Of a DNA stretch of 64,000 bases, positions 1 to 64,000 are shown piece by piece; the first letter of the stretch is position 1; the number at the start of each line of letters is the position of its first letter. The notes beneath the pieces are model-generated. The model saw only the letters and a list, made by a program, of their open reading frames with translations, was not told the DNA's origin and made no database searches. A program made the position numbers and the translations under genes. The DNA is from an uncultured delta proteobacterium (GTDB lineage: Bacteria > Desulfobacterota > Binatia > UBA9968). The stretch is taken from NCBI GenBank assembly GCA_963771465.1, contig CAVYTU010000015.1, positions 576,001 to 640,000 on the forward strand, read 5' to 3'.

Positions 1-371
1 CGTCATCAATCCACTTTTTTGCAAATTGTACTCCCCATGATTCGGCCTCTCCAAGAGAAGGGAAGCCCGCGATCGGTCCATCGAATTTTCGCAGCTGCTC
101 TTGATTTGTTTCGGACCAGGTTATGCTGACCGTTGCTGTCCAGTGATCACTGTTTGGGATTGGATTAGCGACGGATTTGATTAGATGATTTTTGTAGTTG
201 GTATCCACGGAATGTCTCCATCTCCGATTTCCCTTAACGTTTTGCCGACTAGCGTGCGCAATTCTGGCTTATTCGATCGATGATGTGATTGAAACAGTTT
301 AGGTGGAACTTAGCGGATGGCCTGATCGGAGGCCGGAGTTGAGAGCGCTCACGCTGCTTGAGGATGATCGG

Positions 372-641
372 CTAAACGTCCAACTCGCCAACTTCTCCCA
401 GCCTAATCTTTTTAGCGTTCACGATCGCGATGAGAGCCCGTCCGTGTAGATACTCTGGGAGAACCAAACCTACTAAGTATTTGCTTCCGTCCCTTTTGCG
501 GACGTCGAGAGCGATGTGGTCGTTAGATTGGTTACGTCGCTGGGCGCTCACCACCTCGTCGCCCGCCTCAGCGATAGCTGCGTGTCCAAATCGGCCAGCA
601 GCTTGCGGCGGCCATTCTCGGGCGAGTTCTCTGATCTTCAT
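372..641 (-). CDS. small hypothetical protein (~89 aa)
   Basis: ATG of MKIRELAREW is preceded by an AAGGGGG RBS-like motif and overlaps the CapA-family stop (ATGA). No family recognised. Confidence 0.5.
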   Translation of the reverse strand: MKIRELAREWPPQAAGRFGHAAIAEAGDEVVSAQRRNQSNDHIALDVRKRDGSKYLVGLVLPEYLHGRALIAIVNAKKIRLGEVGELDV

Positions 642-1474
642 AAGAAATCCCCCTTTGCATAGGGCCACACCTTGGTTACGCTGGAATCCATAGCGAAGTT
701 GCCCAAGCTATAAAAAATGACCTTGCCTTTGTAGACTTCAATCCCCTTTAGGATATGTGGATGCGTGCCAATGATAAGGTCAGCGCCCGCATCGATCGCA
801 GCATGTCCAACTTCCCTTTGATACGTCGCTAGTTTGGCGGGCATGAAATGTATTCCCCAATGCATGGATACGATGACAACATCCGCCGCAGCTCTCACTT
901 TCTTAATGTCCTCCACCATTGCTTGAACGTCTTCGCTATAAGCAAAGGTAAAAACTTCGGCCGGACTGCCCGGTTGGAAAGGCTCGGTCGGCTCATAAAA
1001 CGTTCGTACCCTGATAGGAACACAACCAGGCCTGTCATCCGTTGCCCAAAACCCCGGCGGAAGAATCGAGTTATAGGCGAGGAAAGCGACTTTCACACGT
1101 TTTCGCTCGATAATCGCTGGCTGCCTAGCTTCTTTGATTTCTCTTCCGGCGCCAACCAGTGTTATGCCGTTTTCCTGCGCTATATCGAGCGTATCTATCA
1201 ATCCGTCTGCACCCCAGTCCAGTACATGGTTACTGGCGAAAGACATCACATCAAAACCGGCCGATTTAAGTACCGCTCCAATAGTCGGGTGAGGTCTTTG
1301 CGCACTTTCTGTTTTGGGGGAACCTTTTTGAGAAAGGGTCGCTTCAAGCTGACCGAACAATATATCGGGCTCGTTGAGAACCGATAATGTCTGGGTGAAT
1401 GCCGATTCTGGATTGTCTCGAGTGACAGCCACATCGCCAACGGCATAGATAGAGACATTTTCTTGACTAGGCAC
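638..1474 (-). CDS. CapA-family (PGA_cap, metallophosphatase fold) protein, possibly C-terminally short
   Basis: Motifs AVGDV, GQLE, ASNHVLDWG, SMHWG, IGTHPH, YSLGNF. AGGAG RBS upstream. Confidence 0.85.
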   Translation of the reverse strand: MPSQENVSIYAVGDVAVTRDNPESAFTQTLSVLNEPDILFGQLEATLSQKGSPKTESAQRPHPTIGAVLKSAGFDVMSFASNHVLDWGADGLIDTLDIAQENGITLVGAGREIKEARQPAIIERKRVKVAFLAYNSILPPGFWATDDRPGCVPIRVRTFYEPTEPFQPGSPAEVFTFAYSEDVQAMVEDIKKVRAAADVVIVSMHWGIHFMPAKLATYQREVGHAAIDAGADLIIGTHPHILKGIEVYKGKVIFYSLGNFAMDSSVTKVWPYAKGDFL

Positions 1475-1874
1475 GTCTTTCTCCTGCTCAGGTCATTCTC
1501 TCAAAGCCTGCATTCAAGGGTTGTATTTACTTTGTGACCCATCGATCGAATATAAGTCAAATAAATTCTTGTTATTTTAATTATTATTATTTGTTATAGG
1601 TTGCCAAAGATCGTGATAAATTCTAATTTCGTCAGCACCTGGAGGGTTTCGATGCGTGGCGCTTACTAGCGGGCATCCTTTTCCAAAAGTTGATCGCGAG
1701 GAAAAAATACCGCAAAAAATCGAGCGTCGGCGGTATAGCACGGGTTATGTAGAATTTTTGCCGTCCCGTTCGCTTCGGCCTATTAACGATGCTCGACCTC
1801 AAAAAAACCATCGATCGGCAATCAATCCTTCAACAACTGCGTGCACTCAACGCCGAGAAAATTGAGCGGGAAAC

Positions 1875-2112
1875 AGCGTGGATCTGGTTTTTTTGGAATC
1901 GTTGCTGCTGAACCGTGGGCGCCACGTTCAACCGATTGCGAATCACGTGGGAATTTTTCGCCGGCGTCTTTACTGGCCAGCTCTTGATAGCGTAGTCCCG
2001 GCACTTCGATTTGAATATCGATGCGATCGCGCAGTGAACCACACCCTTTGGAGCGATAGCGCTGAATCTGCAGCAGCGTGCCGCTGCATTCCGTTTTGCG
2101 GATCGGCATACA
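1875..2112 (-). pseudogene. comM: degenerate internal fragment of ComM/YifB Mg-chelatase-like AAA+ ATPase
   Basis: Three frames join to YADPQ-ECSGTLLQIQRYRSK..GSLRDRIDIQIEVPGLRYQELASKDAGE-SHVIRNRLNVA..VQQQRFQKNQIHA, matching the YifB C-terminal region. Two frameshifts, no N-terminus. Confidence 0.75.
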
Positions 2113-2299
2113 GTTGCTTCGCTACAATCCGTCCAAAGCATTTCGGCATGGGCTTGATCAACTTCGCGGCTCACCGTCTATAATGTCGCAGCGTTGACAT
2201 CGGTTGATGTTCTCAGATAGTTTTCAATCGTTATCCGACAAACAATTTTGACTAGAGCACTGAGTTGACGTTGCAGCTACCGAGACGGAGGAGAAGACG

Positions 2300-3652
2300 A
2301 TGACGGCGCAAAGTGGAAACTATCAAGGGGTGAGCGGGTTTACATTTACCAAGGAGGAGAACGAACAACTGACCCGCGTCGGCCCGGGGACGCTGATGGG
2401 CGACTTGTTCCGCCAGTATTGGCAGGCCGTAATTCCGTCGTCCTTTCTTTCAGAGTCGAGCAACAAACCCCTCCGAGTACGGCTGCTATGCGAAGACTTG
2501 GTGTTGTTCCGCGCCGGCAACGGCAAGATTGGTTTGGTCGGCGCTTACTGTCAGCATCGTTTGGCGCCTCTTTATTTTGGCCGAATCGAAAATGATGGCA
2601 TTCGCTGTCCCTATCATGGTTGGAAGTACGCCACCGACGGCACCTGCATGGAGATGCCGAACATTCCCGCCGAGCAGCAATTCTGCGACGCGATCCATCA
2701 TCCCGGTTATCCTTGCGTTGAGTACGGCGGCATCATTTGGACCTACATGGGTCCGGCGAAAGAGCTACCGCCGCTGCCGGAATTCGAATTCGCTCTCGTG
2801 CCTGACGAGCAACGCATCTACCGCGTGTTTCACCAGGAGTGCAATTATCTCCAGGTGCTCGAAGGCGGCATCGATCCGACCCATGTGATGTGGCTGCACT
2901 CGCCGTACAATTTGGCTGATGACAAATTAGCCGAAGAACACCAGCCCTCGCAGCACTTGGTAGCTAATAAATCGGGCATGCGGACGCCGATGGCGATCGA
3001 GATCGTCGACACCGCAGCGGGATTCATGTATGGCGCCAAACGCCCGTTCGGCGAGGGCAAGGATTTGTGGCGCGTCAACCAATTCATCATGCCATTCTAT
3101 TCGATGCCACCCGGCAGCGAATTGCGCGGCGCACGCATTTATACTCCGATCGATGATGAAAACTCGATTAAATGGCAAATTAATTGGTACCCGACCAAAG
3201 AAATTATGCAGTCGGTCAAAAAAGGTGACCGATTGAATTTCGCGGAAGAGGATTATCTACCGGCGACCCATGAACCCTATAGTTTCATCCGTCCCAAAGC
3301 GCTTAAGTCAAACGACTATCTGATCAATTGGGATGTGCACCATAGCAAACGGATGGGCATCACCGGCGTAAATCTTCAAGACCGCTGTGTCACAGAAAAC
3401 GAAGGGCCGACACCGATCCTCGATCGAAGCAAAGAAAATCTTTGCAGCGGCGATTACGCCACCATCCGAGCACGGCGGATGCTACTCAAAGCTGCCAAAG
3501 AGCTGCGCGAGCACGGCACACCTCCGCCGGGAGTAAACGATCCGCGCGTTTACCGATTGCGCGCGACATCGACAATCGTTCCCGACAAGATTCACTGGGT
3601 GGAGGGCGTGAAAAACGAAGTGCTTATTTCAGGCAGCACCGCGTTAGGTTGA
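2300..3652 (+). CDS. Rieske non-heme iron oxygenase alpha subunit (phthalate 4,5-dioxygenase/LigXa-like)
   Basis: CQH...CPYH Rieske motif, EGGIDPTHVMWLH mononuclear Fe motif, N-terminal LTRVGPGTLMG, GGAGG RBS. Confidence 0.92.
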   Translation: MTAQSGNYQGVSGFTFTKEENEQLTRVGPGTLMGDLFRQYWQAVIPSSFLSESSNKPLRVRLLCEDLVLFRAGNGKIGLVGAYCQHRLAPLYFGRIENDGIRCPYHGWKYATDGTCMEMPNIPAEQQFCDAIHHPGYPCVEYGGIIWTYMGPAKELPPLPEFEFALVPDEQRIYRVFHQECNYLQVLEGGIDPTHVMWLHSPYNLADDKLAEEHQPSQHLVANKSGMRTPMAIEIVDTAAGFMYGAKRPFGEGKDLWRVNQFIMPFYSMPPGSELRGARIYTPIDDENSIKWQINWYPTKEIMQSVKKGDRLNFAEEDYLPATHEPYSFIRPKALKSNDYLINWDVHHSKRMGITGVNLQDRCVTENEGPTPILDRSKENLCSGDYATIRARRMLLKAAKELREHGTPPPGVNDPRVYRLRATSTIVPDKIHWVEGVKNEVLISGSTALG

Positions 3653-3716
3653 GACTTGGCGGGTAGCGCATGCACCGCTGGTCCCTTCGGTTTACATCGA
3701 TCCGAAGTTCGGCCAA

Positions 3717-4781
3717 TCAATAACCATACTTCTCGACGATAGGCTGCAGCCGTTCGAGGTTGCGCTTGACCTCATCGGTCTGGGAAATTTCCCGCCATGC
3801 TTCTTGAGCCAATTCTTGTTTGATGACTTCTTTGACATCTTGACGTGTAATCGCGCGCGATAGCACGCCGGCGTCTTGATGCTCTTGCAAAATCCGCCAC
3901 ACGCCTTCTTCGCTGACGTGGCCGTCTAATGGCACAAAGTAACTCTCCATCAGCGTCTGCGACAGCAGATCGCGCATGCGTTCGGACTCGTCAGGATTTT
4001 CGACTCTGAGCTTGGCCTCGACATAACGGTGAAATGGAAAATTCTCCGGCGCCATGCGCATGGAGTGATAACCGCGAATCTGCGCTTTCCAATAGCGGAC
4101 AATCAATTCCGGGTTTCGTTCAATAAACGATTTGCGCGCTATCGTGACCCGATCCGGCCGCCCATGGGGCTTGGTGTCTTCGACAAAATCATAGAGCTTG
4201 TTGAATCCCTGTTCCAGCAGCGTCGGAACAAACGGGTTGGCGACAATGGCCGCATCGGTCTCGCCGCGTAAAAGCGGTTTCCACGCTTCACGCATGGAGC
4301 CATAGAGGTACCCTACTTTCCACTCGACTTCACTTTGAGGATCGATGCCCTCCTTGCGCAGTTGGTGCTCGAACCACATGGTGGCGATGCCGCCCTTGTA
4401 CCAGTCACCGATTCGTTTGCCCTTGAGTTGGGCAATCGATTTGATGCCAGGGGCAGTCACGAGCGTGCCTGAAAACCAATTGCGCCAGCCGCCGATGATG
4501 CGCACTTCGTCATTGCCTAAAGCCCGCTCGGCAAAGGGCGTGCGCACGTGGACATCCGGAATAATATCGATTCGAAACGCAATCATGTCGCGTAGGACCG
4601 TGCCGACTTCATCATATCTTTCCCCGTCAGGACGGCTCGATTCGATCGCTTTGGGATTGACCTTGGCGTGGACGATCTCGACGTCAAGCCCCTCCTGAGC
4701 GAAAAGTCCTGCTTCCAGCGCGTAAGTCGCCGCTCTTACATGTCCCGCATGCCAACACCCGTTGCCTACGCGTAGCTTCAT
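3717..4781 (-). CDS. signal-peptide-less NMT1/SsuA-fold (PBP2) protein, CWHxxH family, copy 1 (354 aa)
   Basis: Start reassigned to MKLRVGNGCWH (GGAG RBS), giving 1065 nt like the six paralogs. GLFAQEGLDVEIV and IAQLKGKRIG are SsuA/TauA-like motifs. Confidence 0.85.
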   Translation of the reverse strand: MKLRVGNGCWHAGHVRAATYALEAGLFAQEGLDVEIVHAKVNPKAIESSRPDGERYDEVGTVLRDMIAFRIDIIPDVHVRTPFAERALGNDEVRIIGGWRNWFSGTLVTAPGIKSIAQLKGKRIGDWYKGGIATMWFEHQLRKEGIDPQSEVEWKVGYLYGSMREAWKPLLRGETDAAIVANPFVPTLLEQGFNKLYDFVEDTKPHGRPDRVTIARKSFIERNPELIVRYWKAQIRGYHSMRMAPENFPFHRYVEAKLRVENPDESERMRDLLSQTLMESYFVPLDGHVSEEGVWRILQEHQDAGVLSRAITRQDVKEVIKQELAQEAWREISQTDEVKRNLERLQPIVEKYGY

Positions 4782-5021
4782 GATGACTCCTTCAATCTTG
4801 CTAATTCTTTCGCCGCAAATTACTGCTATCGTTACGTCCAACCTATCAATACATTCAAATCACGGTCAAGCTTACATCGAAGATTCAAAAATTTTATTTC
4901 GGTTCTTTTGAATAGTTCCTCGGCATCAATCATCACCGCATGAAAAGAATGATCGACCAATTGAATCTTCAAATGCGGGTGGCTTGATTATGAAATTGTC
5001 GTGCTGGCGATTGTTGTGTCA

Positions 5022-6023
5022 TCAACGCTTCAGTTGATCGAAGAAGCCTTCTTTATCCAACTCAACGACTAAACTCGAGTCGGTGAAGTCAGATGCTTTC
5101 TTGCCCTTGAGCTCAGGGATTGCGGCCGTCATATCTTCAATCGCCGCTTCCAGGGTCTCTCGGATGGGATAAGGTTTGTCAGGGTGGAGTCTAACGACAT
5201 AGTTAGCGTGGGTCGACTCGAGGAAGCGCGCGTCGACCTTAAGAACTTTCTGTATTACGCGGAAAGCTAACTCTTTATTGATTTTCGCCAGCCAAATGCC
5301 CTCGGATACTGCTTTGATAAATGCCTTTAGCTGTTGGCGTTGTTTGGCGAGAATTTGTCTGGATGTCGAAAAGTCGACCGTCGAGTTCACGCCAAAGGCC
5401 AAAGCGTCGGCGAGGACATTGAGTGGGTAGCCTTTGTGTTGGAATTGCGAAACCGTCTCCTGATTGGCGAGCGTGGCGTCGACTCGTTTCTGTAAGAGCA
5501 CGTTAATTCTTTCTTCGGATACTAACAAGCCAGTTGGCAAGAGTTTTACGTCCTTCCCCGGAGTGAGACCGATGCGCGGCAAAAGCCGTTCCAAGACGAA
5601 ATCGGTCGAAGTTCCCGGACGGCTAGCACCGATAATTTTCCCTTTCAGTTGATCGACAGAATTGATCGGCGGCAAGGCGACGAGTTGATTGGGCGTTGAA
5701 GAAAAATTGCTGATGATGACTACCGGCGCGCCGCGCGCCGCGGCGCCGATGGTTCCCTGCCCGCCGCCGACAACGAGCTGCACCTCCCCGGCGAGCAGCG
5801 ATTGCAGCGAAGTCGACGCGCCCCTGATGTAAACGATGTTGACCTCCAGACCATGTTTCTGAAACAAACGCTGCTCCTGCGCCACCAACATCGGAATGCG
5901 GCCTAATCCCACCGTCGAGGTGGCGAGGGTGAGCCGGTCATTTTTTTTCTCTTGGCTGTAGCCAAATTGTCCAAGCATCAGGATATGCCATACGGCATAA
6001 CTCACTAACAGCGATCCCTTCAT
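5022..6023 (-). CDS. ABC transporter substrate-binding protein (TauA/NMT1 family)
   Basis: Hydrophobic N-terminal signal. Motifs LFQKHGLEV, QLKGKIIGASRPGTSTD, LDKEGFFDQL. Confidence 0.85.
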   Translation of the reverse strand: MKGSLLVSYAVWHILMLGQFGYSQEKKNDRLTLATSTVGLGRIPMLVAQEQRLFQKHGLEVNIVYIRGASTSLQSLLAGEVQLVVGGGQGTIGAAARGAPVVIISNFSSTPNQLVALPPINSVDQLKGKIIGASRPGTSTDFVLERLLPRIGLTPGKDVKLLPTGLLVSEERINVLLQKRVDATLANQETVSQFQHKGYPLNVLADALAFGVNSTVDFSTSRQILAKQRQQLKAFIKAVSEGIWLAKINKELAFRVIQKVLKVDARFLESTHANYVVRLHPDKPYPIRETLEAAIEDMTAAIPELKGKKASDFTDSSLVVELDKEGFFDQLKR

Positions 6024-6248
6024 AAATTCACCTTCAATGGCGCGAGAAAAATTTTACCTGGCAGTAGCCTGCTCATCCAGGCGCGACGCAGATGCCCTTA
6101 ACACGTTTACGCTTACCGGATGACTTGGCTCGGAGTCTAGTGAAGCGCGAGAATATTAACAACGAACGTCGCATTTGCAACTCTGCTTGACACGCTTCGA
6201 TGACAAGTAATATGACTTACTATCGTCGCCGTTAGGGGGAGAGCACCG

Positions 6249-6896
6249 ATGATCAGTTATGCAGGAATGGATATCCTCGATACGTTGGACGAACTCGTCG
6301 ATCCCAAACATACGGCGTTACTTTTGTGGGACTTCGCGGAAAATGTCGTCTTGAACCGCTACAGCACCGACGATCTCATCCGTAACAGTTCTCGTCTGCT
6401 GGCGGCGGCCCGCGAACACAACGTCTTGAGGATCTTCTCACATCAAAACAACATGCGTATCGTCGGCGACACTGGCGCGCCGACAGTGCGCATGAGACTC
6501 ACCCGAGCCGGCAAAGCGGTGGCGGACATCGTGCGCGAGCCCGAGCCCAAAGGATTTCCCGCCAAACCGCAGTTGGTCGAGGCGATGCGGCCCAAGGATA
6601 ACGAAATCGTCTTTGAGAAATTCATTCCCAACGCTTTTCTCGGCACGTCCTTCGAGTGGACGCTGCGCAAGCACGGCATCAAAACCATCATTCTGACCGG
6701 GGTAAACGTGGCGACCGGCATCAACGGCACCGCGCGCGAGGCGATCTGCCGCGGCTTTTACGCCGTCATCGCGCGCGACTGCGTCGGCACCAACTCGCCG
6801 GAAGATTACGCCGCCGCGGTGACCTACCTGGAAAAAATATTCGACGTGCACGATTCGAGCGAGATCATCGATTCGTGGAAGCGACGCAAAAGTTGA
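6249..6896 (+). CDS. isochorismatase/cysteine-hydrolase family protein (Cys replaced by Gly)
   Basis: HTALLLWD, FEKFIPNAFLGT, IILTGVNVATGINGTAREA...RDC. Confidence 0.85.
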   Translation: MISYAGMDILDTLDELVDPKHTALLLWDFAENVVLNRYSTDDLIRNSSRLLAAAREHNVLRIFSHQNNMRIVGDTGAPTVRMRLTRAGKAVADIVREPEPKGFPAKPQLVEAMRPKDNEIVFEKFIPNAFLGTSFEWTLRKHGIKTIILTGVNVATGINGTAREAICRGFYAVIARDCVGTNSPEDYAAAVTYLEKIFDVHDSSEIIDSWKRRKS

Positions 6897-6950
6897 AGCA
6901 CTAACTCGACACCCGCATCCGTCTAGAGTTAATGCCGGTGCAAACCGGTT

Positions 6951-8096
6951 CTAGGCATACAACGACGGCGCCATGCTGGTTTTAATCCCTTCCTCAGCCA
7001 GCGCCTTTTCGTAAAGCCGCCTGATCTCCGGATCCTCTTCTTTATAGTCGATGCAGTCGCCGCCTTTGCTGACGCTCAGCGTGGTCTTGTATTTTCCCTC
7101 GACGCCAAAGCTGCCACGCAGCGCCAGATAGCGCGTCGGCGACGTGCTGGTGGGAAAATGAAAGTGGAACCAGCCGGCCGGCGGCACGATGATTGTCCCC
7201 TTCTTCCAGGGAATCGTCATTTTTTCATTCTCTCTGCCAGTCGGCCACATGAGCGAGTAACCTTTGCCGTTGAGCAAGATGATATGCGCGCCGCCGCCGT
7301 GACGGTGCGCCCGTTTGTATTTGCCCACTTCGAATTCCGCGGCGTGACAGATCACTGTGTTGTTGGATAATTTGAAATGCATGCTGGCGAAGCCTTCGCC
7401 GGCACCGGGCATTTTCTCGACTTCGACGCTGCGCACGTCGGCGATGAAATTGGTCCTCAGCGTGTTTGACCGCGCCGGCTCTTTTCCCGCCTCGAAGTCT
7501 TCGACGGAGTTCCAGCGCGCATAGCTATCGTCCCAACCGAGCGGCGTCGTCTTGGTGCTAAAATAATCGTCCTCGGCGTCGAATCTATTTCTAAATACGT
7601 AGTCGTTATGAAAAACCAGATCGAGATCGCGGAACAAGTTGAGAACGGTAGGCGCCATGGTCATGGCGATATACTTGGCGGGCTTGTCGCCCTGACCGTT
7701 GAAGTGCTGATACCAACAGTTGAGCGGCGGCGAGAAGAGGCTTCCTTCTTGCCATTCAAAAGTCCGTTTCGGGCCGCCCTCGTTCCACACCGTTGTCGCG
7801 CCGCGCCCTTCGAGAACATAGATTTGCTCTTCATAGAAATGGCGTTGCGGTTTGAGCTGTCCGCCCGCGGGGATTTCACAGAGATAAAAATCATTGATCT
7901 CCTCGGAACCGACGAGGTTGATAAAGCAGCCTTTGCCGCCTTTGCGTTCCCAAGGACCGAGTGTGAGCTTTTCAACGTCTTCTACAGAGTATCCCTCGAA
8001 GACCGGTATTCTCTCGCGGTCCTGCCATTGTTTATAAAATGTTTTTTTGACCTGGCGCACCTGGCCGGCGGCGTCGATAAAGTATTTTTTTTCCAT
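6951..8096 (-). CDS. bicupin protein (gentisate 1,2-dioxygenase-like)
   Basis: Two cupin motif sets: QRHFYEE...YQHFN and AHRHGGGAH...WFHFHF. GAGGAG RBS. Confidence 0.85.
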   Translation of the reverse strand: MEKKYFIDAAGQVRQVKKTFYKQWQDRERIPVFEGYSVEDVEKLTLGPWERKGGKGCFINLVGSEEINDFYLCEIPAGGQLKPQRHFYEEQIYVLEGRGATTVWNEGGPKRTFEWQEGSLFSPPLNCWYQHFNGQGDKPAKYIAMTMAPTVLNLFRDLDLVFHNDYVFRNRFDAEDDYFSTKTTPLGWDDSYARWNSVEDFEAGKEPARSNTLRTNFIADVRSVEVEKMPGAGEGFASMHFKLSNNTVICHAAEFEVGKYKRAHRHGGGAHIILLNGKGYSLMWPTGRENEKMTIPWKKGTIIVPPAGWFHFHFPTSTSPTRYLALRGSFGVEGKYKTTLSVSKGGDCIDYKEEDPEIRRLYEKALAEEGIKTSMAPSLYA

Positions 8097-8147
8097 TCAA
8101 CTGTCTCCTCAAACGATCTTGTCTTGTGCTTGTCACCGCTGCATAGC

Positions 8148-9236
8148 TTACCGCGATCCCGGTAGCCCGAGAATCTTGGCGTGCTCTTCGCTGTACTGTT
8201 CTGATTTTAGCGCGCAATCGGCGCCGCATATCGCCATGTATTTTCCTTTGGCCATGGAATACTTCCTGGAGGTTGGAATCCAGGGAAACTCACGATAGCT
8301 GGTTTTTTCGATCAACGGCTGAGCGCGAGTTGCCAGCCAGACCGCGAAGAGTTGAGTAGCGGCCGGGGTGGTCGACCAACGCACGACATGCATCTCGGTG
8401 GTGATGTCCAATATGTAGGGATCGGGAAGGACGAACACGAGCGGCGCACCTTCGTCGATCATCGGCATGGCGTTGTGATAGTTTGCCGCGCAACTGATGG
8501 CATACTCACCGGCCGCGACCTTTTCCAAGTTTTCACCCATTCCGCGATTGAGCACGACTTTGTTGGCGACCAACCCCTTGAGCCATTTCAAAAACCAGTC
8601 CCTGGTTTTTGGATCATGTTGGAAAGCCGCCAAAGTGGCGCGGGGATCGTAAATAATTTTGCCGCGCCATTTCGGGTCGACGCAGTCATCCCAACCCTTC
8701 GGCGCCTGGTCGGCTCGAATCAGATTCTTGTTATAGGCAATACCGCGCGCCCCTCCGGTGCTCGCGAGATAAAGCCCCTTCGGATCTAGGCTTCGTGGAT
8801 CGGGTTGATGCCAACCTTGAGGCAGTGAGCGAAAAAGATCTTTGTAGGGGAAGCGCGGCGTGAGGAACATTTTCTCTTTGATGTATTCGGGCCATAGCTC
8901 GTTTGAAATGAATGGGATGTCGATATCCGGCGCGCGCCCCGAACGATACTCCATCAACATGCGCTGCATCTGTTCGACCGTGCGCAGCCGCACGAAGCTG
9001 ATCGATTGGATGAAGGGAAATTCTTTCTTGAATTCTTCGAGCACCGGTTTCGCCTGAGCGTCGGTCCAGGTGATGCCAACGATCAGTTTCCCGCTCTTTT
9101 TTTCTACTTCGCTCTTAGCCGCGTCGACGAGCTGGGTAAACAAATTGCTCTGGGCGTTGGCGATGGAAAGTAGACAGGCGATGTTGAGGATGAACCATCC
9201 TGTCGCAACTACACTGCTCATTCGCGTCAATCTCAT
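8148..9236 (-). CDS. ABC substrate-binding protein (AfuA/FbpA-like)
   Basis: AAGGAGG RBS before MRLTR, signal peptide, AYNKNL..APKGWDDCVDPKWRGK. Paralog of 13221-14300. Confidence 0.85.
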   Translation of the reverse strand: MRLTRMSSVVATGWFILNIACLLSIANAQSNLFTQLVDAAKSEVEKKSGKLIVGITWTDAQAKPVLEEFKKEFPFIQSISFVRLRTVEQMQRMLMEYRSGRAPDIDIPFISNELWPEYIKEKMFLTPRFPYKDLFRSLPQGWHQPDPRSLDPKGLYLASTGGARGIAYNKNLIRADQAPKGWDDCVDPKWRGKIIYDPRATLAAFQHDPKTRDWFLKWLKGLVANKVVLNRGMGENLEKVAAGEYAISCAANYHNAMPMIDEGAPLVFVLPDPYILDITTEMHVVRWSTTPAATQLFAVWLATRAQPLIEKTSYREFPWIPTSRKYSMAKGKYMAICGADCALKSEQYSEEHAKILGLPGSR

Positions 9237-9468
9237 CGGCACACCTCCTTTACCACAACGGCTAACGATCATAAGCGCCAGAACTACTCTTTGACTGTTC
9301 CCATTGTCAAGAACTGGATGGCACTCAACACGGGTTTGCAAGCCGATACCTTGCGCAGCGCCGCATCCGCGCGTGAATCTGGTAAAAGAATTCCGATTGA
9401 CACAGGCGCTCCGTTTGATAAATGCTCGACCAAACGTAAATCGTCGCGAAAACTTTCAGGAGGTGGAT

Positions 9469-10542
9469 ATGGCAGTATTCGTTGGACGCTGGAGCGTCGG
9501 CTTGATCTCATCAATTTTCACGGCCGGGTTATTCATCATGTTTTCTTCGGCGCTCAATGCCGCTGAAAAATCCATCGCCGATCGCAATTTCACCGATGTT
9601 ATCGAAGGCGCCAAAAAAGAGGGTAAATTGGTTGTCTGGGACACGACGAGAGGCAAAGGCAAAGAGCACTTCCGCGCCTTTGAAAGAAAATATCCCTTCA
9701 TCAAAGTCGAGCAGGCATTGGTCCACAGCGACGAAGTTGTGCAGAAAGTCACTATGGAACAACGCGCCGGCCGGGCGCCGACCGCCGATGTGATCGCTTG
9801 CAACAGCGTGTCCTATGAACAAGGCAAGCTCGACGGGGTTTTTACCAGTTTTCCATGGCGCAAAGTATTTAAAGACATTCCCGCCCAAGCGGTCGACAAA
9901 GACAACTTCGGCGTCGGGGCCTATGGGAACATATGGACGATGGCGTACAACACCAAATTGGTCCCCAAAGAGAAGCTACCTAAGAGTTACGACGATCTGT
10001 TGAGCCCAGAATGGCGCGGTAAATTGGCCGTCGATATTCGAGTCAATCCCTGGGCGTATATCGCTTCCTCAGGGGTTTGGACGGTCGAAAGAACCGAAGC
10101 CTATGTAAAAAAAATCAAAGACAACCAACCGAAGTTTGGCCGGGGCGGCACAGCCATCGCGCAGCTCTTGACCGCCGGCGATTTTCACATCGCGCCGGTT
10201 TACGTGTTTAACATTATCGAAGCGCGCAAATCCGGCGCGCCGATCGATTGGATTCCCATGGAACCGATTGGCGGCAACATCGCTGGTCGCGCAATTCCAA
10301 AAGGCGCGCCGCGCATCAATGCCGCGGCGTTGTACATCGGCTGGCTGGTATCCCCCGAAGGACAAAAAGTTTACGAGGACACCGAAGGCCGCGCGTTGCC
10401 GTATGAAGGGTTAGGCACCGAAATGTCGAAGATGCTTTCTGGCAAAAAGCTTGCCGTACTCGGTTGGGGCGATACTGAGAAAGCGCTCAAGCATGATGCC
10501 ATCGAAGACAAACTCATGACGCTGATTGGCTCCAAGAAATGA
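9469..10542 (+). CDS. ABC substrate-binding protein (AfuA/FbpA-like)
   Basis: AGGAGG RBS before MAVFV, signal peptide, AKKEGKLVVW, AYNTKLV..PKSYDDLLSPEWRGK, WLVSPEGQ. Confidence 0.88.
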   Translation: MAVFVGRWSVGLISSIFTAGLFIMFSSALNAAEKSIADRNFTDVIEGAKKEGKLVVWDTTRGKGKEHFRAFERKYPFIKVEQALVHSDEVVQKVTMEQRAGRAPTADVIACNSVSYEQGKLDGVFTSFPWRKVFKDIPAQAVDKDNFGVGAYGNIWTMAYNTKLVPKEKLPKSYDDLLSPEWRGKLAVDIRVNPWAYIASSGVWTVERTEAYVKKIKDNQPKFGRGGTAIAQLLTAGDFHIAPVYVFNIIEARKSGAPIDWIPMEPIGGNIAGRAIPKGAPRINAAALYIGWLVSPEGQKVYEDTEGRALPYEGLGTEMSKMLSGKKLAVLGWGDTEKALKHDAIEDKLMTLIGSKK

Positions 10543-12313
10543 GCTGATTTCGACGGGCATTTTCTTGCAAGATTATCCATCGTCTCTCCTCTTATCGCGG
10601 CGCGCACGCGGTTTTGCGTGGCCTCGATGGTCCAACCTATTGATCCCCGGCTTGGTGGGGTTGGTCGCCTACCTTGTCGTTGTGCCTCTGGCGTTGTTGA
10701 TTGTCGGCGGCTTTATCCGCGGCTCTCCCGGCACTTTCAGCCAGCTGACCTTTGCCAACTATGTGCGCGCCTACGGCGGTCCGGCGCTCTTGGAGCTGTT
10801 TTACAATTCATTCGTCTTTGCCGCCGGATCCGTGTTGCTCGCTTTGCCTGTGGCGATTCTGTTCGCTTGGCTGATCGAACGCACCAACACGCCGCTGCGC
10901 ACCGTAGCCTATGCGCTCGTCATCGCGCCGGTGGCGATGCCGGGCATGTTGCTGTCAATGTCTTGGGTGCTGCTCTTGAGTCCCAATGTCGGCATCATCA
11001 ACAAGGCGACGATGTTTGTCTTGGGCCTTGAGAACGCTCCATTCAACATCTATTCGCTGGGCGGCATGATTTTCACCGAAGGGTTGCGCTTGGTGCCGAC
11101 CACCTTTCTTCTGCTGGTCGGCGCTTTTCGCGCCATGGATCCCTCGCTCGAGGAAGCCGCTTTGGTATCGGGCGCGACAAAATGGATCACCACCACCCGG
11201 GTCACGCTGCGCATCATGCTGCCGGCGATTCTCACCGCGAGCATTTATATATTCATGACGGCGATCGAGAGTTTCGAGATCCCCGGCGTACTCGGCTTGC
11301 GCAATGGCATTCTCGTGTTCAGTTCGAAGATCTACTATGCGACAACCTCCACGTACGGTGGCGGCGCTAACTATGGCGAAGCCAGCGCGCTCAGCTCGAC
11401 ATACCTCGTCATCAGCATTTTTCTCATCTACCTTTACCAGCGATCGACACGCCACAGCGAACGATTCGCCACCGTCACCGGCAAAGGATTTCGCCCGAGG
11501 TTGATCGATCTCGGCTTTTGGAAATACGTCGCTCTGGCTTTTTTTGTCGGCTATTTCAGCCTCGCCGTGCTGTTGCCGATTCTCATCATGTTCTGGGCAA
11601 GCTTGATCCCTTTCTATCAGGCGCCGTCCATGGAAGCCTTGTCGGTGGTATCGATGTCAGGTTACCGAGATCTTCTGGAAGATCCTGAAGTCGTCAAGGC
11701 GGTCGTCAACACTTTCTGGCTGATGGTCGGTTCTGCCACGATCACCACTCTGCTCGCCGCCGCCGCCGCTTGGGTCGTGTTGCGCTCCAAATTTCCCGGG
11801 CGGCGCGTGCTCGAGGTTTTGACGTTTCTGCCGCACGCAGTGCCGAGCGTGGTTTTGGCTTTGGCGCTGATCTACGTCTATCTTACGTTCGATTATCTGC
11901 CGATTTATGGCACATCCCTGATCATTCTCGTCGGCTTCGTGACCAGCTATCTACCTTTCAGCACTCGTACGCTGAGCGCCAGCATTATCCAGATTCACAA
12001 GGAACTTGAAGAGGCCGGGCGGGTGAGCGGCGCTACCTCCGCCACTGTGTTCGGCAGAATCGTCGTGCCCCTGCTGCTGCCGACTTTGGCGGGAGTCGCT
12101 ATTTGGGTCGCGGTTCACGCGATGCGCGAATTGTCGATGGCGCTCATGCTCAACTCGACTTCGAACAACGTCGTATCATTTCTCATCTGGTCCCATTGGG
12201 AAGCCGGCGACTTGCGCCACGCGGCAGCGTTAGGCGTCATGTTAATCTTAATCATGCTGGCGATGACTTTTGGCGGCCGCTTTCTCGCCACCAGACAAAT
12301 GAAAGTGAGATAA
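10526..12313 (+). CDS. ABC transporter permease, FbpB-type (two fused TMDs)
   Basis: About 12 TM segments and two EAA motifs (LEEAALVSGA, LEEAGRVSGA). Start uncertain. Confidence 0.9.
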   Translation: MAPRNELISTGIFLQDYPSSLLLSRRARGFAWPRWSNLLIPGLVGLVAYLVVVPLALLIVGGFIRGSPGTFSQLTFANYVRAYGGPALLELFYNSFVFAAGSVLLALPVAILFAWLIERTNTPLRTVAYALVIAPVAMPGMLLSMSWVLLLSPNVGIINKATMFVLGLENAPFNIYSLGGMIFTEGLRLVPTTFLLLVGAFRAMDPSLEEAALVSGATKWITTTRVTLRIMLPAILTASIYIFMTAIESFEIPGVLGLRNGILVFSSKIYYATTSTYGGGANYGEASALSSTYLVISIFLIYLYQRSTRHSERFATVTGKGFRPRLIDLGFWKYVALAFFVGYFSLAVLLPILIMFWASLIPFYQAPSMEALSVVSMSGYRDLLEDPEVVKAVVNTFWLMVGSATITTLLAAAAAWVVLRSKFPGRRVLEVLTFLPHAVPSVVLALALIYVYLTFDYLPIYGTSLIILVGFVTSYLPFSTRTLSASIIQIHKELEEAGRVSGATSATVFGRIVVPLLLPTLAGVAIWVAVHAMRELSMALMLNSTSNNVVSFLIWSHWEAGDLRHAAALGVMLILIMLAMTFGGRFLATRQMKVR

Positions 12314-12318
12314 TTCCC

Positions 12319-13194
12319 ATGCTCATCGCCCTTCCCTATCCAACCATGACTTTTCTGCCGCTGTTGGTCGCGGAAGAAAAAGGCTTCTTCAGTGCCGAGG
12401 GCGCGAGCGCCCATTGCGTGCAAGTGCAGAGCCACGGCGGCCAGACGCTGGCGCAATTGGTTGACAAGGGAGAGGTTGGCTTCCTCTGTTCCTTGACCAA
12501 TGCGATGGAGGCGGTGCTGGGCCACGGTCACGCGCTCAAATTTCTCTGCGCCACGACGCTGACTAAATTTCCTTGTGTGGCGCGTCCGGAGATCCAATCG
12601 ATCGCCGACCTCAAAGGTAAGAAAGTCATGTCCGGCGGCGGCCGGTCGAATACTGATTTTCGCTTTCTCTGTTCGCGTTACGGTTTGCAACCCGGCGTCG
12701 ATGTGGAAGTGGTTCAGGGCGATAGCATCGGGCGCGCTAAGGCGTTCGAGGACCCGACCATTTCTGCGGTGTTCGCGCGCAGTCAGTTTCTTTACTGGGG
12801 AACCAAGGCGGGCTTTAAGCCGCTTTACTATCCCGACCCGGGCATGGGTTGGTACGAAGGTGGATTAGCCGCGGGCGTTGCGCTGATCCAACAACAACCG
12901 GAAACGGTGCAAAAAATTGTCACCGCGGTGGTCCGCGCGACGGAATATTTGAAAACTCACGAGCAAGAAGCGGTCGAGGTGGCGCTCAAGCGGATTCCTA
13001 ATCTGAGCCGCGACGAAGCCGACGGCAACTATAAAATTCTCCGCCAAGGTTTTGTCGGCGAGCTTGAACCGTCGGTGATCGACTATATGGCGACCGTGGT
13101 CGGCACGATCAAGTCCACCGATCGGCGGGTGACTCTCGAGGAGGTTACCGATCTGTCGTTTCTGCGCGCCGCGCACCGGCAGCTCAATGCATGA
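12319..13194 (+). CDS. NMT1/TauA-fold binding protein without signal peptide
   Basis: Start MLIALPYP lies 5 nt after the permease stop. Motifs VAEEKGFF.EG, SIADLKGKKV, TDLSFL. Confidence 0.8.
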   Translation: MLIALPYPTMTFLPLLVAEEKGFFSAEGASAHCVQVQSHGGQTLAQLVDKGEVGFLCSLTNAMEAVLGHGHALKFLCATTLTKFPCVARPEIQSIADLKGKKVMSGGGRSNTDFRFLCSRYGLQPGVDVEVVQGDSIGRAKAFEDPTISAVFARSQFLYWGTKAGFKPLYYPDPGMGWYEGGLAAGVALIQQQPETVQKIVTAVVRATEYLKTHEQEAVEVALKRIPNLSRDEADGNYKILRQGFVGELEPSVIDYMATVVGTIKSTDRRVTLEEVTDLSFLRAAHRQLNA

Positions 13195-13220
13195 TCTTGT
13201 CTTGCCGACTGTTCCGATCT

Positions 13221-14300
13221 CTAGTGGGCGCCGGGCAGTTTGAGAATCTTGGCGTGCTCTTGATCGTATTTGTCTGCCGACAGACGCAAACAATCCGGTC
13301 CGCACACAGCGATATATTTTTTTTGCGCCATGGCGTATTTCCGCGATGTCGGGTCCCAGGGAAAGCCGCGATAACCGGACTTTTCCACTATCGGCTGGGC
13401 CTTGGTAGCGGCCCACAGAGCGAATAGTTGGGTGGTCGCCGGCAGCGTCCATTTGGTGACAAACATCTGCGTGCCGAGCTCCAGCGGAATCGGATCGGGG
13501 AGCACAAAGCCGAGCGGCGCGCCCTCATCGATCATCGGCATCGCGTTATGATAGTTGGCGGCGCAGTTGACCGGGAACTCTCCCGCCGCGACCTTCTGCA
13601 AGTTTTCATCCATGCCGCGGTTGAGCACCACTTTGTTTTCCATCAGCCCTCGAAGCCATTTTAGATGCGCCTCACGGGTTTTGGGATCATGCTGTAAGGA
13701 AGTGAGCTTGGGGCGCGGATCGTAAAGAACTTTACCGCGCCACATCGGGTCCAAGCAGTCTTCCCATCTTTTAGGCGCTTTGTCGGGTGGCACAAGCGTA
13801 ATGTTGTAAGCGATACCTCGCACCGCGCCGGTGGTGGCGAGAAAGTAGCCGTTCGGATCGATCACGCGGGGATCGAGCGAGGGCCAACCTTGGGGCAACA
13901 CCTTGGCCACCCTTTGATATTCGAAGGGCGGTTTTACAAACGCGCCGGCCTCTTGATAGGTAGGCCATACTTCGTCCGAAATTGTCGTCACGTCGATCTG
14001 CTGTGGCCGTCCCGCTTTGAATTCCATCAGCGCGCGCTGGGCTTCTTCGACGGTGCGGACGCGCTCGAACTTGGTCTCTTTGATGAAGGCGAAATCTTTT
14101 TTGAACTCGTCAACGATCGCCTTGCCTTGAGGATTGGTCCAGTTGAGCGCGATGGTGAGCTTGCCGCCTTTCTTGCCCACTTCGCTTTTCGACGCATCGA
14201 CCAGTTGATTGTAAAGATTACTGGATTGGGCGAAGAGCGATGCGCTGCCGGTAAAAAGTATTACAACGACGACGCTGAACATGTGCCGCCATGTTTTCAT
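13221..14300 (-). CDS. ABC substrate-binding protein (AfuA/FbpA-like)
   Basis: Signal peptide, AAGGAG RBS, clear paralog of 8148-9236. Confidence 0.87.
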   Translation of the reverse strand: MKTWRHMFSVVVVILFTGSASLFAQSSNLYNQLVDASKSEVGKKGGKLTIALNWTNPQGKAIVDEFKKDFAFIKETKFERVRTVEEAQRALMEFKAGRPQQIDVTTISDEVWPTYQEAGAFVKPPFEYQRVAKVLPQGWPSLDPRVIDPNGYFLATTGAVRGIAYNITLVPPDKAPKRWEDCLDPMWRGKVLYDPRPKLTSLQHDPKTREAHLKWLRGLMENKVVLNRGMDENLQKVAAGEFPVNCAANYHNAMPMIDEGAPLGFVLPDPIPLELGTQMFVTKWTLPATTQLFALWAATKAQPIVEKSGYRGFPWDPTSRKYAMAQKKYIAVCGPDCLRLSADKYDQEHAKILKLPGAH

Positions 14301-14456
14301 CTGAGATCTCCTTTGGGCGCGACGATGACTACGTTGAGAACTAACCCGATGTCATGGAAACTGTCAATTGTCCAGCCAATGATTTGACTCACCGCAGCAC
14401 CGGTAGTAACTATGCTAAAATATTCTGTGCGCGTACAGCAAAGGAACCTAAGCGTC

Positions 14457-15287
14457 ATGGCCAAATCAAGTTATCAGGAATACGCCTTCGAAGAATTCGT
14501 CGCTACCGAGCAGCCGTTCTATCTGCCCGTCGGCTCGGAAGTCGAAGTGTTCGAAGCGGCCTATGCAAAAAAACTTCCGGTGCTGCTCAAAGGTCCCACC
14601 GGTTGCGGCAAGACGCGCTTTGCCGAATACATGGCGCACCGGCTCGGTCCGGTGCCGCTAATCACAGTCGCCTGCCATGAAGATTTGACGGCGACCGATT
14701 TAGTCGGCCGCTACCTGCTCGAAGGACAGGAAACCCGCTGGCTCGACGGTCCGCTGACCCGCGCGGTGAAAGCGGGCGCGATCTGTTACCTCGATGAAAT
14801 CGTCGAGGCGCGCAAAGACACCACGGTATTGATTCACCCACTCACCGATCATCGGCGCATTTTGCCCCTCGAGCGGCGCGGCCAGGTGGTGCAGGCCCAT
14901 GAAAATTTTCTCCTGGTGATTTCGTATAATCCCGGCTACCAGACGGTGCTCAAAGATTTAAAGCACAGTACACGCCAGCGCTTCTTAGCCATCGAGTTCG
15001 ACTATCCGCCGGAAGAGCGCGAGCGCGAAATCATCCGCCATGAAAGCGGCCTGTCGGAAGAAGACGCCGGCCGACTGGCGTGTTTGGGCGCCAAGGTGCG
15101 TAACTTGCGCGAGCATGGGCTTCAGGAAGGCGTCAGCACGCGCTTGTTGATTTACGCCGGCACGTTGATGAGCACGGGTGTCGCGCCGCGGCTCGCCTGC
15201 CAGGTCGCCGTGGTGCAGGCGCTCACCGACGACAAGGAAGTCGCGCAAAGTTTGCAGGAAGTCGTCGACGCGATCTTTCCGGAATAG
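14457..15287 (+). CDS. cbbQ: CbbQ/NirQ/NorQ-family MoxR AAA+ ATPase
   Basis: [59 protein letters not shown]. Alternative start at 14412. Confidence 0.9.
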
Positions 15288-15324
15288 GCTGAATCATTCG
15301 CGATGAAACCGCGATCGAGGCGCG

Positions 15325-15472
15325 ACCCTTCCGGAGCGAAGGCAAAGCGGCGCTGCCTTGAAACGGCTCGCGTGGCGATGTGCTGTGAGACTACCGCGAA
15401 TAGTTCAAACATCGTGCCGAGCACCGAGCATGTAGTGAAACATTTGCGCTGATGCCTTCGCTCCTTCAGGGT
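15325..15472. repeat. imperfect 20-bp inverted repeat (REP/MITE-like) between convergent genes
   Basis: ACCCTTCCGGAGCGAAGGCA (15325-15344) versus TGCCTTCGCTCCTTCAGGGT (15453-15472), 17/20 complementary. Confidence 0.5.
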
Positions 15473-15535
15473 TCCACCTCGATCGACACTCTGCCGTTAG
15501 TTTTGCTGGTTGGGCGACTATTCGGGCTAAAGCGA

Positions 15536-17569
15536 TCACGCTGTAATCTTCGGATACGCGGTGAGCAAACTGATCGGCAGCTCTTCGACGCGAGTCACGA
15601 CTTCATAGGGCAAGTCTTCGCACATGGCGCGCATGTAGTCGGCGCCTTCCTTATCGACGGTCAAGCAAAACGGGCGAATCTTGCGGCGCGCCGCCTCGCG
15701 CAACGCCTGGCGGGTGTCATTGACGGCGTAGTCCTGATCGTTGGCGTCACGGCCGTAATCGCGGTCGTAGGGCCGACCGTCGCTGACGAGAAATAATAAT
15801 CGGGTTTGCGCCTCGACACGCTCCAGCTTTCGCACCGCGTGGCGAATCGCCGCGCCCATACGCGTGGCATGGGCCGGCGCGATGCCATCGACCCGGCGCG
15901 CAATGCGCTGGCTCAACGGCTCGGCGAAGTCTTTGACAACGTGAAATTCAACGTCGCCGCGGCCGCTGCCGGAAAAGGCGTACACCGCGTAGTTGTCGCC
16001 GATGCTTTCCAGCGCTTGCAGCAAGACGATGGCGGCCTGCTTTTCGATATCGATGGTGCGTTTGCGCAGCGGTTTGCCGCGCGCGTCGACGCCGCTGGCG
16101 ATTTGGCGCAGGTATTCGCTGTAACTCTCAGCCGTCGATAAGGTCGGACGAACGGCGCGGGCGGCTTCCAGCTCGACGTATTCATTAGTCGTCGCGCTCA
16201 TGTCGAGCAACAGGGCGACGGCAACGTCGCGCTGAGTGCGTTCGCGCCGCCAATAAATTTTTTCCGACGGCGTGACGCCGGTCTTTAGATCGACCACCAG
16301 ATCGACCAGTTGATCGAGATCGATATCTTCGCCGTCGTAGCGGCGGGTTACTTTGCGGAATAGCTCGGGCAAAAAATGTTCAAACCGCGCACGCACCTGG
16401 CCGACCAGCCAGCGGTATTCATTGAGCGTCTCGGTATAAAAATCCGAAGTGCCTTCTTCCATGATACGCTCGCGTACGCGGCACCAGCGATCTTTGAACG
16501 CGCCGGCGCGAAAATCCCACTCAGGATACAAATAACAAAAAGGCTCATCGCGCTGCAGCGGACCGTCGGCTTCGCTTTCGACCATCGCGTCCGCCGGCTG
16601 ATCTTCGGCGTTGGCTTTTTGTTCTTTGCGGTCGAGCAGCGACTCATCCATCTGTAAACGAAACTCGACTTCCGGCGGCGCTTTAAAAGGAACTTCTTCC
16701 GGATCGTTGACCGACTCCTGGAGCCGGTCGGGCGTCTCATCGTCGTCTCTGTGGTGCTGATGCTCGTGATCGTGATCATGACAGCAGTCGTCGTCAGCGA
16801 CGATGTTGGGCAGCGTAGCGGCGATCTGATAGATACGCAGCGCCGCTTCCGCGGAGTCTTCCACCGTGGCGCTGGCGTCGTTGACGCGCGACAGATGTTC
16901 GAGGGCGCTCGCCAAGGCGGGTTGCAAAATCTCCGGCGCCTCGCCCAATGGAGTGCCGCCGAGACTCGACTGCAGCAAACCCTCGATCAATGCTTCGCGC
17001 AGCGGCAACGCACCGAGCCGCGGCCGTTCAGCAAGAACTCGCAGTGCGACCTGCCGGTATGCGCTCTCGATGCCAGGATAACGCTGTAAAACTTTACCAT
17101 CGACGCGGGCGTCTTCGACACAATCAAAAATCGTCATGCCCAGCACAGGGTCGGGAAAAAGTTGGCGCAACGCTTGGCGATCGTCGCCGATTTGATCGGC
17201 GGAAAGTTTTTCCGCCAGCCCCGGACGCCAATCTTGAAATAGCCGCGACGCGCGGCGCAAGGAAAATTCAAAGGTGCCGAATTCAGCGTGGCCGGCTTGG
17301 TGGGTGACGATGACTTTGTACCAAGCGAAATTCTCACGCTCGGATGGGAAGCGATCGATTTTCGCCGGTAGCATGAGCGAAATCGCCTTGCCGTCATTGC
17401 CGGGTGTGGCCCAGCCGGCGCCGCGCGCGCTTGCGCCGGCGCGCGGAATCAGGCGAATCTCGTGGCCGGTTAACGCTTTAGTATAGAGCCGCAGTACCTC
17501 GCCGACTTTTTCTAACTCGGACGGCGTCGTCAGTGGACTTTCTGTAACCGTCATACTTTGTCTTGCCAA
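15536..17569 (-). CDS. cbbO: CbbO/NorD-family VWA-domain adaptor
   Basis: YPEWDF...WCRVRE, DGEDIDLD, RDVAVALLLDMSAT (MIDAS), TRMGAAIRHA, SDGRPYD, PFCLTVD. Start may be 17554. Confidence 0.88.
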   Translation of the reverse strand: MARQSMTVTESPLTTPSELEKVGEVLRLYTKALTGHEIRLIPRAGASARGAGWATPGNDGKAISLMLPAKIDRFPSERENFAWYKVIVTHQAGHAEFGTFEFSLRRASRLFQDWRPGLAEKLSADQIGDDRQALRQLFPDPVLGMTIFDCVEDARVDGKVLQRYPGIESAYRQVALRVLAERPRLGALPLREALIEGLLQSSLGGTPLGEAPEILQPALASALEHLSRVNDASATVEDSAEAALRIYQIAATLPNIVADDDCCHDHDHEHQHHRDDDETPDRLQESVNDPEEVPFKAPPEVEFRLQMDESLLDRKEQKANAEDQPADAMVESEADGPLQRDEPFCYLYPEWDFRAGAFKDRWCRVRERIMEEGTSDFYTETLNEYRWLVGQVRARFEHFLPELFRKVTRRYDGEDIDLDQLVDLVVDLKTGVTPSEKIYWRRERTQRDVAVALLLDMSATTNEYVELEAARAVRPTLSTAESYSEYLRQIASGVDARGKPLRKRTIDIEKQAAIVLLQALESIGDNYAVYAFSGSGRGDVEFHVVKDFAEPLSQRIARRVDGIAPAHATRMGAAIRHAVRKLERVEAQTRLLFLVSDGRPYDRDYGRDANDQDYAVNDTRQALREAARRKIRPFCLTVDKEGADYMRAMCEDLPYEVVTRVEELPISLLTAYPKITA

Positions 17570-17685
17570 ATTACCTGCGGATAAATCGCCAAATCAGAGA
17601 TATTTCGATTAGCATAGGTTGTGAAACTGTATTCTCATTCCGCGCCCGGTCGCGGCAAAACCGCGCCGTTAATTCAGTCGTATCC

Positions 17686-19446
17686 TCAGTCCAGCCGATG
17701 CAGCCGGCTGACCAGCCAGCGGCCGCTAATTGTTAGTAGCGCCAATCCGACTATGAGTAAAACGCCGAGAGCCGCAGTGGGTCCGGCGCGGCCGTTGTTC
17801 CACAAATCCCACATGACCACTGACAGTACGATGCTGTTCTTGCTCGACAAGATCAGCGGCACGGAAAAGGAACGTAGTGAATGGGAAGCGATCCAGATCC
17901 AACCGCTAACGAAGGCGGGCAACAGCAGCGGCAGGATGATGCGGCGCATGATCGTCGCCCAAGAGGCGCCGGAAACTTTTCCCGCTTCCTCGAGCTCACT
18001 GTGGATTTGTGTGATCGCGCTGTTCATCGCCCGGCTGCCGAATGCGGTATAGCCAACGCATAAACCTAGCACGATGATCCAGATCGTGCCGTAGAGCGGC
18101 AGAGCATTTAGCGGCGGGTTCAAATAGAGAAAGATCAGCGCGATACCGATGGTCACTCCAGGGATCGCATGGGGCAGAAAGGTCAGGCCGTCGAGCACCG
18201 CGCGACCTTTGAGCTTACTTCTGACGATCACCCATGCGACAACGAGGCATAACAACATGGTCAAGGTTGCCGTGGTCACGCCGACGATCAGTGTGTTGAT
18301 TAGAGCCGGCACGATCTGTTCCTCGCCAAAGACCTCCCAGTAATTTTTCATCGTCACCTGCGCCAACGCCGACCATGAAGGCATGACGTAGAAGCGCACG
18401 AGCGATCGCCACAACAGGATCAGCGTCGGCAGAGCGATGGTGAGCATGAAATAGAGCACAAAGGCGCCGAACGCCGGGTAGCGCCATTTGCCCAACGAGA
18501 TCAGGCGCGGCCGATAACCCTTGCCGGTGATCGTCGCAAAGCGTCCGGCTTGGCCGGCGATGCGGCGATAGCCGTAAACCAATAAAATACTGACGAGTAG
18601 AAAACTCGCTCCGAGTGCAGCCGACAGGCCGTATTGGGGCGGCATGAAGCGCTGCGCGGAAAAGTAGATATAAGTCGGAAACACGTAAATCCCCGACGGA
18701 AATCCGATGATGATGGGAATCTCCAGCGCTTCCAGGTTGGTCATGAAACTATACATGCCGGCCGCGAGCAGCGTCGGCGTCAGCATCGGAATAAAAATGC
18801 GAAAGAAGCTGGTGCGATTCGATGCTCCGGATACTCGCGCCGCTTCTTCCAGGCTCGGGTCCATGGCGCGGAAGGCCCCGACGACGATCAGAAATGTCGT
18901 CGTCACGCCTCGGATTCCTTCCAGGAAGATCATCCCCCATAGGCTGTAAATGTTCAGCGGACCTTCGCTGACTTCGACGCCAAAGAGCGCGAACAGGGAG
19001 CGCAGCCAAATATTGATCAAACCGATTTTCGGCGAGAGCAGAAATATCCAGGAGATCGCGAAGAGGATACCGGGCACAGCCATCGGCACGAGCATCAACC
19101 CCCAGGCGAGGTTTCGAAACGGCATGTCCGTGCGCTCGGTAAGAAATGCGAAAACCACCGCGATGGTCAACGCCAGCGTCGTGCTGGCTGCGGCTAAAAC
19201 CACCGTGTTGAAAAACATTAGATAGACTTGCGGGTCGGAATAGGCGGTCACATAGTGCTGCAAGGTAAACGCGCCGGGCTGCCAAGGCGTGCCCAGTCTG
19301 AAGCTAAAGACCAGCAGCGTGATCAGCGGAACGACAATCAACCAGATGGTGATGACAACGCCAAGGAGCGGTAGCGCATGGCTGCGCAGTTGCGGCCAGC
19401 GAATGCTTGAGCGCGGCGCCGCGCGGGTTTCTATCGCGTTGTCCAT
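17686..19446 (-). CDS. ABC transporter permease, FbpB-type
   Basis: Multiple TMs, two EAA motifs, ITGKGYRP linker. Confidence 0.9.
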   Translation of the reverse strand: MDNAIETRAAPRSSIRWPQLRSHALPLLGVVITIWLIVVPLITLLVFSFRLGTPWQPGAFTLQHYVTAYSDPQVYLMFFNTVVLAAASTTLALTIAVVFAFLTERTDMPFRNLAWGLMLVPMAVPGILFAISWIFLLSPKIGLINIWLRSLFALFGVEVSEGPLNIYSLWGMIFLEGIRGVTTTFLIVVGAFRAMDPSLEEAARVSGASNRTSFFRIFIPMLTPTLLAAGMYSFMTNLEALEIPIIIGFPSGIYVFPTYIYFSAQRFMPPQYGLSAALGASFLLVSILLVYGYRRIAGQAGRFATITGKGYRPRLISLGKWRYPAFGAFVLYFMLTIALPTLILLWRSLVRFYVMPSWSALAQVTMKNYWEVFGEEQIVPALINTLIVGVTTATLTMLLCLVVAWVIVRSKLKGRAVLDGLTFLPHAIPGVTIGIALIFLYLNPPLNALPLYGTIWIIVLGLCVGYTAFGSRAMNSAITQIHSELEEAGKVSGASWATIMRRIILPLLLPAFVSGWIWIASHSLRSFSVPLILSSKNSIVLSVVMWDLWNNGRAGPTAALGVLLIVGLALLTISGRWLVSRLHRLD

Positions 19447-19672
19447 GGTGAGCGACCGCTGGTGCGGTAAGTCTTTTAGCTTCGTGTTGTCTTTTACTGC
19501 AAGCGCAGCGGATTTAGTTCCTCTTGATCGTCCCTATTCCTAACGGGGAACAACTAACAGGGAGTCATTCTCGCCCCACTGTCCAGCGAATAAATTGGGG
19601 CAGTGATTCGTTTTTCAAAAAGGAAAAACGTTGCGCTCACTGTCCTGCCATCCGATCGGTCAGAAAGTTTCT

Positions 19673-20737
19673 TCAATACCCCACCCGTTCGATCACCGGT
19701 TGGAGCCGTTGGATGTTTTGTTTGACCTCGTCAGTCTGGGAGATTTCCGTCCAGGCTTCTTGGACGAGTTCCTGGCGCACAACGTCTTCGACGTCCCGGC
19801 GCGTGATCGACTTCGACAATACGCCGGCGTCTTGATGTTCCTGCAGGATGCGCCATACACCTTCGACGCTCAGCTGGCCGTCCATCGGGTGAAAGCGGCC
19901 TTCCATGACGTCGATAGGGCGAAGATCGCGCATGCGTTCGGAGTCGTCCGGGTTATCAACGCGAAGCTTGGCTTCAACGAAGCGCTGGAAAGGAAAATGC
20001 TCCGGCACGATGCGGATATATTGATAGCCGCGAATGGCCGCTTTCCAGTAACGCTTGATGACTTCCGGGTTGCGCTCGATGAACGATTTGCGCGCGACCG
20101 TTACGCGATCGGGCCGGCCGTGGGGTTTGGTGTCTTCGACGAAGTCGTAGAGCTTGTTGAAACCCTGCTCTAAAAGCCGCGCCACATAAGGCGTTTGCAC
20201 GATGGCGGCGTCGGTCTCGCCGGCGAGCAGCGGTTTCCAGGACGCTTTCATGGCCCCGTACTTCCAGCCGATCTTCCAGTCGATTTCGCCATCGGGATCG
20301 ACGCCGGCCTTACGCAACTGATGTTCGAACCACATGGTCGCGATGCCACCTTTATACCAATCGCCGATGCGTTTGCCTTTGAGGTCGGCGATGGACTTCA
20401 CCCCTGGCGCGGTGACCAATGCGCCCGGAAGCCAATTGCGCCAGCCGCCGATGATTCTCAGCTCGTCGTTGCCCAAGGCTCGCTCGGCGAAGGGCGTGCG
20501 CACGTGCACGTCGGTGATGATATCGATGCCGAAGGCGATCATGTCGCGCAGCACCGTGCCGATCTCGTCGTAACGCTCGCCGTCGGGACGGCTCGAACTG
20601 ATTCCTTTGGGATTCACTTTGGCGTGAACCACCTCAACATCCAACCCTTCTTGAGCATAGAACCCTGCCGCCACACAGACCGAAGCATCAAGTACATGTC
20701 CGGCATGCCAGCAACCGTTGCCCACTCGCAATTTCAT
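19673..20737 (-). CDS. signal-peptide-less PBP2-fold CWHxxH protein, copy 2 (354 aa)
   Basis: MKLRVGNGCWHAGHVLD, GAGGAG RBS, paralog family. Confidence 0.88.
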   Translation of the reverse strand: MKLRVGNGCWHAGHVLDASVCVAAGFYAQEGLDVEVVHAKVNPKGISSSRPDGERYDEIGTVLRDMIAFGIDIITDVHVRTPFAERALGNDELRIIGGWRNWLPGALVTAPGVKSIADLKGKRIGDWYKGGIATMWFEHQLRKAGVDPDGEIDWKIGWKYGAMKASWKPLLAGETDAAIVQTPYVARLLEQGFNKLYDFVEDTKPHGRPDRVTVARKSFIERNPEVIKRYWKAAIRGYQYIRIVPEHFPFQRFVEAKLRVDNPDDSERMRDLRPIDVMEGRFHPMDGQLSVEGVWRILQEHQDAGVLSKSITRRDVEDVVRQELVQEAWTEISQTDEVKQNIQRLQPVIERVGY

Positions 20738-20753
20738 CTGTCGAATACTCCTC

Positions 20754-21893
20754 TCAATCGCCCGCGGTAAATTCCGGCGCGTCTTCGAGTTGCTCGATGC
20801 CGCCGAGGCCGACGTCGACGAAGGGACTCGGCATCGCGCAGAGCAGCAGCACCCGGCTGTCGCCGGAATTAAAATGTTGATGCGCCGTCATGCGCGGGAT
20901 GCAGATAAACTCGCCGGCTTGCCAGTTCCAGCGCTCACCATCGTGCATATCGTAGCCGTTGCCTTCGATGACGAGGACTTGTTCTTCAGCAACGTGCAGA
21001 TGTTTGCCCGAGCGGCTGTGCGGCGGAATTTCTTGCAGATAGGCCCAAACCTGCCGCCCGCCGGTTTCAATATCCGGATGGACGAACCACTTGAGCTTGC
21101 CCTGCTGAGTCCACTCCCAGGCTTCCCTGCTTTCATGGACGACGTGATCGACCCGGCTCAAATACTGCACTTCATCGTGGTAAAGCTTCAAATAACGCTC
21201 GTAGGTGTTGTTCACCGGAACGCTCCACGGCACCGAACGTTTACGCGCTTGAAACACGTCTTCCAATTTCGGTTCCGGCCCGACCACCACTTCGATGTCG
21301 TCTTTGATGCCGAGAATACCCTTTTTGATTTTGTAGCCGCGCAGTTTGCCGTCGTCGTCGTAGAGCGGTTCCGTGCCGTCGGGAAATACCGGCTTCTCAG
21401 TCATCTTGTGCTGCTCGCGCCACATGAGCCCGAAGCTATGAAAGAGCCGAGTCGCTAGCGAGATCATCGCGCAGCCGACCTCAGCGTCACCGCCATGCTG
21501 ATGCACCGAGTACGGCGCGAAACAAACCATGTCGTGGGTTTCGAATTGAAAGGTGACGCCGTCGTTCATCTCCCAGCCTTTGCCGCTGAGACAAAAAATC
21601 GTTGGCGCAGCGATATGGCGATGGATACCACGCACCGGCACATGGGGCGCGATATCGATGATATGTGACGCGAAGCAATAGAGCGGGCCGCGAATCAAAA
21701 TATCATAGCTAGTCAAGTCGCCGGTCTGGTGCGGACTTCCCTTGCCCATGACCGTTTGTTTCGACGGCAGTGGCTGGAGCACGTGCGGCAGCGAGTTCAC
21801 CTGCCAATCTTCCTTAACTTCAAAGACAAAACGCTTCAACTGATCCGATTCTGCGGCCTGGCTTTTTTCTTCCCATGGCTCGAGGTAAGACAT
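20754..21893 (-). CDS. bicupin protein (gentisate 1,2-dioxygenase-like)
   Basis: HRHIAAP...VHQH and GKHLHVAEE...AHQHFN motifs. GGAGG RBS. Confidence 0.85.
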   Translation of the reverse strand: MSYLEPWEEKSQAAESDQLKRFVFEVKEDWQVNSLPHVLQPLPSKQTVMGKGSPHQTGDLTSYDILIRGPLYCFASHIIDIAPHVPVRGIHRHIAAPTIFCLSGKGWEMNDGVTFQFETHDMVCFAPYSVHQHGGDAEVGCAMISLATRLFHSFGLMWREQHKMTEKPVFPDGTEPLYDDDGKLRGYKIKKGILGIKDDIEVVVGPEPKLEDVFQARKRSVPWSVPVNNTYERYLKLYHDEVQYLSRVDHVVHESREAWEWTQQGKLKWFVHPDIETGGRQVWAYLQEIPPHSRSGKHLHVAEEQVLVIEGNGYDMHDGERWNWQAGEFICIPRMTAHQHFNSGDSRVLLLCAMPSPFVDVGLGGIEQLEDAPEFTAGD

Positions 21894-21934
21894 TTATTCC
21901 TCCGATTTGCTTTCACGATTTTCGAACCGCATGG

Positions 21935-23059
21935 CTACTTTAATTTCTCGGCCTGCGGCAGGCCGAAGGCTTTTTCAATCATTTCATACCAGCCGGGAAT
22001 TTGCGCGAAGCTATCCCATTTGTCGATGGATAGTTTTTTTCCCTGGGTTACTTTCGCCAATTCAGAACCAGGCCCGTAAACCGAAGACTTGAGCGGTTCA
22101 TACTTGTCGATGATGCGTTGGCCGGTTGGCGTGGCCTGAAACTCCAGCCACAACAGCGCGGCGTAGGGATTAGACGCTAAACGGGTAACGCCTTGCAGCT
22201 CGATCAATCGCACCGGCACCGGCTCGATGACTTTGCAGACGATCGATTTCTTCGGATGTTTCTCGGCGACCTCGACACAGGACTGATAATTGGCTTGCTG
22301 GTGCAACGCGTACTCGCCCACCGACATGGACGCCAGCGCGCGCGCATAGCCGCGCACCCAGATCGGTTCTTGCTCCTTGAGTTTAGCCGAGTAGTTTTTC
22401 ACCCACGCTTCACCCATGCCCGGCACCAACGACACCATGCCGTGGGGGCGAATGTCGATCAAAAATTTTCTGCCCTTGAGCTCCGGTCGAAGAAAGTCTT
22501 CCCAAGTATTGGGAACTTTTTCCGGCGCGATCAACTCCTTGTTATACACCACCGCCTGGATGGCGCTCGCCTCGGCGACGATGCTGCGCTTGTTGGGATC
22601 GATCATACCGATAGGAATCGCCAGGACGCCATGCTCGGCCATGCCGTAGATATCGATTTTTTTTACGTGCTCGGCAAATTCATTGTAGAAGTCGCGAGAG
22701 AGATGGATCGAATCCCAATTTTTGCCGCTCCCCGCCCGAAGCTCCATCAAAAAGCGTTGGGCCGCTTCGCTGCCGTCCACCGGGGTCAATGCGAAATCGA
22801 TGAACGGATATTTCTGCTTAAAAGCTTCGGTCAGCTGCTTGTAAGTTTCCTTGTCCAGGGAGCTGATGACTCTGAGCCTGCCCTCCTTCTTGGCCTTGGC
22901 GACAATTTCGTCGTGGCTGGCTTCGAAGACAAAGCCGTTTGCTTGCGCCGCTTGCCTGGATTTGAGCAACGCAGGAGTTGCGGCGTTGGCGCCTCGTGAA
23001 GCCAGCAAACCAAAAACGATTAACGCCGTAATCGCGAACTTTGGTCGTGCTTCTTTCAT
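21935..23059 (-). CDS. ABC substrate-binding protein (AfuA/FbpA-like)
   Basis: GAGGAG RBS before MKEARP, signal peptide, AKKEGRLRV, YNKELI..PNTWEDFLRPELKG. Confidence 0.87.
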   Translation of the reverse strand: MKEARPKFAITALIVFGLLASRGANAATPALLKSRQAAQANGFVFEASHDEIVAKAKKEGRLRVISSLDKETYKQLTEAFKQKYPFIDFALTPVDGSEAAQRFLMELRAGSGKNWDSIHLSRDFYNEFAEHVKKIDIYGMAEHGVLAIPIGMIDPNKRSIVAEASAIQAVVYNKELIAPEKVPNTWEDFLRPELKGRKFLIDIRPHGMVSLVPGMGEAWVKNYSAKLKEQEPIWVRGYARALASMSVGEYALHQQANYQSCVEVAEKHPKKSIVCKVIEPVPVRLIELQGVTRLASNPYAALLWLEFQATPTGQRIIDKYEPLKSSVYGPGSELAKVTQGKKLSIDKWDSFAQIPGWYEMIEKAFGLPQAEKLK

Positions 23060-23116
23060 GGTTAATTCTCCTCGCCTTTCTTTCTTGGACAGCAGCCGAG
23101 CCACTATTACGATTCA

Positions 23117-24181
23117 TCAATATCCCAACCGTTCGACCACCGGCTGCAAGCGGGCCAAGCTCCACTTCACCTCGTCGGTCTGGGATAGTTCTTCCCACGC
23201 CTCCTGAACCAACTCTTGACGCACCGCTTCTTCTACGTCGGCGCGCGCGATCGACTTCGATAGCACGCCGGCGTCCTGATGTTCCTGCAAAATCCGCCAC
23301 ACCCCTTCGACGCTCAATTGACCGTCCAGGGGAACGAAATAACTTTCCATCAAGGCGGGCGATAGCAGATCGCGCATGCGTTCGGATTCATCCGGATTAC
23401 CGACGCGCAGCTTGGCCTCGACGAAACGTTGGAAGGCAAAATTTTCCGGCACGATGCGCATGAAGTGATAGCCGCGGATGGTCGCCTTCCAGTAACGCTT
23501 GATCAATTCCGGGTTGCGTTGGATAAACGACTTGCGCGCCACCGTTACACGATCGGGACGGCCGTGCGGCTTACTGTCCTCGACGAAATCATAGATCTTG
23601 TTAAAGCCCCGTTCGAGAAGCTGGGGCACGAAGGGGTTGGCAACGATGGCCGCGTCGGTTTCGCCCGCGAGTAAGGGCTTCCACGCTTCGCGAATGGAGC
23701 CATATCGGTAGCCGATCTTCCAGTCGATGTCGCGATCCGGATCGATGCCGACTTTGCGCAACTGGTGCTCGTGCCACAGGGTGGCGATGCCGCCTTTGTA
23801 CCAGTCGCCGATGCGCTTGCCCTTGAAGTCGGCGATCGATTTGATACCGGGCGCGCCGATCAAGGTGCCGCGAAACTGATTGCGCCAGCCGCCGATAATC
23901 CTAAGCTCGTCATTGCCGAGCGCGCGTTCGGCAAAAGGTGTGCGCACATGGACGTCGGGAATGATGTCTATGTTGAAGGCAATCATGTCACGCAAGACCG
24001 TGCCGATCTCATCGTAGCGCTCGCCGTCGGGGCGGCTGGATTGGAAGCCAGCCGGATTGATCTTGGCGTGAACGACTTCGACATCAAGACCTTCTTGAGC
24101 GAAGAGCTCCGCCTCAAGGCAAATGGCGGCGGCGCGCACATGGCCGGCATGCCAGCAACCGTTGCCCACCCGAAGTTTCAT
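23117..24181 (-). CDS. signal-peptide-less PBP2-fold CWHxxH protein, copy 3 (354 aa)
   Basis: MKLRVGNGCWHAGHVRA, paralog family. Confidence 0.88.
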   Translation of the reverse strand: MKLRVGNGCWHAGHVRAAAICLEAELFAQEGLDVEVVHAKINPAGFQSSRPDGERYDEIGTVLRDMIAFNIDIIPDVHVRTPFAERALGNDELRIIGGWRNQFRGTLIGAPGIKSIADFKGKRIGDWYKGGIATLWHEHQLRKVGIDPDRDIDWKIGYRYGSIREAWKPLLAGETDAAIVANPFVPQLLERGFNKIYDFVEDSKPHGRPDRVTVARKSFIQRNPELIKRYWKATIRGYHFMRIVPENFAFQRFVEAKLRVGNPDESERMRDLLSPALMESYFVPLDGQLSVEGVWRILQEHQDAGVLSKSIARADVEEAVRQELVQEAWEELSQTDEVKWSLARLQPVVERLGY

Positions 24182-24244
24182 TCTTGTATCACCATTTCGA
24201 TTTTGAGCGCTGAGCCGTTCTTCTTTTTGCGGTTTTTACGTTGT

Positions 24245-25309
24245 TTAATAACCGAGCCGTTCGACGACCGGTTGAAGCCGCTCTAAACTTTGCTTCACGT
24301 CATCAGTCTGCGACAGTTCGGCCCATGCTTCTTGCACAAGTTCTTGGCGCACCAATTCTTCGACGTCACGCCAGGTGATGGACTGCGACAACACCCCCGC
24401 GTCCAAGTGCTCTTGTAAAATCCGCCATACGCCCTCGACGCTCAGCTGGCCGTCGAGCGGAAAAAAGCTCCCTTCCATGCCGTTTAGCTGGCCAAGGTTG
24501 CGCATGCGCTCAGCTTCATCAGGGTTGTTGACGCGAAGCTTGGATTCGACGAAGCGGACAAACGGATAGTGTTCCGGCGCCATGCGCATGAAGTGGTAGG
24601 TACGGATCGATGCTTTCCAATAACGTTTGATCAGTTCCGGGTTGCGCTCGATAAAAGACTTGCGCGCAACGGTGACGCGGTCGGGCCGGCCGTACGGCTT
24701 GCTGTCTTCGACGAAATCGTAAAGCTTGTTAAAGCCGCGCTCCAAAAGCATCGGCACGTAAGGGTTTTGCACGATCGCCGCATCGGTATCGCCGGCCAAT
24801 AGCGGCTTCCATGCCTCGCGCATGGAGCCGTATTGATAGCCGATCTTCCAGTCGATTTCGCGCGCCGGATCGATGGCGCGCTGGCGCAATTGGCGCTCGT
24901 ACCACAAGGTCGCGATGCCGCCTTTGTACCAATCGCCGATGCGCTTGCCGCGCAGGTCAGCGATCGATTTGATCCCTCCCGCCGCCATTAGCGTGCCGCG
25001 AAACTGATTGCGCCAGCCACCGATGATACGCACTTCGTCGTTGCCGAGCGCGCGCTCGGCAAAGGGCGTACGCACATGTACGTCGGGAATGATGTCGATG
25101 CCAAACGCGACCATGTCGCGCAGCACGGTGCCGACTTCATCGTAGCGCTCACCGTCCGGGCGGCTCGAATCGATACCCTTCGGATTGATCTTGGCGTGCA
25201 CCAGCTCAACGTCCAATCCTTCCTGGGCGAAAAAGCCAGCCTCAAGGCAAACCGCCGCGTGCTGAATATGAAAGGCATGCCAGCAACCGTTGCCCACTCG
25301 AAGTTTCAT
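24245..25309 (-). CDS. signal-peptide-less PBP2-fold CWHxxH protein, copy 4 (354 aa)
   Basis: MKLRVGNGCWHAFHIQH, paralog family. Confidence 0.88.
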   Translation of the reverse strand: MKLRVGNGCWHAFHIQHAAVCLEAGFFAQEGLDVELVHAKINPKGIDSSRPDGERYDEVGTVLRDMVAFGIDIIPDVHVRTPFAERALGNDEVRIIGGWRNQFRGTLMAAGGIKSIADLRGKRIGDWYKGGIATLWYERQLRQRAIDPAREIDWKIGYQYGSMREAWKPLLAGDTDAAIVQNPYVPMLLERGFNKLYDFVEDSKPYGRPDRVTVARKSFIERNPELIKRYWKASIRTYHFMRMAPEHYPFVRFVESKLRVNNPDEAERMRNLGQLNGMEGSFFPLDGQLSVEGVWRILQEHLDAGVLSQSITWRDVEELVRQELVQEAWAELSQTDDVKQSLERLQPVVERLGY

Positions 25310-25351
25310 TTTTCTAAAGCCTTGGTATATTTCCGGTGATTTTTATTGCAA

Positions 25352-26416
25352 TTAGTAGCCGAAGCGCTCGACCACGGGTTGGAGCCGTTCGAGGCTTCGT
25401 TTTACGTCGTCGGTCTGCGACATTTCGACCCACGCTTCCCGCACTAGGTCCTGGTGCACTACATCTTCGACGTCACGCCGGGTAATCGACTTCGGCAACA
25501 CACCAGCGTCTTCATGTTCCTCCAAGATTCGCCACACCCCTTCGACGGTCAACTGACCGTCGAGCGGATGAAAGGCGCTGTCCATGATGCTCATCGGCCT
25601 GAGATCGCGCATGCGCTCGGACTCATCCGGACTGTCGACCCGCAGCTTGGCTTCGACAAAGCGTTGAAAGGGAAAATTCTCCGGCACGATGCGCATGAAA
25701 TGATAACCGCGAATCGCCGCTTTCCAGTAGCGCTTGATTATTTCCGGGTTGCGTTCGACGAACGACTTGCGCGCCACCGTGACGCGGTCAGGTCGACCGT
25801 GAGGTTTGTTGTCCTCGACGAAATCGTAAAGCTTGTTGAAGCCGCGTTCCAGCAATTGTGGCACGAATGGATTCTGCACAATTGCCGCATCGGTTTCACC
25901 GGCTAGCAATGGCCGCCAGGCATCGCGCATGGAGCCGTATTTGTAACCGATCTTCCAATCGATCTCACGGTCCGGATCGATGCCCGCCTTGCGCATCTGA
26001 TGCTCGTACCACAGAGTGGCGATGCCGCCCTTGTACCAATCACCGACCCGTTTGCCGCGCAAAGCGGCGATCGATTCGATGCCCGGCGCAGCGACCAACG
26101 TGCCGGTGAACTGATTGCGCCAGCCGCCGATGATGCGCACTTCGTCGTTGCCCAGCGCGCGCTCGGCAAAGGGCGTGCGCACGTGCACGTCGGGAATGAT
26201 GTCGATGCCGAAAGCGACCATGTCGCGCAGCACCGTGCCCACTTCATCGTAGCGCTCGCCGTCCGGGCGGGTGGAATCGATGCCGCCGGGATTGATTTTT
26301 GCGTGTACGACCTCGACGTCAAGTCCCTCTTGAGCATAAAAGCCCGCTTCCAAAGTCACCGCAGCGTCAAGTACGTGCCGCGTGTGCCAGCAACCATTGC
26401 CCACTCGAAGTTTCAT
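25352..26416 (-). CDS. signal-peptide-less PBP2-fold CWHxxH protein, copy 5 (354 aa)
   Basis: MKLRVGNGCWHTRHVLD, paralog family. Confidence 0.88.
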   Translation of the reverse strand: MKLRVGNGCWHTRHVLDAAVTLEAGFYAQEGLDVEVVHAKINPGGIDSTRPDGERYDEVGTVLRDMVAFGIDIIPDVHVRTPFAERALGNDEVRIIGGWRNQFTGTLVAAPGIESIAALRGKRVGDWYKGGIATLWYEHQMRKAGIDPDREIDWKIGYKYGSMRDAWRPLLAGETDAAIVQNPFVPQLLERGFNKLYDFVEDNKPHGRPDRVTVARKSFVERNPEIIKRYWKAAIRGYHFMRIVPENFPFQRFVEAKLRVDSPDESERMRDLRPMSIMDSAFHPLDGQLTVEGVWRILEEHEDAGVLPKSITRRDVEDVVHQDLVREAWVEMSQTDDVKRSLERLQPVVERFGY

Positions 26417-26492
26417 TGGTCTGTTACCTTATCTGTATTAGAATCTCGCGCCGATGATTTTTTGCCTCATTACATTTTAGTTTTTGCTTGTT

Positions 26493-27557
26493 TTAATAGC
26501 CGTGCCGTTCGATGACGGATTGGAGCCGCTCGAGGTTGCGTTTGATTTCGTCGGTTTGGGAAATTTCCGCCCATGCTTCGCGCACCAGCTCTTGTTGTAT
26601 CATCTGCTCTACGTCGGCGCGGGTGATCGACTTCGAGAGCACACCGGCATCTTGATGTTCTTCAAGAATTCGCCACACGCCCTCGATGCTGAGCTGGCCG
26701 TCCATGGGGAAAAATGCGCCTTCCATCAATTCCATCGACCAGAGATCGCGCATGCGTTCCGATTCGTCGGGATTGGTGAGCCGGAGTTTGGCTTCGACAA
26801 AGCGCAGGAAAGGATAATTCTCCGGCGCGATGCGGATGAAATGGTAGCCGCGAATGGAAGCTTTCCAATAGCGTTTGATCAGTTCGGGATTGCGGGCCAC
26901 GAAACTGCGGCGAGCCACGGTGACGCGATCGGGCCGGCCGTGGGGCTTGCTGTCTTCAACGAAATCGTAAATCTTGTTGAAGCCGCGCTCGAGCAGCATC
27001 GGTACGTAGGGATTTTGCACGATCGCCGCGTCGGTATCGCCGGCAAGCAATGGCTTGTACGCTTCGCGCATGGAGCCAAATTTGTAGCCGATCTTCCACT
27101 GGATTTCGCGGTCGGGATCGACGCCCGCTTTGCGCAGCTTGTGCTCATACCACAGTGTCGCGACACCGCCTTTGTACCAATCGCCAACGCGTTTGCCGCG
27201 TAGATCGGCGAATGTTTTGATACCGGGCGCGCCGACTAACGTGCCGCGAAACTGATTGCGCCAGCCGCCGATGATCACGACCTCGTCGTTGCCGAGCACG
27301 CGCTCGGCGAACGGCGTGCGCACGTGCACGTCGGGAATGATGTCGATACCATAAGCGACCATGTCGCGCAGCACGGTGCCTACTTCGTCGTAGCGTTCAC
27401 CATCGGGACGACTGGCGTCGATCCCTTTGGGGTTGATTTTGGCGTGGACGATCTCCGCATCGATGCCTTCCCGAGTAAAAAACCCAGCTTCCTGACAGAG
27501 AAATGCGTGTTGGATATGAAAGGCGTGCCAGCAGGCGTTGCCAATTCTCAATTTCAT
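26493..27557 (-). CDS. signal-peptide-less PBP2-fold CWHxxH protein, copy 6 (354 aa)
   Basis: MKLRIGNACWHAFHIQH, AAGGGG RBS, paralog family. Confidence 0.88.
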   Translation of the reverse strand: MKLRIGNACWHAFHIQHAFLCQEAGFFTREGIDAEIVHAKINPKGIDASRPDGERYDEVGTVLRDMVAYGIDIIPDVHVRTPFAERVLGNDEVVIIGGWRNQFRGTLVGAPGIKTFADLRGKRVGDWYKGGVATLWYEHKLRKAGVDPDREIQWKIGYKFGSMREAYKPLLAGDTDAAIVQNPYVPMLLERGFNKIYDFVEDSKPHGRPDRVTVARRSFVARNPELIKRYWKASIRGYHFIRIAPENYPFLRFVEAKLRLTNPDESERMRDLWSMELMEGAFFPMDGQLSIEGVWRILEEHQDAGVLSKSITRADVEQMIQQELVREAWAEISQTDEIKRNLERLQSVIERHGY

Positions 27558-27680
27558 AATTGTCCCCTTCCGCCGGCACGCTATCGTTCTCGCGTTGAAA
27601 CTGTCAAGAGTGAATGACTCTTTTCATGGTGATTCGTCGCACGCGGCGCACCGTGGCGACAATTGCATCGGCATGATTGC

Positions 27681-27708
27681 TTGACAGACCGTTTTTAACA
27701 GTAGTAAT
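27681..27708 (+). promoter_or_regulatory. putative sigma70-type promoter (TTGACAG-N14-TAGTAAT) for copy 7
   Basis: Perfect TTGACA. The same motif and spacing recur at 28887. An opposing TGTCAA at 27602 could serve the divergent operon. Confidence 0.45.
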
Positions 27709-27773
27709 CCGGCATGTGGAAACGAGTGTCGTTTCGCAGGAAATAAACCTTTGGCGTCAAAAGGAGGAGAGCG

Positions 27774-28838
27774 ATGAAACTTCGAGTCGGTAATGCTTGT
27801 TGGCATGCCTTCCACGTGCAACACGCATTGCTGTGCCGCGAAGCCGGCTTCTACGCTGACGAGGGCATCGACGTCGAAATTGTTCACGCCAAAATCAACC
27901 CCAAGGCGATCGAGTCGAGCCGGCCCGGCGGCGAACGCTACGACGAAGTCGGCACCGTGCTGCGCGATATGGTCGCCTATGGTATCGACATCATTCCCGA
28001 CGTGCACGTGCGCACCCCATTCGCTGAACGCGCCCTCGGTAATGACGAAGTGCGCATCATCGGCGGCTGGCGCAATCACTACGGCGGCACGGCGATGGGC
28101 GCGCCAAGCGTCAAATCGATGGGTGATTTGAAAGGCAAGCGAATCGGCGACTGGTACAAAGGCGGTATTCACACCCTGTGGTGGGAGCGCCAGCTGCGTC
28201 AAGCGGGTCTCAGTCCGGAACGAGACGTGGAATGGAAAATCGGCTATCTCTTTGGCTCCATGCGCGAAGCGTGGAAGCCGCTGCAACGCGGCGAAACCGA
28301 CGCCGCGATTGTGCAAAACCCGTGGGTGCCGATGCTGCTCGAACAAGGCTACAATAAACTCTACGATTTCGATCACGAGACCAAGCCTTATGGCCGGCCC
28401 GATCGCGTCACCGTGGCGCGCAAGTCGTTCATCGAGCGTAATCCAGAAATCATCAAACGCTTTTGGAAGGCGGCGATCCGCGGTTATCATTTCATGCGTA
28501 TCGTGCCGGAGAACTTCGCCTTCCAGCGCTACATCGAAGCCAAGTTGCGCACCGATAATCCCGACGAAGCCGAGTGCATGCGCGACTTGACGCCGATGGC
28601 GATGATGGAGAGCCATTTCTTTCCGCTCGATGGCCAACTCACCGAGGAAGGCGTTTGGCGGATTCTTGATGAACATATCGACGGCGGCGTGCTGGATAAA
28701 TCGATTACCCGTTCCGATGCTGGCAGCCTGATTGATCAAGGTTTAGTCCAAGAGGCTTGGGCCGAGATTTCCCAGACCGACGGCGTGAAACGCAGTCTCG
28801 AGCGGCTCCAAGCCGTGATCGAGCGTGTCGGATACTGA
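27774..28838 (+). CDS. signal-peptide-less PBP2-fold CWHxxH protein, copy 7 (354 aa)
   Basis: MKLRVGNACWHAFHVQH, AGGAGG RBS, divergent from copies 2-6. Confidence 0.9.
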   Translation: MKLRVGNACWHAFHVQHALLCREAGFYADEGIDVEIVHAKINPKAIESSRPGGERYDEVGTVLRDMVAYGIDIIPDVHVRTPFAERALGNDEVRIIGGWRNHYGGTAMGAPSVKSMGDLKGKRIGDWYKGGIHTLWWERQLRQAGLSPERDVEWKIGYLFGSMREAWKPLQRGETDAAIVQNPWVPMLLEQGYNKLYDFDHETKPYGRPDRVTVARKSFIERNPEIIKRFWKAAIRGYHFMRIVPENFAFQRYIEAKLRTDNPDEAECMRDLTPMAMMESHFFPLDGQLTEEGVWRILDEHIDGGVLDKSITRSDAGSLIDQGLVQEAWAEISQTDGVKRSLERLQAVIERVGY

Positions 28839-28886
28839 CGACGAATACTCAACCATCGAATGGCCCGCCAGCAGATCGGAGTTCGC

Positions 28887-28914
28887 TTGACAGGCTAATT
28901 GCAACTTTAGTAAT
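28887..28914 (+). promoter_or_regulatory. putative sigma70-type promoter (TTGACAG-N14-TAGTAAT) for the Rieske oxygenase
   Basis: Same motif as at 27681, 36 nt upstream of the ATG. Confidence 0.45.
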
Positions 28915-28949
28915 GGCTGAATGTGTAAAGAAAATTTCCGGAGGTCACA

Positions 28950-30179
28950 ATGTATCGCACGAGCAAAGAAGAAAATGAAATCCTAACGCGAGTCAGCGCT
29001 GGCACTCCGATGGGAGAACTGCTTAGGCGCTACTGGTGGCCCATCGGCATCTCCGCTCACCTCAAGGAAAAACCAACATACATTCGCGTGCTCGGTGAAG
29101 ATTTGGTTTTATTTCGCGATAGCGCCGGACAGCCGGCGATCATCGGCGCCAAGTGCGCCCACCGCAGAGCCAATCTTTGTCTTGGCAACGTCGAGAAGGA
29201 CGGCCTGAGATGCCGCTATCACGGTTGGCTTTACGGTAACGACGGCCGCGTGCGGCAAACACCGGGGGAACCAGCAGGCAGCAAACTCAAAGACTCGATC
29301 ACCCATCCGGCTTATTCCGCACAGGAACTCGGCGGTTTCATTTTTACTTACATGGGTCCCAAACCGATACCGCTGCTGCCGCGTTATCATTTTCTCGCCG
29401 CTGAAGGCGAGCGCCATTCGATCGTGCAGGGTTTTGGCCGGTGCAATTGGCTGCAAGCGGTGGAAAATGGCATCGACCCGCTGCACGCGGGATTCTTGCA
29501 CGGCGATATCTGGGACGCAGTTTCCGCGGAGCCGGAAACAACCTGGTTCGAAGAAACCGATTTGGGGATCGTTTACAAAGTTATTCGTCCTGGGCGAAAA
29601 GCGGGCGAGTATAATTACCGTGAGCATCACTTGTTTATGCCTGGCATCAGCTCAGGCGGCGACGCATCGGTCAGCGAAGGCGCAGACAATCCGCCGCCTG
29701 ACGAATTGCCCGCGGTGACAGCGCGTTGGAGCGTGCCTCTCGACGACACGCGGATGATGCATATGCGGGTATTCTTCAAACCCGCGAGCAAAAACGCCAA
29801 GCCGCTGCAGTTCAAAACGCTGAGTTTGGCGCAGACCCGCACGTCGCCGTTTCAAGTCGAACCTTACGGCGAGTACACCGGATCGGACACGCCGACGCTC
29901 GGTTATACGATCCCCAGATCGATCGGCGGTGAGGACGCCGTCATGCTCGACAGCATGGGCACAATCGTCGATCGGGAGAATGAAAATTTAACCGTCGCCG
30001 ACGAGAGCATGGAGATGCTGCGCAAAATGTACTTGAAGCAGATCGCTGTGGTGCAAAACGGCGGTGACCCGCTCGGCGTGGTGCGCGATGAGAAAAAAAA
30101 TCAGCTGATTATCGCCGGTGGCCTGTATCGCTGGGTCTCGCCCGAGGAACGCAAACAGTTGCTCGAGAAAGCTGCGTAA
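28950..30179 (+). CDS. Rieske non-heme iron oxygenase alpha subunit
   Basis: CAH...CRYH, ENGIDPLHAGFLH, GGAGG RBS. Confidence 0.92.
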   Translation: MYRTSKEENEILTRVSAGTPMGELLRRYWWPIGISAHLKEKPTYIRVLGEDLVLFRDSAGQPAIIGAKCAHRRANLCLGNVEKDGLRCRYHGWLYGNDGRVRQTPGEPAGSKLKDSITHPAYSAQELGGFIFTYMGPKPIPLLPRYHFLAAEGERHSIVQGFGRCNWLQAVENGIDPLHAGFLHGDIWDAVSAEPETTWFEETDLGIVYKVIRPGRKAGEYNYREHHLFMPGISSGGDASVSEGADNPPPDELPAVTARWSVPLDDTRMMHMRVFFKPASKNAKPLQFKTLSLAQTRTSPFQVEPYGEYTGSDTPTLGYTIPRSIGGEDAVMLDSMGTIVDRENENLTVADESMEMLRKMYLKQIAVVQNGGDPLGVVRDEKKNQLIIAGGLYRWVSPEERKQLLEKAA

Positions 30180-30216
30180 ATCGCTGACGCCACTTGGCGA
30201 GACAGAGGTTGACTCC

Positions 30217-30678
30217 ATGGAAATCGAAAAAAAACTGAATGCGCTGGGATATCAAGTTCCGAGTGTTCCTGGCGCTGCCGGCAACTATATCGGCTGTGTC
30301 AGAGTCGGCAATCTGCTGTTTGTTGGCGGCAATACCGGACGGGTCAACGGATCGCGCCGCTACGAAGGCAAAGTTGGTGATAAGGTCAGTCTTGAACAGG
30401 CCTATGAGATGGCGCGAGATTGCGCACTCAATCATCTGGCGGTGATCAAAGCGGCTCTCGGCGATCTCGACCAGGTTGAACGGATCGTAAAGGTGTTAGT
30501 GTATGTCAACGTCGCGCCGCAGTTTAACGACATGGCTAAAGTAGCCAACGGCGAATCGGATTTGCTGGTGAGCCTGTGGGGTGAGCGCGGACGCCACACC
30601 CGCGCGGCGATCGGCGTCGCATCACTGGGCGGCGATGCGCCAGTGGAATGTGAAATCACGGTGCAAGTTCGTGATTAA
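30217..30678 (+). CDS. RidA/YjgF family protein
   Basis: GNY..VRVGNLLFV, VANGESDLL, GRHTRAAIGVASL..DAPVECE. GAGG RBS before MEIEKK. Confidence 0.88.
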   Translation: MEIEKKLNALGYQVPSVPGAAGNYIGCVRVGNLLFVGGNTGRVNGSRRYEGKVGDKVSLEQAYEMARDCALNHLAVIKAALGDLDQVERIVKVLVYVNVAPQFNDMAKVANGESDLLVSLWGERGRHTRAAIGVASLGGDAPVECEITVQVRD

Positions 30679-30855
30679 TTTCGCTCTGGCAAGGCTTGTT
30701 CTGAGCGCGGTGACACGACAACCGAAAAAGAAATTTCGCAATCGCAAGTTTAGCCACGAGCAACGCAAAATAGATTGGCAATTGTAATGTGATCGCCGAG
30801 CCGATGCATGACCAGGCGAACATTACGATGAGAAGCAAATAAGGAGGACAATTCA

Positions 30856-32190
30856 ATGGGAGCAGGACCGAATTTGGAAGGCATGGCGTTTACCAAAGAG
30901 GAAAACGAGCAACTGACCCGCGTCGGACCGGGAACGCTGATGGGCGATTTGTTCCGTCAATATTGGGTCGCAGTGGTGCCGACTGCCTTATTGCCTGCAT
31001 CGGCTAGCAAGCCGCTTCGGGTCCGGCTTTTGTGCGAAGATTTGGTGTTGTTTCGCGCCGGCAACGGCAAGATCGGTTTGGTCGGCGCCTACTGTCAGCA
31101 TCGTTTGGCGCCGCTTTATTTTGGCCGAATTGAAAATGATGGCATTCGCTGTCCCTATCATGGTTGGAAATACGCCACCGATGGCACCTGCATGGAGATG
31201 CCGAACATTCCCGCCGAGCAGCAATTCTGCGACGCAATCCATCATCCCGGTTATCCTTGCGTTGAGTACGGCGGCATCATTTGGACCTACATGGGTCCGG
31301 CGAAAGAATTGCCGGCATTGCCGGAATTTGAGTTCGCTTTGGTATCGGACGATTTGCGCCGCCATCGATTGTTTCGTTCGGAAGGAAACTATCTACAAGT
31401 AATGGAAGGCGGCATCGATCCGACTCATGTGATGTGGTTGCATTCGCCCTATAATTTGGCCGACGATGAAGTGGCACAAGTCCATCAGGGCCCGCAACAG
31501 GTGGTCGCCAACAAGTCGCGCAAACGCACCCCCGATCAAACCGATATCGTCGATACTCCCGGCGGCTTTATGTACGGCACGAGACGGAGCCTCAATGACG
31601 GTACGAGCCTGTGGCGTGTGAATCAATTCATGGTGCCGTTTTACAGCATGCCTCCGGGTGGCGATCTGCGCGGCGCGCGCATCTATGTGCCGATCGACGA
31701 TGAAAGTTGCGTCAAATGGCAGATCGCCTGGTATCCGAACCGAGAAACCAAGGAAAAGAGCCAGGAGACGCCGCGACTGATTCAAGACAACGAGGAATTT
31801 ATGGAGGCCACGAATCAGCCCTTTGGCTTCATTATCCCCAAGGCTAACAAATCCAATGATTACCTGGTCGATTGGAATACTCATAAAAGCAGAAGAATGG
31901 GAATCACCGGGGTCAATCTTCAGGACATGTGCGTCACCGAGGGCCAAGGGCCGACGCCGATTTTGGATCGCACTAAAGAAAATCTTTGCAGCGGCGATCA
32001 GACTGCCGGCAAAGCGCGCCGCATTTTGCTGCGGCTCGCCAAGGCGCTGCGCGAGCGCGGCGCTGCACCCTTGGGCGTGCGCGACCCAGAAATCTACCGG
32101 GTGCGCGGCACGTCGGTCGTCGTGCCGGACAATCTCAATTGGGTCGATTCGGTTAAAGAGCGCGTAACGGTGGCGAAAACCGCGGCGTGA
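30856..32190 (+). CDS. Rieske non-heme iron oxygenase alpha subunit, paralog of 2300-3652
   Basis: Rieske domain identical to the 2300 copy, EGGIDPTHVMWLH, AAGGAGG RBS. Confidence 0.92.
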   Translation: MGAGPNLEGMAFTKEENEQLTRVGPGTLMGDLFRQYWVAVVPTALLPASASKPLRVRLLCEDLVLFRAGNGKIGLVGAYCQHRLAPLYFGRIENDGIRCPYHGWKYATDGTCMEMPNIPAEQQFCDAIHHPGYPCVEYGGIIWTYMGPAKELPALPEFEFALVSDDLRRHRLFRSEGNYLQVMEGGIDPTHVMWLHSPYNLADDEVAQVHQGPQQVVANKSRKRTPDQTDIVDTPGGFMYGTRRSLNDGTSLWRVNQFMVPFYSMPPGGDLRGARIYVPIDDESCVKWQIAWYPNRETKEKSQETPRLIQDNEEFMEATNQPFGFIIPKANKSNDYLVDWNTHKSRRMGITGVNLQDMCVTEGQGPTPILDRTKENLCSGDQTAGKARRILLRLAKALRERGAAPLGVRDPEIYRVRGTSVVVPDNLNWVDSVKERVTVAKTAA

Positions 32191-32251
32191 TTCTTAGTCA
32201 GCAAGCAAACCGCGTTCAGAAGACGACTCGTGCTCGATTGGAGAAGACCGA

Positions 32252-33043
32252 ATGGACCTTGGTTTGACCGGACGAGTCGCCATCGTGGCAGGCGCCAGCA
32301 AGGGTTTGGGCAGGTCGATCGCGGTCGGATTGGCGCGCGAGGGAGCGCATGTCGCGATCTGTGCCCGCAGCCAAGACCTCATAACGAGCACGGCAAAGTT
32401 TATTGAAGCGACCTATGCCGTCGCAGCGCTGCCCATCGTCGCGGACTTGCGCCATCCCGCCGATATCGACCGCGTGGTCGACGCGACCATTCAACGCTTT
32501 AACCGCGTCGATATTCTTCTCAACAACGCCGGCGGCCCGGCGCCGAAGAGTTTCGAAGAATCTAGCGGCGATGACTGGGAAAAAGCCATGGGCCTAAATT
32601 TTCTCTCCGGAGTGCGACTGATTCAGCGGGTGCTGCCGCCTATGAAAGCGCGACGCTGGGGCCGCATCGTCAATATTCTATCTTCCGGCGTGAAACAGCC
32701 GATCGATGGGTTGGTTCAATCCAACGCGGCGAGAGCCGCGATGGCGGGCGCGGCGAAAACGCTCGCGCGCGAAGTGGCGGTGCACGGGATTCTGGTTAAC
32801 AACATCTGTCCTGGGCGAATCCAAACCGAGCGAGTCAACGAAGTCGACGCCGCCACAGCGCGGCGTAAAGGGGTGAGCGTAGAAGATGTGCGGCGCGAGA
32901 GTTGCCGCGAGATTCCCATGGGACGCTACGGTCAACCCGAAGAGTTCGCCAACGCGGTAATATTTTTGACGTCCGAGTGCGCCAGCTATATCACCGGCTC
33001 CACGCTCCAGGTCGACGGCGGCTACATCCGGTCGCTATGGTAA
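32252..33043 (+). CDS. SDR family oxidoreductase (BKR-like subgroup, SxxxR in place of YxxxK)
   Basis: GASKGLG, NNAGGP, SNAARAA, PMGRYGQPEE, VDGG. Confidence 0.9.
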   Translation: MDLGLTGRVAIVAGASKGLGRSIAVGLAREGAHVAICARSQDLITSTAKFIEATYAVAALPIVADLRHPADIDRVVDATIQRFNRVDILLNNAGGPAPKSFEESSGDDWEKAMGLNFLSGVRLIQRVLPPMKARRWGRIVNILSSGVKQPIDGLVQSNAARAAMAGAAKTLAREVAVHGILVNNICPGRIQTERVNEVDAATARRKGVSVEDVRRESCREIPMGRYGQPEEFANAVIFLTSECASYITGSTLQVDGGYIRSLW

Positions 33044-33089
33044 GCGACGATGACCGATGGTTTCGACGCGATGAATAAGATTGTGCGCC

Positions 33090-33707
33090 TTACCATTCGC
33101 GCGTGATCTCGGCTGAGTCGACGACGTCGAAGATTCTTTCCAACGATTTGAGCGCTGCGTCGTAGGTATCTTTGAATGGACTGCCGACGCAGTCGCGCAC
33201 GATCACCGTATAGTAGCCGAGATTGAGCGCGTCGCGCGCGGTGCCGTCGATACCAGTCTCGATGGACGCGCCGGCGAGGATCAGAGTTTTGAGGCGATAT
33301 TTGCGCAGCCACCATTCGAAACTTGTGCCGAGAAACGCGTTGGGCAAGAATTCCTCGAAAACGATATCGTCGGATTGGGGCTCCAGACCCTGAGCGAAGG
33401 TCGCCGCACCGGCCGTCGGAATTGTTAACGCATTGGGATCGCTCAGGCGCATTTGTTTCATTCGCATACGGATCATCGGCGCGCCGAGGCTTTTCCAGTC
33501 CACCGGTCCCGGCGTCGAATACATCACGCGGACGCCGCTTTCTCGCGCCTTGGCCAGCAGAGCCTTCGTGTTCGTCAGCATGGCCGCGCCGTTGTAGCAG
33601 CGAGCAATCGCTGCCGCTGATACATTCCACAGCAACAAGCCGGAGTGTTTGGGCTCGACCACTTCGGCGAATTGCTCCAGAATCTCCATACCGGCCCAAC
33701 GAATCAT
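33090..33707 (-). CDS. isochorismatase-fold protein with degenerate catalytic triad
   Basis: Paralog of 6249-6896 (PNAFLGTSFEW, GIDGTARDA, RDCVG) with WN, EEF and G at the D/K/C positions. GGAGG RBS. Confidence 0.85.
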   Translation of the reverse strand: MIRWAGMEILEQFAEVVEPKHSGLLLWNVSAAAIARCYNGAAMLTNTKALLAKARESGVRVMYSTPGPVDWKSLGAPMIRMRMKQMRLSDPNALTIPTAGAATFAQGLEPQSDDIVFEEFLPNAFLGTSFEWWLRKYRLKTLILAGASIETGIDGTARDALNLGYYTVIVRDCVGSPFKDTYDAALKSLERIFDVVDSAEITREW

Positions 33708-33946
33708 GCTTCTGTCCTCCTACGTGGTGCCATCGCCGCCAGCGTTACCATCTCCGTAACACCGCACGTCGCGTGGCCGTAAACATATTAGCGCTGTGGG
33801 CCGCCTGTCAATCGCAACTTCACCACAGTGATCGATATTTCGTTTGACAACTAGGCGCGCCATTATGGTAGCTATGACTTTGATCAGGGACTTGATGTCG
33901 CGCATAGTAAAATTGCGCCAACCGACCCCGATCCTGCCTGTTTGCA

Positions 33947-35680
33947 ATGAAGATCGACACGTTAGATGGGTCACCGGTGCAAAGCAAGATTTTTTCTTTG
34001 CGCTTCGATGGGCGGACACTTTTGCTGTCGTTGTTTTTGGCGTTTATCGCATTGCTAGTATTCACGCCACTACTTTTCCTTCTGTACGGCAGCATCGAGA
34101 TGGCGCGGCCGGACGGAACCACGGTATACAGCTTACAAGGTTGGCGCCAGGCGCTGGCCAATCCCGGCATCGCCGGCGCGATTTACAACAGTTTTGCTTT
34201 AGCCGTCGCGCGCCAATCGCTCGCCATCGTCATCGGCATTTTTCTCGCGTGGCTGATCGCCCGCACCGACATTCCCTTTAGCGGTTGGCTCGAGTTTTCT
34301 TTTTGGCTGTCCTATTTTATTCCGTCCTTGCCGATCGCTTTGGGATGGATCCTGCTTTTGGATCCGAAGTACGGGTTGATCAACCAGTGGCTGGCCGCGC
34401 TGCCATTTATCAGCGAAGCGCCGTTTAACGTTTATTCTTTTTGGGGCATCGTCTGGGTGCATTTGAGCGCCAGCACCATCGCCATCAAGGTGATGTTGCT
34501 GACACCGGCGTTTCGCAACTTGGACGCGGCCCTCGAAGAAGCGTCTCATGTCGCCGGCGCCGGCCCGCTCAAAACGCTCTTGAAAATTGCCGCGCCGATC
34601 ATGATGCCGACGATACTCGTGGCGTTTATTCTCGGACTCATTCGTTCGCTCGAAGCGTTTGAAATCGAGCTGATCTTGGGCCGGCCCATCGGGCTCCATG
34701 TCTTTTCGACCAAGATTTATAGCTTCATGACCATCGAGCCACCGCAGTTTGCCCCGGCGTCGGCGCTCGGCAGTTTTTTTCTCATCGTGCTCGGCCTGTT
34801 AGTCGCGTTGCAGCGCGTTTTTCTGCGCCAGCGAACCTACACGACGATTTCGGGCCGCGGGTTTAGCGCCCGCTCGATCCGCTTGGGCCGCTGGCGCTAT
34901 GCAGCTCTCGCTTTCGTTGCCGTCATCGCTCTCTGCACCACGGCGGTGCCCATCGCTTCGCTTTTTTTCGCGACCTTTATGAAGCTCTTCGGTTATTTTT
35001 ATATTCCCGAGCCCTGGACATTGGATAACTGGCGCCAGGTTATGAAAGACCCGATTCTCTTGCGCTCCTTGCAAAATACTTTCGTGCTCGGCATCTCGGC
35101 GGCGGGACTCGGCATCCTATTGAGCAGCGCGATCGCTTACATCATCGTTAAATCGAAATTTTTCGCCCGCGGCTTCCTCGATTTTATTTCTTGGATACCC
35201 TGGTCGATTCCGGGCATCTTGCTCGGCATGGCGCTCGCATCTTCACTGCTGTTGATCCATAAAATCGTGCCGCTCTACGGCACCATGGCCGCGCTGGTGG
35301 TGGCCATGACCATCGCCGGGTTGCCGCTGACGGTGCAGGTGATCAAATCGTTTCTCATGCAACTCGCCGACGAATTGGAAGAAGCGTCGCAGGTGGCTGG
35401 CGCGACTTGGCTTACGACGTTCCGCCGCATCCTGCTGCCGCTGCTGCTGCCTTGTGTGATCGTCGTCGGCTTGCTTGAATTTATCGCCTCGGCGCGCAAC
35501 ATCAGCACCGTGGTTTTACTAGCCACCGGTAAGAATCGAACGTTGTCGCTGCTGATGCTCGATTACACCGCGGGCGCGGAACTGGAGAAGGCGACGGTGG
35601 TGGGCGCGATCATTGTGTTGATGGTATTGACCGCGGCGATCGTCGCGCGCATTCTCGGCGGCAAGGTCGGGATCCGCTGA
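33947..35680 (+). CDS. ABC transporter permease, FbpB-type
   Basis: Multiple TMs, EAA motifs LEEASHVAGA and LEEASQVAGA. Confidence 0.9.
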   Translation: MKIDTLDGSPVQSKIFSLRFDGRTLLLSLFLAFIALLVFTPLLFLLYGSIEMARPDGTTVYSLQGWRQALANPGIAGAIYNSFALAVARQSLAIVIGIFLAWLIARTDIPFSGWLEFSFWLSYFIPSLPIALGWILLLDPKYGLINQWLAALPFISEAPFNVYSFWGIVWVHLSASTIAIKVMLLTPAFRNLDAALEEASHVAGAGPLKTLLKIAAPIMMPTILVAFILGLIRSLEAFEIELILGRPIGLHVFSTKIYSFMTIEPPQFAPASALGSFFLIVLGLLVALQRVFLRQRTYTTISGRGFSARSIRLGRWRYAALAFVAVIALCTTAVPIASLFFATFMKLFGYFYIPEPWTLDNWRQVMKDPILLRSLQNTFVLGISAAGLGILLSSAIAYIIVKSKFFARGFLDFISWIPWSIPGILLGMALASSLLLIHKIVPLYGTMAALVVAMTIAGLPLTVQVIKSFLMQLADELEEASQVAGATWLTTFRRILLPLLLPCVIVVGLLEFIASARNISTVVLLATGKNRTLSLLMLDYTAGAELEKATVVGAIIVLMVLTAAIVARILGGKVGIR

Positions 35681-35715
35681 TGGAGAGAATTTCCAAAGCA
35701 CCAAAGGAGTCGCGA

Positions 35716-36828
35716 ATGAGAAGTTCCATTTGTAAATTGACGACATTACTTTTCGTCGCCTACGCGCTGGCTTTTGCAGGTGCGGCGCGGGCACAATGGC
35801 AGACGGAATGGGAACGGGTGCAAGCCGCGGCGCGCAAGGAAGGCAAGTTGGTGGTGAGTATTCCACCGAGCGCCGAGCTAAGAGTTGCGCTTGAAGGCGC
35901 GGTCAAGCAAAAGTTTGGCATCGAACTGGAAATCGTCTTGGCCAGCAGCACGACTCTGACGAAACGGGTCGGCGATGAGTTCAAAGCCGGCGTGCGCTAT
36001 TTCGACGTCATCACCAGCACCTGGGATTCGCTCTCATACAACCTCTTGCCCATGGGCGCCATCGAGCCGCTGGAACAGTATTGGATACTTCCCGAAGTTA
36101 AAGACCCGGCAAACTGGTGGGGCGGTCATATCTGGACGGACTCGACCAAGCGGTTCGCGTATTCGCCGCTCGCGTATATGCTCGATAACATCTGGTACAA
36201 CACCGGCCACGCTAAAGCGGAAGAGTTGCGCACCTACGATGACTTGCTCAATCCGAAGTGGAAAGGAAAAATCGCCGTATGGGATCCGCGGACGGGCGGC
36301 GGCGCGGCGCTTGGTATCTGGAGCTACCTATGGCTGACCAAAGGCGAAGCCTATCTTCGGAAACTCGTGCAGCAGAATCTCCAATTGGTCGAAGATCGGC
36401 GCTTGGTAGCGGATTCGTTAGCGCGCGCCAAGGCTGCAGTTGCCATCGGCGCGACCTATTATAGCTACGCCGCATTCATCAAAGCCGGTTTGCCGGTGAA
36501 ACCGTTACCGCCTTCGAGAGAAGGTACCTACGTTTCGGTCGGCAACGGCGGGCCGGTCGTGATCAAGAACCCGCCTCATCCCAACGCGGCGAAGGTTTAC
36601 GTCAATTGGTTGCTCAGCAAAGAAGGCCAGCAGCTTTACACTAAGGTGTTCGGCCAGGCAACGCGCCGCCTCGACGTCGACACCAGTTCGATGGCGGAGT
36701 TCGGCGTGCGCGCGGCGAAAGACAGCATTAGCATTGATAACTTTTACAAGTGGCAGAATGCGCTCGAAGACAAGGATTTGACGGTGCGCCGTCCGTCATT
36801 GGAATTCGCCCGCAAAATTTTGCCTTGA
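35716..36828 (+). CDS. ABC substrate-binding protein (AfuA/FbpA-like)
   Basis: AAGGAG RBS before MRSSI (alternative start 35680), signal peptide, ARKEGKLVV, DLLNPKWKGK, PHPNAAKVYVNWLLSKEGQ. Confidence 0.88.
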   Translation: MRSSICKLTTLLFVAYALAFAGAARAQWQTEWERVQAAARKEGKLVVSIPPSAELRVALEGAVKQKFGIELEIVLASSTTLTKRVGDEFKAGVRYFDVITSTWDSLSYNLLPMGAIEPLEQYWILPEVKDPANWWGGHIWTDSTKRFAYSPLAYMLDNIWYNTGHAKAEELRTYDDLLNPKWKGKIAVWDPRTGGGAALGIWSYLWLTKGEAYLRKLVQQNLQLVEDRRLVADSLARAKAAVAIGATYYSYAAFIKAGLPVKPLPPSREGTYVSVGNGGPVVIKNPPHPNAAKVYVNWLLSKEGQQLYTKVFGQATRRLDVDTSSMAEFGVRAAKDSISIDNFYKWQNALEDKDLTVRRPSLEFARKILP

Positions 36829-37721
36829 GCATCGAGTTCTTACAAAACGTCGACATGATTGTCAACTCCACTGGAAAGGGGCCGCCTGGAAGGTGGCTAC
36901 GGTTATTTTGGCTCCATGAAGATCCAATTCAGAAAAGCGAACCAATTTGGGTCCAATTTTTTTCGTGAAGATTAATCTCTTTCCGTTGCGGTAGACCCAA
37001 TCTCTCGAAACCGGCAGCCGAGCTCGAAAGAACGCATTATTTCCAGTTCGAATGGTCAGCGAGGAACAGGCGGGAACTCAAATTGGTGGAGGCAACGGGA
37101 CAGTGTAAAGATCTCCTCGCGGGAATCCCATAGCCTTTACGATTTCCTGTACGTACATCTCTGTCTTTGGGAAATGCTGCCATGCAAGAAGGGAAATATT
37201 TCTCCCTTGCGTCAAGCGCCCATGGGTCGACCCCGAACTATAGATCGATGCTGCAAGATCGATTTCATCCAAAATCTTCTGACCTTCTGGGCCGGCTTCA
37301 AACTATTTGTCCCCTATTTAAGGTGTCCGTCAAACCGGGGCTAACTCACCTTAAACGCGGTGTAGAATTTGCATTAAAAGAGAACAGTTATAACCCATGG
37401 ACACATTGGACACATTGCATTTGTCTTTACCCCGCGTCGCGCACATGCTAATCATTTGTTTTCGCAAACGGAGAAGGAAGGTACCGGGAAAGTTTGACTT
37501 CCTCCTCTCCGCCAGGAAGAAATTCCCATAGACTTTTACGTCCACATCAAAGCGATGTTAAATGGCGATCAACAAGTAGCTGGGCGTTGACATTCTACCT
37601 GCTGACATTAAGAAGTTTATTTGCCGTGAAAAATCTAATCGCAGAAACCCGAGCTGCCTACTACTGTGTTTTTCCGGTACCATAAAAAAGTTGAGTCGAC
37701 GCGAAGAGGCGGACGATTGCC

Positions 37722-39338
37722 ATGAACCGCAGTCATTTTGATTCACAGGCAGCGGATCTCAGCGCAAAAAATGAAGCCCAGCCGTTCCACAGTAATCTTC
37801 ATTTTCAGGAAGTACTTGCAACCCTGGGCTACGGCATAATCGCTCGTAAAGGTCTCATCCTTCTCATCGGCGATGCGGGCACCGGCAAAAGCGCGCTGCT
37901 GCATCAACTCACGCGCGAGCTGGATAGCAACGTCACCTACATCTTTGAGTCTGAGCCCGAGGTGAATTTTACGGATTTGCTTCGACTTGTTCTCAGTCAT
38001 CTGGAAGGCGCCGGCGATACCCGGGGCGGACTTTCGATGATGCAACGCTGCAAAGCCATTTTGCGCTCCCAACTGGACCAAGGTCATATCATTTGTTTGA
38101 TCATCGACAACGCGCAACGTCTGCGCGATGAGACCCTTGAATACGTACTACACAATTTCTTTAGCGCCATCTCAGCCGCTGGTGATGAAAATCTGTTGCA
38201 AATTGTCCTGGCGGGGCGACCTGAGCTAGGGGAACGACTCGCCCAGCCGCGCCTGCGCTCGCTTAAACCTTGCTCCGACCTAGTGTGTCAACTTCAACCG
38301 TTGCGGGACAAGGACGTCGCCGCCTACGTCGAGCATCGGCTTCGCGCTAGCAACCTGGCCGTCGATATATTCGGTGGCGCGGCAATCCAACAAATCGCTG
38401 CTTATACCGGCGGCAATCCACAGAAGGTCAATGTCCTTTGTGATTGTGCGCTGCAAGCTACCGACAGATCGCACTGCGAAGTTACCCCCGAGATGATCAC
38501 CCGCGCCGCGCGAGAGCTCGATCTTTCTGAGGCCCGGCCTCCGCCCAGCGATAGGGTGGCGCCCAGGTTTGAAATACCCAGCGAACGCGACGAACCTTCC
38601 CGCTTTCAATTGGTCGATGGCGACGTGAACGAAATGGTCAGACAAACGTTTCTGAACTGCACCGTCGACGCCCGCAGGCCATGGCTTTGGCCGTCGGGTC
38701 GAAATCGAATGGCGGTTCGAATCTTGGTGCTTCTCATCCTTCTCGGCGGCGCCGCTGCATGGTTGCAAAGTGAGACAGGAAAAAGCCAACTGGCAGCCTG
38801 GACCGGGAGGCAAAGCGGGAACGAAGGTTCAAAACAAGGATTACCGGCCGACGCCAACGCACCGCTAGTCGCGAAGCAAGACATCCCCGCCTCACCCACC
38901 ACGCCAGCTCCATCAACTCGGCCGGTGCCCAAAAGCGCAGTTCCTTCATCGCCAATGAGCGATTCTGGGACCAGGAGCCTTCCCCTTCCCAACAACGAAA
39001 AATCCGCCGACCTGCCGTCTCCGGTGCCAACGGAGAAAGCTGCAGAAAACTCCTCGACAGCAAAACCCGCGCCGAGAAAGGCTCCTGCGCCACCGATTAA
39101 CGACCGCTGGCCGGCGGCGGAGAATCGCGCCGTCCAAAGACAAATTCTCGCGGCGCAAGTTTCCCGAGCGATCGGGAATCGCGCCATCGTCGGTGTCGAC
39201 GTTTCCATGACCAATGGCACCGCCGTCCTCAAAGGCCGGGTGGCCACGGAACGGCAGAAAACTGCCGCTGAACAAGCCGCTCGCAGCGTTGCGGGAGTAA
39301 AGCGAGTGCGCAACCGCATTGCGGTTTCTGGAAGCTAG
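37722..39338 (+). CDS. ExeA/GspA-like AAA ATPase with TM helix, Pro-rich linker and C-terminal BON domain
   Basis: GDAGTGKS, IIDNAQ, QIVLAGRPEL, GGNPQKVNVLCD, a TM segment, then VLKGRV...AARSVAGVKRVRNRI (BON). Confidence 0.82.
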   Translation: MNRSHFDSQAADLSAKNEAQPFHSNLHFQEVLATLGYGIIARKGLILLIGDAGTGKSALLHQLTRELDSNVTYIFESEPEVNFTDLLRLVLSHLEGAGDTRGGLSMMQRCKAILRSQLDQGHIICLIIDNAQRLRDETLEYVLHNFFSAISAAGDENLLQIVLAGRPELGERLAQPRLRSLKPCSDLVCQLQPLRDKDVAAYVEHRLRASNLAVDIFGGAAIQQIAAYTGGNPQKVNVLCDCALQATDRSHCEVTPEMITRAARELDLSEARPPPSDRVAPRFEIPSERDEPSRFQLVDGDVNEMVRQTFLNCTVDARRPWLWPSGRNRMAVRILVLLILLGGAAAWLQSETGKSQLAAWTGRQSGNEGSKQGLPADANAPLVAKQDIPASPTTPAPSTRPVPKSAVPSSPMSDSGTRSLPLPNNEKSADLPSPVPTEKAAENSSTAKPAPRKAPAPPINDRWPAAENRAVQRQILAAQVSRAIGNRAIVGVDVSMTNGTAVLKGRVATERQKTAAEQAARSVAGVKRVRNRIAVSGS

Positions 39339-40462
39339 CCGAATAAACGTTCGGCCACATAATCCTCACTCGGTCGCGACGATTGCGACAAAATTGAAAT
39401 TCTCTTGAACCGTCTTTCATAGATCGAAATCTCTCATGGGTCTGCGCATAGCCGTCGGCGCCGCCGTTAAAAACATTGAACTGAATCGAGATTCCATTTT
39501 TCATTTCCGGCTCTCATTTGTCTAACGCCAACTCGGGCCCCCATGACGTCCTGGAACAGCGAAAACGGTTCCCGCGCGAACCTCCAAACATGTTGCACCA
39601 AATTGCCAAAGACTAGATTCTGCCCAACACCCAGAAGGCCGGGGACATGCTCATGACGAAAAGCCCGCAAGGACAAGTTATTCAAATCGAGTCCGCTTTT
39701 TTCCTATGTCACTGGTTGATCTAACTCTCAATGACTATTTCGTTCGATTTTTGATATATCCGCTGCTCGGAAGACGGTTAACCTTTGATGTGAAAGTACG
39801 GATATCAAAGCCATCCGTGCACGCTTCTCGAATTAGCCTGAGTTCTCCACATCACGCTCGCAATTTTGATTGCCGTTTCGATGAAACTCTGCGGACAACC
39901 TTTACTGTTGACCGGAATTCGACGTTTTTTTTCTTTTTAACTCCCGTTCGGGAACGCGTTGGGCGAGTACGGTTGAACGAGAATTCCACGCAAACAGTAA
40001 AGTAGCAGAGCGCTGGAGAAGATTTAACGAGACTTCATTCACTTCCTGCAGCATGACCGGTCAGGTCGCTTGGAATCTTTCTGTCTCGAAGCATTTTACA
40101 TGACACGTATAGCCAAGTCTTGTTTCTTTAGTCGTGAACAGCGTGTGGGCGTATTTTCTTATGGTCATCAACCGAACAAATTTCGTCGTGGTGGAGATTC
40201 AAAATTGTCTAGCGGGCACCGTGTGGTTGCTGAAATACAATCCCACTTTCCTAAAGAATACTGCGCCACGATCGTGGCACAACTCCTGCTCTAAGGCACA
40301 AGTTACGAAACGCCCGAGGCCTCATAAATGATCCGCTAGGCTCACCGACTCTAATTACCCGAATAGCAACCGGCGCTTGCCCTCTCGTTGGATCAGTCGA
40401 GATCTTGAGCTGAGACGCGTGTTCGACTATGGCCGCTAACACGATGAAAGGTTCCTTGTGAA

Positions 40463-41962
40463 ATGAAACAAAAGCTCTTCAAACTTTGGACTCGATATTT
40501 TTCGTCTTTACGGCTCTTTTATCTTTGCCGATCGGCGCCCTTCTTTTTTATTCTCTGTTTAGCAAACACTTCCGCCGCTGCGGTGATCGATGTAAGAACC
40601 TATGGCGCTCTGCCGGATGATTCCGGCGACGATAGCGCCGCGATCCAAAGAGCCATAGACAACGCGCCGGACAAGAGCACGATTTACTTTCCTCGGGGGA
40701 CTTATTTGGTCGCCGGCGTAACGATCAACTATCGGAATGGTTTGACTCTATCAGGCGACGGCTCGACATTGACCATCTTGAAACGTTCTGGAAGCTACCC
40801 AAACATTTTTGAGAGTATCGGCTCAACGGATATCCTCGTCACCCAATTAGGTTTCGATGCCAATGGCATCACTGCCTATGGAGGATTCAATTTTTATGAC
40901 GCCAAACGAATCACCATCACGAAAACCCACTTTTTTGACGGCAATAAGCAGCCGGTCGGAGGATATGATCGTTACTCGTGGGTGTTTGGTCGAGGAAGCG
41001 TTCCCAGCGAAGACATTCTGATCACTGACAATTTAATTGAAGATCTCCAAGTAGAGATCGACTTTGGCCTTAGAGTCCGCATCGAAGGCAATACCGTCGT
41101 AAGACCCGTCGCGACTTCTGGAATCGGTGTTTTCACGATCAACGACAATACCGCCGCACAAGAATATACGATTCAGAAAAATACGATTGTCGATCCCGTG
41201 GTGAGCGCGGGAGGCATTGTCCTGCATCTAGATCCCCCCAGTAGCAGTTATTCGACGATGAAAACTTTTCGAATTCTCGACAATCATATTGTCTATACGA
41301 AATATATCGGTGGCAACCACGCCAGCGCGATCCGTCTTGGAACGGGTGATAACAGCCAAGCCACCAGGGGAAATGTCTTCGATAACATAGTCATCCAGAA
41401 TAATGTAGTCTACAAAGATCCCGATAGCTCATACGATTTCGGCGACGTCAATGCCATCATTTTTGGCAACAGCTCTGCCGTTGCCAATTTTAGATTCGAT
41501 AATACCAACGTAAGCAACAATCTGATTTACTATGATAATAGGTTTGGACTAGCTGGAATACCTAGCATTGATATACGTCAAAAAGGCATCAACTATAGTG
41601 AAAGTAATAACCCGGCGTATGCTATTTCGTCTGATATCATGCCGCCGTCGGTTCCGACGGCTCTAACGACCACGTATGTTTCAGGTACGGAAATACAACT
41701 GGCGTGGAATCCGTCAGTCGACAACATTGGAGTATACCGATATCGCATTTACAGAAATGGAGTGGCGAAAAGCTACAGCACTAGCACATCTTACGCAGAC
41801 AAAAGCCTGATCTCGGGAACTACCTATACCTACACGGTAACTGCTTTCGATGTGGCTGGAAACGAATCGGGTCAATCCTCTGCCGTCACAGCCACAACCA
41901 CCTCAACCGGTACAACCTCAACCCATGGACGTGGCCGTACCAAGAAGGTTGCGACTCGGTGA
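40463..41962 (+). CDS. secreted right-handed beta-helix protein (pectate lyase 3/GH28-like) with FN3 domain
   Basis: Signal peptide, DVRTYGA.PDD.GDDSAAIQRAID...YFPRGTY, and C-terminal PSVPT..LAWNPSVDNIGV..Y.IYRNG...AFDVAGNES. Confidence 0.85.
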   Translation: MKQKLFKLWTRYFSSLRLFYLCRSAPFFFILCLANTSAAAVIDVRTYGALPDDSGDDSAAIQRAIDNAPDKSTIYFPRGTYLVAGVTINYRNGLTLSGDGSTLTILKRSGSYPNIFESIGSTDILVTQLGFDANGITAYGGFNFYDAKRITITKTHFFDGNKQPVGGYDRYSWVFGRGSVPSEDILITDNLIEDLQVEIDFGLRVRIEGNTVVRPVATSGIGVFTINDNTAAQEYTIQKNTIVDPVVSAGGIVLHLDPPSSSYSTMKTFRILDNHIVYTKYIGGNHASAIRLGTGDNSQATRGNVFDNIVIQNNVVYKDPDSSYDFGDVNAIIFGNSSAVANFRFDNTNVSNNLIYYDNRFGLAGIPSIDIRQKGINYSESNNPAYAISSDIMPPSVPTALTTTYVSGTEIQLAWNPSVDNIGVYRYRIYRNGVAKSYSTSTSYADKSLISGTTYTYTVTAFDVAGNESGQSSAVTATTTSTGTTSTHGRGRTKKVATR

Positions 41963-41972
41963 GGATGGAGTT

Positions 41973-42030
41973 TCTGAACTCTTCCGAACTTTGCGCCCTT
42001 GCGTCTTTGCGGGAGATACTCGAGTTCGGA
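41973..42030. repeat. short palindromic intergenic element with TTGCG mini-repeats
   Basis: TCTGAACTC / GAGTTCGGA arms around TTGCGCCCTTGCGTCTTTGCG. Confidence 0.35.
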
Positions 42031-42227
42031 ACAGAGACATGAAAAAAAGGCCCGGTCTAGGAAATCCCCAGCCGAGCCTCAATTGGAACAAAGCAGCGAC
42101 TCGATGATTTTGCGTCACGCTGCTTAAACTGTGCTGTTTTTAGAGGGTCTTTTCTTCCGCGGCCAGACTATCGCTCCGATTCTGAGGTCCCCTTCTCTAA
42201 TCGATTGCATGTCGCGGCCGAACCCGT

Positions 42228-43506
42228 TTATTGTTCAACCGCATCCGATGCTTGCAAATTCGACGACATCCATCCTTGTCTGGGTTTACCGACAATTCGG
42301 TTATTACTCGTCTTATTCCCGCCCAACGAACCTTCTAGCCTATAGGCGACCTCGGACGCCTCAACAACATTGTTACGAACCTCATTGGATAGCAGCTCCC
42401 CACTCAAAGAGATGCCACTCGTGAACCCTTTCACGGTATTGTCCGCCACAAGAGATTTTTGGATGCGTCTTAGATCAATCGCGTATCCCCTACCGCCCGG
42501 CCCTTCATTTTCAAACTTGTTGCCACTGACGGTCAGTCCATTGAAGAGGATCCCCGCAGTAGCCGTTGTGTTGGCAAAGATCATCTGACTTGGTTGTGGC
42601 GCGTTGGCTTCGATGCGTAGACGATTGTTTTTGATCACGAGATCTTCAAACACATTTCCTGTGGTCTTCTATAGAATTATTCGGCGTGCCAATGCGGACG
42701 CCGTATCCGGCTGTCTTGGTCCGGATGACTTGATTGTCGGCAATGGTAATTCGCCGGAACACGCAATGGCTGTCGGTCGGCGGATCGATGCCAACACTAA
42801 AGCCCGCGCCAACGGGATCGATCACAATGTTGTTGGTGATCTGATAGTCCTCCGCAATCGCCTTATCTCCGACCGTAAATATGCCGATTCCGGCCGTCGC
42901 AACCGCACGCTTCACACTATTTCGCTCGATCACCACTCTTTGCGAGTGATTCACTTCGAGCTGCAAGTCCTCGATCACATTGTTCAGAATCTTTATGTCG
43001 CGGCTCGGCACTGAACCCCGCGCAAAGACGAACGAGTAGCGATCCGTCCTACCGACGGGTTTCGGAGCGCTGTCGATGAACCTGTTATTTTCAATGCGAA
43101 CTCCCGTTACCGCATAAAACACCACACCGCCATAGGACACGATGCCGTTTGCGTCAAACGCCAGATTGGAAATCACGATATCGCGAGACGCCTCGATCGT
43201 GGCCAGCCGCGCCGCGCCAGCCCTCTGCCTGATTACCGATTTCTGTCCTTCTCCGGCGAAGGATAAACCTGAACGATTTTTGACAACAAAATTCGAGACA
43301 TCGTAGATGCCGGAGGGAAAATAAATCGTCTCCCTAGCTTTCGCAGCATTTATTGCCGCTTGAATAGCCGCTGTATCATCCGCGGCCCCATCACCTCTGG
43401 CCCCAAAATCCCTAACGTTGACGATCCTGCCACCTTTGGGTTCCGACTCTGCTGATACCAGGCGACACGAACTTAAGGTCAGCACCAAGAAAACACTTAT
43501 GAGCAT
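42228..43506 (-). pseudogene. beta-helix (pectate lyase 3-like) putative lipoprotein, one +1 frameshift near 42668 (possible sequencing error)
   Basis: MLISVFLVLTLSSC lipobox-like start and NVRDFGARGDG. Paralogous to 40463-41962. Removing one base restores NNSIKTTGNVFEDLVIKNN. Confidence 0.75.
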
Positions 43507-43584
43507 TCTAAGACTCACATTACCTCCGAACCAACGAGATTTTCTGTCGTAGACCCGTGATCGCTTTATCCGCGAGCAATGGGC

Positions 43585-43637
43585 TGTAGAGATGATCCAT
43601 GTCGCCGAGCAGACGGCGCACCGTGAAGCGCTGCCGG
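43585..43637. repeat. 53-bp imperfect copy of the glycosyltransferase 3' region at 44893-44945
   Basis: 50/53 identical. Translates RQRFTVRRLLGDMDHLY versus RQRFTVRRLLDDMEHLY. Confidence 0.85.
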
Positions 43638-43687
43638 GGCCCCGTAGTAAGTCGGAAACTGCATTCGCTGATCTGGTTTTGCAAAGA

Positions 43688-44551
43688 TTACAGAGCCGCA
43701 GAGGAGTGCCGGGAATGGATATCATGCCAACCGGGGATGGGTCTGCCCAGCAACCATCTAAGCCCCTGTGTAAGCTTACGGCCCCAGGTGATCCGTCTCA
43801 AACGAGAGTAGTCTCCGAAACAATGATAAAGAATAAATATTCCTTTATATTCTCTCAAAACACTGTCCTTTGTTTTCCATTTTCCTGGAAGATCTTCGCC
43901 AAAAAGGCCGGATGAACCAGAAGGAAACTGATAATTTATTGTCTTCCCTTCTTTAGCGGGATCAGGCAATACTTGGAATGCAATATTTTCTTGCTGTACC
44001 GACTTGAACTGCCCATATCCGAGTTGCACTAATAAGTCGATTTGGTCTTCAAGCGCCCTGAAGGCAGTCTTCTCCGATTCGATCGAAACGTAATTCGGTT
44101 TGATGTCAAAGTCGAGCAACGATTCGAGACAAACAAGATCGGAGCCTTCAATATCGATTTTCATGTAATACGGAATTCCGTATTGTCTCAGACACTCTTT
44201 GAAATCGACAACCTCAACTTCAATGACCTCGTTATCGGTTCCCAGGATTTGATTCCTATGGGCCCAGTCATCATTGACGGTTCCCCATGTCGATTTTTTC
44301 CGATTACGGTAGAACTTAATGCTCTTTGGCGCGTGCGCCTGAAGCTTAGGATCCACAATAGCCCCTTCAATTATGGTCAGCTCTTTCCGGTCCATTGCTT
44401 TCGCAAACCTGGTTCTGCAGAGGTTCACGAGGTCTGGATTGGCTTCGAAAGCAACGACTCTGAAGCCCTTCTGTAAGTAATAGTCGGTATCTTCTCCTTT
44501 ATGCATCCCGACATCATAGATCAAATCCAAGTGTTTTGGTGGTGGGTTCAT
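43688..44551 (-). CDS. FkbM family methyltransferase
   Basis: LIYDVGMHKGEDT, VAFEANP, YMKIDIEGSD. Confidence 0.88.
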   Translation of the reverse strand: MNPPPKHLDLIYDVGMHKGEDTDYYLQKGFRVVAFEANPDLVNLCRTRFAKAMDRKELTIIEGAIVDPKLQAHAPKSIKFYRNRKKSTWGTVNDDWAHRNQILGTDNEVIEVEVVDFKECLRQYGIPYYMKIDIEGSDLVCLESLLDFDIKPNYVSIESEKTAFRALEDQIDLLVQLGYGQFKSVQQENIAFQVLPDPAKEGKTINYQFPSGSSGLFGEDLPGKWKTKDSVLREYKGIFILYHCFGDYSRLRRITWGRKLTQGLRWLLGRPIPGWHDIHSRHSSAAL

Positions 44552-44797
44552 AGCTTGACTCTAATCATTCAGTATTCAAGAGAATCGGTCGTTTTCAAAT
44601 TCCCCAACGTCCGTCCTGGTATCGGTTATCCGAGAGTTCGGTTATTGGCCTTTCTACTTCTGCCCAACGAACCATCCGCCGTTTTCGATCGAAAAGATTG
44701 TTTGTGATCAAGATATTCGCAAAATATTGCCACTAGTTCGCGTGCGCTGTTTGGCCTGTCTAGGCGAATACCCCTAACTAAAAAATGATAGCCAGAA

Positions 44798-46051
44798 CTA
44801 TTTTGATTCGCCCGCTGTCCAAATTATTTTCTCCCGCGGCTGAACCCGCTCCATCGTCGGAATAGCGATCGCCTTCTCCTCGAGAAGTTCGGTGTAGAGA
44901 TGCTCCATGTCGTCGAGCAGACGTCGCACCGTGAAGCGCTGCCGGACGAACTCCTGTCCGTTCCTACCCAACTCTCCCGCGGTGTGCGGGCTCTGCAGTA
45001 AGCCGCCGACTGCACACGCGAGCGCGTCAGCGTCCCGCGGCGGAACCAACCGCCCGGTCTTATGATCTTCGATCAGATCCGGCAGGCCACCGACACGAGT
45101 CGCGACCACCGGGCAACCCGCGGCCATCGCTTCAATCGCGGAGACCGGAGTGCCTTCGTTATCTGACGACACGACAAGAACGTTCAGGTCAACGCAGATA
45201 CGCGGCAGGTCGGTGCGCCAGCCGGTGAACACAACTCGATCGGCGATACCTAGCTCCCGCGCTTGATTTTCCAAAGTCGGGCGCAAGACACCGTCGCCGA
45301 CGACAACAAAACGTGCCGCCGGTTCTTGAGCAGCAATATACGCGGCGGATTGCAAAAAGAGTGCATGGTTCTTTATAGGAAAGATTCGTCCGACAATTCC
45401 GACCAACTTATGTTCGTCGCTCAAGCCCATTTCTCGTCGAAACTCGCCCTGCTGAACCTGAGAGTTCAGGAACGGATCCAGATCGAAGCCCAAGGGCACG
45501 ACGGAAATTTTCTCGCCCTTTGCAATACCGTAACCGACCAAATCATTCTTGACTTGCTCGCTCACTGTCACCAGTCGGTCGCAAAGCCAAGCCAATGACT
45601 GTTCGACGCGGCGCAACAATTCATTTTTCGCCGGGCCGTAGTAACCGTGCAGCACATGGCCATGAAAAGTATGAACCACCACCGGCACACCCGCCATTCG
45701 AGCGGCAAGACGCCCCAAGAAACCCGCCTTGGCGGTATGGGTGTGGACGATGTGAGGCCGCTCTTTGCGCATCAACGAGTACAACTTCCATAAAGCTTTG
45801 CCATCTCTTGGCGCTAGGCTGAAAGCCGTTACGATTTCCGGAATGACTGTAGGTTTCACACCGTGCGCCAGCGCAAAGTCCAACATCGAACCCTCGGCTT
45901 CATTTTCACTCCCCGCCACAAGCAGCGACAGATAACGGTTCGGGTTCAAACCTGCCGTTAGATTGACGACGTGGATGGCCGGGCCGCCGACGTTCAGCCG
46001 GCCGATGATGCGAAGGATCTTGATTCTGTCTTCGATGTTTCGGACAGCCAA
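44798..46051 (-). CDS. glycosyltransferase family 4
   Basis: RLNVGGPA, HTHTAKAG, EGTPVSAIEAMAAG. TTG start after AGGAG. Confidence 0.9.
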   Translation of the reverse strand: MAVRNIEDRIKILRIIGRLNVGGPAIHVVNLTAGLNPNRYLSLLVAGSENEAEGSMLDFALAHGVKPTVIPEIVTAFSLAPRDGKALWKLYSLMRKERPHIVHTHTAKAGFLGRLAARMAGVPVVVHTFHGHVLHGYYGPAKNELLRRVEQSLAWLCDRLVTVSEQVKNDLVGYGIAKGEKISVVPLGFDLDPFLNSQVQQGEFRREMGLSDEHKLVGIVGRIFPIKNHALFLQSAAYIAAQEPAARFVVVGDGVLRPTLENQARELGIADRVVFTGWRTDLPRICVDLNVLVVSSDNEGTPVSAIEAMAAGCPVVATRVGGLPDLIEDHKTGRLVPPRDADALACAVGGLLQSPHTAGELGRNGQEFVRQRFTVRRLLDDMEHLYTELLEEKAIAIPTMERVQPREKIIWTAGESK

Positions 46052-47979
46052 TGACTCTTCTCCTGGTCGATGAAGATTCGATGCCAAATCTCGAATGTCA
46101 GCAACGACCAAAGCCTGTGTCCGTGGTCGCGCTTGCCGCTTTCATGCTCGGCGATGAGCCTGCGCAAGGTTGGTTCGTGGAAGTATCCGCGCGCCAATGC
46201 CTCACGACTCAGAAGCGTCTCATGCAAATAGCTGTTCAGACTGGTGCGAAACCACCGGCCCACCGGCACGCCGAAGCCATGCTTTTTTCGATGAATAATT
46301 TCTTTGGGAAGGATATCCGCAAGCGCCGCCTTCAATATATATTTCGTGGTCATGCCCTTGAGCTTGAGCGCCGAGGGGATGCCGGACGCGAACTCCAAGA
46401 GTTCCTGATCGAGAAACGGGCAGCGCGCTTCGAGCGAGTTGGCCATGGTCATGCGATCGGTTTTAACCAACAGATCTCCCGGCAGATAAGTCGCCATATT
46501 GACCGAAAGCAGCTGGCCGATCAGATCATCGCCGCTAACCGAATCGAAATACCTCTGGAAATGCGCCACGGGAGACGATTCCAGGTCATCCACCAGGAGT
46601 TCACCGATTAGCGTCGGTGAAAAAATCCCGACCCAGCCCAAATAACGCTCGGATAAAGGCAACGCCGCGCTGTCGACAAATCGGCGCGCGCGCCGGACGA
46701 AGCTGCGGTAGGTCGTCGCTTCCGGCATGAGGTCAAGAGTTTGTTTCGCCGCGTTGCGCAACAGCGCGGGCGCGCGGCGATAATTTTCCGCCAAGCGCGC
46801 GGCGACGAAACGCTCATAACCGGCGAATAATTCATCGCCGCCGTCGCCGGTGAGAGCGACCTTGACATGCTCGCGGGTCTTTTGCGCGACCAAGAAAGAG
46901 GGAATCGCCGAAGAGTCGGCAAACGGCTGATCATGATGCCAAACCAGCTTCGGCAGCATCTCGATGGCGTCCGGACTCACCATGAACTCGCGATGCTCCG
47001 ATTTGAATTGCTTGGCGACCCTCCGGGCATATTCCAGCTCATTGAACGACGGATCATCGCTAAAGCCCATGGCAAACGTCTTGACCGGCTGTTTCATGAT
47101 CCGCGACATGAACGCGACAATCGCCGCCGAATCGACCCCGCCGCTGAGGAATGCGCCCAAGGGCACGTCGCTGACCAGCCGCACTCTGACGGCTTCTTCA
47201 AACAGCTCGCGCAATCGTTCGATATATTGTTTCTCCGAAAGAGCAGGCTCGATAGTTTTTTGCCGCGGCGCTTGCCAATAGCGATCGACAGTTACCGCGC
47301 CATTTTCAACCACCAGTCTATGGGCCGGCGGCAGCTCGAAGATATTTTCAAAAAATGTGTCGGGCGCCGGTACATAGCCGTAGCTCAGATACAACGGCAA
47401 AACGCTGCGGCGGACCTGCGCTTTTACCGAGGGGTCGGCCAAGATCGCCTTAATCTCGGAGCCGAAAATGATCCGGCCGTCATGCTGATAATAGTAAAGC
47501 GGTTTCTTGCCGACCCGGTCGCGCGCCAGCAGCAATCGTGGACCTTGGGTGAGAGTCTCGGCAGCGCCGCTGGCTGCGGATCGGGAGTCATAGATGGCCA
47601 GCGCGAACATGCCCCGCAGATGATGCAAGAACTCGTCGCCCCAGTTTTCGTAGGCGCGCAGGACGACCTCGGTGTCGGAGCGAGTCTTGAAACGATAGCC
47701 CTGGCCTTCCAGTTCTTTGCGCAATTCTTTAAAATTATAAATTTCACCGTTGAAGACGATCCAACAATCCTGGCGTTCGTTGGCGATCGGCTGATGGCCG
47801 CTGTTGAGATCGATAATACTCAACCGGGTCATGGCGATGCCGGCGTCTTCGAACTCCGCCTTGCCCCAATCGTCAGGGCCGCGATGCTCGATCGCCATGC
47901 TCATCTTCGCCAGACTCGGCCGCTTCCGGGGAGAATCCCGCCGCGTATCGATGTCTATCCAGCCGCAAATACCGCACAT
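45994..47979 (-). CDS. asnB: asparagine synthase (glutamine-hydrolysing) family amidotransferase
   Basis: MCGICG, HRGPD, FNGEIYN, LSGGVDS, GDGGDELFAGY, RKKHGFGVP. Confidence 0.95.
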   Translation of the reverse strand: MCGICGWIDIDTRRDSPRKRPSLAKMSMAIEHRGPDDWGKAEFEDAGIAMTRLSIIDLNSGHQPIANERQDCWIVFNGEIYNFKELRKELEGQGYRFKTRSDTEVVLRAYENWGDEFLHHLRGMFALAIYDSRSAASGAAETLTQGPRLLLARDRVGKKPLYYYQHDGRIIFGSEIKAILADPSVKAQVRRSVLPLYLSYGYVPAPDTFFENIFELPPAHRLVVENGAVTVDRYWQAPRQKTIEPALSEKQYIERLRELFEEAVRVRLVSDVPLGAFLSGGVDSAAIVAFMSRIMKQPVKTFAMGFSDDPSFNELEYARRVAKQFKSEHREFMVSPDAIEMLPKLVWHHDQPFADSSAIPSFLVAQKTREHVKVALTGDGGDELFAGYERFVAARLAENYRRAPALLRNAAKQTLDLMPEATTYRSFVRRARRFVDSAALPLSERYLGWVGIFSPTLIGELLVDDLESSPVAHFQRYFDSVSGDDLIGQLLSVNMATYLPGDLLVKTDRMTMANSLEARCPFLDQELLEFASGIPSALKLKGMTTKYILKAALADILPKEIIHRKKHGFGVPVGRWFRTSLNSYLHETLLSREALARGYFHEPTLRRLIAEHESGKRDHGHRLWSLLTFEIWHRIFIDQEKSHWLSETSKTESRSFASSAG

Positions 47980-48027
47980 GGTTTTTCAGCTTTCCTAGTT
48001 TTCAATCGCGACAGATCTAGCGAACAT

Positions 48028-48897
48028 TTATGGGTGTCCATTCGCGGACGAACTTTGCGACGCTGCATCGTCCCTAAACTTAGACACACTTGTTGAATCA
48101 GTCGATTTCTTCCTGACCTGCAAGTAAATCACTAGAAAGTAATTTTTCACCTTGTCTCTAACGGCCGCGTCATCATTAATGAACTCCTCGAGCTCAAGCC
48201 AAAGACGCATAAAAGCATTTTTTTTCTCCGCGGGCATTAGATGATTGTGAATCCACTTGAGAGGGGGCAGATTGTAATATCGACAATCGACAACCTCCAA
48301 GCCCACCTCGTTGCATGCCGCGATTACTTCCCGATCGAGCCACGGCAAATCGTAGTGCCTCTCGTTGCCGAGCGAGCCTAAGCTATTTTTGACAATGTTC
48401 TTTGCCAATCGAACCGGTGCTTGAATATCAAATCTCGGTTGCCAATGCCCCGAATCCAACGTAAAAAACGCTTCGCCGCCGGCTTTCAATACGGTTTCTA
48501 CTTGCCGCATAAACGGAATGATCCGGGCCACGTGTTCGAGGACTTGGGTCGCGACGACGATATCGAAGGAATTCGCCGTGAAAAGGCTTTCGAGATCGTA
48601 GCCGCTGCCTTGACGCAAGGTGACCGAAAGTGACCATCCGCGTCGCGCCACCATCTCGCGCGCTTTCTCGATCCCATCAACGTCGATTCCGGTTAGGCGG
48701 AAACGCGCGTCCGTCCGGCTAAGAAGCGGTTCCCAAAATGCTAAAGGTTGAGGTCCGATACAACCGATATCAAGGATGTCGACTGCCGGAGCGTTGGCAA
48801 TGTGATCATGAAGCTTTTCAAGCACTTTGACCTTAGCGACATTTCCAGTCAGCACACTGTTGCCGGCGAAGGCTTCAGACCACGGCTTTGTGCTCAT
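48028..48897 (-). CDS. class I SAM-dependent methyltransferase
   Basis: ILDIGC, TGID, FDIVVATQVLEHV, LKAGG. Confidence 0.82.
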   Translation of the reverse strand: MSTKPWSEAFAGNSVLTGNVAKVKVLEKLHDHIANAPAVDILDIGCIGPQPLAFWEPLLSRTDARFRLTGIDVDGIEKAREMVARRGWSLSVTLRQGSGYDLESLFTANSFDIVVATQVLEHVARIIPFMRQVETVLKAGGEAFFTLDSGHWQPRFDIQAPVRLAKNIVKNSLGSLGNERHYDLPWLDREVIAACNEVGLEVVDCRYYNLPPLKWIHNHLMPAEKKNAFMRLWLELEEFINDDAAVRDKVKNYFLVIYLQVRKKSTDSTSVSKFRDDAASQSSSANGHP

Positions 48898-50014
48898 GAT
48901 TGTATCTCTCCATTTCCTCGTAGAGCGCCAACGTTTGTCGCGCCATTCTCTCTGCGGTAAAAAGCTTTTTCACCCGTTCCTGTCCTCGTCGTCCCATGCG
49001 ATCGCGCTCAACGGGATCTTTTATGAGCTGAATCAACGCACTGGCGAAAGCCTGAGGATTATCGCGCTCGACGAGGAGCCCAGTCTCGCCATCGAGTGCG
49101 ATTTCCGTCAGCGGCGGAATCGCGCTGGCCACCACGGACTTGCTCATCGCCATCGCTTCAACCAGCACTTGGCCGAATCCCTCCGACTTGGTCGCGAAGG
49201 CAAACAGGTCAATGGCGCTGAGAAATGACACGACGTCATTTTGAAAACCGACCAATCGAACGTTTTCGCCCAAACCAAGTCCGTCGATCTGCCGTTGCAG
49301 CGTCGCGCCATAATTCCAGGGATCGTGGCCGGCGATCAGCAGGAGCGCATTGGGAATGGCTTGACGGATCTGCGGCATCGCCGCGATCAGGCAGTCATGG
49401 TTCTTGCGCGGCTCCAGCCGGCCGATGGAGCCGATGACAACCTTGTCGTTGGCCCCCCACTGTTCTCGCAGATGACCTGTCGATTCAGAAAACCTGTCCG
49501 ATTCGATGCCGTAGTGAATTACCCTAGCCTTATCTTCAGGCATGCCGCGACCCACCAGCCAATCTCGCACCGCGTGCGAAATACATAACATCGCGTCGGC
49601 GCGCCGCCACAGTAAATTGAACAGCGGCAAACTCCATCGCCCTGACCAGTCTTCGCTATAGATCGCGTGAACCGAGCAAACCCAAATTAGGCCAGGATCG
49701 ACAATCCTGGCAAAGCCGCCGGCGAAATCGGCGCGCGGCAAGTGGGTGTGCAGGATATCCGGCTTTTCCGTACTTAAGATCTGCCCCAGCCGCCTTAGGA
49801 AGAGCGAGGCGTAGCGGCGATCAGCCTGCAAGTTGAGTATTGGAATATTGTCCCGTTCAAAGTCGGCCCGCAGGGAGCGGCTGTCTTTTACCTGTTCGCG
49901 CAAGCACGCGACCGTGACGTCGACGTTGAGGCGCTTCAAGTAACGGCAGAGCGTCAACAGATGCAGCTCTGCGCCACCGGCCGAAAGCGTGTTGATTAGA
50001 TGTAGAACTTTCAT
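48875..50014 (-). CDS. glycosyltransferase family 4
   Basis: GGAELHL, GRLEPRKN, EGFGQVLVEAMA. Confidence 0.9.
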   Translation of the reverse strand: MKVLHLINTLSAGGAELHLLTLCRYLKRLNVDVTVACLREQVKDSRSLRADFERDNIPILNLQADRRYASLFLRRLGQILSTEKPDILHTHLPRADFAGGFARIVDPGLIWVCSVHAIYSEDWSGRWSLPLFNLLWRRADAMLCISHAVRDWLVGRGMPEDKARVIHYGIESDRFSESTGHLREQWGANDKVVIGSIGRLEPRKNHDCLIAAMPQIRQAIPNALLLIAGHDPWNYGATLQRQIDGLGLGENVRLVGFQNDVVSFLSAIDLFAFATKSEGFGQVLVEAMAMSKSVVASAIPPLTEIALDGETGLLVERDNPQAFASALIQLIKDPVERDRMGRRGQERVKKLFTAERMARQTLALYEEMERYNHEHKAVV

Positions 50015-50042
50015 GGGGAGAAAATTTCTTTTCCGCTCATTA

Positions 50043-51497
50043 TCAAGTCGGCGCGCGGGTCACTCGCAATACTGTGTTTCCAAGCCAGATCAAGAAACCC
50101 GTAAAACTCACGGTTGACAGGGCCTGAGGCCAAACATCGATGGACACCCAAAACGCTTGCACGGCGCTGAGCAACGCCAAGCAATAGATCGCGCTGTGCA
50201 AACTGCCGTCGCGAAATTTGAGATAAAGTATCTTAAGCACAACTCCCAGTAGTAGCGTCACGACCGCCACGCCGGGGAGACCGAAATTCAAGTAAGCGTC
50301 GCCGATTAACGACGCATTGACCCCCCATCTTTCCTGGTTTTTTCCAAAGCCAGCGAGCTCCTCTACGATAAACACACCGGCACTTCGCCCTGGAATCGGC
50401 AACACCGAATTTAACGGCCAGGACAGCGCGCCATAGAAAGTGTCGCCGTTAAGAACGCCCGGGCCGATGGCGACGGCACCCGCAAGCGCGTGCAACTGGC
50501 CCAAATCCGTGAAGATACTGCTCTGAAGATGCTGCCAAAATCGATGCACCGACAGCGCTTCCGAAATCGCCTTGGCGCCAAATTCTCCCCGATAAAGCAG
50601 GCCCACATAGGACAACCAGAGTGCGCCGGCAATGACCACCGGCAACAATACAACATAGCGCATGGCAATTTTTATTTTTGGCCACGACGCCCGATCGCGC
50701 TTAAAATACCAAAGTAAAAGGAGTCCCGCCGCGATTGGGGTCATGGATCGAGCTCGCCCGCCAAGCACGCCATACAACAATCCCGCTATCAAAACAGGAG
50801 CCAATGAGATCCAGCCCCGTCCTTTGTTCAAAAAATCGCAGGTGAGAAGCGCGCTTCCCGCTATGAGCATATAGGCCAGGAAAAAAAACTTGCCGCTGCC
50901 CACTTGAATGACCGTTCCACGAAATCCGCCCGTCAGGATGACACCTAACGACGCATTCGAAATTACGAATGCAACTAGCGCAAGAGCCCCAATGAAACAT
51001 CCAACAAGACCGGCTGCCCAACCGTTGCCGACAACCTGCAGTTTGAGGCGTGCTTTCTCGACAACTTCGCCCTGAACTAAGAGCCACCCGAGGACGACAC
51101 CGGAAAGTCCCATGAGTGCAAGAGACCATCCCCACTGCCAATCGTAATCTGACAGTTTCAGCGAGTTGAACACCGCGCTCACATCCTCCGAAAGTTCCAC
51201 GTCGCTCAGAATCAAAGCCCCGGGCACTAGAAAACGAACAAACCCGGCTGCAATAATCAAGCAAAGCGGATTGAACGGATCTCTCCAAGTATTCAAGGTA
51301 AGAATAAAAGCGGAACCGATTGCCAAGAGAGCGATCGCTTGGAACCAAGATAGCAACCACTCCTGCTGCGATTCAAAAGCAATCAATCCCAATATTAACG
51401 CCAGCGCGGCGGTCCATACACTAAACGCGCCCCGGTTGTGCCTTATCAAAACCGGCACATACCGCTCACCAGAATCGGCTTGTGCGACCCTAAACAT
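50043..51497 (-). CDS. wzy: putative Wzy-type polysaccharide polymerase
   Basis: About 11-12 TMs, GGRAR, IGDAYLNFG.PG, polysaccharide locus context. Confidence 0.7.
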   Translation of the reverse strand: MFRVAQADSGERYVPVLIRHNRGAFSVWTAALALILGLIAFESQQEWLLSWFQAIALLAIGSAFILTLNTWRDPFNPLCLIIAAGFVRFLVPGALILSDVELSEDVSAVFNSLKLSDYDWQWGWSLALMGLSGVVLGWLLVQGEVVEKARLKLQVVGNGWAAGLVGCFIGALALVAFVISNASLGVILTGGFRGTVIQVGSGKFFFLAYMLIAGSALLTCDFLNKGRGWISLAPVLIAGLLYGVLGGRARSMTPIAAGLLLLWYFKRDRASWPKIKIAMRYVVLLPVVIAGALWLSYVGLLYRGEFGAKAISEALSVHRFWQHLQSSIFTDLGQLHALAGAVAIGPGVLNGDTFYGALSWPLNSVLPIPGRSAGVFIVEELAGFGKNQERWGVNASLIGDAYLNFGLPGVAVVTLLLGVVLKILYLKFRDGSLHSAIYCLALLSAVQAFWVSIDVWPQALSTVSFTGFLIWLGNTVLRVTRAPT

Positions 51498-52621
51498 CTT
51501 TTGGCCTCAGCGCATCCGGGTTAGCCACACCCTGGCAACAAGAATCATTGCCGGGAAGTGCCGCATCAAACAAACTCACAAGCTTTTGCGCGAGCCGGCT
51601 GAGACCATGGTTGGCTTCGACCTGTTTGCGAAAATACCCACCGATCGCAGTCCTTTCGCTATCTGGGAGCGATAGCGCCCACTCGAGTCGATCCGTCAAT
51701 CGATTCCGCGTTGCCGTAATCGTAGACACAGCGATCCGCGTAGATGCCCAAAGTATCCTTAAATCCCTCATTGGCAACAACAGACATAAGACCGCAGGCC
51801 ATCGCTTCCCAGGCAACTTTGTCGCCTGAACCGGTCGGTGTCATGTTCACGTAGACGGTAGCCCGGCGATACCAAGCGGGGAGTTTATTGAGCGGCACGG
51901 CCGATTCGAAGGCAACAATATCCTCCAGGTTTAATTCCTTAACTTGTTGGTGAAGCGATCGCACATACTCCCTATCCCGCGCAGTAGCGTTGTCCCCGAG
52001 AATGATCACTCGAAAAGGCTCGGTCCATACTTGCCGCAGGCACCACGCCGCTCTGATAAGCGTTGGGTGATCCTTAACTGGAGACAGGCGTCCCACACAA
52101 AGAATAATCGGACAATCGACCTTCTCTACGTTCGCGTCCGGACAAAACAACTCGGTATCGATCCCTTGCCCGACCGCAACAAGCTTGTCGTGCCTGTAGC
52201 GATAGGCGGATGACAAGCTAGAAATCATTTGAAACGAGAACCAATGGGCAATCTTCAGCATTCGCGTTACTTTTGAATGGGCGTACCACGTAAATATGGG
52301 GATCTTCCTAGTTTTTAGAATAGGCCCAGCGAGAACGGTAAAAAGAGGGTTCATGTGGGAAAAACATGCATCAACGCGATCTCCTCGCAGAATCCGGGCG
52401 AGTATTTTGTAGAACTCCCAAAGCCGCCGCAGTTCACTGTAGCCTTTTTCCTTGCCGAGGGAATGAACTCGCACATTCCCCGGCAGCGCAAGCCGTCCAA
52501 CACGCATGGTCACGACGTGAACGAACTCGACTCGCTCCGCCAATGCACGAATCCAGGACGTGGTAAAGCCCAACACCGTATCATCCGCATCGGTCGCCAG
52601 ATTAAAGACTAGAAGCCGCAT
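51490..52621 (-). pseudogene. glycosyltransferase family 4, one +1 frameshift near 51700 (possible sequencing error)
   Basis: GRLSPVK, GSGDKVAWEAMACG. The C-terminus LTDRLEWAL... lies in the adjacent frame. Confidence 0.8.
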
Positions 52622-53794
52622 GCTCCCCCTGCTCTAACGTCGGCAGACCGAGCTGAAAAATCTGGCGATAACCCTTCACATAGTCCTCCGTCGAAAAAGT
52701 TTGCTGCGCAAAGACGCGCGCGGCATCGGCCCATCGCACGAGCCTTATCGGGATTTTTGAGCACCCAGCGGAGCTTTTCGGCCAGGGCTTCTCATCTCCT
52801 GGCGCAATCAAAAAGCCGTTGACACCGTCTTTGATTAACTCCGGAATCCCGCCGACCCACTGCCAATAACCGGAGTACCGTTGCCATGGCTTCGATAATT
52901 ACTCGGCCCAGTCCCTCAGACATGGACGGCAACACCAAAACAGATGCTTCTGCCATCCGAAATTGCCAGTTCTGACTGAGGCTGATGTGCCAGGAACTGT
53001 ACGCGATTTTCCAACCCGAGCTTTCTGATTTGATGCCTCAGATCGTCTGCATAGCCGACGTTTTCTTCTTTGCCGATAATTAGTAGTTGAGACTGCCGGA
53101 ACTCCTCAGCGGTGAATGAGAACGCATCGATCAGACAATGAATCCCTTTAAGCGGACTCACCACCCCGGCATAAAGGATCGAGAGGTCTCATTTGTTTTT
53201 GTTTTTCCAGCTTCCAAGAAACGTTTCGATATCGGTCCAGGCGGGAAATTGTACAATCGTCGTCTCCGGAGCCCAACGCTTCAATTGGTTCGTCGTAGAC
53301 GATGGAAATCGCCCGCAAGACATCGGCTTGCGCCAATGAATAGAGCGCCGCTTGTTTCATCAGAAAACGGTGCAGGGATCGAAACCGGATCTTGCGGTAC
53401 AAGAAAAGACTTTCTTCAAAATCGCCATGGACCTCGACCGCCAATCCCACTTTATATCCAAACCAAGCTGCGACACTTGATGGCCAACGCGGCGACGAAT
53501 CCTTCATAAGGGCTTTGGGCAACGACAACTTGAATGTCGGTGCCGAACGATTAACCCAAATAGAAGGAATTGGCCGAAAACGAATATCTCCAGATAGCGC
53601 AAGATCGGAAATGGCAGTTGGGGTAGCAAATAAAAGTGAGCGCGCTCGGCGAACATTCGAGGTCGAAGATTCGAGGAAAAACCAACAACAAATATTTCTC
53701 CAAGAGAACTGATCGCGAGGAATTTTTTTTCAGCGGTCTCGTCGAGCGGCCGAGTGTAACGGGCGCTGCCGAGAAAACAAACTTTAAGGCTCAT
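52602..53794 (-). pseudogene. glycosyltransferase family 4 split by several frameshifts
   Basis: Fragments MSLKVCFLGS, VEVHGDFEE, SPLKGIH, SEGLGRVIIEAMA.GTPV and FSTEDYVKGY lie in different frames. Confidence 0.78.
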
Positions 53795-53797
53795 GCG

Positions 53798-54895
53798 TCA
53801 GCTCATTAGAACTTTTTTGTAAATCGGCACTAAGACCGACCAATCAAGCTTCGTCTCCGCGTAGCTTCGACCCGCATTCCCAAGTGAAGCGCGTTTTTCC
53901 TTATTCCTTGTGAGCTCGACCAACGCCTGAGCAAAATCCTGCTGCGTTTTGCACACGATTCCACAGTGGGCTTCTGTAATGACAAAACTCTCGTCCAGCT
54001 CTCGTGCAACCACGGGAATCCCGCTTGCCATAAACTGCGCAATCTTCACGCTGAACCGCGCCGGCGGCGGCGTCCAGGTTCTCGGATAGACCCCAATGTC
54101 GACGTTCGCGAGATAGTTCAGCATCTCTGAAAAAGGCACATAGCCAAATAATTTTACCGACGATGGGTGCTCCCGATCGACGTGTTCTTTTAGCGCTTCG
54201 CTGGGGTTACCGAAAAGCCAAAGCTTAAGCCGCGGCTCCGATTTTCGCGCGTCGTCGAAGGCGCCGAAAAGGAAATCCAGATCGTCCTGATCGCTCCGCC
54301 GGCGATTCGATCCGTCGGCAGCCATGGTCAACGTGGGAGCATGATACCCAAGGATTACATCATTTTCGTTTTTGATGTCGTTACGGATCGCCGCCACTTT
54401 TACCGGGTCGGTTTGGCCGACAGGCACTCCCTGGGGCACGACGTGGATAGGGCGCACTACACCCATTTGCTCGAAGATGCTTTTGGCTTTTTCGGTGGTG
54501 ACAACGATTGCTTTAACTTGCGCCAGGTTGAGTGCTTCGACTTCCTCGGGCGAAAATACCGGATCGTCGATATCGACGACGACACTTTTAAGTTTGGGCC
54601 ATGCTGCGATCTGATCGTAGCTCACGGTAAAGAGTGTGTCGTATTTGCGCGCCAAATACTTCAGCGCGGCAGGATAAATCAAGCAATGACTGACGAGATT
54701 CCAAGCGCGGTATTGGAGCCCACGAATAATTCGCTGGCGGCTCAACGTCACTTTGTTAAAATCGATCACCGAGGAAAGTCTCGGGAATAGATCAGCATAA
54801 CGGGGGTTGGTATGGTGGGGGAACCACAGTGTAAAACATATAACTTTGCTATTACTTGTCATTGTTGGATTTTTTTGTCTCTCAAACACGAACAC
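53798..54895 (-). CDS. glycosyltransferase (GT-B/GT4-like)
   Basis: VDIDD, GYVPFSEM..YLANVDIGV, VKIAQFMASGIPVV. Start may be 54862. Confidence 0.82.
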   Translation of the reverse strand: MFVFERQKNPTMTSNSKVICFTLWFPHHTNPRYADLFPRLSSVIDFNKVTLSRQRIIRGLQYRAWNLVSHCLIYPAALKYLARKYDTLFTVSYDQIAAWPKLKSVVVDIDDPVFSPEEVEALNLAQVKAIVVTTEKAKSIFEQMGVVRPIHVVPQGVPVGQTDPVKVAAIRNDIKNENDVILGYHAPTLTMAADGSNRRRSDQDDLDFLFGAFDDARKSEPRLKLWLFGNPSEALKEHVDREHPSSVKLFGYVPFSEMLNYLANVDIGVYPRTWTPPPARFSVKIAQFMASGIPVVARELDESFVITEAHCGIVCKTQQDFAQALVELTRNKEKRASLGNAGRSYAETKLDWSVLVPIYKKVLMS

Positions 54896-54922
54896 TATTT
54901 TATCGTTGGGCTAAAACCGGGC

Positions 54923-55954
54923 TTATGGTTGCATCACACGCCCCATGCCTTTCATTACTGCGGAAGTACCCAACAAACGATAATCGAGCTTTAGCGCCCG
55001 CACCACGATTGGTATCGAACCAAGCCTGCTGAAACGCGATGCCTGCAGCGCCAGAGATGCCACTCTCTTAGCGGCGTCCCAAGAGATCTCTCTTCGCTCA
55101 TTGAGAGTCAGAACATTTTCTCTCACGAATTTTTTGTGAAGTTTTTGGATTAACGCAGCGGTTAAACGAATTTGCCTTAAATCCTCGAACGGAGGGCCAA
55201 CTCGCGTTTGCCGGAGTCCGATCACAGCTTCAATCGGAGGATCGACCTTTAGAAACTGCTTGATAAAAGAAGCTAGTAATTGGACATGCGATTCCCTTGC
55301 AGGTTGGCGACGGTTCTGGCTTACGCTTCCCTCCCATACACGATACTTAAGGAGCAATTCTGGGACATTGCCAAATTCCGTGATTGCGCTTGCCCGCAAC
55401 CACAGATCTACATCCTCCGTATAAACGGCATAGTTTCGGTAGAAACCAAGTTCTTCTAAGATTCGGCGCCGCATAAGCACAGAGGGATGAGCGACGCAGA
55501 CACCAAAGAAGTGCGTCCATTTGAGCACTTTGGGATTCGGGGGCGGACACCAGGTTCCGATCATCCGGCCGTTCTCGGCGAGTTTGCAGATCCAAGTGCC
55601 CAAGATCCCGATTTGAGGATGTCTCTCGATATATTCCAACTGTTTTTCAAGCCTATGGGCGTAGCTAATATCGTCTGCATCCATGCGTGCGATGTACTCA
55701 CCGTGTGCCAACCGGCAACCGCGGTTCAAGGCCGCGATCATCCCCTGATTTTCTTGATGAAGGACCCGTATCCGACCATCGGACTGCTCGTATCGTTTGA
55801 GGATAGAAGCCGTATCATCCGACGAGCCATCATTGATGATGATAAATTCGAAGTCATGAAACGTCTGTTTTAGTATGCTGCTAATCGCTTCATCTATATA
55901 TGCGCCGGCATTGTAAGCCGGCATCACGACGCTGATTTTGGGAGCTGAGGTCAT
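54923..55954 (-). CDS. glycosyltransferase family 2
   Basis: ISVVMPAYN, INDGSSD, IARMDADD, EDVDLWLR. Confidence 0.92.
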   Translation of the reverse strand: MTSAPKISVVMPAYNAGAYIDEAISSILKQTFHDFEFIIINDGSSDDTASILKRYEQSDGRIRVLHQENQGMIAALNRGCRLAHGEYIARMDADDISYAHRLEKQLEYIERHPQIGILGTWICKLAENGRMIGTWCPPPNPKVLKWTHFFGVCVAHPSVLMRRRILEELGFYRNYAVYTEDVDLWLRASAITEFGNVPELLLKYRVWEGSVSQNRRQPARESHVQLLASFIKQFLKVDPPIEAVIGLRQTRVGPPFEDLRQIRLTAALIQKLHKKFVRENVLTLNERREISWDAAKRVASLALQASRFSRLGSIPIVVRALKLDYRLLGTSAVMKGMGRVMQP

Positions 55955-55957
55955 CGT

Positions 55958-57385
55958 TCAAATACCGCGCTTGACTAACCGGAGCGCGACAGCCGCGCCA
56001 ACAATGTTCATCGTCAGATACCAAATCGCCGCACCAACATACCCGAATCGCACCACCACAAGTGGGTAAATCGCGCCAAATAAAAGAGTCACTACGCCGC
56101 TGGAAAGAAACCAATATCGATAGTGGCCTTGAGCGAGGAAGAAAGGTCTAACCCAGAAGAAAACCAGTCCGAGAGATGAAGCAATCAGCAACACCTGGGT
56201 CGGAACAATTGCATTCTGAAACGCTGCGCCTGCCAAAACAGGCAATACGAACGGCACAACTGCGACGGATAACAGGCTCACCAGACCCAAGGGCAAACCT
56301 ATCTTTAGAAAAAGAACCCGCACTCGGCGACGAAACGACTCTTTGTCGCCCGCTCCCCACATCTTCGTTATTTCTGGATACGTGACCGCCGCAAGCGGCG
56401 CGGAAATGTATCCCGTTACAGTGGCAAAGGATTTGGCAAGCTTATAATAACTCACGTCCAGTGGTCCTCGAAAATAGCCGAGAACGAGTAGATCTAGTTG
56501 CTGCGGAATCATAGCTATGAGAACGGTCAAGTCGCTATACGCAAGAAATCGCAATATCTCACGGCGTTGGCCCTTGAGCGCCTGCCATCGACCCCTTAGA
56601 GGCGTATTGCCGTAGAGGCGGTAGATCAAACGCCATGTGATACCCAGTTGAACGACTCCGGCGACGAATAACGCGATTGCGCTTCCCCAAATCACACCCT
56701 CCACACCCAACCCGAGAAAAACTAGAGTCAATACCAGACCAGTGCGAAACACTTGAATAGTGATATCGGTCCATCCAACTATCGCGAAGCGTCCGAGACT
56801 GTGCAATGTCGCTTTACATGTGCGAGTCAATGCCGACGGTAGGAATGATGCCGCAAAGACGATGATGAGCACAGCCATCTCGGAGTGTCGGGCGATATTG
56901 GTAGCTGCCCACTTAGCAGTCAATGATACGGCCAAAAACGCCGTGATCGCTATTACGAGATCCAATACATGGCCAAACTTACACAGAGCCAAGAACCGCT
57001 CACGGTCATTGCGAGCATACGACTCGCTTAGGTATTTGACCAAGGCATCACCAGACCGCACATCAAAAACACCAAAGATAAAATTTGGATAGCTCATCAC
57101 CAGCGTTACTAAACCGTAAAGTTCGGGCTGAAGCCATCGAGCGATCAAAATGCCTTGGCCTAGCGACAGGGCCGCCCCCGAAACGCCAGCGACACTTAGT
57201 ATTCCAACGTCCCGGAAAAACTTTTCGCGGCGGACTCTGACAAGAACTTTTGATATGGAGTAACCGACGACTTGCTTCATGCCGTCTGTTTTTATGGCCC
57301 ACGCGGAGTAGTCAAATCTGGACTGTCGACCGGAATGTTGCATGATACAGCTCGAATCAGTGACTAGATGAGCGTCTTTCACCAA
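55958..57385 (-). CDS. wzx: Wzx-type oligosaccharide flippase
   Basis: About 12-14 TMs, ARWLQPELYG, QQLDLLVLGYF, YGYVGAA-type end. Start uncertain. Confidence 0.8.
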   Translation of the reverse strand: MVKDAHLVTDSSCIMQHSGRQSRFDYSAWAIKTDGMKQVVGYSISKVLVRVRREKFFRDVGILSVAGVSGAALSLGQGILIARWLQPELYGLVTLVMSYPNFIFGVFDVRSGDALVKYLSESYARNDRERFLALCKFGHVLDLVIAITAFLAVSLTAKWAATNIARHSEMAVLIIVFAASFLPSALTRTCKATLHSLGRFAIVGWTDITIQVFRTGLVLTLVFLGLGVEGVIWGSAIALFVAGVVQLGITWRLIYRLYGNTPLRGRWQALKGQRREILRFLAYSDLTVLIAMIPQQLDLLVLGYFRGPLDVSYYKLAKSFATVTGYISAPLAAVTYPEITKMWGAGDKESFRRRVRVLFLKIGLPLGLVSLLSVAVVPFVLPVLAGAAFQNAIVPTQVLLIASSLGLVFFWVRPFFLAQGHYRYWFLSSGVVTLLFGAIYPLVVVRFGYVGAAIWYLTMNIVGAAVALRLVKRGI

Positions 57386-58226
57386 ACAAACGTCTCTGAA
57401 TCGTTTCTCTCAGAACACGCGGCAACTCCCCCAATACACCTCTTAGAGTTTTATATCGGTTAAGAAACTCAACATAAATCACGTCAAGCTCTGCGAGTCT
57501 CTCTTCCTCTCGCAATGCCTCCGACTCAATGATCGCATCCCGCGACGCATACAAAAAAAGATTTTGTCGATACCACCATTGGACATGGCTGTTTCTCCAG
57601 ATGTGCCGCCTTATCGGATCTAATCTTTGAAAGCCATTTTCCGTGAAAAGCGCCTTCCAGTACGAGGGCCATTGTTCGTTCACATGGCCCGGTCCGCGCT
57701 GACCCGGGATAGCAGCGGAAAAGAGAACAAAAGGTGCGACAGTGGTTAACATGCGGACCAAACCGGGAGCGGCCGCTTCTGGCAGGTGTTCGGCCACTTC
57801 CAAGCAGATAGCCAGATCAAAGCGCTGGTCTATTTCTATCGGCTTCGCCAGATCTACTGCCGTAAAGCAGCTCGGCTGCACCAACAGTTTTGATCGGTCT
57901 ATGTAGTCTCCATCAAACCCACGAAACATCTTTATGCGATGTTCCTCGCAGACTTTAAGCCAGGCGCCAAGTCCACAGCCAATGTCAACCACACTTGCAG
58001 GGCTAATAAGCTTTAATAAGAGCGGGACGATAATTCTCGCAGATTCAACCGTATCTTGTGTAACTCTTGCGAAGAACGTGTCGTCGTAGACAGCTCGGAA
58101 TTTATCAGCCATCTCGCCAGTGGAAGACTGCTCTGCTAATACTCGGGGAAAATTATCGGAAATAGTTCTTATCGTTTCATTCGCTGCATTCATATAGTCC
58201 TTTTCCTGTTTGCTCTGTTCAAGCAT
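57357..58226 (-). CDS. class I SAM-dependent methyltransferase
   Basis: SVVDIGCGLGAW, CLEVAEHL, FSAAIPGQ.G.GHVNEQ. Confidence 0.88.
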   Translation of the reverse strand: MLEQSKQEKDYMNAANETIRTISDNFPRVLAEQSSTGEMADKFRAVYDDTFFARVTQDTVESARIIVPLLLKLISPASVVDIGCGLGAWLKVCEEHRIKMFRGFDGDYIDRSKLLVQPSCFTAVDLAKPIEIDQRFDLAICLEVAEHLPEAAAPGLVRMLTTVAPFVLFSAAIPGQRGPGHVNEQWPSYWKALFTENGFQRLDPIRRHIWRNSHVQWWYRQNLFLYASRDAIIESEALREEERLAELDVIYVEFLNRYKTLRGVLGELPRVLRETIQRRLFGERRSSSH

Positions 58227-58310
58227 TTTTCACCAGTTTGTAGGTCATGACTCGAACTAAAGCATGCCGGGATCCAACTACGAATTAGCGATACTATCGA
58301 TTGAGATGCT

Positions 58311-59120
58311 CTAGTTGCTACTGCAAATGTCCGAAGCCAGCTCTGGTTGTTTCGTATACCGATCCATTTTCGTCTGCGCTGTCAGATTACCACTGACGGT
58401 TTTTTTAATGAGGAAGCACACATCGTTGTCATACTGCCGGATGCGCCCGGCCAAAGATGACTCCGAGAGGAAGTCATGCAGTGCCCGCGCACAACCGTCC
58501 CAAGCGTAATAATCGTCCAAGATTATCAAACCACCCTCAGCGACAAAGGGGTAGAGACGCCTTAGACAGGTCAGGGTAGAGTCGTACCAATCGGCGTCGA
58601 GCCTTAGAACGGCAATGGGTTGGTTCGGCGTAAAAGCAGATAGGCTGTCCTCGAACCATCCTTCAACGACCCGAAAACTGTGGACACCGGCGAGCTCCAT
58701 GGCTTGCTTGGCACTGTTAACCGATGCCTTGCAGTTGTCGTGGTAGGCAGGCGAGCTTTTATCGGCCTGCCAGGTCAGTGCCTTTTCGCCATCGATGGCT
58801 TTTGCCTGCGGTAATCCATCAAAACTATCGAACAGGAAGTACTCTCTTCGTGGGCCCAAGATGCTGGCGATCCCGGCAATCATCCCACCCTTCCAGACAC
58901 CGCATTCGACGATAATGCCGGGAACGACCCCATACTTCTCCACCACGGCTAGGTTTTTCATGTAAGTTATTGCTGGAATCATTGTAAAGTCGCGGAACCT
59001 GCGAAAGACCCGGTAAAACTTCCAGTACGAGATAATTCGACGGCCGAGATAGCTTGCGCCACGGATGAATCGCTTCGCCGTCGGAGCGCTTTCCGCCCAG
59101 TCCACTAGTGTTCCGAACAC
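58311..59120 (-). CDS. TylF/MycF/NovP-family O-methyltransferase
   Basis: VECGVWKGG, LFDSFDGLP, GWFEDSL, LRLDADWYDST, ILDDYY.W.GC. Confidence 0.9.
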   Translation of the reverse strand: MFGTLVDWAESAPTAKRFIRGASYLGRRIISYWKFYRVFRRFRDFTMIPAITYMKNLAVVEKYGVVPGIIVECGVWKGGMIAGIASILGPRREYFLFDSFDGLPQAKAIDGEKALTWQADKSSPAYHDNCKASVNSAKQAMELAGVHSFRVVEGWFEDSLSAFTPNQPIAVLRLDADWYDSTLTCLRRLYPFVAEGGLIILDDYYAWDGCARALHDFLSESSLAGRIRQYDNDVCFLIKKTVSGNLTAQTKMDRYTKQPELASDICSSN

Positions 59121-59130
59121 TCTTTTCCTT

Positions 59131-60337
59131 TCATCCGCCCGCGTGAATTACCTTGGCGCGTAATCGAATCGGCGCACAGGATGTCAAAACCGCTTCGGTA
59201 CTACCGATCATTTTCGACGCTTGAAAACTTTGCAGGGTATTCTGGATACCGGAGACCAAACGTTGCCTTTTGTCTCTGGATGACATTAGGTTCGCGAGCG
59301 TTTGCGCCAATGCTCCGCTAGCATTGGGGGATATCAAGATGCCGTTTTCGCCATCTCGCACCAACTCCGGCGTGCCACCCACCGCAGTCGCAACAACCGG
59401 TAATCCGGCAGCCATCGCTTCTATCACGACATGGGGAAAGCCTTCATAGGTCGAATTCAGGACAAAGAGATCGCAGGCCGGCCATTAGGTCATAAGTTTC
59501 TTGCTTGCTTTTTTGCCCCGCGAAATACACTCGATCATTCAAATTATTTTCTCTTGTGAGCGACTCCAGCCGCTGACGCTCTGGTCCATCACCGACGATT
59601 ACCAAACCCGCGTCATGAAGCTGCCCGAGTGCCTCGATAAGCCGATCAATCTGTTTCCATGGCACGAGCCTGCCGACCGTCACGATCTTGAATCGCGTTG
59701 TCAACGGAACGTTAATCGGAGCCGCGGAAGGAATCTCCACCGCGTTATAGACGATGGAAATCTTGCTCGCGGTCACACCCCACTTGCCAACCGCGCGAGC
59801 CAGGTACTCGCTTGGGGTAATCAGGGAATCCGCCCGACGCACGCAAAACGTTCGAAGGGTTTTTAACAATTCCACTTTGAATCCGTAGGCGCGTTTCTGA
59901 AATTCCTCGAAATTATCTTTGATCCATCCTTTATTGGTCGACCGCTCCCAGGCCCAGTCGCCGACGATTTTTTGCACCATCGGTTTACGCAGAAAGAAGT
60001 TCGCGGCCACCGCCTCGAGCTGAAGCCCGTTAACGTAAAGCACCTGAACCTGTCGACCCTCGCGCAAGATGGCTGCCACAGTGCGCACAAATCGCCAGGG
60101 CTTGAAGGTAGTGCGCCGGATACGTCGTACACGGAATGGATAGGAACGGTCGTCGTGATCGAGGGAGTCACTGAGAGTCAGAACCGTAATGTTGTGGCCG
60201 CGCTTGACCAGCTCGCTCGCCATCGTCGGCACGTAGGTGGCGGGCCCGCCGATATCCGGCGGGAAGATCCCAGTGATCATTAACAAGTTCATCGGAGAAA
60301 CGAGGTGTTCCACTTTCATACTATGCCCGAATATCAT
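59131..60337 (-). pseudogene. glycosyltransferase family 4, one +1 frameshift near 59478 (possible sequencing error)
   Basis: FPPDIGGPATY and VGRLVPWK, continuing CDLFVLNSTYEGFPHVVIEAMAAG in the next frame. Confidence 0.82.
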
Positions 60338-60367
60338 CGCAGCCGAGTGATTCTTGAGTTCAAACCT

Positions 60368-60427
60368 TTGAACGGAGATCGCGAAGCGATCGGTTGAACG
60401 GAGCGTAGCGATTGAACGGTTTGAACG
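60368..60427. repeat. intergenic cluster of TTGAACG repeats
   Basis: Four TTGAACG copies at 60368, 60394, 60412 and 60421. A related element lies at 63582. Confidence 0.6.
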
Positions 60428-60444
60428 TACTTGTTTCCTACCGT

Positions 60445-61748
60445 TTAGAGACTCCAGTACAGCAAATCTTTTTTCGCGCGCAGCGCGCTCATCGCGCCTT
60501 TCAGATCGACAAATACCGCCGGGTGGTCATGGTTTGCCAGCAACTCGATGTAGGTTTCCGCGTGTGTGTCACGGAAAATTTTATGCGGCACCGCCAACAC
60601 AACCGCGTCGAATTTTTCATTGCCGCCAAACGGATCGGCGACGACACGAACGTTGAAGAGCTCCAAGTCTTTTGGGCGGACCAAGGGATCGGCGACCGCA
60701 ACTTCAATTCCGTGCTCTTCCAGCTCGCGCATCAAATCAGTGACGCGCGTATTACGCACGTCGGGGACGTTTTCCTTGAACGCGCCGCCGAGCACCAGCG
60801 CTTTAGCGCCGCGCACGACTTTACCCGATTGGATCAGCAGCCGGATGGTTTCCTGGGCGACGTAGCGTCCCATGGAGTCATTGATGCGCCGGCCGGCGAG
60901 GATCACGTCGGGGTGATAATCGATCTCCTGGGCTTTATGCGTCAGATAATAGGGATCCACGGGTATGCAGTGACCGCCGACAAGACCCGGCTCGAAGGGT
61001 AAAAAATTCCATTTGCTGCGCGCCGCCTTGAAGACCGCCGCGCTATCCAAATCCATGCGATGAAACAGCACCGCCAGTTCGTTCATCAGCGCGATATTGA
61101 GATCGCGCTGGATGTTTTCAATGACTTTGGCCGCTTCGGCGACGCGAATGCTCGGCGCCTTGTGAATCCCCGCCTTCACCACGAGTCCGTACGTCTGGGC
61201 CAATACCTCGGCGGTTTCCGGGTCCTGTCCCGAGACGATTTTCATGACGTTTTCAAAGGTATGCTCGGTGTCGCCGGGGTTGATGCGTTCCGGCGAATAA
61301 CCGACTTTGAAATCGCTGCCGTATTGCAGCTTCGACTCGCGCTCCAGGATGGGAACGCAGATCTCTTCGGTGCAGCCCGGATAGACCGTCGATTCGTAAA
61401 CGACGATGGTGCCGCGGGCCAGGTTTTTTCCGATCAAGCGGCTGGCCTCGACCAGCGGCGCTGAGATCCGGCTGCTTCGCCTTGTCGACCGGCGTCGGCA
61501 CCGCGACGATGATCAGTCCGGCGCGCTTGCAGTTGCGCCGGGTCTGCAGTCATCTCCAGGGGCGCAGCGGTCAAGTCGGCCTCGGTCATTTCACCATTGC
61601 GATCCAGACCCTTTTTCAGCTCAGTGATGCGCTCCTGATTGATGTCAAAGCCGATAGTCGGCAAAACCTGGCTAAAGGCTGTCGCCAATGGAAGTCCCAC
61701 ATACCCTAAGCCGACGACGGCAAGTTGTGACGGTAAATTTTCGGTCAT
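60445..61748 (-). pseudogene. nucleotide-sugar 6-dehydrogenase (WbpO/TviB-like), two +1 frameshifts (~61525, ~61460)
   Basis: VVGLGYVGLPLA, VPTPVD, YESTVYPG, SPERINPG, GGHCIPVDPYYL, FKENVPDVRN. Confidence 0.88.
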
Positions 61749-63555
61749 AGTTTCGCCAGCGTCCTGTTCGACAAATTCAACCGCAATTGCTTGACCCACA
61801 GTCCTTGTTCCTCGCATACAGTGCGGATCTGCTCGGCGTGCCCATTCGCCAAGATACCGGCGAAGAGATGATGCAGCCTGCCACTTTTTCGCGTTGTAGG
61901 ATTTCGGCCAGTTTGTCCGCACCGCCGAAAATTCGTAGCCCCGCGACGGAGCGACCTTGCTTCACGGATCGTCGTCCAGGAAGCCGACCGGCTGGTATTC
62001 CACCTGGTCGTTCTTGCGGCACTCGCGCAGCACCACTTCGCCGCCGTCGCCGGCGCCGTAGATGAGCACGGGAACCTTTTGTTTCCTCGAGCGATGGATG
62101 AGCGAAGCGAACAGGCGGAACGACAGACGGCTGCCGGCGACGCCAACGAACAACAGCTACACCGTAAACAACCATAACGATGCGCGAGTAGCCGTCGAAC
62201 CCGTAAACCGCTAGCAAGCCGGCCATAGAAAACAGCGTCGCGCACATTACCGCCTTGGCGATGCTAACTAAATCTTCGATACCGGTGTAACGCCACAGGC
62301 CCCGATAATTACCGAAAAGAAAAAATGCCGAATACGAGGCAATCAAGACGACCGGCAGCGAATCGACGAATAAATTGAGTTGAAACTGATTGAGGTGAAA
62401 TTCAAAACGCAGCGCAAAGGCAAGATAATAAGCGGTAGAAATCACCGCCATGTCGAGCAAGACCTGCACGAGCCGCCGCTTGTACGTGAGGGTTGACAGC
62501 AGCATGGTAAATTTCTTTTCGGTTGCGCGGCGACGCGCCTCGTCCGCCGACACCACCTCGACCTGGGCCAGATAGGCGGTGAAAAGTGTAAACACGATCA
62601 ACACCAGAGGCAAAATCGCTAAACTAAGGCCATGAGAATATCCTTCGATGAATATCGCGGTCGCCCCGGCGACTATTGCCATCAAATAGAGCAGTACGAC
62701 GGCATTGGGTTCGCTCAACCCGAGAGTAACCAGACGATGCGATGAATGGTCCTTGCCGCCCTGGGAAATCGGCTGGCCGCGCAGCAAGCGAGTGACCGTG
62801 ACCAGCGTGGTGTCGAGGATCGGCACCAGCAAGATGCAAGTGGGCACCGCGACCAAGGACAATATGTTAGAGGCTTCGCCGTTGGCGTGAACCGTTAGGA
62901 TACTTAGGGAAGCGCCCAAAAACAGACTGCCGGCATCACCCATGAACAGCGAAGCCGGGTAAAAATTATGAAACAGAAAGCCGCCCACCGCGCCGGCGAG
63001 CGCCAGAGCGATGACCGTATAGGTGACGTCGCCTTGTTGGTGAAAAAGCAACGCCAGATAGAGCGCTGCGATCAAGCCGATGCCGCCCGCCAGCCCGTCC
63101 ATGTTGTCGAGTAAATTAACCGCGTTGGTCAGGCCAACAATCCAGACCGCGCTTAGTAATGCATCAAGCGGAGCCCAGCCAAAAACGTACAGTCGGTAGT
63201 CAAAGTAGATGGCAACGGCCGCGCTGGCGATCTGGCCGATGAGTTTGGTTGCTGGATTGAGCCGGTGCAGGTCGTCGTAGATGCCGACCAGGAACATCAG
63301 AGTGACGACCAGCAAAAACGGCAGGGCCGATGTGAGACTCGGAGAGAAAAGCGCAGCCGTCGCGACAAAACCGGCGTAGAACGCCACCCCGCCGAGAGTC
63401 GGAGTCGGGCGCGAGTGCCAGCGATCTTTTTTCGGCAGCGCGACACAACCCCAATGCACCGCGAGACGCCTCACCGCCGGCACGCACCCGAGCGTCAACA
63501 GCAAGGAAGTCGCCGCTGCCAAAAATATCAGTGTGTTATCCCAAACTGAAAACAT
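61745..63555 (-). pseudogene. WecA/MraY-like undecaprenyl-phosphate HexNAc-1-P transferase fused to a CoA-binding-like domain, frameshifts in the C-terminal part
   Basis: HSRPTPTLGG, YDD, NLLDNMDG, FMGDAGS, DHSSHRL, then YRGLWRY and VLIYGAGDGG..VGFLDDDP. Confidence 0.82.
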
Positions 63556-63581
63556 CCGTCATCTCCGACCCGATGACTCGT

Positions 63582-63652
63582 CGTTCAAGCCGTTCAACCG
63601 CTGTGCTCCGTTCAACACGTTTGCACGCTGGAATGATTTGAACCTTTGGAAC
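63582..63652. repeat. intergenic CGTTCAA/TTGAAC repeat cluster
   Basis: Three CGTTCAA copies followed by TTGAAC/TGGAAC. Reverse complement of the 60368 element. Confidence 0.55.
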
Positions 63653-63668
63653 TCCGCCATCAACGTTG

Positions 63669-64000
63669 CTAAACCCTCGCCTCGAGCGTCGCCGGCGCCT
63701 TATTGGTGCGGCGGGGTTTTAGCGGCGCGCTGAAATAGTCGATCACACTTTGCACGACCTGCCGCGTATCATGGGTGATCCGAAAACCCACCAGATTTTT
63801 TAGTTTGCTGGTGTCCGGCACCCGCCTCTGCATATCTTCGAAGCCCGCTTCGTAGGCCTGGTCGTAGGGAATATATTGAATCGGCGACGCGCTGTGCGTC
63901 ATTAACTTGACCAGTCGGGCGAGCTTGCCGATGGAGATCTCCTCCTCGCTGCCGACGTTGAAGATCTCACCCACCGCCTGAGGATGCTCGATCAGTTTCG
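63669..64000 (-). CDS. NAD-dependent epimerase/dehydratase, C-terminal part (5' end outside window)
   Basis: GEIFNVGSEEEISI..LA, PYDQAYEAGFEDMQRRVPD.SKL. Confidence 0.88.
   Translation of the reverse strand, partial: KLIEHPQAVGEIFNVGSEEEISIGKLARLVKLMTHSASPIQYIPYDQAYEAGFEDMQRRVPDTSKLKNLVGFRITHDTRQVVQSVIDYFSAPLKPRRTNKAPATLEARV

Follow-up and report, generated by a model that had tools for sequence, protein, structure and literature searches.

Paralog-specific sequence patches in an array of CWHxxH proteins with a binding-protein fold

The window, i.e., the whole 64,000-nt stretch of DNA that was analyzed, contains seven intact 354-aa CWHxxH paralogs that align without gaps. Copy c1 (orthogroup OG1; 3720..4781, minus strand) carries AGHVRA in the N-terminal patch, WFS in the patch after GGWRN and LLSQTLMESYFVP in the C-terminal patch. 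In the same order, c2 (OG2; 19676..20737, minus) carries AGHVLD, WLP and LRPIDVMEGRFHP; c3 (OG3; 23120..24181, minus), whose protein was used for the structure model, AGHVRA, QFR and LLSPALMESYFVP; c4 (OG4; 24248..25309, minus) AFHIQH, QFR and LGQLNGMEGSFFP; c5 (OG5; 25355..26416, minus) TRHVLD, QFT and LRPMSIMDSAFHP; c6 (OG6; 26496..27557, minus) AFHIQH, QFR and LWSMELMEGAFFP; and the divergently oriented c7 (OG7; 27774..28835, plus strand) AFHVQH, HYG and LTPMAMMESHFFP. The preliminary description had assigned all seven copies to positions 19673–28838; the count is correct for the window, but c1 lies outside that range. The degenerate motif TGYTGGCAY-N6-CAY was found seven times in the window, where 0.06 occurrences were expected, and none of 100 shuffles reached that number, and two further close copies are present on another contig of the genome (G000 C13:260549-261607 and C13:396117-397178). 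Identity to c1 is 73–81% for the other window copies (aligned ORFs), and DNA identity between copies is 70–77%. The copies are 19–31% divergent, at specific conserved positions, and not near-identical; THI5-like suicide-enzyme multiplicity was therefore set aside as a reason for their number.

A cupin protein that is not a family member (20754..21893, minus) is located between c2 and c3 and weakly resembles gentisate and 5-aminosalicylate 1,2-dioxygenases. Next to it lies a putative secreted solute-binding protein (21935..23104, minus) with a hydrophobic N-terminus and without a Pfam or NCBIfam match. Adjacent to c7, a block encoding a Rieske/LigXa-type oxygenase, a RidA-like protein and a second Rieske/LigXa-type oxygenase (28950..32190, plus) is syntenic with locus L001 of genome G009. 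The gene neighborhood of the array resembles aromatic catabolism, and no ATPase gene was detected beside the array among the 32 ORFs scanned.

All seven copies match the Pfam family PF09084 (NMT1/THI5-like; 45.8–56.3 bits against a cut-off of 20.5) and exceed the cut-off of PF13379; scores against the NCBIfam models all stay below the respective cut-off (SsuA_fam, TIGR01728, 46.7 bits versus 163.5). The AF2 model of c3 (pLDDT 94.4, pTM 0.92) displays the class II (cluster F) periplasmic-binding-protein fold, with Foldseek E-values down to 1e-14. VIA-align matches at Z 20–22 include 3qsl, CmpA/NrtA, ThiY, Thi5 and the CmpC/NrtC cytoplasmic domain, the last of which is also the best PDB profile match (9uai, 9uak, 8wm7; E=2.5e-14). 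Strand 1 of the model occupies residues 2–6, which leaves no space for a leader. All copies and orthologs start with M(K/R)LR(V/I)GN, and neither a signal peptide nor a lipobox was found in them, as judged from the N-termini and the model; we infer that CWHxxH proteins are cytoplasmic. A conserved [C/H/S]-[W/Y]-H-x-x-H loop follows strand 1 across the family. Cys9 is invariant among relatives of 52–100% identity and unconserved in relatives of 28–37% identity, which carry C, H, S, N or G there; across the window copies, H78 and R80 do not vary. The family has so far been found mostly in Candidatus Binatota, and literature searches returned nothing on it.

With cluster-F SBPs (SsuA, TauA, ThiY, NrtA/CmpA, PqqT), the CWHxxH proteins share the two-lobe fold (Z 18–22, 270–309 aligned residues), a conserved histidine-bearing loop after strand 1 and GGWRN at the lobe crossover. 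Their identity to solved members is only 10–18%, however, and unlike cluster-F SBPs they lack a signal peptide or lipobox, carry a helical C-terminal extension of ~100 residues and are encoded in arrays where as many as five copies lie side by side. The CmpC/NrtC cytoplasmic domain matches the whole model (residues 1–354, Z ~20) and offers a parallel as a binding-protein fold working intracellularly, next to ABC transporter genes; it is fused C-terminally to an ABC ATPase, whereas the CWHxxH copies are stand-alone 354-aa ORFs. Leaderless enzymes of the same fold include Thi5 (Z 20.5), DszB (Z 17.3), MqnA and MqnD (Z 17.2 for MqnD) and 4,5-dihydroxyphthalate decarboxylase (Z 14.2). Sequence likeness is weak both to the HMP-P synthase Thi5 (E=2.5e-9 to 1.5e-6), whose active site contains a PLP-binding lysine and a donor histidine, and to the desulfinase DszB (E=0.017, residues 155–233 only), in which His/Arg hold the sulfinate. 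An invariant Cys occupies the loop that follows strand 1, a position similar to that of the catalytic Cys27 of DszB (PMC6100217). Another parallel is provided by DppA1-A5 of Pseudomonas aeruginosa, described in PMC4206461, an example of paralogous binding proteins that differ in specificity and serve a single pathway or transporter: there, too, several paralogs of one binding-protein family occur per genome and differ at a limited set of positions. DppA1-A5 are secreted and feed a transporter, whereas the CWHxxH copies are leaderless.

The seven-copy alignment contains 171 variable columns out of 354, and the preliminary description was right that the differences sit in short patches. In a 6-residue-window permutation test, the variance of variation was 10.95 compared with 6.07 in permuted data, a value reached in 0 of 5000 permutations; the hottest windows are 271-279, 15-23, 313-321, 102-104 and 144-150. 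Every patch string quoted earlier is present in the seven ORFs. The patch after CWH reads AGHVRA in c1 and c3, AGHVLD/TRHVLD in c2 and c5, and AFH(I/V)QH in c4, c6 and c7; the patch after WRN reads WFSG, WLPG, QFRG (three copies), QFTG or HYGG; and the C-terminal patch follows LLS..LMESYFVP (c1, c3), LRP...M...FHP (c2, c5) or M(E)..FFP (c4, c6, c7). Other strings are distributed differently, with RNW and TMWFEH common to c1 and c2, and RMAP to c1 and c4. In c3, the N-terminal patch (24131..24148, minus; codons 12-17) comes after the invariant C9-W10-H11 and includes the invariant H14; in the predicted model it lies in the loop that follows strand 1 and in the opening turn of helix 1. The patch after GGWRN (23870..23878, minus; codons 102-104) is predicted to lie at the lobe crossover between strands 93-100 and 105-109, and the C-terminal patch (23330..23368, minus; codons 272-284) ends at P284 of a P-x-D-G motif conserved across the superfamily.

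The N- and C-terminal patches do sort the copies alike, since columns 13, 16 and 17 together with 273, 281 and 283 give the partition {1,3}, {2,5}, {4,6,7}. Class {1,3} is backed by columns 16, 17, 273, 281 and 283, class {2,5} by 16, 17, 273 and 283, and class {4,6,7} by 13, 16, 17 and 283; the residues at 16/17 and at 283 combine as R,A-V; L,D-H; and Q,(H/V/A)-F. The class columns cluster without predefined patches (p=0.013 at 10 residues) and are enriched in the patches (Fisher p=0.0009, for patch limits chosen after the pattern was seen). Among the variable non-patch columns, only 5 of 148 support a class. A tree built from the 28 patch columns alone recovers the three classes (support 98.6, 94.1 and 81–92), and non-patch sites neither back nor reject them. 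The idea of three specificity classes nevertheless proved too simple, as the ten orthogroups fall into eight distinct combinations once positions 102-104 are included. Independent contrasts of 16/17 against 283 are underpowered (at most 4 contrasts, p≥0.5), and co-evolution beyond shared ancestry is not demonstrable from them. Metagenome proteins P0013, P0027, P0028, P0015 and P0043 have uncoupled patches; if they are real, the 16/17-283 pairing is not obligatory.

For six of the seven window copies, same-genus genomes (G007, G009, G024) contain an ortholog of 91–98% identity: c1 at 95.5% (G024) and 91.0% (G007), c2 at 96.6% (G007) and 93.8% (G009), c3 at 95.9% (G009; partial, 220 aa), c5 at 95.8% (G007) and 94.6% (G009), c6 at 96.0% (G024) and 94.6% (G009), and c7 at 91.2% (G009) and 92.0% (G024, 348 aa). 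The nearest relatives of c4 are metagenome proteins P0002 (95%) and P0003 (92%). The tree resolves the orthogroup clades, and all 36 paralog pairs show pS of 0.55–0.74, saturated dS (1.0–3.0) and omega of 0.065–0.19. Thirty-three columns combine at least three orthogroup states with at least 0.9 within-group conservation, among them 13, 16, 17, 102-104, 273, 274, 277, 280 and 283. The patches had been called hypervariable; as an ongoing process this does not hold, because their residues are nearly invariant inside each orthogroup and vary only between paralogs. Judged from the alignment, the view that patch positions behave as specificity-determining residues is supported: they differ between orthogroups and are 0.9–1.0 conserved within them. 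A dN/dS comparison, suggested at the outset, revealed no relaxed or positive selection in the patches. Within orthogroups, the 28 patch codons have a dN/dS of 0.025 and the remaining codons one of 0.044 (13 ortholog pairs), and the patch codons are under purifying selection. Contigs from three soil DNA runs and one RNA run match the array at mostly 95–100%. Two of the 40 differences shown (293 in all) fall in a patch, in contigs that drop rare variants: one at c2 codon 275, read as an Ile-to-Leu change, and one at the third position of codon 272. Contigs from the RNA library extend over parts of c2, c4, c5, c6 and c7, which is not proof of transcription.

It had also been noted that some patches conflict; no single tree accounts for all sites. 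PHI on amino acids is significant (p=0.008 for seven copies; 0 of 2000 permutations for nine), and segment trees reject each other in 10-taxon AU tests (p 9e-6 to 0.014 in five of six cross-comparisons), in which the compared trees come from the same data and conflict may be overstated. Statistically, the mosaic ancestry is real, but it is old. Of the proposed reshuffling of patches by gene conversion, the old mosaicism stands and a current process is not supported, given dS of 1.0–3.0 and tracts of at most 50 nt. The top identical DNA runs all lie in the most conserved block (codons 69-102), and no near-identical tracts common to the copies, as expected of an actively converting multigene family, were found, the longest run between any pair being 50 nt. 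The conflict described for c1, between c3-like and c2-like sites, is without spatial structure (p=0.45), and none of ten triplet max-chi-square tests survives Bonferroni correction (best p=0.0067, 300 permutations). A single-breakpoint GARD-like scan of 26 genome-derived sequences gave a flat topology gain of 16–31 lnL units at all breakpoints, and no claim is based on it. In a pair-specific scan of synonymous identity, the peak of most pairs falls within one shared conserved block (codons 50-160) and is therefore no mark of discrete conversion events.

Clean two-parent mosaics do occur among the metagenome proteins (P0004, P0025, P0054, P0068, P0027/28, P0013, P0023). Four of them trace to a source that bears the label 'src' and has no recorded contig; we take it to be a protein-level assembly, and on that assumption they are probable chimeras. 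The remaining mosaics are on contigs of 1.2–5.6 kb and break at conserved blocks, at which an assembler of short reads may jump from one paralog to another. Joints between copies in Logan contigs have short sides (21–62 nt) and mostly non-homologous offsets, and were for this reason not counted as evidence of recombinants.

The array is a case of ordinary paralog specialization in an uncharacterized family. We think it probable that the copies are ancient paralogs, each a separately conserved orthogroup, and that the patches represent early-fixed paralog-specific residues kept by purifying selection; differences located mainly at a few positions fixed per gene lineage argue for an old, stably diversified family that is not still being reshuffled. 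The patch residues may tune the choice of ligand or substrate in each copy. Of the patches, the first falls in the loop and helix start that canonically contact the ligand in this fold, the second lies at the lobe crossover, and the third abuts the superfamily-conserved P-x-D-G; any nearness among the patches, or between them and the cleft, is deduced solely from fold topology. The ligands may be a set of related small molecules, namely those that the neighboring Rieske oxygenases, cupins, isochorismatase-like hydrolases and ABC importers handle. The mosaic phylogenetic signal was probably left by old exchanges between paralogs. A more specific proposal, which we regard as rather unlikely, is that the proteins form a new stand-alone cytoplasmic branch of the fold, acting as metal-dependent enzymes or as substrate-delivery or sensor proteins for the neighboring Rieske oxygenases. 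The [C/H]-x-H-x-x-H loop would then hold a metal or substrate, positions 16/17 with 283 and 102-104 would constitute a combinatorial specificity code of at least eight variants, and early paralog exchange would have helped to assemble the combinations.

Plain descent without functional coupling would make {1,3}, {2,5} and {4,6,7,8} true clades of a rapid early radiation, with the patches as fast loops keeping clade marks. The full-length 53-row tree indeed contains (OG1,OG3) at 99.5, (OG2,OG5) at 93.3 and OG4/6/8/7 at 95.9; without patch columns no clade, nor all three jointly, is rejected (p-AU 0.22–0.63 for the whole protein, 0.12–0.74 per segment); and the c2 and c5 types are direct neighbors in G007, as for a tandem duplicate pair. 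Fast loops, however, would be expected to vary inside orthogroups, where the patches are invariant and their dN/dS is below that of the remaining protein (0.025 vs 0.044). The scarcity of class-supporting columns outside the patches (5/148), the conflict of segment trees and the absence of (OG1,OG3) and (OG2,OG5) from the tree without patches also count against this account, which we hold to be rather improbable. The latter tree, in splitting OG2 from OG5 and OG1 from OG3, would suit convergence, i.e., same-class copies such as c2 and c5 that are not sisters and arrived separately at identical pocket residues because selection favored one common ligand. OG5 is likewise placed beside OG4 (support 91), not OG2, in a 94-row tree and with OG4/OG6 (83.8) in segment 111-245, and D17 with H283 recurs in the separately placed P0060. 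Convergence still appears distinctly unlikely: non-patch sites do not reject (OG2,OG5) (p=0.42), the OG5-OG4 grouping may be driven by the chimera-like P0004 and P0013, and c5 is nearer to c2 than to c4 over approximately residues 240-330, beyond the patch, which fits shared ancestry or recombination better.

Active gene conversion reshuffling pocket modules among the copies would explain PHI and segment incongruence, the clean two-parent mosaics and the slightly greater likeness of the tandem members c3-c6 compared with dispersed copies. It is nonetheless very improbable, considering that conversion tracts are lacking in every pair, that the drop in pS over codons 61-150 is seen in all pairs rather than being pair-specific, that dS between copies is saturated, that identical patch combinations are retained in orthologs of three other species, and that four of the mosaics are, on the above assumption, probable chimeras, while the others lie on short contigs and have their breakpoints in conserved blocks.

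The main outcome is thus a corrected reading of the locus, with ancient and stabilized variation and no live diversification mechanism. If the patch residues set ligand choice, the array would be a compact natural experiment in retuning a binding-protein fold, offering ten orthogroups, ~75% identity and a small set of class-defining positions. It might further give a lead to the substrates of an uncharacterized catabolic island in Binatota, to our knowledge a widespread soil lineage known only from metagenome-assembled genomes. Under the favored reading of ancient paralogs, the array would have changed since the species of the genus diverged by whole-gene gain, loss and rearrangement, not by patch shuffling. 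On a soil contig (~90% identity), the solute-binding-protein gene is directly joined to a c4-type gene, with no c3, and in G009 and G024 an OG9-type gene is located between the c5 and c6 types.

The CWHxxH coding pattern matches the window seven times, against 0.06 matches expected, and none of 100 shuffles gave seven; all seven matches are codons 9–14 of intact 354-aa ORFs. These ORFs lie on the minus strand at 3720–4781 (c1), 19676–20737 (c2), 23120–24181 (c3), 24248–25309 (c4), 25355–26416 (c5) and 26496–27557 (c6), and on the plus strand at 27774–28835 (c7). The range assigned to the paralogs in the preliminary description, 19673–28838, therefore covers c2–c7 but not c1. The seven proteins align without gaps, with identities of 73–81% to c1, and every motif string quoted previously was found in this alignment. 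A whole-genome tblastn search identified two additional close copies, c8 (353 aa) and c9 (354 aa), both on another contig, as well as eight full-length relatives at 28–32% identity in the same genome.

All seven copies score above the Pfam thresholds of NMT1/THI5-like and NMT1_2, and no NCBIfam model reaches its cut-off (SsuA_fam scored 46.7 bits vs the required 163.5). AF2 modeling of c3 was confident (pLDDT 94.4, pTM 0.92) and placed the first strand at residues 2–6, which leaves no room for a leader peptide. Structure comparison showed that the model resembles cluster-F binding proteins and enzymes sharing that fold, with Z 20–22 for 3qsl, CmpA/NrtA, ThiY, Thi5, PqqT and the cytoplasmic regulatory domain of CmpC/NrtC, and Z about 17 for DszB and MqnD; the CmpC/NrtC domain is also the top sequence-profile match among solved structures (E=2.5e-14). 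The motifs [C/H/S/N/G]-[Y/W/F]-H-x-x-H, GGWRN, GRPDR and P284-x-D-G287 are kept in relatives of 28–37% identity. The family is small, with 672 matches at E<=1e-3, 34 of them reaching E<=1e-30, among all 50%-identity representatives searched, and its members are mostly Candidatus Binatota according to source names and atlas taxa.

The neighborhood of the array looks catabolic in character. It contains three Rieske/LigXa-type oxygenases (2300–3652, 28950–30179 and 30856–32190), two cupins (6951–8096 and 20754–21893), one of them weakly gentisate-dioxygenase-like, two isochorismatase-family genes (6249–6896 and 33090–33707) and RidA, together with a short-chain dehydrogenase (SDR), fused ABC permeases and secreted binding proteins. 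Between c7 and the second isochorismatase gene, both included, the window is syntenic with the same-genus genome G009. The array sits inside an island of about 35 kb built of repeated module types (2300–36828). Besides several secreted binding proteins, this island holds three fused double-permease genes of about 580–595 aa and two further NMT1-like genes that belong to a different subfamily (5022–6023 and 12103–13194). A gene for an AAA ATPase of the CbbQ/NorQ type (14412–15287) and the adjoining 677-aa ORF (15536–17569) together span 14412–17569, immediately upstream of the permease and c2; the ORF contains a stretch rich in His and Asp, and no Pfam family matches it at E<=1e-5.

Among the seven copies, 171 of 354 columns are variable, and the variation is clumped (variance in 6-residue windows of 10.95 vs 6.07, with none of 5000 permutations as high), peaking at 271–279, 15–23, 313–321, 102–104 and 144–150. 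Three patches had drawn attention: patch 1 after CWH (codons 12–17), patch 2 after GGWRN (102–104) and patch 3 near the C-terminus (272–284). The proposal that the N- and C-terminal patches sort the copies identically was borne out: exclusively shared residues occur at columns 16, 17, 273, 281 and 283 in c1 and c3, at 16, 17, 273 and 283 in c2 and c5, and at 13, 16, 17 and 283 in c4, c6 and c7. One or another class is supported by 6 of the 23 variable patch columns, vs 5 of the 148 variable columns elsewhere (26, 181, 187, 318 and 330), an enrichment with Fisher p=0.0009 for patch limits picked post hoc. Without predefined patches, the 11 class columns form 9 pairs within 10 residues vs 3.4 expected (p=0.013); at 5 residues the p value is 0.09. 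Across the ten orthogroups, positions 16 and 283 correspond one to one (R-V, L-H and Q-F), whereas positions 102–104 sort otherwise (WFS, WLP/WFP, QFR, QFT and HYG); the orthogroups therefore fall into eight combinations rather than three classes. A co-evolution test by phylogenetically independent contrasts gave p of at least 0.5 with at most 4 contrasts, too few for this purpose.

The patches had been called hypervariable, which is true between paralogs but not within lineages. Orthologs at 91–98% identity exist in the same-genus genomes G007, G009 and G024 for six window copies, all except c4, that of c3 being only a partial sequence of 220 aa at the end of a contig; the closest relative of c4 is the metagenome protein P0002 (95%). 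Ten orthogroups were resolved with starred support in a 94-row tree, and in 33 columns three or more states occur among orthogroups while conservation inside groups is 0.9 or higher. Positions 13, 16, 17, 102–104, 273, 274, 277, 280 and 283 belong to this set, and conservation reaches 1.0 at several of them. Over 13 ortholog pairs with pS of 0.2–0.55, dN/dS was 0.025 for 28 patch codons vs 0.044 for the other 326. The patches are therefore fixed, selected differences rather than sites of ongoing diversification, and they are very probably specificity determinants. Judging from the topology of the fold, patch 1 (the loop that follows strand 1, together with the beginning of helix 1) and patch 2 (the lobe crossover after GGWRN) would lie on canonical ligand-contact elements; a functional role for patch 3 is suggested by its position beside the conserved P-x-D-G. 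An unpublished genome, G005, enters one tally and is the basis of no claim. The c1-type ortholog in G007 (contig C27, locus positions 1940–3001) carries one in-frame TAG and may be a pseudogene or reflect a sequencing error.

A single tree does not explain all sites, and the ancestry of the genes is mosaic. The PHI test on amino acids was significant for seven copies (p=0.008) and for nine (0 of 2000 permutations), as it was on codon positions 1+2; on third positions, which are saturated, it was not. With one sequence per orthogroup, segments 1–110, 111–245 and 246–354 mutually rejected each other's trees in five of six comparisons (p 9e-6 to 0.014; the sixth, p=0.054), and a 53-row set gave the same picture. 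The incongruence is ancient, with no clear involvement of the three classes. Patch columns alone yield a tree with the three classes, and without them the pairs (OG1,OG3) and (OG2,OG5), the orthogroups of c1 and c3 and of c2 and c5, are not recovered; even so, the non-patch sites do not reject the class clades (p 0.22–0.63 for the whole protein, 0.12–0.74 per segment). In triplet max-chi-square tests, c5 resembles c2 over residues 243–319 (p=0.0067) and c2 resembles c1 over residues 41–141 (p=0.017), but none of the ten survives Bonferroni correction. The conflicting patch affinities of c1, read previously as mosaicism, are spatially unstructured (max-chi-square p=0.45).

The preliminary description went further, envisaging one pocket reshuffled by gene conversion within the array; its patch observation is correct and its interpretation half right, since mosaic ancestry stands, specificity-type patches are very probable, and active conversion finds no sign among the copies. 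The copies are 70–77% identical in DNA, lower than in protein, and dS between them is 1.0–3.0. The longest identical run in any pair is 50 nt, the top runs all falling in the most conserved block (codons 69–102), and the lower pS at codons 61–150 is common to all pairs rather than pair-specific. Averaged over the nine copies, pS is 0.52 at codons 61–150 vs 0.73 at the ends, a dip seen in every pair that could reflect constraint at the codon or nucleotide level or very old multi-copy exchange. Clean two-parent mosaics are present among metagenome proteins. Four of them (P0004, P0025, P0054 and P0068), which combine different orthogroups with a parent switch near residue 190–210, have a source labeled 'src' and no contig on record; this source is presumably a protein-level assembly prone to chimeras, and the four are likely assembly chimeras, which calls for caution in recombination analysis on such protein catalogues. 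Others (P0013, P0023 and P0027/28) lie on contigs of 1.2–5.6 kb and switch parents at conserved blocks, a pattern that may reflect either recombinants or assembly chimeras. The family is thus an ancient, stabilized set of paralogs that is not actively converting.

What does change among relatives is gene content. An OG9-type gene lies between the c5 and c6 types in G009 and G024, and in G007 the c2 type directly adjoins the c5 type, the cupin, the binding-protein gene, c3 and c4 all being absent between them. On a soil contig of 682 nt from run X3, about 90% identical, the beginning of the binding-protein gene is followed, after 74 other letters, by the 3' portion of a c4-type gene (window 23063–24267); a related strain therefore appears to have no c3 here. 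Many studies of soil, rhizosphere and groundwater include runs with nearly identical sequence, and 10 runs contain half or more of the sampled words. Two patch differences appear among the 40 listed (of 293) for contigs of three DNA runs and a run from an RNA library, although contigs cannot reveal rare variants: one is the third base of codon 272, and the other, at c2 codon 275, is Ile to Leu by our own codon reading, the state matching the G007 and G009 orthologs. In G009, the genes of c6 and c7 type flank a 266-aa ORF (contig C1, locus positions 3837–4637); the corresponding spacer in the window is only 216 nt long.
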